From assembly GCF_964194025.1 (NCBI RefSeq), contig NC_134472.1, positions 34,162,001 through 34,226,000 of the forward strand: DNA of 64,000 bases, in the 5' to 3' direction. This stretch comes from Convolutriloba macropyga. Lineage: Eukaryota. Made by a program: the position numbers and the translations under genes. The first letter of the stretch is position 1, and each line of letters begins with the position of its first letter. This document shows, in pieces, positions 1-64,000 of this stretch. The notes beneath the pieces are model-generated. The model ran no database searches. It was not told the DNA's origin and saw only the letters and a program-made list of their open reading frames with translations.

Positions 1-1544
1 GTTCAGTCGTCAAAAAAAGATTGCTTAATTGTAAATTTTTGTTGTGGAGTTTTTTGCTTGTGCAGTTTTTGTGCTAATTGATTGATCCGATAGGTCATTA
101 TAGGCTAAATGTTTTGTTCTGGGCTGAAATTTTTCCTCTGTAACGTATTTTGGTTGAGTCATTATAGGTTAGTTTTCATGACCTTGATTCGGATTTCTGA
201 TCTCGTAAGAAAACAACTTTCATAAGAACAATCTTTTATTTGCAGGGTTCTTGAAAGAACTCGAGACCTGACAGATAGGAAGCGGACTGCACTCGGCTGT
301 CAAGCTTCGAGATTGTTAAGAACTCGTTGCTAATGGTTGGGGGTGTGGAATATAGTTAAGAAGATTCATCTCAAGCGCAACACAATGCACTTCCAGAATA
401 AAAAGTTTAAGTCGTCAAAAAGATAGCTTACTGTTAAATTTTTTAATTGCAGCTGTTACATTTTTTACTCAGATATGGTGTAGCCTCCTTGTCTTAACAA
501 GTCCATCGATTTAATTGTGAGTGAAAAGCAACTGTTGAAAGATGTAAAATTTTGAGTCTGAAAAGGAAATATTGAGATTGAAATAGTAGTAAAGATTTGT
601 TTAGATTGAAGAAAAATTGTTGACTGCCCAAGAAAACAAAATGAAGGACATCGAAATGATAAAAGACAAGTGTTACAAGGAAGACAGGAAGGTTGAGCTG
701 GCTCACGCAAGGAGAATGGAGAATTCCGGCAGAAAAATGGGTGACACTCCGGATTCGCAAGAAGATATGGAGAACTAACAAACAATATGGAAACCGATTT
801 CAGATGCTGAAACCAAGACAAACTGAATTTTGAATGTGTTGGTCCAGATTTGCGTTTTTTGAGCTATATGTACGCTTTGATTGTGTTCATTCCGTTAAAT
901 GTTGGTCTCCTTAGTAAATGAGGGATATTTGTTTTCCAAAGTATCTCGGGGAAAGGCACAAGTCTTGCTTTGGAATTATTGTTGGAATTAATTCACTGGG
1001 AGTCAACATTGATATACTTGCATTGTTTGAATTCGAATTGACTATTTATTTATTGTAACCAATTTGATGATTTTTAATTGTGATGTTTGAGTAATGTTGT
1101 TGATTGACAAGACATTCCCTCCCGCCTTTCCAATACTATACCCATTGAATTGTGATTAATGCACAGATAATGTGGATATATTGTTTTGGTTGGCTCCGAC
1201 CAAGGAAGCTTCAGTGCTGTGTGCAGTAACTTGTTTAGACTTAATTGATCGTGATATTGATTTTAAGAATTAAACTTGAGAATCTATCCCGTTCTTCTTT
1301 AGCTGAGTAGAGGCCGTCCTCCTGGTGGCCATCAAGTTAATTGCTTGCAAAAGTGTAGCAACCGTCTGAGTACTGTTGGTGGCGTGATAGCCGAGTTAAG
1401 GTGGGTGAGTCACACCCCAATGACAGAGATCAATTCTGTGTCTCCGTGACGCTGTCTGTGATGATAAGCTCTCACTTCACCATAGGTTCAGGTTGACATA
1501 GCCTGACCAAGCTTGTTTGCAATGATGGTACCACGCAAATGTTT

Positions 1545-3320
1545 CAGACGCAGAAAAATGGCCTTAATCGACGAAAAGCACTGCTGCTCATGAAAAGAGC
1601 AGTCACAAGAATAATAGCAGGACAAGTCCTGACGTACAAATCAAAGAATTTTCTTTGATTAAACAAAAAACTAGACCCAGAACGGACTATGAGTGAATTG
1701 GGAAAACGATTTCTAAAAAAAAGCGAATCAAAAAAACAGAAAATCAATGTCAAAATGCCGCTAGCGAGAACAAAAAACCTCTAACGAGAAATGTAAACTT
1801 GGTTCTAACAAAAAACTAGGCCTAGAACGAACTATGAATGGATTGGGAAAACCATTCAGAAAAAATGCAATCCAAAAATTGAAAAAACAGCCGGAAGAAT
1901 ACCGGAAAGGACTCGAAGTGAACATCCATTTAAACGCCATCCAACTACTCATCAAACAAAACATGCCTTCACTAATTTATGATTATCTTGAAACAAAGTC
2001 ATGAAACAAAAAAAAGTAAAAACGATAAAATCAAATCTGTTAAAATATGATGAAAAATCTCATCAAATTTTGTTATAAATTGAGATTACGAAAAAACTAT
2101 CCCTGCCGAAATAACTTCATCAAAACAACTAGTTTTAAAAAACCACTTATGTGAATTTTGAAAAAATACTTTAGGCTAAATTATGAAAAAAAGCTCTTAA
2201 AAACAACTTTCACTGAAAAACTGGAAAAAGTTAGTAAATTTTTTAATATTTCAAAAAACATATAAATCCAAAGAAAAATTCCCTTCAGGCAATAGGGTAT
2301 CCCGATGCTCGCAAAACAATAGGCAAGTCATAATAGGCAAAGAAACTTAGCTAAAAACAGAAAAAAAAAATGAAAAACTGCAAAAAATTAAGAAAAATAG
2401 TTCCAATTTTCGCCATTTCTTTGTCATATTTCGCAACAAAAAAAAAGATTCTTACCCACAAAACTGTAACCAATTGTTACCATAAATTTTTCTCAAGTAG
2501 AAGGGGTTTCTTCAATACCCAATTAAGCCAGTAAAACAAAATAATCGTCAAAAAACGCAAAAATTAGCCCGAAAATCAGCAAAATACATTAAAAACCTCC
2601 GAATTATCATAAAATTCATATGAATTTCCAAAAACCATCAAACCACTACCGAAACCAGCCTAAAATTAAAACAAAATCATAACCAATCCTCGTAACCAAA
2701 ATAAATAAAAAAAACTGCTTTAAAATGCCGCATGTGAACAAAAAAATTTCGCTCGCATAGAGAAAATTTTTTCACACATCAATTTCTCGCTCTCTCAAAA
2801 ACAGCGGTATGAACAAAAACCACTCTCTTTTCGCTCCGTTCTTCACTTTAGTTGAGCGCCAAAATCACTCCAAATTTTTTCACGCGTTTCATTTCCCGCT
2901 TCAAAAATCACTCCAATAAAATTGATTTAAAAAAAAGACTTCTCCAATACTCCTCTTCGAGTCGTAAAATACAGTAAAAAAACAACGTAAAATCGCCGCG
3001 TGTGAACAGAAAACCACTAGCGAGAAAGCGAAGTTTTGTTCAAACACCATTTTCTCACTCTACTTTAGAATTAGAGCGATAAAATTTCACGCCGCAAAAC
3101 CACTCGCTTTTTCGCTCCACTTCCTGTTTCGGCGTGACCAAAATCACTGCTCCAATTTGACTTCAAAAATCATGAAAATGTGTGAACAGATCTTTAAAAA
3201 AAGACAGCGCCCCAATACAATTCAAAGTCTTTGAATTGTAATCAAATTCTTTGAATTGTAAAAAAGTGGCAGCTGAGAGCTGGCCGCAGTAGCCTAATGC
3301 TGTTCCTATGCGATTAAGGG
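1545..3320 (-). mobile_element. Decayed copy of the non-autonomous Helentron/DINE-1-like family
   Basis: Long blocks nearly identical to 36730-38200 (e.g. 2720-2970 vs 37900-38140) and reverse-complementary to 10740-10980; hairpin modules at about 1615-1632 and 1887-1905. Ends approximate. Confidence 0.6.
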
Positions 3321-4218
3321 GAAAAAGCAATTATCTATTAGTTATTGATTTTCTTACGAATTTACTTGACATAACTCGCCCTCGATTAGGCCAAGTTTGG
3401 GCTAAATTGACCACAGTTTACTAGTTTTATAACTGAGAGCGCTTAAAATTCCACATTGGCTTGGAAAATTACGGTGCAGATCCAAATTTGCAATACAGCC
3501 GAAAACTTCAAACTCTGCTGAGTTAACTTATGGGGTTTGAACTGACGGGGTCAATTTTAATCAAGGGGCAAACAAGGTAAAGGGATATTTTGTTCTGATT
3601 CTCTAATTATAGTGGAATATAAAGCTTAGTCCACCTTGGGATTTGTACCAATCTCTAGAGTTTATGCTCTAACATATATTTAGGGTAAAGCAGAGTTTTT
3701 TCCGGAACGATGTGTGAGTTTTGTTTTTAGTTGAGAAGATACTTTTTATAAGGATATCAATCAAAAGTAAAGGGGTTACTAATTTCCAGATGTTCTATAT
3801 GATGTGCCTATAATTTCACGTTTTTAAGGTTTGAAAAATATTTTCAGTTCAAGTTAGAGCACTTGTGCCAACAAGGTTATCACAATGGCCGAGGTGAACT
3901 AGGGATTGAGAATAGTTGCGACATATTAAAGTGTCATTGATGATAAGGTAGCATTAATGCACAGTTAACGTAATCTCCAATAAAATGGACATTTTTCTCG
4001 TTCGGTTGATATACTAATAGATGCAAAAGTTGTCCGAGATTTTAAATTTAGCGAGTTAGACAACTACTTCTTGTGTTTAAAGTTAATAGTTGCACTCAGT
4101 TTACGGGCGTCGTTTTTATTTATTGTTCCATACGTCGAATAAAGCAATAATCGAATGCTTGCACTTTTAGTGTCTATCTTGTTTGTCCTTTTGTTATTAG
4201 AGGCACTCAAATTTTCCG

Positions 4219-4387
4219 GGATCATTTCTGTTTATGCCCCCCCCCCTCAGTGCGTTATGCACCCCCAGTTACTACAAACCACGTGTCATTACATTTTTAA
4301 TCATTATGTGAAAATAGGGCGCGTGCGTCTGGGAAGTGCATCCACTAAGCTGGGGGGGGGGGGGGGGGGCACAAACGGAAAAGATCC
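4219..4387. mobile_element. About 170-bp MITE
   Basis: Imperfect terminal inverted repeats GGATCATTTCTGTTTATGC(C)nTCAGTG... and ...CACTAAGCT(G)nCACAAACGGAAAAGATCC; no coding capacity. Confidence 0.65.
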
Positions 4388-4914
4388 TCCCTTTGAATAA
4401 TTATACTTTTATATGGGGAGAGTCTAGTCTAATCCACATGGCGTTTTTCATTTTTAGTTGACTTCTTATGACAGCATACATAATGCTCGAATGAATTGTA
4501 AATTTTAACTATGTTCATAATTTAAAGTGCACCTTATTTGTTCTTATGCTCAAAATTTAGTCATGGAAACGACAAAGAGAAAGAATGGAATGCAAACAGA
4601 TGCACATACTCCAATAATTACGAATTAAAATTGAAATCTAGTTGCAAGGACACTCACTAATTGTTAAAAAAATCCCACATTTAATCTCTTTGTATCCAAG
4701 ATAAAATTTTTTTCGTCGTTAAAAATATTTTTATTTGTGTGTATCAATAAAGGAATCCAATTGATCGTGCTATCCATATATATAGTATATAACAGATTCC
4801 GAACACGTCAATTGCTGCGCTTCAGTTTTGCATCTTTTGCATTCCATATTTTGTATTTAGACTGAAAAAACAAAGATTTAATATGAATTAAGTACATTAG
4901 TAACTACTGCAACC

Positions 4915-5101
4915 ATGGATGCTATGAATACAGTACCAAAAAGTAAACAGTGTCATGGAATATTTGCAGCGCTTTTTAACTCGCTTGGGTGTGCCGTGAC
5001 TGGACTTCTGGTAAAGTTATCTTCAGTGTTTAACCCATTTGTTCTTCTTATGTGGTCTACATGTAGCAGTTTTCTCTGCTTGTGTCCGTTAGTGAAGAGA
5101 A
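4915..5101 (+). CDS. SLC35G-like exon 1
   Basis: ATG in context accATGg, two hydrophobic helices, donor A|GTTAAT at 5102. Confidence 0.65.
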
Positions 5102-8100
5102 GTTAATGTCCCAAAAGCCATATTTTCTTACAAAGAACGTTTTTAAAAAAATAAAAATGTAAAAACTCATTTTCAGATGAAATTAACTGATGACGAATTG
5201 AGCAAATTACGAGAAATCATTTGTGATTTTGTTTGCACAGGATTCGTTGCATCACATTATTTTCTCATCTCCACTTGAAATTTTCTTACTTTTCTTAATT
5301 GTCATTAAAGAATCTGCAATCGTCAGGTTTATAAAGCAATGGAAATAAAATTAAAAGGGCACAGTGATTATCGTTTAAAGGCACAATTTTTAAATTAACC
5401 TTGACAATTAAATTCAACAGAAGCAACAAGTTTGGGAATGGTAAGTATCATACAAAGTGAATAGATACTACGTTTAAACCACTATTTTGATTTGAGGTTA
5501 GCGCTTCTTGTTTCGATCGTGACCAAAAGACAGTTCTACGAGTTTAATAAAAAATGTTCACTGCATTCATCAATGACATTTGGTTTTTCGGCTCATCAAA
5601 AATATACCGCAATCGCTGTTTTGTGGGCAATTATTAATGAATTTTGCCTCATAGTTGTTACCGCCATCGAGAAATTATCAAACTGCTAATCAATTTTTTT
5701 GTTAAACAATTTAATGAGCGCGATGACAGCCATGTGAGTTTAAACACCACTTGTTTCATTTACAGAGTTCCATAACTTATACTACTTTTTAGTTGATTAA
5801 ATCGCGAAGGCAGGTATCCAAATGCCAACAATGGTATCCAAATGTACTGTTGTACTACACCTTTTGAACAAGAAAACTGCTTTAGTGTTATCTCAAGCCA
5901 TAGGAACAAACAATTTCCCATGCAAACAATGGCCTTTATCTCAAAGACGATTTGATCCAAAGTCAATGGAAAGGGAACATTATCATAACTTATAAGTTAA
6001 GAAAAAGAAATATGACAATTTTTATTGTCTTTGTTCTGTGAGCACTTACGCTAAATGTAAGAGCCATTTTCGTCTGAAAATTTATTTTATTAAAATATCG
6101 CTGAATTGAGTAAATGCGGGATAGTTGAGACGAGACAAGCAGTGAACAACTTGAATAGAAAATCTAATTCTACATGTAACTTAAGTTTTCAGGCTCTCCG
6201 TGAACCTGCGATTAAACAATTTTCAAAAAAAAACAGAAAGCATAAAAACCGTGGAGATATAAACAGTATGTTTTCCCTTTAAATAAATAATAAGAAATTA
6301 AAATCAGGAAAAAAAATGGAAAAGTAAAAATCAGAGTTTTCCTCTAAAAGATTGCACAAAACTATGCTACGCATTGTAACGCATCCTCATTAAAAACCAA
6401 TAATTTTCTATCTGTTGATATGATATAAGAAGCCAAATTGCCCTTTGGGTACATGAATACTAGAGAACACCTTTTTCAAGAAAAAATGAGCACACCTTTA
6501 GTAAAAATCTGTGAGCATGTGGGCACACACGCTAAAAGTCAAAACCACCTCCTCCCAAATTTCATTTCAAATTAGTTTGATTAATTAAAAACGCCACTGA
6601 GTTGAACAAATTGTGTGATACGAGGACAATGGCGAAAAACGTTGTTATTCCTTTTCCAAATTCTGTTTTTTCTAATGATCCGTGACCTTAGATTTGGAGA
6701 ATTCCGTTACCCTGCGGTTGACCCAATATGCGATCAAACAGAAAGGTTTAAAAGGTGGAGATATAACCAGCATATTTTTCCTTTAAATAAAACATCAAAC
6801 TCAAATCAGGAAAAAGATTACATTTTTACAGTAAATGTTTGCGCTAAACTCTACTATTCATTGCAATTCTTCCTTTGCAGCGATTAAGGCCCTATTATTT
6901 GATATGATATAAAATGACAAATTGGTTTTTATGGGATATTAAAAAAAACAACAGGAGAGGCAAGTAGTCGAGGAAAGAACTACTAACATGAATTTCTTTT
7001 TCAACCTCCTAACCTATGATCTAAAATCAATTTGGTGTTTTCTTTCTCATTTGTTTTTATTTTTACTAGCAGTCCGACTTAATGGAATTTCTAATAGATT
7101 AATTAAATTGCAAATAATAAAAACAGGTGAAGTTTTTCTGAGATAGAAAAAGGTGAAGTTTAATGCAATTGCAAATAATAGAAACAGGTGAAGTTTTTCT
7201 GAGATAGAAAAAGTTATCGTCAAAATTTCCTCAACATACTATACAAATAAGAAATCCAACGATTAACTAAATGTCTTATTTGATTAAATTTAACCGAATT
7301 GATCGAATATTGGAATTTTTGTAACAAGAGGAACAGTAAAAAAGTAATTGGTGAATAAAAAGATAATTATCATTTTTGCCTGAACATCAACCTTAAAAGC
7401 CTTTCCAACTTATGTTTAGTTGACTTAACATAAAGGTACCTTGTCCAGTTGGTTTAACATTAACTGAAACTTCAGAATGAACAATTCACATACTTAAGGT
7501 CAAGAAGATTCAATAAAGTTCAGAATTTCAGCACGAAAAGGCAGAGATCTTTATATTCATACCTTTTCTTGGATTTGCCTCCTATATATTAATTAGCAAA
7601 CAATTTTTTCCTAATTTATATTATTTTTTTTAAAAAAATGACAACTGTCCGAATATAAAACAAATGAATTTAAAACAGTTTTGTATACAGGTCGTACAAA
7701 AAAGAAACAAAATCTGGCATCAATAACATTTAATTCATGACAATATTTTGACATTCAGTAACATTCTTTGAGAAAATTTCAATCCTGAGTCAAATTAGTT
7801 GGCATAGAATTTACCCCTTGGGCTTACTTTTAACGAGATAAAAAGAAATGAGAAAAAAATCATTCATTTTTTTGCTTGCTACTTCAAGTGGAAACTGATC
7901 GCTTCACTTTTTTTGCAAACTTTTGTCTGTGTTTACTAAGATAATATTTTTGCTGTTGACTGCTCTCGTTGAACTTCAATTTTCGGACGAACTGCTTGCA
8001 AATTAATTGACAATGCATGTGATTTATTATCTGTTAAAATCATATCAAAATGAGTGTTGTGCTTTTATGATTTTTTTTTCAAATTTCTTATTTAAGGCAA

Positions 8101-11100
8101 TTGTAATCAAGGTTTCTCCAAAAAATTGACTATTTTGAGTTTTGTAAAAGTGATACTCAAAATAGCTAATGCTCAAAAAATAATTACTAGATTTTTGTAG
8201 TTCAATAAAACCGTAGTCCCATTGAAAAAAAAAGTCCCATTGTGTGAGACTTCAAAAAGTAAATCGCTTTATTTACAATGAAGTACCGAAACAAAAAGCC
8301 ATTTTCTGAAGACATCTCAAAATGACATTTTTTGAAGAGAATTTTCATAGCAAACAAAAATTTCATAGCACATTTTGAGCAAACATGGAAAAACTTAGAA
8401 GGTCAAAAATGGAAACGGTTTCCACTACTATTTTTCAAATCAAAACTGGTGTGATTCTTTAAAAAAGTGTGGCTTGATTGAAGAGAACATCGTACATATA
8501 TTCCGATTGGCAACTTGCATTGAGAGATTAGCAGTTATAGGGTGTGTGTTGTCTCTGCCTCTCTGTTCCATATGTGGATACATGAGCATGGTCTACATGG
8601 AATTTGCTGACAGCTTTGCCATTCAGCAGTCGAATGTAGTCATTTGTTCACTACTTGCTTGGATTCTACTTAGAGGTAAATCATTAAGGAATGTAGCATC
8701 ATTTGTAATGATAAAAATAACACTACCCAGGATGAAGTCCGCGACCCAAGACAGGTATTGGCCAGACCGACCATACCCAAAACAGGCATTGGCCAGACCG
8801 ACAATACCCAAAGATAGGTATTGGCCAGACCGAGCAGACTTTGGCCACCATTGGCAGACTGAACAGACTTTGGACACCATTGGCCAGACTGACCAGACAC
8901 TGTCCAGACCATTGGGCAGACCAAACAGACCTTAGGCCAGACCGTTGTCTAGACCAATGGCCAGACCGAACAGACCTTAGGCCAGACCATTGTCCAGACC
9001 GTAGGCCAGACCATCCGCCAGACCGTTGTCAAGATTAATGGCCAGACCGAACAGACCTTAGGCCAGACCATTGTCCAGACCGTAGGCCAGACCATCCGCC
9101 AGACCGTTGTCAAGATTAATGGCCAGACCGAACAGACCTTAGGCCAGACCATTGTCCAGACCGTAGGCCAGACCATCCGCCAGACCGTTGTCAAGATTAA
9201 TGGCCAGACCGAACAGACCTTAGGCCAGGCCATTGTCCAGGCCGTAGGCCAGACCATCCGCCAGACCGTTGTCCAGACCATTGGCCAGACCGAACAGATC
9301 CTGGGCCAGACTATTAGCCAGACTCATTTAAACGTGTATAAGCAACCAACAAAATTTATAATTTCTTCGTTTCATTTTTTTGAATGACAAATGAATATGA
9401 GATTTTAAAAAGAAATTATTGAAAAAAAACCGTCGATTTAAAGACAAATGCAAATTTCAAAAGTAGGTTAATGAAGTGTTCTAATCATCTAGAAGTAGAT
9501 GTCGTTTACCATTTATGGGCTGTTATTTTGAAAAACAATCAATACAGCACGCATTTATACAATTTGGCTCTTATTTGGCTGGACCTCTAGGCCTTGAAAT
9601 TAGGTATTGGCCAGACCGAACAGACCAAAATATGGGTATTGGCCAGACCGAACAGACAGAAATATGGGTATTGGCCAGACCGAACAGACCGAAATATGGG
9701 TATTGGCCAGACCTAACAGACCAAAATATGGGTATTGGCCAGACCGAACAGACCGAAATTTGGGTATTGGACAGACCGAACAGGCCGAAATTTGGGTATT
9801 GGCCAGACCGAACAGACAGAAATATGGGTATTGGCCAGACCGAACAGACCGAAATATGGGTATTGGCTAGACCGAACAGACCGAAATAAGGGTATTCGCC
9901 AGACCGAACAGACTAAAATTGCCATTGGCCAGACGGAAGGCGCGACCCAAATTTTTTCCAGACCATTGTGGACGGTCGCACTGGACTCCCCTGTCCGCGA
10001 CCCAAGTCGGTCTGGCCAATACCTGTCTTGTGTCGCGGACTTCATCCTGGGTAATAATAATTTTTTCCTGCATAATTGCAGTGGAGCAGGATTATTCTTT
10101 TAGTCTGCAGTACATTAACAGTAGCCTGTTCTTAGCTGTCCTTTTCTATCTTTCTCAATATTTCAGTCGGTTCATTTTGTGATAGTGAATGCTATTTGTT
10201 AGTGAGCATGGCCACTTTGTTGCGTCCGAAACTTTTACGTGGTACCATCATTGCAGCCATAGTTTGCATAGTCTCTTTGCTAAAGGAGGAAAAGGAGGAC
10301 AGTAGAGCCGAACGGGGGTAGAGCACAAAGAGGTAGCATGATAGTTAGAGAATTAAAACCAATACTTCTCGCGTTCGAGTTTAGGTATAGCAAACAAAAG
10401 TCCCTGTTGTCCACCCATCTCCTACTCTGGGGGTGGGGTGGCCGCGAAGAGGCCGATTGATCGCAAGCAGAGCACACAATATAGGGAATCAAGTGACTGC
10501 AACCGAGTTAATTTGTCATTTCTTACATTTATTGTATGTAAAGATCACTAAATTTGAAACAATCAGATTGTTCGGCCAATCAAATTTAAGCATCCTGCTC
10601 CAATTCTCAATTTTTCACAAAAAGTTCGCAAAAATCAATGGAAAGATTAAACTGCAATTTGAAATTAGCAGAGTTGTTTTTAATAGCCGCACAGCGATAG
10701 CTGAGGCTATTATTGACTTTCTCTTGGTTTTTTGCAATTCAAAGAATTTGAATTGTATTGGGGCTCTGTCTTTTTTTCTTAAGATCTGTTCACACATTTT
10801 CGTGATTTTTGAAGTCCAATTGGAGTAGTGATTTTGGTCACTCCGAAACAAGAAGTGGAGCAAAAAAACGAGTGGTTTTGCGGCGTGAAACGTTTTCACT
10901 CTATTTTTAAAGTAGAGTGAGAGACGGTGTTTGAACAAAAATTCGCTTTCTCGCTAGTGGTTTTTTGTTCACATGCGCCATTATGGCTTTGATTTTTCTA
11001 TTTACAAATCAATGAATTTGAATTGTATTGGTGCGCCATCTTTATTTTAAGATCTGTTCCCGCTTTTTAAGGCTTTTTCACGTCAAAGAGAAGTCAAATT

Positions 11101-14100
11101 AGAGTGGTGATTTTGGTCACACTGAAATAGTAAAGGGAGCGCAAAATTGAGTATGTTTGGTGCGTGACTTTTTTTAAAACACCTTTATAGTGGAGTGAGA
11201 AATTGGTGTTTGAGCAATTTGGCGGTTTTTGAGATTAATTTTTTCTTCCTTCAGAGTTATTGTTTCCTCTCCTCCAGAGTTTTTAATACGGCACATATGT
11301 GTTCTAATTGCGCCTAATTGCCTTTGCAGGAATTCGTTAAGGGGCAGCTTAATGACTTGCCACTACTTGTTGTCATACAATATTAGTGATAGTTAGATTT
11401 TGTTCTTTTTAAAAATTATCTGTTGTCTTATCACTGAGTATCATCAATCACAGTTATGATTGATTGCTAATGAGGCATAAAAGAACCTAATTAATGGCTC
11501 CAGTTAATAACTAGTGATTTCCATGACTATGACAAAATTTTTACTCAAAAATTTGGAGTGGGTTTTTGAGTTCTGCAAGTATTTATTGTACTTTTTGAAG
11601 TCTTATCATTTAATCTCAATGAAGACAGGGGTATCTGATACTGCTAAGGAGGTTTTGTTTATCGATTGAATCGTTTTTGCTCAAAGCTAGTGTTTTCTAT
11701 TACCTTTACACAAAATTTTTTCGATAATAATTATCGAATTTTTTGATTGTTGCGGGTTTTTTTTCAAATTGTTGTCTTAACTTAGTTTAATTATTGACAG
11801 GCCCTATTGGTTGCTAAAAAAGCTTCAACTAGAGCAAGATATTTTGGTTCTTAGCCATTGTTTTTTGTGACTTATACGCTTGTTCGTTTTTTTGCAAAAC
11901 CTTGTTTTTTTCAGTTTTTCTAGTATTTGTTGTACTTTCTGCTGTCTTATCACTTAATCTCACTGATGACAGGTCCCAAAGGTGGTCATTGAGGACTCAA
12001 ATAATTGGTGTAATTGTATCCTTGACTAGCTGTTGCGTTCTGTGACCTTTATACTAAGTGTTTTCAAAAAGTTTCAGCGTGTTTTATTGCTATTTTTTGG
12101 TATTTTTTCTTATCATTTAATATTATTATTAAGAGGACTCATCGACATTTAATGACGGGTTGCTAATGAGAAATAAAGGATTACTTGGCAGTTTGAGTTC
12201 ATAGCAGTTGTTTTTTCGTTTTGATCTTGTCTTTTCAAAAAGTGGAAGTTGAAATTTTAGTCTTGCTTGTTTTTCTTGTTCCGGTGTTTGTTATTGCTGA
12301 GTATCATTACTGACAGCTCTCATTTGCCCTCTAAAGCGGAGTGAATGATTGCCAGGTCAGCAATTAATACAATTCTTTGAATTGTATTTCAGGTACTGTC
12401 CTGTTATGTTTTTCTAGTTATTTTGATCTGATTATTTTTCAGAAAGGATTTCACCAATTCACTCGTAGTCCGTTCTAGGTCTCGTCTTTTGTTTAGTCAA
12501 TGAGAATTCTTTGAATTGTACGTCAGGACTTGTCCTGCTATGTTTTTTTGATTTCGTCGTGAAGATTTTTGTTACGACCATATGACTTCACAGCCGTTTT
12601 TTGTTCATTCGTTCATGCAATTTCAACTGAATTATGTGCGTGACTTCATTTTTCACTCTTATTGGAGTTTTTTGTGCATTCGCGTGATTAAATTTTTGCA
12701 TCACTCTTAAAAATAACCTCCTCACCCTGAAATTCACGTTTTAAAAATTAATTCAAAGAAATAAGGTCAAGTGAGTTTATGTCCCTCTAATTGAAAGTTA
12801 TTTAAGAGCAGCTAATAGAAGCAGCAATAAGTAATACAGATTCATAATCAAAATATAACATCTCACCCTTTAATGAGAAATTTATTTTGTCTTTCTTTTA
12901 CTATCTTTTTTGAGATTACAGATCTACGAAGCTATTGCGGCTATTTTCTGGCAATCTGTCAGCCATGTTTGTGAGTTGTGAATAGTAGTGGCACATGACT
13001 TTTCTCGCATTGATTTTCATATTTTGCAAATTTCATCACGATATCTGCCATCATGATTTTCGAACAGACGCGAATTCTAATATGATCTTTCCAAAAAAAT
13101 CTACTGAAGCAATATCTTTCCTTATTTTGCTATTTTTTGAAAGAACCTCTGCATTGGATCGACTGGACCTGCCTCTTGGTCACAACAACCGGTATTCTCT
13201 TGATAGCCAGACCCAAATTCCTCTTTGGATCCCAGTCGGAGTCGAACCAGGAGTACAGCGACCGCTGGAAGGGAATAGTGTACGCTCTGGTGTCTGCCAT
13301 GGCCAGTTCTTTCTTCGGAGTTGCCAGACGCAAGATTGTTGATGTTGATAACTTGGCTCTTCTTCTGTTACAAGTTGGTCGGTGTGGTTGTCGCTTCTAA
13401 AATTACTCATTTTGGGCAATTTTTCCCGAGTCGAAAAATCAGGGATAAATAATAAGCTGAATTCTGCTCTTCAAATAAGTTACATCATTTGATACGAAGC
13501 ATTCTCTTTTCGCGCAAATGAAGCGCCATTATCTGCACAAGTAAGAATAATTTTGACGTGGTTCTCTTTATAAAGAGTGTTTTTCAGCACGTTTCTCGGC
13601 GTATTTAACATTATCTCATCGAGGTTCCTTCAGTAAAACTCACAATTCTAAACAAATTTTTCTAAACCTATTTTTAATAGCCACGTCAGCAATTCCAGGC
13701 GGTTATTATTGCGCTCCTAATTTTTACAATTCAATTTTAAGATGTGTTCAAACAATTTTCAATGACTTTGAACTTTCAAAACGGGATAAACAGGTAAAGC
13801 CCAGCAGGCATTAAGTTTCATAACAGGCCCAAAGTGGGCTTTAGTAATCCCTGAAGTGCTTAGAGGGGTGCAGCTGCTGGGAAGGCCTTAAGTTAAGGTT
13901 AAAAGGTCAGTTTTAGGAATCTTTGGGCTCAAAATGGTGCAATTTTCAAGTTTTATGAGACTTGTTTTATGTTTTTTGTTTGATTAGTCTTAAGTTGAAG
14001 TTTTTAAAGGTTGATGAAGGTCTTTTGCAAAGACAGAGTTACTTGTTATGATCATTTTATGAGCTATATGTTTTGATGCTACAAACACAAGCAAGCAAAA

Positions 14101-17100
14101 AGATTTTAATTTTTGCAATTTTTTCAAGTCTTTTGAAAATTTTTGTCATTTTTTGAGTTTTTGCAGCTTCAAGGGCCAGGCAATCTCCTTTAAAGTTTGA
14201 AAATAAGGCACTGCATAGTTTTAGTAACAATGGATTGGTCTTCTATATTTAATTGTCTCGAATTTTAGCTTTTTTTGATAAAAAAATTTTTCATAAGGTT
14301 TTCTAAAGTTTTTGTCAATTTTTGATATTTGTCCAATTTCAAGAGCTACAAAAACTATTCTACGGTCTGATAAAAAACAACTTCATGGTTGCTAGTTTCA
14401 AAGGATTTATTTTCAACAATTTAACTGTTCGAATTTTGAAATTGTTCTGATAAAATCTGCAATTTTTTCAAGGTTTCCTCAAGTTTTTGTCATTTTTTTA
14501 TTTTTGTCCATTCTCAAGTGCCAGAAAATCTATTCCATGGTCTGATTAAAAAAAAAAATTTAATGCATGGTTGTTAGTTTCAGTGGATTTGTTTTCATCA
14601 ATTTAACTATTTGGATTTTGAGAAAATACTCTGATAAAATTTGCAATTTTCTTCGAACTTTTTCAAAACATTTGTTTTATTCAGTTTTTCTTGCCTCAGT
14701 AGCAAGATAACTTCATCCAGGAATTGATAGTTTTATATTAATTAGTTGCTAGGGGGCCATTGATTGGTTTTCAATATTTTAATAGAACGAATTTCTATTT
14801 TTTGAAATTTGAAATTTTTTCTGAAAACTGTTACCTATCGATCTTTGAGCCAGAGAATTTTTAGGACTTGGAATTGGGTTACTGGATAGCCTCTAGAGGC
14901 ACAAAAATGATTCTGAAAAAATTAATATCTCAATTTTCAGCAACATTTCTTTAAAAAATGCCACTAATTTTTTTTAAAAGGACCTTGAAGATCGTCATTT
15001 TTGAGTTGATCGATCTTCAAGGGCCAATGAAGTTTTTTTCAGGTCTTGCAGATATAATATTGGATCAATTTGAGAAACAAAGATAGATTTTGAACATATT
15101 TTGAATTAAATATATTTAAAGGGATCAAATTTTGCCTTAGATGTAAAACCTTAGGAGTTTTGCATTAAACATTTGTGTTCGGGACGCCATTTTGGCTTTT
15201 TACGTCAATTGCGTGACTTACATCACTAAAAAAGTGACTTCTGAACTCACTTATGGAACTTTAAATTTTATGAACATTTACTAATTAAAGGTCAATAGTA
15301 TGCATCTAAGTATTGCCAAACTTATTTTCCCTAATTCTTGAGTGATAGAGTCTTGAGTTTTAACATCGATTATTAATTTTGAAAAAATTTCACCAAGGTT
15401 TTTTCATTGTAGAGAGTATTTGTCGCATAAAATTGAGAGTCCGAATCTAACCAAAAAGTCTAGTGGTCCATTAAAATGCTGGTGGTCAATCTGTTAAACT
15501 TATTTCTTTAGTTATTTCAATTCATGGCAGGTCACAACTTCTATCGTGGCTATTTTCCGGCAATCTGCCGCTTATGTTATTGGTTCAATGTCCTTGAAAA
15601 TGTTTTTACAATTATTTGGTACCATCGAGCAAAGATTTTGTTTAATTAAACTTAGGTTAAAATTTTCAAAAATTAATGAAGGCATTTTGCGAGACAAAAT
15701 TACTAGTTGTGACCATTTTTCGAGCTATATGTTTTTGTACTACAAACACAATCAAGCAAACTGATATTAATTTTTGCAATTTTTCAAGTTTTTTGAAAAT
15801 TTTTTATCATTTTTTGAGTTTTTCTAGCTTCAGTGGCCAGGGAATCTCCATTAATGTTTGATAATCAGGCACTGCATAGTTTCTAGTGACAATGGATTGG
15901 TCTTCTCTTCTATATTTGATTGTCTCGAAATTTAGCTTTTTTTGATGAATTCTGCAATTTTTTTAAGGCTTCCTAAAGTTTTTGTCAATTTTTGATATTT
16001 GTCCATTCTCAAGAGCCAGAAAATTTTATCCACGGTGTGATAAAATTCTAATGCATGGTTGTTAGTTTCAATCGATTTGTTTTCAACAATTTAACCATTC
16101 GAATTTTGCAAATGTTCTGATAAAGTTTGCAATTTTTTCAAATTTTTTTTAAAACTTTTGTCTTATTCTGTTTTTCTTGCCTCAGTAGCAAGATTACCTC
16201 ATCCAGGGTTCAATAGTTTTTTATTAAATAGTTGCCAGGGGCAATTGAATGGTTTTCAGTATTTTAATAGAAAGAATTTTTATTTTTTGAAATGTGAAAT
16301 ATTTTCTGAAAATTGTTTCTAAAAAAATCTTTGAAACAATGAATTTTTAAGACCTGGAATTGGTTACTGGATAGCCTCTAGAGGCACAGAAATGATTCTG
16401 AAGATAATAATATCACAATTTTCATCAATTTTTCTTCAAAAATTTACAATTTAATTCATTTTTTTAAGGCCCTTGAAGATCGTCATTTTTGCATTGATCG
16501 ATCTTCAAGGGCCAATGAAGTTTTTTTCAGATATAATACTGGACCAATTTGAGCAACAAAAATTGGTTTTGAAATAATCTTAATTAAAGGGATCAAATTT
16601 TACCTTAGAGGTAAAACCTTAGGAGTTTTAGCAATGAAAATTGTTTCCGTGCAGCCAAATACCCAACACTGTTGCCCCCACACCCCTCCCATCGCCTCCT
16701 GCACGGTGCGCTCACCTCACGCCCCTTCAATTAAGCTAAAGCTAGCCTTACTAAAACGTGGCTAGCTGCTGACGAATCCAACTGCTCGCCGGTCTTTTGA
16801 GCAATTCGCGGACGTTAGTCGGTTGTGTTAAAATATGTTTATTAAAACAAATTAAATGGCAATTGCCAAGCTGTTGATAGTTTGATAATCAGTTTCTCCT
16901 CTTTATGTCGCACCTGAAAAAAATTTAAAAAAGATAATTTGCAACAAAAGTTTTTATCAGACTTTTTCGACTCTAAGGTAGTCAAGCCCAATATTTTCAC
17001 AAAAATTGGCATTTCGTTCCAATTTTCATAGTTTTTTTGTAATTTTGAAGTACTCTGCAAAAAAATGAAAAAATGCGATTTTTGATATACTCATTTGCAC

Positions 17101-20100
17101 TAACACGTTGATGCAGTGTTCAGCAATACTTTCAATTGCAGTATTTTGTGAAATGTAAACTTCAAGCAAGCATTTTTCTGTTTTCCTATATTCCTCACCC
17201 GAATACTAGCATCCTCAATTTTTTGCTCGAAGAGCGTGTTTCTGATAAATCCCAGTAGAGAAAAATTGGTTGCCATCAGTTTTGTTTATCAAACAAAAAC
17301 TGATTTTTGTGGCGATAACTTGATCAGTGCGACCTCAAAATTCATATATACTTAGTAAAATAGGAGTCGTGAAATATCTTCTTGGCAGATGTTTCAATCT
17401 AATTTATTATAATTTTTGTTCGAATTCTAAAAATATAAATGCGCTGCGACAATTTGCGTTAAAACAGTAATCATTTTTTTAAATAGTTTTGTTCATTATT
17501 TATCTGCTCTAAAATTTGCTATTTTAAGATGCATTTTAAAATGTTTTAGTTATTTCAATGGTTATACAAGAACGATTTGAAAAATATACGATTTATCTGT
17601 CTTTGGACAGTCATTCACAACGAAGTTGCCTCTTTTCGGAAAAAATTAGATACATTTTTGGTCTGTTTTAACGTCTTTCAGGAAAGAGTAATTACAAAAT
17701 GATCACTTGTTTCTGTTGCTCCAATGTACGTTTTTAAAATATTAAATATTTCTCCATTCAGGGATAAAAATTAGTCCCCGGCTATTACAATGAAACCTTT
17801 AGCTTCTAAAATCTAAATCTTCCTACTAGAAGTAAATACGCAGCAATTACTTTTTCGTTTTTTTATTTGTTTATTATTTGCTATCGAGCAACCACATCTG
17901 TGCTGCAAATCATTAAAGACAGGTTTCGCCTTCCCTGTTCATACTGTTCTGGCACTGACTGTCACTCCAGACAACTTGCCTCCCCTGTTCGCATGTGGTC
18001 CAGCTCTGGATAAGTTCTACCTTGCTTTTTCGGGAATACTGCATGGTGGCTGTGTCATGTGCAATTTTGCCCTCTTCAAATGTCTCCCAGCTGTATACGC
18101 CATGACACTCAAGGTTTGTTGGACTCTTTATGGCTCTTAGGTACTTTTTTTATTGGTTAGTCCATATCATGGTCAAATTAAATTAAAGACCGAACAGAAT
18201 TTTGTAACTATTTTAATCAACAAGTCGTTTTAATGTATAATTGGGATCGAAATTGGTCATTTCACAAATCCACTATCCGCTTAGCTACTCTGCATTAAAA
18301 TTGGTTGTGTCAACACAATGGTCACTGTTGAGGTCTCCATTTAACCAAATTAAGAGCTCAACTGGTGATGGTCAAAAAAGGGACTAAAATTGCAGTCGAC
18401 GGTCAAGTTCCTTGTGAAAGCTAAGCAAAATTTTTTCATTGATCATGTAACAGATGTTCTCTTATCAATGCCATACAGTTGGTATCTCATGAATCAATCA
18501 CTCAATTTCTCAGAAAGTCTCAGAAAAGGTAACAGCTGCTCTCCCGTTGGTGTGTGACGAAGTAAGCGGTAATCCTCTCAATCCGTTTCAGCGATATCAA
18601 ATCTGTTCGGATATTACGTTTTTGCAATTAGATTTTGTCAACTGTATCATCCACTGTACTGCAGATTATTTTTGCATTACCTGATATTCAATTAGTCTCA
18701 ATAACCAATTGTTAAGCTTTGCTGACTATATAAACTTGCTTTGCTCAGAGTACTAAAATAATTCCGAACTGCAGCCATCAAACTTCGCTTGAGTTTTTCT
18801 TTAATAAGTCAAGTCATACTTTGAAATAAAACAATCCGGAGTGTCCAGCTCTTGATAAACGTCTTAGCTATAGGATAGGGCAATTAATTTCTCCGATTTG
18901 TTACTATCTTCCGAGACCTCCTCCCGAGAAACAAATTTAAGAAAAGTAATAAAATCCCCACTCGAAAACTCAATAGCACATTAAGTGAAATTATAATAGA
19001 TTTCGTTAAAGCCAGTAAGAGAAACTAACTCTGTACTTCGAACACAGCTTCTCCCCCCCCCCTTAGTAACCTAACTTTTCAGCAAAAAATTTTGGGAATA
19101 TCACTTTCATTTCTCTTTTCTTGAAGTCAAATTTAATTCAACTGTACGGTTATTAAGATGATTAACAGAAACAAATCAAAGTGACCAACCATTAACAAAA
19201 AAAGTTGTGCTTTAAGACTTAATGTATGTCAGTTTAATAGAACAACATTTGTGAGTCGCAACTGACTTTTCGTAGTTTTTCAAGACCTTTATATACTGTT
19301 AGTCACGAGGTTTTAATTGTCAAAGTTGCACCATTGATTGACTGTAGATCAGGATGTAGACAGAATATGAGCAATTTTCCACAATGTCACTTTTCAACGG
19401 TAATTTGACCTCATAGGAAGGTTACTAGCTGTGTGAAAAACATGTCAAATGTTTTTATATCAACATCTGTGTTATTGCTAATTAATAGTAAAAAAACCTG
19501 ATGCGTTACTAATGTATATTTCGTAGCAATTTGAAAAAAATTGATTTGCTGAAGCAGCTCGGGTTTCATTTCTTATATGACCTTCACTTACTTAAGTAAG
19601 TGGACATTTGTGAACAATTCAATTTGGCTCTAATTGAATGTTGAGCTCTGTTTTGCGACTTATGCTACTTGAGTCTGAAATTTTTGATTTCGAATATTAA
19701 TTTTGAAGAAGTTTTATTAGGCATTTTTCGTTATAGCGCGTATGTGTCACATTAAAATGAGAGTCCCAATCTAACCAGAAAGTCTAGTGCTCCATTAAAA
19801 AGCTGGTGGTCGACCTGTCAATCTTATTTCCTTAGTTGTTTCAATTCATGACAGGCCACAAACGTCTATCGCGGCTATTTTCCGGCAATCTGCCGGCTAT
19901 TTTTATGGTTTAATATCCTTGAAAGTGTTTTTACAATTATTTTGTACCCTCAAGCAAAGTTTTTTTGTTTGATTAGTGTAAGATTGAAATCTCTAAAAGT
20001 TGACGAAGGCCTTTTGCGAGACAAAACTACATGTTTTGGTACTGCAAACACAAACAAGAAAAATGTTACCAAACGCAGCTTCAAGTCAAACAAAATACAG

Positions 20101-23100
20101 AGAATGGTTAAGTCACTTTAGGGTTTTCAGAAACATTTAACTCCAATCTCGTAAAAGGTTTTTTCTTCGAAATTTTGCATTAAATGTTGTAGGGCTGCAA
20201 CAATTTTGAAGATGCTTAAACACTGTTTCCCGGTAAGCTTTGTTCATGTGCCTTTCTCAAAGTTGGAGTCGCGAAATTGTTTGAATCGTTAAAATGCAAT
20301 TGTCAGAAATTTGCTTTAGAAAATGGAGCCCCATGTCACATTTGTTTGGTTCGAGTGCTTAAGACAAATGGTAAAAGATAAGTTTTCGTGGTATTGCTGT
20401 GCTTCTATGTGGGAATACCGACTTCATATTTTTGAGAAGTGCGCATAAAGTTGTGCCGGTGACAGTCATGCAAAGATATTTCCAATTTAAGGCTTTGTAG
20501 TTTAAAGAACTTGAGTTTTTGCTTGAACTGATTTTCAATTATGAAAACCATTTTTTGCGCCCAGCACCCGTATGTGATAACTTCCCTTTGATATTTTGCA
20601 CCTAATTGAAATCTATGGAGCTCAACTCACAAAGGGCTCGATTCTTTTTATTTGTGATCCTCACACAAACACATATATCTCCCTTATATATGACACTTTT
20701 TTTAACCCACTATCAGATACACTAATTGAAATCCTTAACGGAGTATAGTCAGCAATACAAACCTCGGATAGAGAAAGTGTATTTAGAAAATCCTCTTTTG
20801 AATTTTTTAAACGTCTACCAACTACACTTAACACAGCTGCTTTACAATCACGAAAAGAACACGTACATGAAATCACTCGACAAGAAATAGAAAGCTTCAC
20901 TCATCTTCTTAAAATTTACATAAGTTCCGTAAAAAACGCGGATTTAAACGAAGAAGAGATTCTCGATTCTCTTACACTTCTAGCCTGGTATATACAGATT
21001 TTGGAAAAGTCTGTTAAGATATATTTTTCCTGCTACAAAACTAATAGCTGAAACGTATCCAGAATTAATAACTAAACCACCAGAAACCTTACATTATTTT
21101 TATGATCCTAACTGGTTTCCACCGAACCTTCGGAAACTATACAAAACTTTTCTATCAATCATAATAATATCGAAATAATAAACTATAACGCAGAAAACCA
21201 ACCATTTACCTGTACAGACACTCCAGAAAACAGAAATATGTCTCTTGAAGCGTCACCGATAGAAAATCTAGACACTATAGTCCACTCACAACCTACAGAT
21301 ACTCATATTAATGAAACTAAAGAAACCATTTGACTTTAACTCAACATTACTAGATGATGGAACACTCTTTTCATCACACACAGTAATTACCTTAATTGAA
21401 TTCAAAGATCATGGTCAAATTACCACTAGAAAAAAATACTACTACTGCTAATGAAACTACTAATAACACAAATATTTAGCAAGATCAACAACACAGGCAA
21501 ACTGCGTAATCGACTGAGTTGACACAAAATTCAGATCCATTAAACACAACTCTACCTACATTACCAATTGTAAACGCAGCTTTGCCACGCTTACAGTGAC
21601 CTAACTCCGTAATTTTAACACTGATCCTCTTTTTTTATATAATTCAACACAAACAACACTGACAAATAATCAAAATATTCAAATAACTCAACAACAATTA
21701 GTAAATATCGTTAGACAACTTAATTCACAAAATACGCAACAAACAACAAATGCTCCAACCCCTTATTACCTACAGGCGGCATCAACACAAACACCGTCAC
21801 CTGTAGTTTGTTAAAGTACACAAATGATGTATCCATATTTAGGAGGATCAGTGCCCATGCAACGGTCTTTAATACCATTTGATGATACTGATCCTTTTTA
21901 TACAACAGAAAATTTCTTAAATGCTATCACAGCAAATATGGTAATGACAGCAGGACCAGAGCAGATTGATTCACCGTATCATGAATCTTGGATCCTAAAA
22001 CGAATTACCATGATACAAACGGCCCTAATTGCTCCGGCACAACCATGGTACTCACATTTACCACTAAAAATAAAAAAGAACTGGCAATCGCTTTGAGTGA
22101 ATTTCAAAAGACATTCGATAATCAGCAGTCGCAAAAACAAGTGAAACTATTATTAGAAAGCATAACACGTGCTTCTGGTGTACAAATAAAAACACTAGCG
22201 CTCAGAATTGAACAATTGACGCGAAAAGCATATGTTATTAACGCTCCAGATATGCGTAATTCACAAATGAATGACGCACTCGTCAAAGCACTCGACCCAC
22301 TATTAGCCAGAATACCTCCTTAAAAGATTGCACAAATCCACTGCGTTGAAACTAGAGTTTCCTATTGCACAAATAGTAGAAAAAATATATCAAACAGATA
22401 TCACAAGAACACACATAGATAGGGACTTACTAAGCAAGTATTAAATTTAACGAATAAATTGAGTAGGGAAAGTAGCTCACGCAGTAGCTAAAACACAGTA
22501 GCTAAATGGATTTCCACCAGAAGGTAAGCTGGTAAATCCGACTCGTCCAAACCCTGTAGTAGATGGAAATAAAAAGAAATCTCCTTGTTCAAACCAAACA
22601 GAGACTACGGACTATAAGCGATCCTCCAACTGGGAACAAATCCTCACTACATGACAGTGAAGAGCAGTTGGGTACTCTAAACAGGACCGACATTACTGGC
22701 CAGCACACCCTGTAACTGGCACCCTCACTGGTTCTACAATCAGACACAACCCTCACTGACGACACTAGTCACTACTTCACAAACAAGGACTCCAGACGAC
22801 GGCCCAAGTCACAATGCCACTTCAGAGAGAACACAACTCTTTTCCCACTATTCAACGAGGACGACACATCCAGAGTATTTCTGCTACAGTTCACAAATTC
22901 GGATTGAAAACTCTTAACCCCGGGTGGATGTAGCAGTAGAAATACTGGATATATACCGTCATCCAATCAGAGACTGAGAAGACACTATTCTCTTTTATAA
23001 AGAGAGAACTCTACTAACTATAGTCCGTCTAATAGAGTAGTTGCACGATGTGCGTATCTCTGACTGGGTGTTATTCTTTATAACCACCGTTATAATTGAA

Positions 23101-23921
23101 ATATATCTTCAGTGTTCTACTGAGTCGGTTAGTCTGAGATATATAGGTAAGCCTACTTCGCGCGCAGAAATAAGTAGCCCTAGCTCTTTATACCTTAAGG
23201 CTGTAAAAGGAGCCCACAACGGTTCTGCCTTACTCGCATTCAACCTTTCTCTGGAAAATATCTTTGCTAAGTTGTTGTCTGTTGGTTTATTTGCTGTGCA
23301 ATTATGAGTTATTAGACTTTCACTTTTTTGCTTATTTGGTTTTTCAGTTTTCTTTTGTTTGCAGTTGATTTGATTTGAACCCCGCTTGTTGTTCGAGAGT
23401 AGTTTATGTACCTAATTTAATAACCTCTGGTAATTTTTAAATTTAAAAAGTCCGTTTGAGAATTTTGACCCCTTTAACAGTGCCTCTTCCCTGTTCTCAT
23501 CTAGTCCTATCTCCCCAAACTCTCATCAAGGCCAGTCCCCTTCCTAGTCTAACCCCCTTCCTCTTTTCCTATTTATAAACACCCCCCCCCCTATCCCCCA
23601 CCTGTCTCTTATTTTTATAGATCAAAAACATACAAGTACCTACTAAATAGTGAAAACGTGTTTCAGGCTCTGTCGAGTGTCTTTTCATACATTCTGCAAA
23701 TAAGTTTCAAAATGGAGCCCACAATATCGTGGCTGTCTTTGATGGGCAGTATGCTTATTGTAGCCTCAGTGATTGCCAAAGTGGTCTACCTACAGTGCAA
23801 GATTGACTCCAGCGCGGGTCAGTATGAGGGAACAGCCGAGGATGAAGGTGGAAGGGACGGCAGGAAATATAGGAACAATGCTGACATAAGCCATATAGAA
23901 TACACGTGTTTTGTAAAGTAA
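4915..23921 (+). CDS. EamA-repeat (DMT superfamily) membrane transporter, SLC35G-like; 5 exons: 4915-5101, 8484-8675, 13144-13377, 17923-18113, 23667-23921 (1059 nt, 352 aa)
   Basis: Five hydrophobic exons join in frame through GT-AG introns (phases 1,1,1,0). Motifs resemble SLC35G: GIFAAL...LLVKL; MEFADSFAI...LAWILLRE; GILLIARPKFLFG...GIVYALVSA; LKALSSVFSYILQI...SWLSLMGSMLIV. Length fits a roughly 10-TM, two-EamA protein. Confidence 0.8.
8484..8675 (+). CDS. SLC35G-like exon 2
   Basis: Part of ORF 8474..8935; weak acceptor gattgaag|, donor G|GTAAAT. Confidence 0.72.
8959..9300 (+). repeat. 81-bp tandem repeat, about 4.2 copies
   Basis: GGCCAGACCGAACAGA unit starts at 8959, 9040, 9121, 9202 and 9283. 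Confidence 0.9.
9603..9930 (+). repeat. 32-bp tandem repeat (GGTATTGGCCAGACCGAACAGACCGAAATATG), about 10 copies
   Basis: Directly visible 32-nt periodicity starting at 9603 and 9635. Confidence 0.9.
10679..12970 (+). mobile_element. Non-autonomous Helentron/DINE-1-like element with both ends present
   Basis: 5' AATAGCCGC (10682) with adjacent inverted partner GAGGCTATT; 3' GCGGCTATT (12937) followed by hairpin CTGGCA-ATC-TGTCAG and CCATGTTT; T-runs at both flanks and no TSD. Confidence 0.7.
13144..13377 (+). CDS. SLC35G-like exon 3
   Basis: Part of ORF 13137..13400 with LIARPKFLFG; acceptor ttttttgaaag|, donor G|GTCGGT. Confidence 0.82.
13672..15578 (+). mobile_element. Non-autonomous Helentron/DINE-1-like element, second structural variant
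   Basis: 5' AATAGCCAC...GCGGTTATT (13676-13707); 3' GTGGCTATT plus hairpin CGGCA-ATC-TGCCG (15546-15570); interior is reverse-complementary to 34860-35230 and 35850-36715. Confidence 0.65.
15600..16630 (+). repeat. About 1-kb diverged direct duplicate of 13960-15165, including a GGCCCTTGAAGATCG...CGATCTTCAAGGGCC hairpin
   Basis: Colinear shared strings (ggcactgcatagtt, cttgcctcagtagcaagat, ttactggatagcctctagaggcaca, gtaaaaccttaggagtttt); hairpins at about 14981-15025 and 16468-16513. Confidence 0.85.
17923..18113 (+). CDS. SLC35G-like exon 4 (GFAFPVHTVLALTV...KFYLAFSGILHGGCVMCNFALFKCLPAVYAMTLK); absent from the ORF track
   Basis: 191-nt GC-richer open segment between gacag| and AAG|GTTTGT; its phases fit both neighbouring exons. 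Confidence 0.78.
19640..20060 (+). mobile_element. 3' fragment of the Helentron-like family
   Basis: GCGGCTATT (19871) plus perfect hairpin CCGGCA-ATC-TGCCGG (19882-19896); colinear with 15350-15760. Confidence 0.7.
20640..22430 (+). mobile_element. Decayed Ty3/gypsy-type gag region in transporter intron 4
   Basis: Frameshifted ORFs 21824..22096 and 21988..22323 join to give a retrotransposon capsid pattern: QTALIAPAQPWYSHLPLKIKKNW..SEFQKTFD...IKTLALRIEQLTRKAY...ALVKAL; A/C-rich strand bias. Confidence 0.65.
22680..23234 (+). mobile_element. 3' region, PPT-like tract and 3' LTR (22929-about 23234) of an LTR retrotransposon
   Basis: Homologous to 57295-57817; CTTAACCCCGGGTGGA|TGTAGCAG start, CCAATCAG and TATAAA inside, degenerate CTGCCTTAC end. 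Confidence 0.7.
23667..23921 (+). CDS. SLC35G-like exon 5 to the TAA stop
   Basis: Part of ORF 23658..23921; acceptor gtgtttcag|GCT; two TM helices followed by a charged tail. Confidence 0.8.
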   Translation, partial: ALSSVFSYILQISFKMEPTISWLSLMGSMLIVASVIAKVVYLQCKIDSSAGQYEGTAEDEGGRDGRKYRNNADISHIEYTCFVK

Positions 23922-24289
23922 TCTCAATGTCTTCTCATAATACTGCCCTAAAGATTTTCAACAAGAGCGAACAGTCAAAGATGTTCACATATACAAGAGT
24001 AAACATCAACACGGTCAACTTTCGAGACTGATGAGTGCATGACATTTGCTCAGGAATATATACTAACTTTGTAAAAACATGAAAATTATTTTTGTTACAA
24101 ATTGTCAAGAGATTTCATTATTTCCCGAAGTTTGTCAATAGTCGTGCAATGGGAAAAAATTTAAATGACAATTAAATCAAACATCAAATTGGAGTGATAT
24201 ACCGTTATCTACGCAGTAATTATTAGCTGCGTAGATTGCAAGATAGTTTTTGCTATTCAAAAGAGTTCAAGAGTTCAATTCATTTAGCC

Positions 24290-24800
24290 TGATTGCAATA
24301 CAAATTTTAAAGCACAAACATATTCTCGAATATATTTATCAAGGCAAGGACAACCAGCGAACTTAAGTAGTTCATTCAAGTGGATGCCCTAGTTAACTAA
24401 TTCACAGTTTGGCTAGCTAAAAAAGGTTTTTGTAGTTCCATATTTCTAGCTATATAGTTCGTGTGGAAGTTCCTAACAAACAATTTAAAGTCCTTTTTGG
24501 ACAATTCTCTGATATTTGATGGGATAAGATTATTTTTAACTGAGAGGTTTTGCGCAATTATTGATCTGTTTGCCAGTGAAAATTTCTTTGCAACTGTTGT
24601 CGTTTTTAGTTGTTCTATGTGGCCAATAATTTCATTGCGTGTTCTTGTCAATGTTGACTTTTATTAAAGAAACTGCCTTTGCGATACATTCGAAAGACAT
24701 GTGTGAACAATTCAAAGAAACAGAGGTCACAAACAGTGTCTATTTGGAACTATCTCAAACTTGGTCGTGTTTATGACGATAAAAAATTGATTTCAAAATT
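24290..24800 (-). mobile_element. 3' end remnant of a LINE ORF2
   Basis: ORF 24397..24651 (TRTR...LKTT...FSLANRS...NLIPSNIRELSKKDFK) resembles the CR1/L2-type ORF2 C-terminus. Confidence 0.5.
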
Positions 24801-25719
24801 CGCTTTTGGGACACCAAAAATTTCATTCCAGCTTAATTTATAACAACCTCCTTACACCAAAATACCGTAGGAAATACTGGATTTTACTTAAAAGACTGAA
24901 TTTAGTTGAGGGGATGTGTTTTTTTTACAACTCGAAGACGAGTAACGGTGGTCAATTATCAAAAATAGTACTCGTAGATGAGGGTTGGGTAAGCGTATTT
25001 TATTTTTAACCGATAATTTTGTTAGAGTGTATTTAAACAGAGAATTCGGCTCGTAAAAGTTTATGTCTAAATATTCTGCAAAACAAATAAGGAGCAGAGA
25101 GAAGATGAAGAAGAAGATGAAGAAGCGAAACTCTGTTGGTGGCAGTTTTTCTACCAATTGTTTCTCAGTTACATCATATTTTGCTTTGCGGGCGATTTTT
25201 TGTTCTCATGTGACACTTTAAAAGGAGAATCCTTCTTTTCTGTTTGTGGAATGTTTCAACTCTCCTGCAAGACAAGTTTGATTGTGCTGTAATGGTGTTT
25301 TTTTTATCATGCTCAGTAGTCAGTAACTGCATTTTAAATGTTGTGCTGATTTTAACCCATTTTCAACAGCGCTCGGACTAAAATTTTTTTTGTTTTCTAA
25401 CTTATTGAGTGGCAAATATATGTGAATTTTAATGGTGCTTATTGATGAATTTTTGTTAGTTTTGGCAACGTTCTCTGGAAACTTTAGAAAGATTCTTTTG
25501 GAAACATGAAAGATTCTATGGAAACATTAGCACTCTACTTTGATACAACTAGTCTAAATCTTCACATCAAACACAGATTTCATTGTTTTCTTTTCAAAAT
25601 GTCCAAAATTTAATTAACCAACACATGCTCTCTAAATGTTTCTGGCAAAAAAAATGACAATAAAAAGAGCAGTGAAATACTTATGAGTTTTTTTTCCACA
25701 GAAAGCTAAATTTCTAAGA

Positions 25720-26250
25720 CGAAGTGAACAACGTATTGAGAAAAATGGAGTCTGGAATAAGAGCAGTTTGTGCAATCGAGAGCTCTTTCCCAGTTCATAC
25801 AAGAAGTGCAACTTGTGAATTGAACTTGTAACTTGAGAATGCGCTAGTTGTCAGTCATTTCCACTATAGTGCTGTCCTATTGAGTAGAATAAAAAGCTTT
25901 TTTCTGATTTCACTTGAGAAACAATTAAACTGGACGATAAAGTCTTGATTCAAGAGAAAAAAGTGTGACAAATCTCATAAGCTAAAATTACAGTACGAAG
26001 CACCTCGGTGTCAATACTTTTTGAGATTAAAAGTAGCCTCCTACTTGCACAAAGTTTTATCGAATAGAGCTCCAGCTATAGAAAAACTGGATTTCTACAC
26101 TGCGGTGCCAAAAAATCAAAAGAACAAATTTCCTCCATTTCGACATCTAATACAAACCACATTAGCTTAGGAACTGCTTTCTTGCCAGAGTTATAGAATC
26201 TTTAAATGAGTTGTTCATATCTAATTCAATTAGTATCAACCATAAAATTC
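25720..26250 (+). mobile_element. Decayed LINE post-RT fragment
   Basis: Manual translation gives NALVVSHFHYSAVLL...ISLEKQLNWTIKS, resembling the ALVxSHLxY region downstream of LINE RT. Confidence 0.5.
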
Positions 26251-29200
26251 AAACTTTGGAAAAAATAGTGCCCTTTTCTCTAAGCAATTGCGAACGTCTC
26301 ATAACCGATGTTTTGGGAGCCTATCAAGGAGAGACTTTAAACTCAATTAATAATGATATAATTGATACGTCTTTTCTACTGTTAAATGATTTTAAACTTT
26401 GCATTTTACCTACACTCTCATTGGCATGGTAATTATATCTGTTCTTGGAATTCAAATGTCCTTTTTCTAACATTAATTTAACAAAATCAGTGGTGGCTTG
26501 AGAGTGACTTCGAAGTAAGTTTGAAGGTTATCATTAGTCTTGTACCACTTATAGCATTTTTTCTCATATATGGCGTCACATAGCATTTTTTCCAGTAGCA
26601 CGCTGAAATTTTGCTACAAAACCACTCCTACAAAACCCTTTCCTCTCATAAACAATGGATTAGTTCTTAGATGTGGGGTACATTTTCCAGGCAAACTTTT
26701 TTCAGTTGTTTCAAAGTTTTATTGTCTTATAACGTTTTGACGATATTTTTGGTATAAAATAGTGCGGAAGAATGATCTCAATAGAGACTGAACGGAAAAG
26801 ATAGCTAATGAGGAAGATCGTTTTACTATTTCTTTTTTCAAAGGACTTTTAGCAACTATGAAAGTTAAAATCTCCCATCCGTAAAATGATAAAGCATAAA
26901 TGTCATCACGTGTCTTGAAATTTACATTGGAAGCAGAGATAACAAAATATTAAGGACATGAGTTTGACAGTTATCATTAATTTTGTACACTTCATCACAT
27001 ATAGCAATTTTTTTACAGAAACAAACTGATATTTTCACAGTTCTGTTCACACCCCCTCCTGCCAATTCTTTTCTCGTAATAAATAATTGCTGAGTGCTTA
27101 GCCATGTATTTGCTCCTACATTATGATGTTAAAGTTTAATGAATGCCAATTTTGACGGCAAAACAAGAATTGAGTAAATCATTTAGTTTTTGGTTTGGTT
27201 AACTCTTTAAAAACTTTTTATTGAATTGCAACTGCGGTCTTCTCCTGCTCTGTTTGTTTTTTTTTTCAATTCCTTATCTTCATCCATTTCTCCTGCCACC
27301 GTTTCGGCACCATTTCAAAACAGCAGCTAATTTGAGTGAATTTTACTGCTTTGCAGTTGAGTTTTGGCACGCGACTCGTTTGTTTCTCTTTGTCGTCGAT
27401 TTCCAGGTCAGTTTAATTTTTTAATGACTCTCAAACAATCCTGTAGCAATTATATTAGTTCTGTGTCTTTTTATGCGATTTTCAGCTCAACTGCTTTTTC
27501 GTCTGACCCATTTCCCTTTTCGTCCTCAAAAACAGTTAGCGCTCGGAGGGAACTAAATGGCCAAGCAGCTCTCTTAGATCCTTACACATTACTTCACATT
27601 ACTAGTCTCTAAGTATGCGATTCACCGAAACTGTTTTGAGGAGACAAATTTAGGATGTGAAGGACGTTTCTTAGTTGTGAAAGTTTGACCCCCTTCAGTC
27701 ATCCCCCCCCCCAGTCACCGTAACCGCAGTCACCCTCACTCTCATGCTTGACCACGCCCCCAACCATGGCCTCCTCCGCTCACGCCTCCCTAATGCTAGC
27801 ATCCATAATCACCGCTTAATGAAAACTGATTTGAAAACAAAGATCAATTGGTGATACATTAAGTGCGCTGCGTATGGCAACTCGTCCCCAAAATTCGAAC
27901 TACGAAAATTAAGCATTTCAATACTTCGTCATGTATCCAAATTTAATGATAAAAACGATAACGCGTAATTCACTTCCCAGATCATATTAAAATTGTAAAT
28001 CAGCGCTGAATCATAGTATTTCTCAGTCTGTGTTTTTACTTTGAACAGATTATGATCATGTCACTTTTTACCCTGTTCAGACAAAGAATCATAGTAAAAA
28101 GGCTCATTGAAAACAGTTTGAACAGTGAAAAATTGAATTCTGTGTATCATGGCTAGTTTTGATACACATTTTTTGTGGCAGCCCTTTTCCAATAATCGAG
28201 GGAGAAAGTGTGAGGGCAATAATCTTGGACAGTTTTATACACAAGGATGAACACTTATGAGGCCACCTAGCCGGCCCACACATAAGCATAAACAGCGTGC
28301 GCCATTTTTTCACCCGCAACTCAATTTAAAAGCCTTCACCACCCCACCCGCAATAAACGCTTTTGCATCATTAACAATTTATGATGAAAAGTCAAGGCTT
28401 CTTTAAAGTTTTAGTTCCACTGTTTATTTAGTTTATTTAACTCAGTCATCCTTTGTATATAGAAGTTTAGTCTTTAGCTATCAATAGTTTAATGTCTATA
28501 ACCCCCCCCCCCTTGGTATGGTATCTTACATCTGGCATTAAAACTAAAATTTATTTTTGCTTTGGGCCTCGATTTGTTTGCCCAAATTAGTATTGCCTAA
28601 AGTAAATCAGTGCTGAAACACTGTATTTCAGTTGTATATCGCCGGCCCAGTACTGTATCTGTTTTGATTGAACTAAAACTAAGACATTCATACAAAATTC
28701 CGTTGCAATATGGAATAAAACCCATCGGCGTGTTTTTTCTGGTTTTGGCTTGTATTTATGAGTTTTGGTGGTTATTTTGTTCTAATCTTAATACGTTTAT
28801 TGCAACGTTTTAAGAATGTAAGTCATCGTCATGCTCAAAGAAAGCATCACCAAAAATTTCAAATTTCTCGAAATTTTCTCAATTTTTCATGATTATCCTA
28901 TGAACATCATGGGAATCAAACCAAGGATCCTACGTATATTTTCTGAACAAAACAATCTTTAATACTTATTCTGTACATCATGAGTACCAATATTTTCTTA
29001 AGAAACACTGATTCACTGATTCACTGATTCCTCAAAACGTGCATTGTTTTAAAAACAATTGATCATAATTTTGGAAGGGAACACAAACTTAATAACGCCA
29101 CTTTTTTGACAAAATTCTTAAATTTTTGGCAGTTTTCCAACTGTTTCTTAAGTTGGACTGCTCTTGTGCAAAGTTGTTCAGTGTTGGTCCGGTGCTGCTT

Positions 29201-30202
29201 CTGTATCTAAAGAAGCAGAAAAAAATTAAAATTTCGAATTGGCAAAAAGCAGACTTATGAAAAGACTAATGGTGGACCCACGAAAAGACCTTAACTCGAC
29301 TTTGTTGGTTATGAAAATACTAATTGTAAATCCATGAAGACACCTTGCTCAACTCTAATTGGTCATGAAAAGACTCTTGCTGGACTGAAGAAAAGACATT
29401 AGCTGGACATTTACTAGCTGCTGGACCGTGTAATTATAATCAATATCGCCCCCTCCCCCCTACTAAACTTTTAAAGTCTTTTCATTAGTCGAGGTCTAGA
29501 CATGGGTCCTCCTCTCTATTTTTTATCTTTCTCCCATTGTTTTGTTCTTGCCGGCTAAAACCAACTAGCTACTTCAAATTTCTTTGTCAAAGTTTTATAA
29601 ATAAATTTCTCAGATAAAACATGTAATTTTTGCTGAAATTGGCTCTGGTACAGAGAAACTAAATAGAATTGTTATTCTAAATTTTCACCAGATTGCGAAT
29701 CGTTATTTAACTTCATTTTTTTCCTCTGAAGAATTTTTGCGTGCTGTCTTATCCAGGTATGTTTAATCCAGTTTCCCCAGCGTCAGTTTTTTGCTAAATA
29801 GCAAGCAGTTTTTTTAAAGCAGAAGTGGTGGATATCGATTCCTTAATTTCATTTATTTCTATCGTTGTGTCTCTTATAGACAGGCTTAACAACAGTAACG
29901 TTATGGTTGTCTTCACTTTGAATGCTGATAAATTGGAAAACCTTGGTGAAAACTGTATCTCTGCGCTTTTAGTTTATTTGAAACAATCTCCAGCTCTGGT
30001 TTGCATATTTATTTTTACTATACATCACTGCCTCTCATCTTTTATAACAATATATAAATTTAAATAAAGCTGATTTTTTGTTAAGTGGTCCATTCAATAA
30101 AAACACAAATATTTTTTGTTTGTTCCAATTGTTACTCCTGTTGGGAATTTCGAGTTCGTGCTCATGATTGATTTTTCCGCTTGAGAGCTATAATTGTTTA
30201 TT

Positions 30203-31000
30203 TTGAATAGCCGCCATCAACTTTTGAGCGGCTAATTTTTGTGAAATCCAATTTATTTTGATATTATTGGTGCGCACTTTTATTTTGATATTATTGGTGC
30301 GCACTAAGATCTGTTCACACTTTTTTCGGTTTCTCCTTGTCAATGAGAATTTAGTCCAGTTGAAGTAGAAAAATGAGCGTAAAATCGAATTTGAAGCATT
30401 TTAAAACTACCCTAAAATGGAGGCAGAAATTGGTGTTTAAACCAATTTTTGGTTTTTTAGAGGCAACTTTTTTGCGCGTGACGTGACTTCTGTTTTCAGT
30501 GCTTCTTCTCATGAGTGCTATTAATATGATACACATGAGCTTTTTGCAATTGCGTAAAATCATCCACGGGGATTAATTGCTTTTTATAAATTTGACAATA
30601 TTTGTTTTCATAAAATATAGGTGAATATTTGAGTATTTATGTGGTATTACCACTTTGCATCATTAATGACAGGTCTTAATAGTTGCCAAAAATGCCTAAT
30701 GGAGATTATTCAGTGCTTCGAGTTTGTAGCCAAGATGGTGGTTTTCTCGGCTTTGACTATGTTCTCAAAGAGATTTTTGTGAATCTTTGATTTTTAATGA
30801 AAAAAAATATCTAGTTTGTGTTGCCTTATCATTGAGTCTCATTTAGGGGAGGTCTCACAGTTTGATGGGTTGGTTAATCAAGTTAAATAGTTCAAAACTA
30901 ACATTTTCATTGGAATTGAAACTTTTGTTTTCAAGAATTTTTTTATGTTATTGCTCTCTGTGACTTTTAACCAACCGTTTTCAAAGCAATTTTTGAGATA
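30203..31000 (+). mobile_element. 5' portion of an older Helentron-like copy
   Basis: AATAGCCGC...GCGGCTAATT stem (30206-30238) followed by AAGATCTGTTCACAC and AATTGGTGTTT blocks shared with 10780-11220; right end uncertain. Confidence 0.55.
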
Positions 31001-33639
31001 GTCAAAACTGAGATTGCCCTTTTTTCCTATTTCGTCATCATCGCTAGTTAGCACTTGAAATAAAAAATAACAATTCACATTGCCTTTTAGATCGGCGGAA
31101 ATTTATTGGTCAAATTTATTGGTCAAATTTAGATCGGTCAATTTATTGGCTCCAACGTTTAGCCTACGTTCTCACTGACTGAGTTAATTTTTACGTGAAT
31201 TAATAGATCTTGCCCTTCTTTGTATTTCTATTGTCAGTTTTTCAACCAATAAAACTTCTAAGAGAATATTTTTGACTTTTGAAGTTAATGGCATGAGGTG
31301 ATTAACGAATCTTGTAAGTAGTTATGTAGTTTTCTTACTTTGACGCCACTAAATTTTGAAAATTTTCTGACTTTTGCCCATTTTTTTAGTTTTGGACTCT
31401 TTGTCATTCACCAATTGACAGTCATCTGACTGCCGCTGATCTTTGTTCGTTATGTCATTGATTCCTATAAAGTTGATTTTTTGTGTACTCAGCGTAAAGA
31501 TGCTTACACTCAATTTCTTCAAAATAAAGTTGTCATTATAAATGATTCTCAAAATATAAGATCTTGAAAAACAATTTTAACTTTTTTCATATATTTTCTT
31601 CATTTTTTGCTCATTACAGTTAGTGGTGTTCTTTGATGGTTTTCATAGTTTGGTGTCAATGTATAAATGCTGTATGTGATGACAACATTTAATCCATTTC
31701 CTTGGATTGTAATTCATGACTTGTTCTGCTATTTTGTTAAATTCTCTACAAATTTTGATTACTAATGTTTAAAAACATTAAGTTACTTAATGGTTTTCTA
31801 ATGTCTAAAGAGTAAAATCAAAAGAAGCTGAGAGCTTGGTCTTTAGGTCATATTGCACTAAGTTATCAAACCTCATTAGAGCGGCTGCTAGCTGGTATCA
31901 GTGTTCAACTTAATAGTGATCAATTTAGAAGTTGAATTAAGTAAAATTTGAGAATCTAACTGAAAGTCCGCACAAAATGCGAACACTTTTTGACACATGG
32001 AAAAATTTTGTCAGTTTTTATCTCCTCTTATTTCTGCGCGGTCAAGTTTTAGGATCTGAATTTGAAAGCGGAAATCACTAAGAAGTAACACTATTTTATT
32101 ATGATTACAAGAAAGAAGACATTGATAAATAGTCAAAAAGAGAAAATTGTTGTAGCCTTATATTTGCAAGCATTTTACGTTTTTTATTCTCTTGTGTTAG
32201 AAAAAAATTGCGTCTTTTTACCAAATGAAACCAAATATTTAAATCCATTTATTTTTCTTATGAAACAAACTGGGTAAATTCTTTTGGAAATAATTTTTTT
32301 GTCTATCCTTCAAAAGGAACAAGTTCGCCGAAACCATCTCTGATCTTGAAGTCTAACTTCAGCGTGGTACAGGGTACAATCTATAAGTTAATAGGACCAA
32401 ATTTTGGTTAAATACACTATGCGTACCGGGGAGAAACAGTTTGTTCTGCCTAAAGTCTGTGTCATTGGTTATACGGGTGTTCAATTTGAAAAATAGAAAC
32501 AAGGAGTATCGTTGATGTGCGTTCGCACAAAATATTCCGACCGCGTTCAACAACTTTTTTTACTTAATTGTCCACCAAATGACGAAGAGGTAGAAAACTT
32601 TCAAAAAATCTCTTATTGTTTGAAAATAATTGTTTTATCCGTTTAAAAAAAAGCTTTAGCTCTAACCAGTTTACAAATGAAACGATAACTTATGAGTGGG
32701 CTGATAACAACTGCCATTAAAGGGCGGAATAGACAAGACAAACAAAATCAAGTAAAACAACAAGCCTTACTTACCGCCAAATCTCAATGTCTATTCATTT
32801 ATTTTGAAAAAACAATGAAAAAGTCAAAACAGCATCCGATGAATAATAAACTAAAACAAATGAATTGCATTTAACCAGATGAAATATGGGACCTGTTTTT
32901 ACTGAGGATAATTAACAAGTAGACAGAAAAAAAGGGCAAACTTAGAAAAAACGTTTTCATTTTTAGAAAACAATTAACTTCAAAGTCAGGAAATCAATTA
33001 GCAATCGTATGGCTTCATCTATGTCTTCCGACGAAAGTTTTGAAAACTGTCATTATCCTCATTACGACTACAAAAAGAACAAAAACATAAAAAAAATGAA
33101 GTTATTTCAATTTTGCGATGATACGGAGTCGAGTCCTATAAGCCCAAAATCTATTCACTAAAATTTTTGAAATAATTCAATTGCGCGTAATTCAACGCCA
33201 TTAATGTGATGTGCATGTTTCGAATAAAGGATGCAGAAATAAATTTGAAAAAGACAACTCTCAAGATATCTTTTTTAAGAGAAACAATTTTTCAAAAGCT
33301 TAAGAAATTGCAACCCTGAGCTTTCAGCTAAAAATGGTACATAATTCAGAGTGCAACTACTCAAGAAGCTAACTTTACAAGTAATTTGTGCGACTAAATA
33401 AAAAGACTACGCGTAAACACTGAATACTGGCAGAATTCAAAACTTCTCGAACAATTTTATGCAAATGGAGTTGAAGCCAAAATAACATAGGCTTCCTCCT
33501 GAATTTGTTACAAATATTACGCTCCGATTTACACTCAAATATGCTCCTAATAAAAGCAAAAAACGACAGAAATGTTACCGAAATAGCTAATTTGACAAAA
33601 AAAATCATTATACTAAAAATGAATGATGAATTTTGCATA

Positions 33640-34752
33640 CTTATCAGATTAAATTAACAAAAAAGCATCATGTATCAACAGAAATTATTAGATAAATTCT
33701 TTAAAAGCCCTATAGATATCAAATCAGCCATTTTATTAATTAGACTCAGTCTTAAGACTACACAAAGATCATTAAATTCTGGCATATCTCAGGAATTTAT
33801 TAAAAAAATTACGAAAACAATCTGTTGAAGCCATAGAAATCATGCGCTTTTCTCATAAAACACAATATTGTTTGATCGGACATGGTTGATCTATAAAACA
33901 AACTCTTATTAATTGAATACTTAATTGATAGAAAGTTGCTTGTTAATGGGATGAAAGAAATGCACAAAATATTTCAATATGACAGACCAAAAATATAAGC
34001 CGAATCCTTGTTCCTGGCAAAACTCAGCGATGCGAGCCAAAATGGCCTCGCTATGGCTGCGCGATTGTTAAATGCTCAATTGATCTTAAATATTGCGTAT
34101 TATGTGTTTTTTGCAAACCAAAATTGTAATAAATCAAAAATTAAACTACGCCTGTTTTTGTTTTATAAATATCGGTATATTTTAGCGAAATACCGCAAAA
34201 CTGTTATATCCAGAAAATTTTCGTAGGAACTGCAGGTGCAATTAGCCAATATCTAAATAAATGGAGATTTCGACAGCCGTTTTTGGGTCTGCACCACCGG
34301 TCAAGCTGGATAAAGTGGTCCAAATAGGCATATTTGATGCTATTTTTTAAGAAAAGTAAACAAGAAACGCCGAATTTTTGAAAATTTAGTCGAAACTTTT
34401 GCCAAAACAATTGATTCAAACATTTCACAAGCTCTATTCGATCTTTGGACATAAAACAAATTAGACTGCAGTTGCAAATTCTATAATATTTTAAGCAAAA
34501 ATTGATCAAAAACTGAGCAGGATTTACGATAAAGATGAAAAACAACGGAAGTTAGGCTAACGTTCACAAATCTGAAACCGCCCTAACTCCTTGGAAAAAG
34601 CGAGAAAAAAATTAATTTGTATTTATACGCTTGATAATTTTTCCAATGATGCCGCCCACAATCATGTACGATGAATAAAACGATCGGCGAAAATGGACTG
34701 AATAAAAAAAACCCCAGTTGAGTATATAGTTCCCCCCCCCCACTAAAGTCGG
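33640..34752. repeat. Unclassified dispersed repeat, homologous to 59220-60190
   Basis: Shared colinear strings tgtatcaac...attagata, ttagactc...aagac, and cgatcggcgaaaat...cccagttgagtatata...ctaaagt. Confidence 0.7.
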
Positions 34753-34835
34753 AACAATCATTCATAAATTTAAAACCTGAAGATTGAAGAAAGCTGGCGA
34801 AATATCAAATGATTCCCATGCGTTTTATAAGACAG

Positions 34836-37800
34836 AACATAGCCGGCAGATTGCCGGAAAATAGCCGCGATAGACGCTCGTGGCCTTCCATGAATTGAAA
34901 CACCTAAAGAAATAAGATAGACAGATCGACCAGCAGTCCTTTAATAGACCACAAGACTTTTTGGGTTAGCTTCGGACTGTCAATTTTTTTGACACATACG
35001 TTCTATAAGGAAAAAGCCCTTAAATAGCTATTTCAAAATTGATATTCGAAATCAAAAACTCAAGACTAAAAATCACGAATTAGGGCATACAAGATTGGCA
35101 CTACTTAGATGCACACTATTAACTAGTAAATCTTCATAAAAAATTAAAGTTCCATAAGTGAGTTCAGAAGTCATTTTTTTGAGTGAGGTAAGTCACGCAA
35201 TTGACCTAAAAGCAGAAACGACGTCACGTACATAAATTTTATCTGCAAAGCAATAGAAGTCACTGAAGTCAATTCCAAGAAGTCAATTCCAAGAAGTCAG
35301 GTCGTAAGAATCATCGATGGAGACGACGAATTAAAAAAACATAGCAGGACAAGTCCTGAAATACAATCCAAGTAATTGAATGAAAGACAGACCTAATGAT
35401 CCTGACCAGCAGATCAATTGAACAATCCCAGCCAACAAAAAAAATCTCAAAAGTTGAGAAACTAAGAGAATCAAACAAACTAACCAAAAAAACGATCATT
35501 GCTAAAACCCTTGAAGCTTTTAACTTGAAGGCCATATATAATTCATTTCAAAACACTCATTAACTCACGCAAAAACCTCGAAAGAGATGAATCTGCCACT
35601 AAAAGTAGATAAACTGGACAAATATGACAAATGCATCAAGAAACTGAGAAGAGAAAATTTAAAGAAAATTTCCAAAAATAGGGCTATTAAAAAAGTCAAA
35701 ACAATTTTTTTGACCCGGTAGTTCTGTTTTGTATATCTTTTACAACCTTTAAAAAGTTTCGTTTGCCAGTAAAGATAATTAAACTCACAGAATGACAAAA
35801 AAATCTGAGAAAAATTTGAAAACAATCGAAAATTTCAAATTGCACGCTTTATTTATAAAATTCCCTACAATCGCAAAACTAAAAAAATGGAAACAAATTT
35901 ATTGCCTCTAGAAACTATGTAGTAACATACTAGCAAACCCTATAGGAGGTTCCTGGCCTCTGAATAAAAATTTCAAAAATTTAAAGAAAAAAATTGCAAC
36001 TTTTTCAAAAAATTGGTAAAAGATATTAAAATGATGAATACCATTCCATAGCCAAAAAAATATTTTTAGTAAGCTGTTAGCAAACACTAGATGAGGCTTC
36101 TTGCCCCCCTGAGGCTGGAAAACTTGAATAATGACAATAAATATCAGAAAATTTGAAAAAAGAACCAAGTTTGATTAAAAAAATTGGTAAAATTCATGAA
36201 GTTAAAAAGTCTAAAACCACCTCATTACCACTAGAAACTATGCAATAACCTATTATTAAACCCCAGAGGAGTTTTTTCTGACATTAAAGTCTGAAACAAC
36301 TCATTTTGACATTAAAGTCTGAAACAACTCAAAAAATGACAAAAATTTTCAATTATTTTGAAAAAATTAGTTTAAATTAACGTGTTTATGTTTGGAGTAG
36401 CAATAGATAGAGCGCTTTAAGTGGCCGTAAAAAGCAATTACGTCTTGCAAAGGACCTCTATCAACTTTACTAAACCTCAATTTCTGACTGGTCTAACAAA
36501 AAATCCAAAAAATGACAAAAAAGTGCTAAAAATTTCATTATTTTAGGCTCAAAAACTCCCATAAATGACCTAATAACCTTGAATTACGCTTTGCCACTCC
36601 AAGCACTTGGAGGACTACTAAACTTGGGCCTCTAATGAAACTTGATGCCCGCTGAGCTTTACCTGTTTATCCCGTTTTGAAAGCTCAAAGTCATGAAAAC
36701 AGGTGTGAAAACATCTTACAAAAAGAAAAAAAACATAGCAGGACAAGTCCTGACGTTCAATTCAAAGAATTTTCATTGACTTAACAGAAAAACTAAACCT
36801 AAAATGGTTATGAGTGAATTGAGAAAACTATTTTAAAAAAAATTAGAAAAAAAAAACAGAAAATCAATGTCAAATTGCCGCATGTGAACAAAAAAACCAT
36901 TAGCGTGAAATGAAAATTTAATTCCAACAAAAAACTAGGCCTAGAATGGCTTTGAATGGATTGGGAAAACCATTTAGAAAAAAAATCCGATCCGAAAAAT
37001 CGAAAAAACAGTAAAAATCAGAGTGAAATTGCCGCATGTGAACAAAAAACCACTACCGAGAAACCGAATTTATGTTCAAACACCGTTTTCTCAATCTACT
37101 TTAAAATTATAGCGAAAAAAATTCACGCCGCAAAACCACTCGCTTTTTCGCTCCATTTCCTGTTTCGGCGTGACCAAAATCACTACTCCAATTTGACTTC
37201 AAAAATCATGAAAATGTGTGAACAGATCTTAAAAAAAAACATAGCCGGAAGAATTCCGGAAACGACTCGAAGGAGAAAACTGCCCATCCTTATGACTAAA
37301 CAACTGAACAACTATTGTGAACCGTGAACCTTCATAAATGCCATAAAAAATTAAGGAAGAATAGAAACAGCTTTGAAAAACAAATTTAACAAAAAAACAA
37401 TAAAAACTTAAGTTTTTTATTTTGAGTTTTTTATAGTACAAGAAAACATAAAGCCGAATAAAGTTCCTTTGCAATTAGTGCAATGAAAAGCTCGCAAAAC
37501 AATGGGCAAGTCATATAAGGCTAAGAAACTTGTCTAAGATTAAAAGAAAAGAAAACCTTCAAAAAATAAGAAAGATGGTTTTAAAATGTCTCAATTTTTC
37601 TGTCAATTTTCCTCAGAAAAAATGAGTTATACCAAGAAAACATTACTCAAATGGTATCTGCAAATTCCTTAAGTAACAAGCGTTTATCCAAAACCCACTT
37701 AAAGCATTAAAACAAAAAAACCGGCAAAAAATCATTAAATTTCGTCTAAAAATCAGCAAAACTGATCAAATACATGCAAATTAGCATTAAACTCAGAATT

Positions 37801-38280
37801 AACTACTTGAAACCTTCAATTCCTATCAAAACAAGCCTAAAATTAATACAATATCATAATCAAACCTCATAACCATCAAAAGTTGCAAAAAACTGCTTTT
37901 AAAAGCCGCACGTGAACAAAAAATTTCGCTCGCTTAGAGAAAATTTTTTCACACATCAATTTCTCGCTCTCTCAAAAACAGCGGTATGAACAAAAACCAC
38001 TCTCTTTTCGCTCCGCTCTCAACTTTTGCTCAGCCCCAAAATCACTCCAAATTTTTTCACGCGTTTCATTTCCCGCTTCAAAAATCACTCCAATAAAATT
38101 GATTAAAAAAAGGACTTCTCCAATACTCCTCTTCGAGTCGTAAAAAAAAAGACAGCGCCCCAATACAATTCAAATTCTTTGAATTGTAAAAAAGACAGAG
38201 CACCAATACAATCCAATTCTTGGATTGTAAAAAAACCATAATGTCCCCAATAATAGCCGCTATCGCTTCGCGGCTATTAA
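34836..38280 (-). mobile_element. Composite Helentron/DINE-1-like element (about 3.45 kb) with both ends intact
   Basis: 5' stem AATAGCCGC-N9-GCGGCTATT (38252-38278); 3' subTIR (34860-34868) plus perfect hairpin CCGGCA-GAT-TGCCGG (34843-34857); A-rich flanks and no TSD. Confidence 0.72.
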
Positions 38281-38341
38281 AAAGACGATAGCTTCAAAAT
38301 CTCTTTCAGTTCTACTTTAAAATTCAAATTTAGAAAAGTAT

Positions 38342-38632
38342 TTACTCAAAAGTCATGTTGAATTGAGAATCTTTGGTCATAGTAGTAGTAGATGTTGAAA
38401 AAGACCTCTGGTCACTGTTATTAGATACTTTGTTCAAACTCTTCTTGACATCGCTCTTTTTGCTTTTGTTAGCAGTTGTTGTTGTTGCTGTTACATGCGT
38501 CGAATTTAGAGGCAAGTCTGAATGTGATTGGACAATTGCAGCTGAAGAGTTTGGGGTGGGGGTTGTAGGCATGGCTGTAGGAGGAGTATGTTTCTTGCAT
38601 TTAACTCGTCTGTTCTGAAACCAGATCTTCAC
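38342..38632 (-). CDS. Gsx: Gsx exon 5: homeodomain residues 45-60 ([16 protein letters not shown]) plus Thr/Ser/Lys-rich tail to the stop
   Basis: Acceptor ttttgttccag|GTG; lies within ORF 38342..38650. Confidence 0.9.
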   Translation of the reverse strand: MKIWFQNRRVKCKKHTPPTAMPTTPTPNSSAAIVQSHSDLPLNSTHVTATTTTANKSKKSDVKKSLNKVSNNSDQRSFSTSTTTMTKDSQFNMTFE

Positions 38633-41201
38633 CTGGAACAAAACAGGCAAATCTATGTTGTCGCAATCCGAAAAAATGTATAGACTTAAAGCACCATATT
38701 AGGCTATAGGTTTTATAATGGGTACAAAACATTCTATAATTTTCTGAAAGCATCCTGGCAACTTACTGTTTATGATCAGTTCTTTCAAAAATCAGTTTCA
38801 TTCAGAATACTAAGTGTTATTTTACAATACAGTTGTTTGAAGTTAAGGACTAAGGAAGTGTGCTTTTTAATTGAGAGACTGAGCGCACCTGTTTTTCTGT
38901 AAGTTTTAGTCTAGTAGCGATCTCTATCCTTCTGATTCTGGTGAGGTAGTTGTTAGAGTCAAATTCCCTCTCCAGCTGCATGAGTTGAACACTGCTGAAT
39001 GCTGTTCTGCTCCTCCTGGAAGCACCTCCGCCCCCTCCTACTCCTACCCCACCCGGAACACCACCCACTGCTGCTAGTCCAGCTGCTGCGGCTGCTGCCG
39101 CTGCCAGTGCCTCCCCAGCTGTACCACTTAACATGCAGTCCAGTCCTAAAAACCTAAATTTATTCTCCGGGAGCTCTTTTCCTTTCAACACGTTATATGA
39201 ACATCTAAAAGTTGTTTTTAAAAGCGGTTGCTCCACATGAATTGTTGTGATAAGCTCAGAACATGGCTTAATTCCAGCAAAGTCATTTTTGACATCGAAG
39301 CAGCACTTTTTAGCATAAAAACAGCTTGCTTCCGTTTTCATGAAACACTCCAGCAGTTCTTGGGATTAAGCTGAGTTTTGTAGCTTTAGAGGAATACTAC
39401 TCAATTATTATAAATATCAGCTCTGAAAACCGGGCATTTTGATAATTTTGGCATCTTGAACTCAAAAAATTTATCTGCACTAGACAAATTGTTTCGCTCG
39501 TTATCAAAAATTTTTCAAAAGTTTGCCGATCAAAAGTTTGCTGATTCATACATTAAACAATTAGGTCATATTGTCTTCAAGAATTGACCTCGCCATTGTC
39601 TGGCATTCCCATATCATTCAAATTGGGTTTGAATTTATCCCCCATGTACGACCCAAAAAGGTCTGATGAGAGGTCAATGTCTGGACTAAAAACTACGCAT
39701 GGGTATAACACTAACCTGCGGATCCGAGCACTTGAACTCCCCACAACACTTGATGCAACAAGTCTCGATTCCCTACCAGATATCTGGCCACATCATCAGT
39801 GCTGATGGCTCCAGCATTGCCACAATTGTTCACACCTGTCGTTAATGGCACCAATGGTTGAGAAGGTGCATCCGTAGTCACTGTTAGCGGGCTCTAAGCA
39901 GGTTACGTGGGTAGGAAATTAAAAAGGCTAGAATCGGGATTGGTTTTGGTTTCTCGCCGGTAGAACATGACAATCTATCTGATTGTTCAAAACTTCCAGA
40001 TATTAACTCTAATGGATTATGCCGCCACCAATTGGTTAACACAAACCATTATTAGCCGAAAATATGTTTGTTTGATTGTGAAGGCAAAGATTTTGTTTAG
40101 AGGTAAGGAAAACAGAAATCAAATAATTTCTCCCATTTTACTTCACTAGTACCAAACAAGATCGGCGACAACTTCAAAACAAATTTTTTTCTGTCGTTTC
40201 TCGATTTATTATGAGATAATATTTTTCAATGACCTATGATGACATTTTTTTATAACTTAATGTGTCTCGTTTTGTATATGAATTGAGACTTCCCGATACT
40301 TGATGACTTAGTTCGTATGATTCAATATTTCTCGATGCAGAGATTTATGACTTATTTAACCTAGCTAATATTTACCATGTCAATGGGGTGGCTGCCCAGA
40401 AGTGAGCCTAGAATTCCTGATGTAACTGGCATGGTAGATAGAATGTTTCCTGCCTCATTCGCCTCACCAATCGTATCAGCAATTGCGCCATGCTCACCTT
40501 CACTCCTTCTTTTTGTGGCTTTGGTTTTGTCTAGAATTGGACTGGAGGTGACCGCATCGGATTCTGGAAGAATCGTTCAATTTCCAATTCAACATAATTA
40601 GCTAAGCATTTTATTTCCATGAAAAAAAACAACAAAAAACCCCAAGGAAATAAACCCTCAACTGACTGTTAAAGAACTGCGCATTTAGGGCCTCGTAGGC
40701 CATTCCCTAGTGCGAATTATTATGAAATTATCACAACTGAACAAAATATCACGACCAAAGTTAAATGTTAACATGGGTGTTTATTTCTGTGGGGATTGAT
40801 TTCTCTGAGAGTCTACAGCAATATACAGAGTCCGGGTTTTGAAAATTACGACTTTTCAAATGCAATCCTTTTCAGAAGATAATGATGGAATTATTTTTTC
40901 ACATCTACTTATGAAGTAGCCACCGAACAGGTACTTAAAACTGACGTTTTTTCCACTTACTTTTTGTTCTGTTTTTTCCTGACTTTTTGGCTGGACTTGT
41001 CTGGGATTTCACTGCAGGGACATCATCTCTGGAAAGACGACCCGATACTTGTCTCCCCAGAATGCTCGAAGTAAAATCGGGTGGCGTGTGAATCAATTGA
41101 TTGTTCACACACCTGGATAAAAGGCTATCAATAGAAAAATCGAGACCTGACAGCACGTCTGCACACGGAAGCAAACTGTTGTTTACATTATTTTGACTCA
41201 T
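38342..41201 (-). CDS. Gsx: Gsx/ind-family ParaHox homeodomain transcription factor, 5 coding exons: 41201-40961, 40563-40376, 39893-39716, 39145-38889, 38632-38342 (1155 nt, 384 aa)
   Basis: The spliced homeodomain [44 protein letters not shown]|[16 protein letters not shown] has the Gsx-typical EREFxSNxYL, RRIEIAT, EKQVKIW and RRVKxKK. It is about 44/60 identical to GSX1 as I recall it (manual comparison). An eh1-like motif FSIDSLL lies near the N-terminus. All four introns are GT-AG with compatible phases (1,0,1,0) and give one open frame. Confidence 0.88.
38889..39145 (-). CDS. Gsx: Gsx exon 4: poly-Ala/Gly linker and homeodomain residues 1-44 (39020-38889)
   Basis: Acceptor gtttttag|GA, donor CAG|GTGCGC; lies within ORF 38850..39341. 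Confidence 0.9.
39716..39893 (-). CDS. Gsx: Gsx exon 3 ([10 protein letters not shown]...[15 protein letters not shown])
   Basis: Acceptor cctgcttag|, donor CAG|GTTAGT, 178 nt open; the phase-1 end matches the exon 4 acceptor. Confidence 0.7.
40376..40563 (-). CDS. Gsx: Gsx exon 2 ([26 protein letters not shown]...GSHPIDM)
   Basis: Acceptor ttcttccag|, donor ATG|GTAAAT, 188 nt open in the phase-1 frame, GC content above the flanking introns. Confidence 0.7.
40961..41201 (-). CDS. Gsx: Gsx exon 1 (MSQNNV...[11 protein letters not shown]...KNRTK), contains the eh1-like motif
   Basis: ATG at 41201; strong donor A|GTAAGT at 40960; FSIDSLL matches the eh1 consensus FSIxxIL and the Gsx N-terminal SFxVDSLI. 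Confidence 0.75.
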
Positions 41202-41209
41202 CACTAATT

Positions 41210-41980
41210 AGTTATTGATGTTAAATTTAATTGGTCGATTTTAATTGAAAAATGAAGGTAGTGTTTAGAAGGATTTGATTATCTGGACAGTTTTTAATAG
41301 ACGTTGGTTTTTGATTATGGCAATTAGATGGCTCGCAGAATGTTAGTAAATTCGAAACAAAAATTGCAATTTTTTGCAACCTCAGATGGCCACAACTGCG
41401 AGAAATTAATAGAAGAAAAACAGAATAGTAGATCAAAAAATCCGACAGATTTACGTTGGGCTTATATGGTAAAAATGATTTGGGTAATCAATTGGTGATT
41501 TTATAGATGATTAAACAGCAATTGGAAGAATGCAATTGGGGCAAATGAGAATAAGGGCTGCTTACCTGGTCAGATGGGTTGTGATTGGAAACACTTTGCA
41601 TGAGTTGAGAGAGATCGATTACCTAAACTATCCCGGGCTATTGTGGATAGATGAGGGTTTTGAGTTGGATATAGCGTGGAGTGAAATGAAAGGACGATTA
41701 GTTATAGATGATTAGATGTGAATAGATTCTGGAAGGAGAGAGAAGAATTGTGTTGGAAAGAGGGAAAAGTTAGATTGGTGGTGGATTGTATTTATTTGTT
41801 TATTAAGGGCGATTAAGGAGAAGTCAAGGCCCATTACCCTTGATGAATATTGGCTTTTAATGGCTAATTGAGAGCGAGAAGGAGTAAGGGGGGATGGTGC
41901 CAAATGGTGCCTAAAAGTCAAAGCTGCTCATTCTATCAGCATTATAACTCATAATTTGGGGTTCTCCGGTGAACACCGTG
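41210..41980 (-). promoter_or_regulatory. Putative Gsx 5' UTR and proximal regulatory region
   Basis: Unique sequence directly upstream of the ATG with many TAAT/ATTA cores (e.g. 41205, 41228, 41242, 41314, 41323, 41697, 41711, 41802, 41812, 41833, 41858, 41865, 41941). The transcription start cannot be determined. Confidence 0.45.
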
Positions 41981-41986
41981 TGAGGT

Positions 41987-42087
41987 GGGGGGGGGGGGGG
42001 GGTAACATGAAGGAGGGGACTGTAAATAGAAATTCCAAATGCGCGGGGGGGGTGGGTGTGTGCGTGTGTGTGTAATTGTGTTTCTGG

Positions 42088-42123
<36 letters not shown>

Positions 42124-42206
42124 ATGTGTGTGTGTGCGTTGTTTGCTGAACGTCAGAGTTTTTGTCTGCTGCCAGAGGGGGGGGGGGGGGGGTTGGGGGG
42201 TTGGGG
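41987..42206 (+). repeat. Poly-G / (TG)n microsatellite block
   Basis: G16 at 41987-42002, G8 at 42045-42052, (TG)14 at 42093-42120, G16 at 42177-42192, then G6 and G4. Confidence 0.95.
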
Positions 42207-43083
42207 TTAAATACACCAATGGGATTAATTATATACTAGTATTGGCCCATGTGAACACTTCTGCTGGCACCAGCAGTCTGCAATGAGGGTAGAAAACTTC
42301 TGGTGCCCAAGTATCCAAAGTGATTCTTAATTGAATCCTGGATATGAGAAGTAATCGCCTGCAGTGACCAAAGAAAAAAGTTTCATGGATAATTGAGTAG
42401 ACAGAAAGCAGATTTTCGTATATGGTTTTCTAACTTTCCAAATAAGGAATCGCATAGTCAGAAAACATAGTTCAATGAGTCCCAAGCAAACCGATAAAAA
42501 TATGAGTAAGTTAATCAACTACTTATTGTTTTTTGTTGTACATTATGCTATAAAACATACGTTCCATGAAAAAAAGCACTTTGTAAGCAGATTTTTCAAA
42601 AGGATCACAGCTTTTCTGCTGTTGTGAAAAAGCGAAAACTAAAATACAAAGAATTTTTGATAATTGTTAGTTTTGAAAACCACAAAAGCTATAACTACAG
42701 TCAGTCTTTTTTTCTAAATAGACCATTTTTATTAAGATTCTCGAAAAAAAGAGAAGTGACAAATTTTTGACTCCGATTTGCTGACCTCCTATTTTGAAGC
42801 TACAAGCTGAAGCTTTTGCAGAAGAATAACTTAGATGAAGAATTTAACTCATATAATCAGTAAAAAAAACACTCCATTGAGCTGCTCACAGGCATAAACT
42901 TTTCAACAAAGTTCTGAAAAATCTAAATCTGTTTTACTTTAACTTTCAGTGACTAGTAAGACTAGCTGCTGGTTCTTCGTAGAAAAAGTTTTATAGATTA
43001 TCTCATGAAGATTACCGCTAACTTCCATGCCAGATCACGCGATGGTTCTTGCAAAAACACATCACATTCTGTTTACTTGTGAA

Positions 43084-44560
43084 AAACAGCATTTTTCTAG
43101 CGTCGGAAACGTTTAACAATTTCTACTTTTCTTTCATAAATTCATAAACGAAACACCTTTGCCTTGACTATCAAAAATGTTTTACGGTGAGAACAGAGTT
43201 TCTAAAAATAAAATTATCGCTTTTCCAACTTGCGATAAACGTTTTAATTGGGTACTTAAGTGCAGGCTATTGGGTACTTATTGAGTGTTTTAACTAAACA
43301 TTATTTACGGCAGGAATGTTTTTTCAAAAGTGAGAAAGAACGAACTATTGACGTTATGAACTTGAAATTCAATCATATTGCGAATCCGGTCTTTTCACAA
43401 ATTGAATGTATTTGTGCAGAGTCTGATTGACTCAGTAGCTTGAAAGAGCTTCAAGAGACAACTGAACTCAGGATTGACATTTTTCGTTATGACTTTTAGG
43501 ATTAAAAAACCAGAAAATTATGAATAAATGATGGCTTCTCAGACGGAGGTAACATAAAGTGAACATTAATTATTTCAACATAAAAAAGACAAAAGATAAA
43601 AAGCGGGCACAACTTTACCTGAGTACCACACATTCTCCGCAGCGGACAGTTACTTTATTTGCTGTAGCAGAAACAGTTTAATTTTTTGTGATCAATACGG
43701 AAGCATGATATTTAAAATTGTCAGCAATACAGCGAATGTGAGATTAAACATGAAAGAACAGTTAATCGCAACGCGATTGTAGCCCGATAAATGAATATTA
43801 ACAATCAGATTTTGTTTGAGCGTTAAAATGAAGCAAACAACAAAACAGCATTTTCATGTCGTCGAAAACGTTTGACAGCTCCTGATTAATCACCTTCACT
43901 TTGGCTATGAAAAACATCTTATGGTGAAAAGAAGTTTCTAGTAAAAAATTATCGCTTTTCCAACTTGTAATAAAGATTTTAATTGGGTACTTAAATGCAG
44001 GCCACTTGTTGAGTGTTTTAACTGAGCATTATCTACGGCAAGAATGTATTTTCAAAAGTGAGAACGAACTATTGACGTTATGAACTCGAAATTCAATCAT
44101 ATTGCGAATCCGGTCTCTTCACATAATGAATGTAATTGTGTAGAGTCTGATAGTCTTAGTAGCTTGAAAGAGCTTCAAAAGACAACTGAGCTCAGGATTG
44201 ACAATTTTCATGATCACTTTTAGGATTAAAGAAACCAATAATTATTAATAAATGATGTCTTCTCAGACAGAGGGATTACAAATTGAACATAAAAGATATC
44301 AACACAAAAAAGACAAAAGATAAATTGCTCGGACAAATTCACCTGAGTGCCACACATCCTCCGCAGCAGAAAATTTTTTAATTGCGGTAGCAGTAACCAC
44401 TTAATTTTTTGTGACCAAAACGGAAGCATCATATCTAAAATTGTCACCAATGCAACGAAAGTAAGATTAAACATGAGTGAACATGTAATCGCAACGCGAT
44501 TGTAGCCCGATAAATGATTATTAACGTTCAGAATATGTTTGAATGTTAAAATGAAGCAAA
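43084..44560 (+). repeat. Diverged tandem duplication, two units of about 720-760 bp
   Basis: Unit starts AAACAGCATTTT at about 43084 and 43843, with a third AAACAGCA at about 44557; shared gaactattgacgttatgaact, gtagcttgaaagagcttcaa and aatcgcaacgcgattgtagcccgataaatga. Confidence 0.9.
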
Positions 44561-45879
44561 CAGCAAATTATTGCAGAATTAATAAAGAGGCTCAGTAAAA
44601 TTCTACTTACAAAAATATAATTTTCGAGACTTATGTTTGGCTGTACTAATCCGATTTGTTTGCTAACTATTATGTTTTGGAGAATTTCGTTCGTGCTTCA
44701 GTCTTTGTTCTACAATAGAAAGTGTATCCAGGTCCTGACAGCGGAGAAAATCAAGAGTTTCGACATACTCAAAGAAGGTTTGTCTGTCAATTGTCATGAA
44801 CGTCGTTTCAACTCCTCCACAATAGGCACTTACTCGGAAACCTATTTTTAAATTCTAACTTTGTTAGTGGCTGATCAGTGTATTTCTAATTGGTGTATCT
44901 CGTGGAAAACCGCTGATTGTGGGAGGTTGCCTCGTTCACAAAGAGCCATACTGAATGAAATTTGAACTGATATAAAACAGTGATTGATCAAAATTGTGAG
45001 AACTGGACAATTTCATTCAATTCTTAGACTTTAAAACCAAATCGAACTTAAAAACTTACTTCCTATTTATCAGAGGGTCTTGTCTGGCACAAGAGGTCAA
45101 ACAAATATAAGTGCTTTTTGCTTCCATCCATGGTTGAAACAGCAAACAGATGTGAAAGACTAATGGAAACAAAGGGGCTTGGTAAGGAGCGTTCGCGCAA
45201 AAGGTTCTAATCCCGCTCATCCACATTTTTGGTATAAATGCCTAACAAATGAGGAACAGATAGAAAACCTCCATAAATAACGTATTTTAAAAAAAATTGT
45301 CTATGAGAAAAAAGATCTCTAACGCAAACAATTCAGTGGAGAAAAAATGCTGCGTTAGATTGATGAGAAAAGCCACTACTTAGAAAGCAAGTCAAGGCGC
45401 ATAACAATTTCAAACAATAACAACAAACTTTAATTTCATCCAAAGTTTTATGTCAATTAAAAAAAACAAATTGACAAACTCAAACAGTTAACGAAGAACA
45501 AAAATCAGCAAAGTTAAAAAAAATGGCTTATAGTAAAAAAAAAAAAATTTCAAAAAAATGAAAACCAATAGATAGCAGTTGAAGAGATCCAACATCATTA
45601 TAATTACATACGCTTCTATAGGAAGGCCTTAGGATGGTTCATTATTCAGCTTTTTACGCGGTTACAAAAAAATAACAAATAGAGACGTCAAACAAAGGTT
45701 CAATTAAAACGTGCAAGAAAACGCTGTCGAAGCCGTAAAGCCATCTTTTGTCCCTTAAAGTATGTTCAATTGAGCTTTTTTCTAATCCCAGTAATGTGAA
45801 ATGCAACTTCCAATTAATGAGAACGAGAACAAGTAACAAGGAGACAATAAAAAGAGAACAGAGGTCAAAACTAAGTAGC

Positions 45880-46500
45880 ACTTTTGTTTTTTTCGAAAAC
45901 AAATATTTTCGAAGTCATGAAAGCCATTAGCTACAAAAGAGATAACTAAATAGATTCGTTTATTTGCCGAAAGGAAGAGACGAAAGTTGAGACCTGCAAT
46001 TATTCAGAATATGTCTTACGTGTACAAAAAGAACATCAGATTTAGACAGAAATCAAAAATTTGTTGATTTTTTTTGCAAAAAAAACCGGGTCGAAGCCAC
46101 TAAAACTAACGAATTCTTTCAAAATAATTAATAGGCTTTGCACATTTACACTTTACCTCATAATTCATGTTGTCATATGTGACCTGTATTTAACAAGAAC
46201 AGCAAACAAATAGACAAAAATTACAAGAAAGCAAAGTTAAAATTTGTTGTCTTTGAAAACAAATATTTTGTTTTGACAGAGGGGTGTCGAATTCGTGAAA
46301 ACGATAATATAAGACTTTGAAGATTTTCATATGATCAGATTTGCCTAAATTTGAATGCCAATATTGTAACATGTGAACTGTAAATATTGTGATAATGACA
46401 AAAAAAAAGATTTAAAAAACGTAAAAAGGGGGCCAATGCCTAACATAAAGAAAAAAAATAAATTCTAGAAGTATCAAATCCACAAAACTATAGTCATAGT
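45880..46500. repeat. Non-coding 3' region of Pao copy A, repeated at 51320-52070
   Basis: Shared ttcgaaaacaaa...cattagctacaaaa, tacgtgtacaaaaagaac and catgttgtcatatgtgacctgtatttaa. Confidence 0.85.
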
Positions 46501-49500
46501 CTGCTAATTGTTGGTAGAAACTCTTTCACTAAGCGTCACCAAATATGGTTTAGCAGCTTCTGCGTGTTCCTCCATGTCTTCAAACTTGAAGGTTGCCGGC
46601 CAGTCTACAAATTTTCCTGGTGGCAAACTATTGAAGGGACGTCGGGTAAGAAAGTGGTTTGGAGTCAAGGGTTTCTCGTTGTCAAGATGATCAGCAGCGT
46701 TTGCCAGCGGCCAGGAATTGAGGTTTGATTTTGGTTCCAGCGTTATTGTAAAGAAAGTGTCAAAAGACAGTCTTCTCGATCCTAGAATGAGGAGGAGCGT
46801 TCTTTTGGCGCTCTGATTCAAACGCCCCCAGACAACGCCAAATTGAGAGCCGTATGGAGGATCGGATTGCTACGTTTTACTGGCTACTGCTAAAAATATG
46901 TAGATTCCTTTTTTTCTAACTCTTCAAAATTTTTATTCACTTTTTCAAAAGCGCCACTAAAGGTTTTTTCGTTTTCGCTGTAAAGAAGTTGGGGCTGGCT
47001 CCCACGACTGCAAAATCTTCTGAGGGCAGTGAGCAACGTATCTGTGTTTAGGTCTGAACACGTTTTCACTTGAACTGCATGATTCACCATGCTTGTAAGT
47101 ATCAGACCATGGTTTTTTTTGTTTGATTTTTTTTAGTATCTTTGATGCAAAAGGGTCCAAAGAAATCTGCACCAGAATTAGCCAAAGGGAACTATATTTC
47201 TGCTGTTGGAAAGCGAAAACTGGGTAAAGGAGCTATAAATGGCAAATGTTTTTTGTATTAAAGCGTCGCTTTAAGAAAAACTAAAATCGTATGCCTGCTA
47301 ATGCTTTGCGAAGGCCAATCACATGGAAACGTTGTTGAATGAAAGCTATTGTTGGTTTTGTGAACCGTTGAATACATATTTGATACGCATGTTCCGAGTA
47401 CTAACGAAAAATTTTGTCCATGGCGTGCAAAATTACAAGACGTTTTTCCAAATGCAATTGTGTTTGTGCATACTGCAGTCGACTAGAGTTTCTGAGCAAT
47501 CCGTTGTCATCATCTTAATTTTCAATTGGAATTCAGTTTAATTCGACGCTGTAAGGACTGAACGATTGAGTTGGAGAGGTTGTCCTGCAATATTTCCAGG
47601 AGATAGGTTCAAGATAATTGAATTTCATCAGTTGTATAGCGGCCATTATTCGTTCGCAATTTCTTTGCTCGATAAATTAGTTTAAACACGTTGCAATCGT
47701 CAGAAGAAGTTTGTTCCATGTGGAGAATTTGTTCAATTTGACTATAGGTTTAAGCGTCTTGGAACATCGCTTGACTGCAGCACATGTTGTTTGTTGTTTG
47801 TTTTTATCATTCCACGACAACTCGCTTTTGCAAAGGAGTTGGGCTGGTGCTATCGATTTTAGTCGTCTCAAGACCGCAAGTTCCGTGACCAGAGGGGTTG
47901 GGATAATTTAAGATGTAATGCCATTGCTTGAATGAAGAAGTTCTTTAAATTTCTTGCAATCTGGCTGGAGAAAAACCTTTCTGCTTCATATTAAAGCTAT
48001 CCTGCAAAACTACTTGACTGCCTATAACGGCGGCCTCTAATTCCTTTTGTGGCACTCCTATTTCTTTAATGAGAGCGATTTTGTTTAAACGGAATTGTTG
48101 CTGACTGTTTTGGCTATTAGTGGTACGGAGTTAGGCAATGGCTGCCTTAGCTGACATTGAGGCATCCACAAAAACGTGAAGTCCGCTGAATGGGTTTCTG
48201 CTCGAATTTTGATCAGTTCTTGGTATTTGAATTCCCGCCATGGCAAAACTGCTTTTTATAACTTTGTGGAGGGCATTGTGTAGTTCCAGCGGTATCAATT
48301 TTTTCCATTTTTTCAAGCTTTCATATCTGTTGCAGAATTTTTTTGATCCTGATTGTAAGAGGAGACAAGAAGCAGAGGGGATCAAAGATTTAGGATAACA
48401 AACTGAACAATTTCTTTTGTGTGTACACTGCTGCATATTGAGAAAACTGTTGCATGCGGAAAATGACGAATTGGTCAGTTGTTACGTTCCACTTTTGACC
48501 GAGGACTCTCGTCATCTTTTTTGTTTCGTCTTTGTCATCAGCTGAGATTTCGGCCAGAACTTCTGGTGTGTTTCAAACAAACTTTGTCAAATTTAAGCCG
48601 CCATTTTTTAGGCAATCTTTTGTGTGTGAAATGGATTTGCGGGCTTCCGCCATTGTTGGCACCGACTGGATGTAGTCATCCATATAACAGTGGTATTTAA
48701 TTTCGCTCAAAGATGCTGGGATCTGAATTTTGCTGGAATTTTCCGCACATTTATGAGAGACATTATTTGAGCAAAAAATGGTCAACATGTAGCACCAAAG
48801 ATGAATTTGGTAGACGACTGCAACTGTCGGATGATGTTGTCTATCATCCAAAGAAAACGATGAGTAGACTGATCTTCTTTTCTGACGGCATTTAGCATAG
48901 ACATCCCTTCAATGTCTGAGAGGGCAGCAACCGGTTGTTCTCTGATTCTCAACCAAAACTCCAACTTAGTAATTCGGCGAATCGCGACCAGTTAGAAGAT
49001 TTGAGTTCAGTGAATCATCCCGAAAAATTGATGCTGTGTTGGCAAATCTTCCCACTTTTCAGGGTTTATTTGTAATAGTGAATCTATGATAAGATGAGTA
49101 CCTTTTTGACTAAAAAGTTTGTGCTTGTAATTTGACTGGCTTGACAAATTTTGATACCAATCTGTTTGGAGTGTCTGTTGTACTTTCATTGAGACTTGGA
49201 TCTTTTGGTGCTTGTTTTTTTAGATATTTTATTTGACTGATTGCTGAGAAAAATTTGTTCTGGGGTTTCGTTACAGGATTCCTTGGAACGCCATTTTCAA
49301 ATCTTGCACCGTTAGGACAGATTGAGTTTTCCATTGTTTGCACTGCTAATTGGTGTAGTGAGCTGTCTTCATTTTGATCGGGTGATGTACTTTCAGCTTC
49401 ATTTTTCCCGAGTCGTTGAACCAATTCGTCCAATGGTTCATCTTCAATGTCTTACCGGCATACATGGTAAACGGACGGCTGTTGCTGCGGCTTGATTTCG

Positions 49501-51300
49501 TTCATTGTTTTAAGAGAAACCTCGGACTCTCCAGCGAGAGTCCAACCAAGCTTAGTTTTGACCCCTATTGACGATTTTTGCTATGTTGGGTTACATCGAC
49601 TGTGTATGTGAAGTCAAATGTATTGACACCAAGGACGGCTCCTATATCACCGTTGGCTATGTCAGTGAAATGGAAAGGTGACTAAATTCCTTAAAGATGT
49701 GGCATAATTGATCAATTTCAAGAATGTTAGCGAGTGAAACGTTGAGACGTGGCGTGCTGTAGGTTCTTGCAAAACTGAATTGTTGGTTGACTTTGCTGTC
49801 ATTGTTTCACTTACTTTTGACAGTGGCATCTCAAGTTCATTGTTGAAATACTGCAGAGTTGTTGTTGCTTGCGTTTTGCAGAGAAGCTCAAAAAAGCTAG
49901 TAGCTTTATCCGCATGAAGGTGAATTGGGTTCGGGGATCAATCAAGGTGTAGGTATCCAACACTAAACATCCGCTTACAAACGAAATTGGAAGTATTTCT
50001 AGTTGTTCATACCATTCAAAAGGAGGAATTGTATTTCGGTTGATAATGATTATTTGGGTCGGATTCGAAGAATTCAAGTTGGCACGTTGAATATTTTGTT
50101 GATATGTTTTTTGTTTACCAGAAAACAACCAGCCGTATCTTTTTTGCTCGATTTATTTTCTGTTGACATTTTCAGTACTTTTGGTTTGATTTTGTTGTTG
50201 AAAAGATGATTGGGTTTGCTGGCTCGTTAGATTTCATGTCAACTGATTTGGATTGCTTGTTGAGAAAGCAGCGGTGAGCCACCTAAATTGTTTTGAAGGA
50301 TCATGCAAAGTTGTGGGGTGAAATTTTTACATGTTTACAATTGTTTTTTTGGACGGACAGGACTCATTAACATAATTGTTCCTTAGACAGCTCGAACAAA
50401 GTTTGATCTCGCTCACATTTTTGTACTGTGTTACGGTGACTGTTTTTGATATTCAAGGCATGTGACTTCGTTTGCATTTCTGGCAAGACTTGTGTGAATA
50501 ATCAGCATCTTTACGCGGCAGACAGGACGAATGATCATGGGAATTTGCGGGGCGATTTGAGTGCCATTCATTTTGTTTCCAATTGTTTGGCGATTTAATA
50601 GAAAATTGATAAATAGACTCTCAGCATTTTTCCCCTAATATCAGTGTTGTGTTAACTCTGCCAATATTTTTTGCGGGTTTATCTGAATGTGTTCAGACTA
50701 CTGAACGGCTTATGAACATTTTCGCTGTTGATTTTGTCGTAAACTTGTGCTTGTACTTCAAGCCATTTTTGGAATTTATAGAGTGTTGGTTGATTAACAA
50801 TTGATGTGATTGTAAACTCTGTCCATTTTATCAGAATATTATGTTGATCTTTTGCGTTTGCATTTTCATCAATGTCCAGTTTTAATTTTGTTTCAACTGA
50901 TTTGAATTGCTTGTTGAGAAAGCAGCGGTCGGCCGCTTAAATTATTTTGAAGTATCATGCAACTTTTTGTCGTGAAGTTCTTAAAAAGTTTGGCATCGTT
51001 TTGGATGGACAGGACTGAAGGACCAGTTTGTTACTTCTTATGCAAATCCCGCAAGATTTGTTTAAATAATCAGCATCTTTCAGCGGCAGAAATGGCGGTT
51101 GACCATGTTGCTTTGTAGAGCGGGTTGGGTGCAATGAATTTTTTTCCCCAATTTTTTGGTGATTCAATAGAAAAGTGGATCATTGCATCACTGCTCCAAA
51201 TATCAGTGTTGTTGTTAATTCTGTTAATGTTATTTTGTTTTTTCCGAATGTGTTCTGACTGCTAAAGGGCTTATGATCATTTTCACTGTTGATTTTGTTA
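46500..51300 (-). mobile_element. Decayed BEL/Pao LTR retrotransposon, copy A (gag-protease-RT-RNaseH-integrase; extra gag piece at about 50880-51300)
   Basis: Fragments DTYTLIDPRTQFTF (protease), ALSDIEGM and CYMDDY (RT), LHVFVDASMSA (Pao RNaseH), DLNTDTLLTALRRFCSRG and LNSWPL...PLTPNHFL (integrase); many stops and frameshifts. Confidence 0.9.
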
Positions 51301-52069
51301 GCTGCTGATTAAGTTGTACTTTTGTATTTTTCGAAAACAAAAATTTTCAAAGTCGTGAAAATCATTAGCTACAAAAAAATTTACTAAATAGGTTTGTTTA
51401 TTTGCCGAAAAGAAGCGGTTGATACCCGCAATTATCCAGAATATGTTTTACGTGTACAAAAAGAACGTCAGATATAGACAGAATTCAAAAATGTTTTGAT
51501 TTTTTGCAAAACAACCGTGTCGAAGCCACTGAAATTGTAATGAATTCTTTAAAAATAATTATTAGGTTTTGTACTTCAAATTCCATGTTGTCATATGTGA
51601 CCTGTATTTAATAAGAACATCTAACAGATAGACAAAAAAGTACAAGAAAGCAAATTTAAAATTTTTTATCTTTGAAAACAATTATTTTCAAGGTCTTCAA
51701 AGCCCTCAGCTATCTACTCAATTCGTATTATAGGCAAATATAGAAAATCACTGAGATCTTCATTCAAGCAGGAAGTTTCACACAGCTAAAAAGACAAAGG
51801 AAAAATTACAGTTAAAGACAAATGGAAAGATCTCGAATTAAATCTTCGGGAGAGGTGTCTCAAAGCCGTAAAAACGATAATATATGCCTTAAAAATCTTT
51901 TATATAATCAATTGTGCTTAATTTTGATTGCCAATAACATAACCAGTGAACTGTAAATAATGTGATAATGTCGAACAAAACAAGGAAAAACGTGAAAAAT
52001 GGGCTAATACCTAAAAATTTTGTAAAAAATGAAATCTAGTACTATCAAAACCAGAAAACCATCACTATA

Positions 52070-55000
52070 GTCTTCTACGTGTTGGCAGATACTCTTTCAC
52101 CAAGGGTTCCTGGTAGCAACGTTAGTCACTGGACTGGAATTGAGGATTGATTATGTTTCCAGCTTGATTGTAAAGAAAATTTCAAGAGACAGTCTCCTCA
52201 ATCGATCATAGAATGAGGAGGTGCGTTTTTTCGGCGCTCTGGATCACACTTTTCCAGACACCGCCGAACTGAGGGCCGTATGGGGGTCGAATTTCCACGT
52301 TGTATTAGGTACTGCTAGAAGTTTGAAGATTCTTTCAATGTCTAAGGGTTTAACAGTTTTCTACAGTTCTTCAGGAGTGCCAAAAATGGTTTTCCGTTGT
52401 CGCTGTAAGGAAATTTGGGGCTGGTGCTGGCGTTGACGACTGCAAAATCTTCGGAAATCCTTAAGGAACGTATCTGTGTTTAGGTCTGGACACGTTTCTA
52501 AGTGAAATGCACGCGTCACCATGCATGTAAATTTTAGGCCATGGTGTTATTCTACAAGTTTTTTGGAATCTTTGATCCAGAGGGGTCCAAAGGAATCTAC
52601 ACCAGAATTAGCAAAATAGAAATATGCATCTGCTGTTAGAAAACGAAAACTGGGTAATGGTGCCATAATTGGTCAAATGTATTCGTGGCAAACCGTCTAC
52701 TTAAGAAATAATAAAATCGTTTGCTTGCTAATGCTTTGCGAAGGCCAATCACATGGGAACGTTGTTGATTGAAGTCTTTTGTTGGTTCTGCTTACTGGTG
52801 AATACTTATTTGATGGGCGCGCTCCGAGTACAAACGAAATATTTTGTCTTTTGCCTGCAAAATGCTTGAACATTTTTCCAACTCCAGTTGTGTTGGTGCC
52901 TAATGCAATCGACTAGAAGATCTGAGCAATCCGTTGTGATCCAACAATGGGTTCAGGCATCGTATTTTTCACGTGGAATCTAGTAAAGATTGAACCACGG
53001 ATTGGGAAAAAAAATGTCCTGCAATAGTTTTGGGAGATAATTTATGGTTGAATGTCTTCATTTGTATACGGGTCATCGTTTGTTCGTTTTTTCTTTGAGC
53101 GATAAATTAGGTTGAAGACCGTTGCAAATGTCAGAAGACCTGTTCGATCTGGAAAGTTTGATCGAATCAACTACAGGATTAAGCTTTTTGAACTTCTCGT
53201 GACTATAGCACATGTTGCTGGTTTGTTTATCACATTCCACGCTGACTCAATTTTGTAAATGAGTGTGGCTAGTTTTAACCATTTTTGCTGAATTTCACTC
53301 GTCTCAACACCGCTAGTTCCCTAATCAGTGGAATTGAGATAAGTTGAGATGAAAGGCCATTGCTTGGGTGAACAAGTTCTTTGAATTTCTTGGAATCTAT
53401 TTGAACAGAATACTTTTTTCCTTTTTAAGGCTACCCAGTCCAAAACTACATGACTGTCGGACCAGAGAAAAATTTGGTTGAATGTCAGTGTCATTTCTCT
53501 TTAGCTCGGTTGGAGAAGCTGCGAGCCTGTAACGGCGACAGCTAGATACATTTTTTGCACGCTTATCTGTTTTTTGGGAGTAAATTTGCCATTTCCCATG
53601 AGAAAGCGCGCTCGTTGCTGACTTTTTTGGCTATTAGTGGTACGTAGGTAAGCAACGGTTGCCATAGCTGACATTGAGGAATCCCCAAAAATGTGATATT
53701 GGGTAGTTGGGTTTATGCTCTATTGATGAATAGTTCTCGGTATTTGAATTTCTGCCATGGCAAGGTAGCTGTTTAGAATAGAACTTTTTTGAGGGCGATT
53801 TGTAGTTCCAGCGGTTTCAATTCATTTCGCTGTTTTCAAGTTTTGAATCTGTTGCAGAGTTAAATTGATCCTAATTGTCAGATGTCACAACAGGCCGAAA
53901 GGATCAAGGGTTGAAGATACCAAACAGAAAAATTTCCTTTCTGTGTACAGTGCTGCATCTTTAGGAAATTGTTGTATGGGGAAAATGACAAAATTGGTGG
54001 ACGTCGTTATGAGGACCCTCATTATATCTTTTGTTTTGTCTTTTTCATCAGCTGAGATTTCAATCAGAACCTTCGGTGTGTTTGAAATAATCTTTTTCAG
54101 AATTAGACTTGAAGCCGCCAATTTTCAAGTAACCTTTTGTCTATGAAATTTTTGGCTTCCACTATTGTTGGCTGTGTCTGGATGTAGTCATCAATACAAA
54201 AGCGGTGCTTAGTGGCATTCAAGGCTGGTGCAATCGAAATTTTTCTGGACTGTTCCGCATATTTTTAGAGGACATAAATTGCGCAAAATGGTGAACATGT
54301 AGCACCGAGATTATTCTGTTAGACTCTCTGAATCTAAACTAAAACTCCACCTTAGTAATTTGGCAAATCGGGACCAATTAGAAGATTTGAGTTCAGTAAT
54401 TCACCCCGACAAAATGATGCTGCGTTGGCAACTCTTCCCATTTTTCACAATTTCTCTGGAATAGTGACTCTATGATGAAGTGAGTACCATTTCGACTCTA
54501 GAGGCTGCGCTTGCAATATGACTGGCTTGACAAATTTCGGGAACAGTTAGAAGATTTGATTTCAGTGATTCACACCAAATCTTTGATGTTGCGTGTGCAA
54601 CACTTCTTGTTTTAGGGGTTTGTTTGGAATATTGACTGTATGATGAGTTGAGTACCATATTGCTCTTGGGGTGGTGCCTGCATTTCGACTGGCTCGACAA
54701 AATTCTAATCCAAGTCTGTTTGGAATGTCTGGTTGTTCAGAAGTCGTTTTTGTAGATTTTTTAGCTGGCTGACTGCTGAGAATTAGTTGTGCTGAAGGTA
54801 CTTTGAAGATTTTCAAGTAGGTTCAGTTTCTTGTCTTTCACCGTTAATACTGATTGCATTTTCTATTGTTTGCACTACTATTTTTAATGAGGAGCTGTTT
54901 TCATTTTGTTCGAGAATGTACCTTCTTTTTTCCAAAGTTGTTGATTCAATTCCTTTGTTGGTTCTTCTTCAATGTCTTTCCGGCAGACAGATTTACCAGA

Positions 55001-56430
55001 CGGTTGTTGCTGTGGCTTGATATCTTTTTTTGCGAAACCTCGTACTCTCCAACAAGATTTCAACCAAGCTTTGTTTTGTTACCAAATTGACGATTTTTGT
55101 TACTTTGTATTACTTCGAATGGATATGTCAAGGCAAATGTATTGACACCAAGGAGGGCACCAATGCACCGCTGGCTATGTCAGAGAAATAAATGTGATTA
55201 AAACACTTGAAGGTGATGCATAACTGATTGAGTTCAAGAATGCTAGCGGGTGTTACGTTGAGTCATGGCGTTCTTGCAAAATTGAGTTGTTGGTTGATTT
55301 GTCAAACAGACACTATTTCATTTAATTTTGACAGTAACTTGTCATGTTCAGTGTTGAGATACTGCAGAGTGGTTGATGCTTGTGTTTCGCAGTGAAGCTC
55401 AAGAAAGCTAGTAGCTTTATCCGCATGAAGGTGAACTGGGTTCCGGGATCGATCAAGGCGTAGGTATCTAACACTATACTTCCGCTTGCAAACGAAACTG
55501 GAAATATTTGTAGTTGTTCATACCATTCAAAGAGAAGAATTGTATTTCGGTTGATACTGAATATTTGGGTCGGGTTCGAAGAATTCAAGTGGGCACGTTG
55601 AACATTTTGTTGTTGTGATTTTTGTTTAACAGAAAACAACTAACCGTATCTTTTTGCTCGCTCTATTTTCTGTTGACAGTTTCAGTACTTTTGGTTAGAT
55701 TTTGTTGTTGAAAAGATAACTCGGTTTGCTGGCTCAATAGATTTTACTCCAATTGATTTGGATTGCTGGTTGAGAAAGCAGCGGTGGGCCGACTAAATTG
55801 TTTTGAAGGATCATGCAAAGTTGTGTGGTGAAATTTTTGCATGTTTACCATGGTTTTTTTGGACGGACAGGACTCAATAACATAATTGTTTCTTAGACAG
55901 CTCGATTAAAGTTTGATCTTGCTCACATTTTTTTACTGTGTTAAGGTGACAAATTTTGATATTTAGGGGATGTAGCTAGTATGTGTCTTCGTTTGCATTT
56001 CTCGCAAGACTTGTGTGAATGATCAGCATCTTTACGTGGCAGAAAGGACGATTGATCATGGGAGATTGCGGGGCGATTTGAGTTCAATTCATTTTCTTTT
56101 CAATTGTTTGGCGATTTAATAGAAAAAATTGATAAATAGATTCTCAGCATTTTTGCTCCTAATATCAGAGTGTTGTTAATTCTGCTAATGTTTTTTTCGG
56201 ATTTATATGAATGTTTTCAGACTTCTAAACGGCTTATGAACATTTTCTCTGTTGATTTTGTCGTAAACTTGGGCTTGTACTTCAAGCCATTTTTGGAATT
56301 TATTGAGTGTTGGTTGATTAACAATTGATGTATACTCTGTCCATTTTATCAGTATATTATGTTGATTTTTTTCTTTTGCATTTTTCATCAATGTCCAGCT
56401 TTGCTATTCAGCTTTGTAATCTTTATTCTG
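52070..56430 (-). mobile_element. Decayed BEL/Pao LTR retrotransposon, copy B
   Basis: Colinear with copy A; DTYALIDPGTQFTF and KWTEY...PTLNKFQKWLEVQAQ (gag); part of RT is deleted near 54310. Confidence 0.88.
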
Positions 56431-57817
56431 ACGGCGGGCTTCCAATTGGTTGATGAAAGCATCCGCAACAGTGCTAGGGTTCCCAAAGTGATTCATAGGC
56501 TCCTTCCCAACTCAATACCCACACAGCTCTTCCTGGGCTGAGGAAATCGCTGCGGAACAATCGGATCGATCAACACCCAAAACAGTGGTCCCCAACTGGG
56601 CCTACTCAGGCCGAATTCATGTCCCACAACCAGGTAGCCAGCCACTGACATACCCACCGCCACCAAAGATGCCCACACCATTGTCATTTGTAGCTACCAT
56701 CCCACCATCTCACAGGTGTGTGCCGACAATCCCTCCAATTCGAGCTCAACCGACCTTTCTCCAACCCCAGCCCCCTCCTCACGATCGGCCAACATCTACC
56801 GATAATTATCCCTGCATGGATCTTTCCCCATGGAGAAGCCCCAGACCTATCAAATTTGAGATCTATCCCGTTCGTTCTTTCCCATTCCAGGGCTCACAGT
56901 CACCTGCACCACATATTGCCAGTCCTCCTAGAGGCACACAGTCCTCATCTTCAAAGGGTCGAGTAAATCCGTTCGCCCGTACACAAAGAGTGCTACACAG
57001 AGCACAGGGGTCGAATTTCAAGTTCCACCAATTCTCCAATCCTCTAGGCATCAACACGGATCACGATGTTTATGTCCCCGAGAGGATTACCTTTATTTCA
57101 ACACCACCACATCGCACGTTGAAACCAACCGCAAGCTCATGCTCCTTGGGACATCTGGAATATGAGTATGTTGAGGCACGATGAGATGAGGACCTCCTAC
57201 TAGAGTGCCTCCACTTCCCGTACAATCCCCGTCTTCCCCGCCTCCAACTGGAACAAATCCCAGCTACAAGACAGGATCAGATAGTTGAGTACTCTTGACA
57301 GGACAGAGGTTACGGGCCAGCACACCCTGTAAATGGCGCCTTTACTGACTCTACAACTGAAGTGGACAACTTAATGACGACACTAGTCGTCACTACTCAC
57401 AGGGACACTAGACGACAGCACAAGTCACAACTCCACTTCAACGACAACACGTTTCTTCACTCACTTCTACAGCGAGGATCACTCGTCCCACGTATTTCGG
57501 CTACAACTCACAGCCCCGGATTTGACACTCTTAACCCCGGATGGATGTAGCAGTAGAAATACTGGAGTTGCTCCTCCAACCAATCAGAGACTGAGAGGAG
57601 TGTATTCAGTCTATAAGAGTAGTTGTACGATGTGTATACCTCTGACTCCGACGTTAACTCTCTTATACATCGTTATAATTGATGTATATCTTCAGTATTT
57701 TGCAGAGTTTGTTAGTCTGAGAGAAATAGGTAAGCCTATTTTGGGCTCAAAAATAATTAGCGCTAGCTCTTTATACCTTATGGCTGTAACGGGAGCCCAC
57801 CTTGGGTCTGCCGTAGA
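56430..57817 (+). mobile_element. 3' part of an LTR retrotransposon (probably Ty3/gypsy): Pro-rich pol tail, PPT-like tract and 3' LTR (57546-about 57817)
   Basis: GC-richer segment with Pro/Ser-rich ORF 56585..57184; 57295-57817 is homologous to 22680-23234; GGATGGA|TGTAGCAG LTR start. Confidence 0.65.
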
Positions 57818-59219
57818 ATGAAAGTGAGATTTTTTACAAATATTTCACTGCAGTTTAACAGCAAGAATACCCAAAAGTTTTCCTTCCACTTAATAAAGGC
57901 GAACATCTTATTATACATGCCTACAGTAACCTTTGGCATTGTAGTGAAATAGTCACATGGTTCTCAAAGCTTGTCTCCTGCAAGCTCATAAGAGACACTA
58001 TAAAGAAGACAGGAGAAACTTCACACATAAAGTGGATCTTATAAGAGTAATCACTATTTTCTTCTCATGGGTAGAAAGATAGAATCACTCTCAGATATAA
58101 AAAAATGTGAAAATTAAATTTGAAAAACAAAATAATTTTTTTCATTGCACCAGAGCTGCTTCCTCAATTTCTAATACAATTGCCTTTATTGTTGAATGCC
58201 ACAGGCATGATGATTTGACATGCCTTCTGCCGTTTATTTCCAAAAATAAAAAAAAGGTTTTTATTCGCATGATGTTAATAAAACAAGAGCTCAGAATATT
58301 GGGGAAAATTTTGTCGCATTAATCAAAAACAAAATCCCGAAAACCTAGCTGCAAAACATATCAGAAAACACATAAAATTCAGAGCAAATGATGTGAAATA
58401 ATGTTTTTACAGCTCTGTATCCGTAAATATCCGGCCTATACTTGCCTCAGTCAAACAAGAAAAACTTTTAGACGGCACTTTGCATGAGCAGTCATTAAAT
58501 GAAAAGACTTTTACCAGAAAAGATATAAGACCTGTATCTATTGGGAATGAGCAACAGATAGGCAGAAAACCGAAAGAGAAAAATTAGAATATGCGTGTAT
58601 ACTTTTTGAATACAATTAATTTCAAAGTCTTGAAAGCTATTAGCAATTAAATGAAATCGTTCATTGGCTTCATTTACACCTGCATACAAAACCCTTGAGA
58701 CCTGTCATTAATCAGAAGGTCATGCTACTAAAAAACGTGCAAATACAGGCAAAAAAAGTCACCTCAGCTTTGCTAGGAAACGCTGTCGAAGCCACTATGA
58801 TCAAAAAATCTATTCACAAAATATTTTTTTAAAAAAATCAAAAATATTGAATATATTCAATTGAGCTTTTTTCCATTAATGTGATATGCGATTTTTATGT
58901 CTTGATTTGCCATTGATACGATCATTGGACAAAATAGCAATAGAAAACATCAAAAATTAAAGAGACTAGTCTGAATAGTTGCCGGAATAAGATCGAAATT
59001 GGCAAATCATATTACGATTACATTTTTGAAATCAAGTTTTCTAAATGCTTAAGGCATAACAACATTAAGACATCGACCTAAAAATGGTAAATAACTTAAC
59101 TTATTACTGCATAGGCCATACTGTTGCTCCTTCTCTGTTAGAATAAAAATTGTTCCAAATGTCGTCCAAACAGCTATTTGACCAAAAACTTTTTATGTCA
59201 AGATGAATAATGAATTTTG

Positions 59220-60190
59220 GTTACTAAATGAGTGTTATCAACAAAAGACCATTATGTATCAACTGAAAGCATTAGATAGTTATTTCAATAGCTCCGATGA
59301 GACCGAATTGGACATGTAATAATTTAGACTCTGTTATAAGACCACAAAGAGCTCATCAGTTACTTACATTACTGAAGAATTAAGTAACAAATTAAACATT
59401 TGTGGGAGTCATAAAAACCATGAGTTTTACAGCAAAAAAAAAACAAAAAGGACAGTTCCAATATATAACCGGAAAACTTTTTTTGTTTCAATGAACACCT
59501 GGCATTGCTATCGCTGTCGCTGTTAATAACTCATTTCTTCTTTTTACTTGGCGACAACTTTTTGACAAACTAAAATCCTAATACATGAAAATGCTTTTTT
59601 TGATATTTAGCTACTTAATTTAGCGAACAAACGCAAAAAAAATGTGTATCCAGGACCGGGGTGTACTTGGTACTAATCAGAAGACAGGAAGATTTTGTCT
59701 GCAGTTTTCACGTCTGCGTCTGCAACACCGCCCAAACGGGACTAAGTGGAACAAATAGGCGTCGTTGATAACATTTTTTCCGAAATAAAATGAAATGCTG
59801 AATTTTCAATAAATTGTCCGAAGGTTTTGCCAAAACAGTTGGTTCAAACTATTTATGAACTCTCTTCTCTCTTTAAACGTAAAATTAATGAGACTATTGG
59901 TATAAATTTCATTATATTTTAGCAAAAATTGAACAAAATTTAAGCAAAAATCACAAAAATTGTGAACCAAAAAACCGGAAAAAAATTTAACGTTCGCAAA
60001 ATTTTGAACCTCGGTAACTTCTCGGAAAAAGCTTAATAAAAAAAAACCTTTTCAATTTGAAATTCTACGCTTGATAAGCCTTCTAATGATACCACTCGCA
60101 ACCCTGTGAGATTAATATAACGATCGGCGAAAATTTTACTGAAGAAAAACGCCCAGTTGAGTATATAATTTTTCCCTGACTAAAGTGGGT
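59220..60190. repeat. Second copy of the 33640-34752 dispersed repeat
   Basis: Same shared strings as listed for 33640-34752. Confidence 0.7.
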
Positions 60191-60399
60191 TGGAATAAAG
60201 ATTAATTTTATCTGATTAAAGTGAACATAGTATCACACAAATACCACTTTGCAAAGCAGAATTGATTACTGAAAACAGCAAATTGTTAAATAAAAAGTTA
60301 CAAATTACTATTTAGTTTTCAGTTGTATATTATTTAGAACATGTTTTATAGGTCATTATAGCTACCAATAATTTTAAAAAATAGTTTAATTTGATATGC

Positions 60400-61230
60400 C
60401 CAAGTTGAAAAAAAGTGTCATAGCAAACGAAATAATAATTCTAAGGGATAGTTAGAATGATAAATGTTTGTTGCCGAATTTTTGTAAACCCAGAGTTATT
60501 TTGTCTGCTCACTGGTGGTATTCTGGTTGTTCTTGGATCATTCAAAGGCCTCATTCGAGGGACAATTCGCTAAACTTCTTCTATAATTAAGTGCGATTTA
60601 ATTGATTCAGGTTTTTTACAACTGCTATTTGCAATTTGTTGATAACTGTTTAATATTCTTAAATTGGTTCATATTGTAAATTTAAGAAGAAGAAGAAGAA
60701 GACATTTAAAACTAGCTATGTGAACGTTAAACGCATAAGCCTATCGATGATAAAGTGTGCAAGAATAACATGAATAAATATTTGTCAGCATTTGTCAGCT
60801 AGATGCTGAGAGTTGAGTTCCAAATCAGTCTATAGTTGTTGTTGTTGTTGTCTCTTGCCATATTTTAGGGTGTGTTTAAAAAACAGAGTCTGCTATCAAT
60901 TGTTAGTCCAAAACGTCATCAAAAAGTGTACTTTTATCAGACTTCTTTGTTGCCGATTTGTCTTCTAACATTTGTCACAGAAGGTGTTTCTTCAATTGGT
61001 TTGCTGAAACAAACGAACTCAGTTTTTGAAATATTCAAATTTAAAAGATGTTCTCTGAAGTATGGCTAATTTACTGGAGTAAATTAGTTCTCCGATGTAG
61101 CTAGGAAGTAGCTGGCTAAGTTTGATTCCAGATATTTCCTTGCTATATTTGGTCTCCAATAGAAGCAAAAACTAGGCACACTTCGGCATATTGTATCAAC
61201 TTTACCAGTAGTGGGTGATATGTGCTACCT
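60400..61230 (-). mobile_element. Decayed LINE reverse-transcriptase fragment
   Basis: Manual translation gives KLIQYAEVCLVFAS (decayed QYADD), YFREHLLNLNISKTEFVCFSK and GLTIDSRLCF, all typical non-LTR RT motifs. Confidence 0.7.
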
Positions 61231-64000
61231 GACAACCCTAAAAAAGTAAAATAGCGTCCTTCGCCTGATTCTTTTTTAAAAAAAATAATGAAAATTGCCA
61301 TTTGGCAGACTTTTTAATTTTGTTTTTTATCTTCTATCTAAATCCATGCAAAACAACACTGTTTTAAATGTTTTTGCAAGGCCACCGAACAGCACATATT
61401 ACCCACTAATCTTATGTCGACTTAAATCCTAAAACTAAAATCATGTCAACATATATCGACATTGACTGAAACTATTTCAACATGAGTCGACATATAATCC
61501 CAGCGCGTTGGATCCCGGAAATCCTATTAAGATCCCGGTTTTTTTCCCGACAAGATACGGGAAAAACACGAGGAAGATTCGGGGATCTTACCGGGAAAAT
61601 TACCGGGAATTTCAGGATGTGCCAAGATAGAGCAAGATCCCGCATTTCCCGCCGGGAATTCCGGGACATTTAAGAACCCTGACAGTAAAACCGGGAAGAA
61701 ATTAAATCCAGGCGGGGTTTTCGGGATTCACCAGTGAGATCTTACCGGAAAACTCGAAAATTTAAGATTTCCGCCAGTATTTCCTGGATTTCTCCGCCGG
61801 GCTCTTACCGGGAAAATCGGGAAATTTAAGATTCCAGCCAGTATTTCCGGGATTTTACCGGGGAAACTGGAAATTTAAAATTCCCGCCGGTTTTTCCGGG
61901 AATGAGATGCCGGTCTTACCGGGAAAACCAGTAAAATTATAATTCCGTGAAGGAATACACATGGCACAAGCATAACAGACATATAAAAAATTTAAGCAAA
62001 AATTATTGCCTTCACATAATTTCGTTTTTGAGACCTGTTATTCCAAATCTGGGCAAAAATTTTTATTAGCGCAAAATAATTATATAGATAGTCTTTTGTT
62101 TGTAGGTGTCAAAAAAGGCGAAACCGTTTCGCAGATAAATGAAGTTCTATATAGAACTTCATTTATCTGCGAAACGATTTCATTGATAACCAATCTAAAA
62201 GTAAAATTTCTTGTCTCACTTGTTCGTACCAACAAAAATGAAATTTAAAATGAATGAAACCTTGCACTCTGTAGAATTGCAAATACTAGCGTAAAATAAC
62301 GTAGTAAATATGCTCTGGAAAATACTTAGTTGGCCGTTCTTCGCTCCTCTTATTATTAAATGGATTTTATAGTTTTATCTAATTTATCAAAAAAAATTAA
62401 TTTTTTATTATAGATGATGTAAAAAATGTAGATAAGGTTTTTCTGCTTCTAATGATATCAACCACACTAAACAAAATTTTATACAGAAAGATTTTTAATG
62501 TTTAAAATTGTGAAAAAATGACATTTTTCAAATCAATTTTGTTTATCCTTAAAAATCAAAAATTATTAATTCCCGCTGTAGGTTATGTGCAGTTTACAAA
62601 TGCAATAATTAAAAATTAATTATCAAAAAGTTATATTTGTTATAAAAGATTAAAAACAACTAAGTTTTAAAGTTCTCAGAAATTTAAATTAAGGCGAAGC
62701 TATGACAGAGTCTATGAATAAAACTACAGCAGAAACACGAAAAGAATTAAACAATCTAGAAAAAAACAGTAGATAAAGATTAGAAGTTTAACAAAAACTG
62801 CAAGAATGTTATAATAATTTAGAAGAGTTGTTTGATCCATAAGCAAAAAAAATCAGTGAAATTGCATCGCAGATAAGTTCACAAACTAGTACTCTAATAC
62901 ATAGCAATAGAACAATTTATGAAGCTTTAACGGATGCATCTTTGGCACTAGCTTTAAACGTGCCTTCACAGAAGCTATATTTGGTCTCCAATAGAAGCAA
63001 AAACTAGGCACTCTTCGGAATATTGTATCAACTTTACCAGTAGTGTGTGATATTGAATACCCGACAAACCTAAAGAAAGTAAAATGGCGTCTTTCGCCGT
63101 TCTTTTTTTAAAAAAAATAATGAAAAGTGCCATTTGGCAGACTTTTTAATTTTGTTTTTTTATCTTCTATCGAAATCCATGCAAAACAACACGGTTTTAA
63201 ATGTTTTTGCAAGGCCACCGAACAGCACATATTACCCACTACTCTTATGTCGACTTATATCCTAAAACTAAAATCATGTCAACATATATCGACATTGACT
63301 GAAACTATTTCAACATGAGTCGACATATAATCACAACGCGTTGGATCCCGGAAATCCTAATAAGATCCCGGTTTTTTTCCCGACAAGATACGGGAAAAAC
63401 ACGAGGAAGATTCGGGGATCTTACCGGGAAAATTACCGGGAATTTCGGGATGTGCCAAGATAGAGCAAGATCCCGCATTTCCCGCCGGGAATTCCGGGAC
63501 ATTTAAGAACCCTGACTGTAAAACCGGGAAAAAATTAAATCCAGGCGGGGTTTTCGGGATTCACCAATGAGATCTTACCGGAAAACTCGAAAATTTAAGA
63601 TTTCCGCCAGTATTTCCGGGATTTCTCCGCCGGGCTCTTACCGGGAAAATCGGGAAATTTAAGATTCCAGCCAGTATTTCCGGGATTTATCGGCCGGGAT
63701 ATTACCGGGGAAACTTGGAAATTTAAAATTCCCGCCGGTTTTTCCGGGAATGAGATGCCGGTCTTACCGGGAAAACCAGTAAAATTATAATTCCGTGAAG
63801 GAATACACATGGTACAAGCATAACAGACATACAAAAAATTTAAGCAAAAATTATTGCCTTCACATAATTTCGTTTTTGAGACCTGTTATTCCAAATCTGG
63901 GCAAAAATTTTTATTAGCGCAAAATAATTATATGGATAGTCTTTTGTTTGTAGGTGTCAAAAAAGGCGAAACCGTTTCGCAGATAAATGAAGTTCTATAT
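61142..64000 (+). repeat. Recent direct duplication, period about 1.83 kb (second copy starts at 62974 and runs off the window)
   Basis: 61142-62152 is nearly identical to 62974-64000; duplicated ORF pairs in the track are offset by 1833. Confidence 0.95.
61499..61930. mobile_element. One arm of a CCCAG-terminated element with dense CCGGGA/TCCCGG subterminal repeats (duplicated at about 63332-63780)
   Basis: Abrupt GC-rich start CCCAGCGCGTTGG and about 20 CCGG-core motifs in both orientations; no matching second terminus seen. Confidence 0.55.

Follow-up and report, generated by a model that had tools for sequence, protein, structure and literature searches.

A probable Gsx orthologue stands alone on chromosome 5 of the acoel Convolutriloba macropyga, apart from Cdx

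The genome assembly of the acoel Convolutriloba macropyga (txConMacr16.3) comprises 1,175.98 Mb in 4,694 scaffolds, with a chromosome 5 of 77.66 Mb (PMC13650328). The stretch of this chromosome analysed here, which we refer to as the window, covers 64 kb (C5:34162001–34226000) and is free of any N. On its minus strand, between window positions 38342 and 41201 (at approximately 34.20 Mb on the chromosome), lies a homeobox that is split into two pieces. Reading frame and splice consensus lead to a predicted gene of five exons, 1155 nt and 384 aa with its ATG at 41201, in which every junction follows the GT–AG rule and is in frame, and all five exons are open. From the N- to the C-terminus the predicted protein consists of a diverged Gsx motif, an Ala/Gly-rich linker, a homeodomain of 60 residues and a Ser/Thr/Pro-rich tail.

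Exon 1 (40961–41201, 241 nt; frame and splice consensus) runs from the ATG to the donor AAAAA/gtaagt in phase 1, and a pattern search locates the sequence FSIDSLL within it (41118–41138, residues 22–28). Exon 2 (40376–40563, 188 nt) is entered through the acceptor ttcttccag/AA, the sole choice that preserves the reading frame, and is left through the donor ATG/gtaaat; exon 3 (39716–39893, 178 nt) has the acceptor cttag/AGC and the donor GCAG/gttagt in phase 1. The exon junctions of the model are predictions, above all where exons 2 and 3 are concerned, for which no homologues lend support. Exon 4 (38889–39145, 257 nt) encodes the Ala/Gly-rich linker and homeodomain residues 1–44 (39020–38889) and ends on the phase 0 donor CAG/gtgcgc. 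Intron 4 (38633–38888, 256 nt, GT..AG with a polypyrimidine tract) separates homeodomain codons 44 and 45, and exon 5 (38342–38632, 291 nt including the TAA stop) provides homeodomain residues 45–60 (38632–38585) as well as the C-terminal tail; all of these features lie on the minus strand. The Pfam homeodomain model PF00046 matches the exon 4 frame with an E-value of 5.4e-11 and exon 5 with 6.8e-4 (model positions 43–57), and the homeodomain retains R5, I47, W48, F49, Q50, N51 and R53, its DNA-contacting residues being intact. When exon 5 was searched alone against the PDB, its helix 3 proved generic and the families were not told apart.

The exon structure can be compared with the variation between the two haplotypes that are represented in four DNA runs covering the locus, derived from two specimens of one culture. 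Unitigs of full depth and free of differences extend over 40821–41316 (exon 1), 40354–40554 (most of exon 2), 39702–39993 (exon 3), 38887–39153 (exon 4) and 38280–38676 (exon 5), and they contain every predicted exon bar nine bases of exon 2, while the heterozygous bubbles are located in the predicted introns. The listed differences put a single SNP into the 1155 bases of exon, whereas the 1705 bases of intron have 34 SNPs and 11 indels (Fisher p = 1.7e-9); 11 of these SNPs and two of the indels fall into intron 4. The one exonic SNP is heterozygous, at position 40555 in exon 2, and replaces Ala84 by Thr. Twelve further differences exist beyond those listed, and the unitig layout would place them at about 39154–39276, inside intron 3. 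The concentration of variants in the introns, next to nearly invariant exons, supports the exon boundaries of the model and also indicates that purifying selection acts on its coding part.

The earlier note on this DNA had described a divergent Gsx split by an intron, an account to which the model adds a structure of five exons. The split of the homeobox is, however, no mark of divergence when Gsx genes of other animals are considered. At the splice site of the window gene (CAG/gtgcgc...ccag/GTGAAG) the intron interrupts the homeodomain in phase 0 between codons 44 and 45. In nine Gsx-like reading frames on contigs of other animals the match ends right after ...EKQ and is followed by a valine, which is how a GT donor would read. 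One such contig (L080) has GAGAAACAA/gtaagg, an intron of 122 nt and then ag/GTGAAAATCTGG, equal in position and phase to the intron of the window, and another (L079) carries the donor CAG/gtagga at the same homeodomain codon. On these sequences the 44/45 intron is a feature common among Gsx genes of unrelated animals, not one that defines the family.

Assignment of the homeodomain to a family was approached through structures, protein databases and phylogeny. In a PDB search with homeodomain residues 1–44 the human GSX2 structure (8eml) scored 57 bits, compared with at most 42 bits for Scr, Pdx1, Ubx and Gbx1; the one entry ranked higher is an engineered tandem Engrailed protein that is counted twice, which leaves GSX2 first among the single-domain matches. 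An exhaustive HMMER search against 1.84 billion protein representatives returned 3887 matches. In the best 150 of these, almost all single-homeodomain proteins show the pattern RTAF(T/S)S.QLLELEREF..N.YL(S/T). Those with names among the top matches include the Gsx protein of Hofstenia miamia, a ‘homeobox protein GSH’ and GS homeobox 1 of Jaculus jaculus. The spliced homeodomain is identical to three named Gsx references at 43–45 of 60 positions and to PDX1 at 29 of 60, and no other homeodomain of C. macropyga matches any of these three references as well. The identification of Pdx was anchored by a read-through of clustered Gsx and Pdx (P0006), in which the second of the two homeodomains has the very sequence of the PDX1 structure 2h1k and therefore served as a verified Pdx reference. 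The RRVK signature of helix 3 is common to all 32 Gsx-clade references, whereas the Mox and Hox sequences seen here read RRMK.

The earlier note had called the homeobox Gsx-like and had proposed a homeodomain phylogeny as the means of checking it. A maximum likelihood tree (IQ-TREE, LG+G4, 1000 ultrafast bootstraps) was computed from 69 complete homeodomains, comprising references and the homeoboxes of C. macropyga itself; the references were chosen by their likeness to the query, and the outgroup families are accordingly thinly sampled and full-length Mox is absent from the set. Within these bounds the window sequence groups inside a Gsx clade of 33 sequences, the three named Gsx references among them, with an ultrafast bootstrap support of 93. 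Outside of it are PDX1, Cdx and the three acoel Hox genes (anterior, central and posterior). Together with the structure match, the identity values and the Gsx-type proteins at the top of the database search, the tree bears out the original reading, in that the homeodomain is Gsx and not Mox, Hox or NK.

Outside of the homeodomain, Gsx proteins possess a conserved N-terminal motif, MSRSF(L/F)VDSLI, which resembles the eh1 motif. In six Gsx-clade references F.[VI]DSL[IL] is found at residues 5–11, and the Hofstenia Gsx has FTIQALL at 7–13. The FSIDSLL of exon 1 is a diverged and displaced version of the same motif, an assignment for which the support is weaker than for that of the homeodomain. 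The closest comparison is with the Gsx of Hofstenia miamia (QFQ66881.1, P0048 in our set), which is likewise an acoel protein of the same family. Their homeodomains are identical at 43 of 60 positions and share an RRSRTAF start and an LKLTEKQ in front of the intron site, both of which most other Gsx proteins are without, and each has an eh1-like motif near its N-terminus. The C. macropyga model is, however, much longer than the Hofstenia protein (384 versus 148 aa), and its long linker and tail have no counterpart there. With vertebrate GSX1 and GSX2 and with insect ind it has the RRVK signature and the N-terminal F.VDSL motif in common, and its homeodomain is identical to that of GS homeobox 1 at 44 of 60 positions; the N-terminal motif begins at residue 22 in C. 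macropyga as opposed to residue 5 in the vertebrate and insect proteins.

The DNA surrounding the gene offers no sign of a ParaHox neighbour. A whole-genome scan with PF00046 yielded 80 matches, a single one of which lies in the window (C5:34200883–34201017, window positions 38883–39017), and the nearest other match on this chromosome, an NK2-like box, is 1.7 Mb away. From all 3500 pieces of a six-frame translation of the window, a homeodomain profile recovered just the two exons of the Gsx homeobox, with E-values of 2.9e-19 and 1.1e-7, and no other homeobox was found in the 64 kb, as all remaining pieces had E-values above 1. PDX1 and Hofstenia Gsx homeodomain queries likewise match just these two exons inside the window. 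All of these searches agree with the earlier note that this is the sole homeobox in 64 kb, and the six-frame profile found no Pdx homeobox between Gsx and the next gene on its 3′ side either. This neighbour is encoded on the plus strand in convergent orientation, its last open frame ending at 23921, 14.4 kb from the Gsx stop. Its Pfam matches are weak (EamA, E 0.055; Nuc_sug_transp, E 0.014) and its language-model neighbours score 0.91–0.93, which in combination suggest a gene of the SLC35 or drug-metabolite-transporter type. The distance, the orientation and this general type are as first described; the specific label ‘SLC35G-like’ goes further than the matches do, subfamily G not being distinguished by them. 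The 23-kb 5′ flank had been characterised as transposon debris, and a dispersed repeat family is indeed present there in two decayed copies (75–81% identical), at approximately 46.5–50.9 kb and 52.1–56.5 kb; their traces of Pao-peptidase and reverse transcriptase mark them as a Pao-like retroelement family. Elsewhere in this flank no Pfam domain was found in ORFs of at least 90 aa.

In chordates with an intact ParaHox cluster Gsx adjoins Pdx and Cdx. The C. macropyga gene is solitary in comparison: instead of Xlox and Cdx lying beside Gsx on one chromosome, as an intact cluster would have it, Cdx is found on chromosome 13 (C13:26447899–26448066), where it scores 95.6 bits to CDX1 and CDX2 and at most 56 to other families. 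No Xlox/Pdx was found with a PDX1 homeodomain query on any scaffold, placed or unplaced, of an assembly that has 6,645 gaps and a metazoan BUSCO completeness of 69% (PMC13650328). That query retrieved only loci that had already been classified, the top one being a central Hox gene on C9. This gene was considered as a candidate Xlox, being 75% identical to PDX1, and was rejected, as it scores 87–92 bits against Ftz, Scr and Antp versus 75 against Pdx1. The central Hox gene is one of three Hox genes, the others being an anterior one on C11 and one on C1, and Gsx, Cdx and the three Hox genes are each located on a chromosome of their own. The ParaHox cluster is thus broken in C. macropyga, Gsx being linked to none of the other ParaHox genes.

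Much of this picture is familiar from other members of the group. Gsx was first reported from three acoels and Xenoturbella (Brauchle et al. 2018, PMC6125248), and a 2026 survey in GBE lists Gsx for six acoels, no Xlox for any xenacoelomorph, and acoel Hox genes that are atomised (PMC13125763); two supplementary files of that survey do not name C. macropyga. Xenoturbella bocki resembles C. macropyga in possessing Gsx and Cdx but no Xlox. Its Cdx and one Gsx, however, share one scaffold, which was taken to mean that the cluster is partly retained (Schiffer et al. 2024, PMC11521371), whereas the two genes reside on chromosomes 13 and 5 in C. macropyga. Convolutriloba had so far yielded only Cdx. 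Hejnol and Martindale (2009, PMC2761877) surveyed genomic DNA of C. longifissura by degenerate PCR, using ELEKEF/WFQNRR and Gsx N-terminal primers, and recovered no Gsx from 325 sequenced clones; in their view the whole genome would have to be sequenced. Where the primers call for ELEKEF the gene of C. macropyga has QLEREF, an intron lies between the primer sites, and FSIDSLL takes the place of the FLVDSL that was expected; if the gene of C. longifissura is similar, these mismatches and the intron would explain why it was missed. The suggestion in the earlier note of a gene possibly unreported for its lineage consequently holds for the genus, in view of the 2009 survey, and not for acoels at large, in which Gsx has been published since 2018.

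Could the locus be a decaying or silent relic of Gsx instead of a working gene? The protein of 384 aa compared to the 148 aa of its Hofstenia counterpart, the low-complexity stretches and the absence of homologues for exons 2 and 3 all point in this direction. They have to be set against five open exons with consensus splice sites, an intact set of DNA-contacting residues, and haplotypes that differ at one exonic base compared to the many listed differences in the introns, and we regard decay as very unlikely. Less likely still is that the homeodomain comes from elsewhere among the HOXL families, for instance from Mox or from an anterior Hox that has diverged, and simply resembles Gsx. Addition of fragments of 44 residues to the tree lowered the support for the Gsx clade to 81 and drew a partial Mox-like sequence (P0018) beside the acoel Gsx, a placement which we read as an effect of missing data; furthermore, the Hofstenia Gsx used as a query exon by exon prefers the anterior Hox of C. 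macropyga (70.5 bits) over the lone exon 4 piece of Gsx (59.5 bits), a ranking that is reversed only in the spliced comparison. Yet the window sequence is identical to the Mox-like fragment at 27 of 44 positions as opposed to 34 of 44 (counted by hand) for the nearest Gsx references, its whole domain matches the named Gsx references at the level given above, helix 3 sides with the Gsx clade rather than with Mox and Hox, the anterior Hox is present as a separate gene on C11, and the Gsx motif is present at the N-terminus.

A different concern is that the cluster only appears to be broken, owing to faulty scaffolding or a gap in the assembly, and that Cdx or Xlox in truth lies near Gsx. The assembly does give some cause for it, with its 6,645 gaps, 510 breaks and 798 joins made in the course of curation and 12% of the sequence unplaced (PMC13650328). 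The window itself, however, is free of N and a long-read contig of 3.7 kb spans the gene without a difference, Cdx is positioned 26 Mb inside another, Hi-C-supported chromosome, and no Xlox-like homeobox turned up on any scaffold, just as the published surveys of acoels and Xenoturbella are without Xlox. Of the alternatives considered here this is the one to which we attach the smallest probability. We are confident, if short of certain, that the locus is a single-copy orthologue of Gsx on chromosome 5 of C. macropyga and that its solitary position is normal for the lineage.

By analogy with characterised Gsx proteins, the orthologue would act as a sequence-specific transcription factor that engages sites with a TAAT core via helix 3. 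It may recruit co-repressors of the Groucho type through the eh1-like motif at its N-terminus, and its role is probably in anterior neural patterning. The solitary position reflects the norm of a lineage in which Xlox was lost in Xenacoelomorpha and acoel Hox and ParaHox genes have become scattered, and nothing peculiar to this locus.

A solitary Gsx in the absence of Xlox is the published condition of acoels and as such not new in kind (PMC6125248, PMC13125763, PMC11521371). Two points are modestly new: the gene described here appears to be the first Gsx from Convolutriloba, and Gsx and Cdx are assigned to separate chromosomes. We lean, with some reserve, towards a broader reading in which this is the first chromosome-scale view of an acoel ParaHox complement, with Gsx (chromosome 5) and Cdx (chromosome 13) unlinked, in which the final break-up of the cluster postdates the split between Xenoturbella and the acoelomorphs and parallels the atomisation of Hox, and in which the gene is the Convolutriloba Gsx that PCR had missed in 2009. 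Its addition enters a Convolutriloba Gsx into the table of xenacoelomorph Hox-like genes, and the chromosome coordinates are useful for dating the loss of ParaHox linkage, confirming the published picture rather than changing it.

The Pdx reference for the comparisons made here was taken from P0006, a 276-residue MetaClust protein found among the matches to the Gsx homeodomain, which carries two homeoboxes in one read-through, one of Gsx type and the other identical to PDX1. P0006 is probably a gene-model fusion spanning the clustered ParaHox locus of a vertebrate, and its PDX1-identical homeodomain served as the verified reference.

Repeats lie in and beside the Gsx gene of Convolutriloba macropyga. 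Immediately beyond its stop codon, at 38200-38306, is a very abundant short repeat with a summed contig depth of 37,000-409,000, compared to about 3-60 across the gene itself, and with numerous joints that go back by 34-87 bases and resemble those of a tandem array. A second repeat, with a depth of about 2,500-3,500, is located within intron 1 (40661-40767). In the 5' flank, two diverged copies of one dispersed family (about 46500-50900 and 52100-56500) sit adjacent to each other, are 75-81% identical and bear traces of a Pao-type peptidase and a reverse transcriptase; genome-wide, at least 25 copies of this family were scored and a first look gave about 7000 candidates. On the other side of Gsx, degenerate tandem units form an extended stretch at about 8700-10050, with several frames open (GQTEQT..., RPNRPKYGYWPDRTD...), which falls inside the span of the candidate exons of the SLC35-type transporter (8399-23921).

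Five homeodomain stretches are present in two copies each in the assembly, and the copies are identical save for one residue in the chromosome 5 pair, whose members are 1.5 Mb apart (C5:76067977 and C5:77589957). One pair is arranged in tandem on chromosome 13, 3.4 kb apart (C13:15368464 and C13:15371834). In each of the other three pairs, which look like retained haplotigs, one copy is on a chromosome and the other on a small unplaced scaffold: C6:47098768 with C3741:57956, C7:21421430 with C639:41590, and the Mnx-like box at C13:3004361 with C2797:20563.

The anterior (C11:52451660), central (C9:6918957) and posterior (C1:26281392) Hox genes are located on three separate chromosomes, and chromosome 9 also holds an Evx-like homeobox (C9:27010716), 20 Mb from the central Hox. 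With the exception of the central Hox, these family names derive from reading of the sequences and from tree position. On chromosome 13, Cdx (C13:26447899) lies about 0.96 Mb from the second exon of a Ro-like homeobox (C13:25485206), and the same chromosome carries the Mnx-like box at C13:3004361, both so named by their family signatures. The presence of Cdx together with the Ro-like and Mnx-like boxes on one chromosome may represent a remnant of HOXL linkage.
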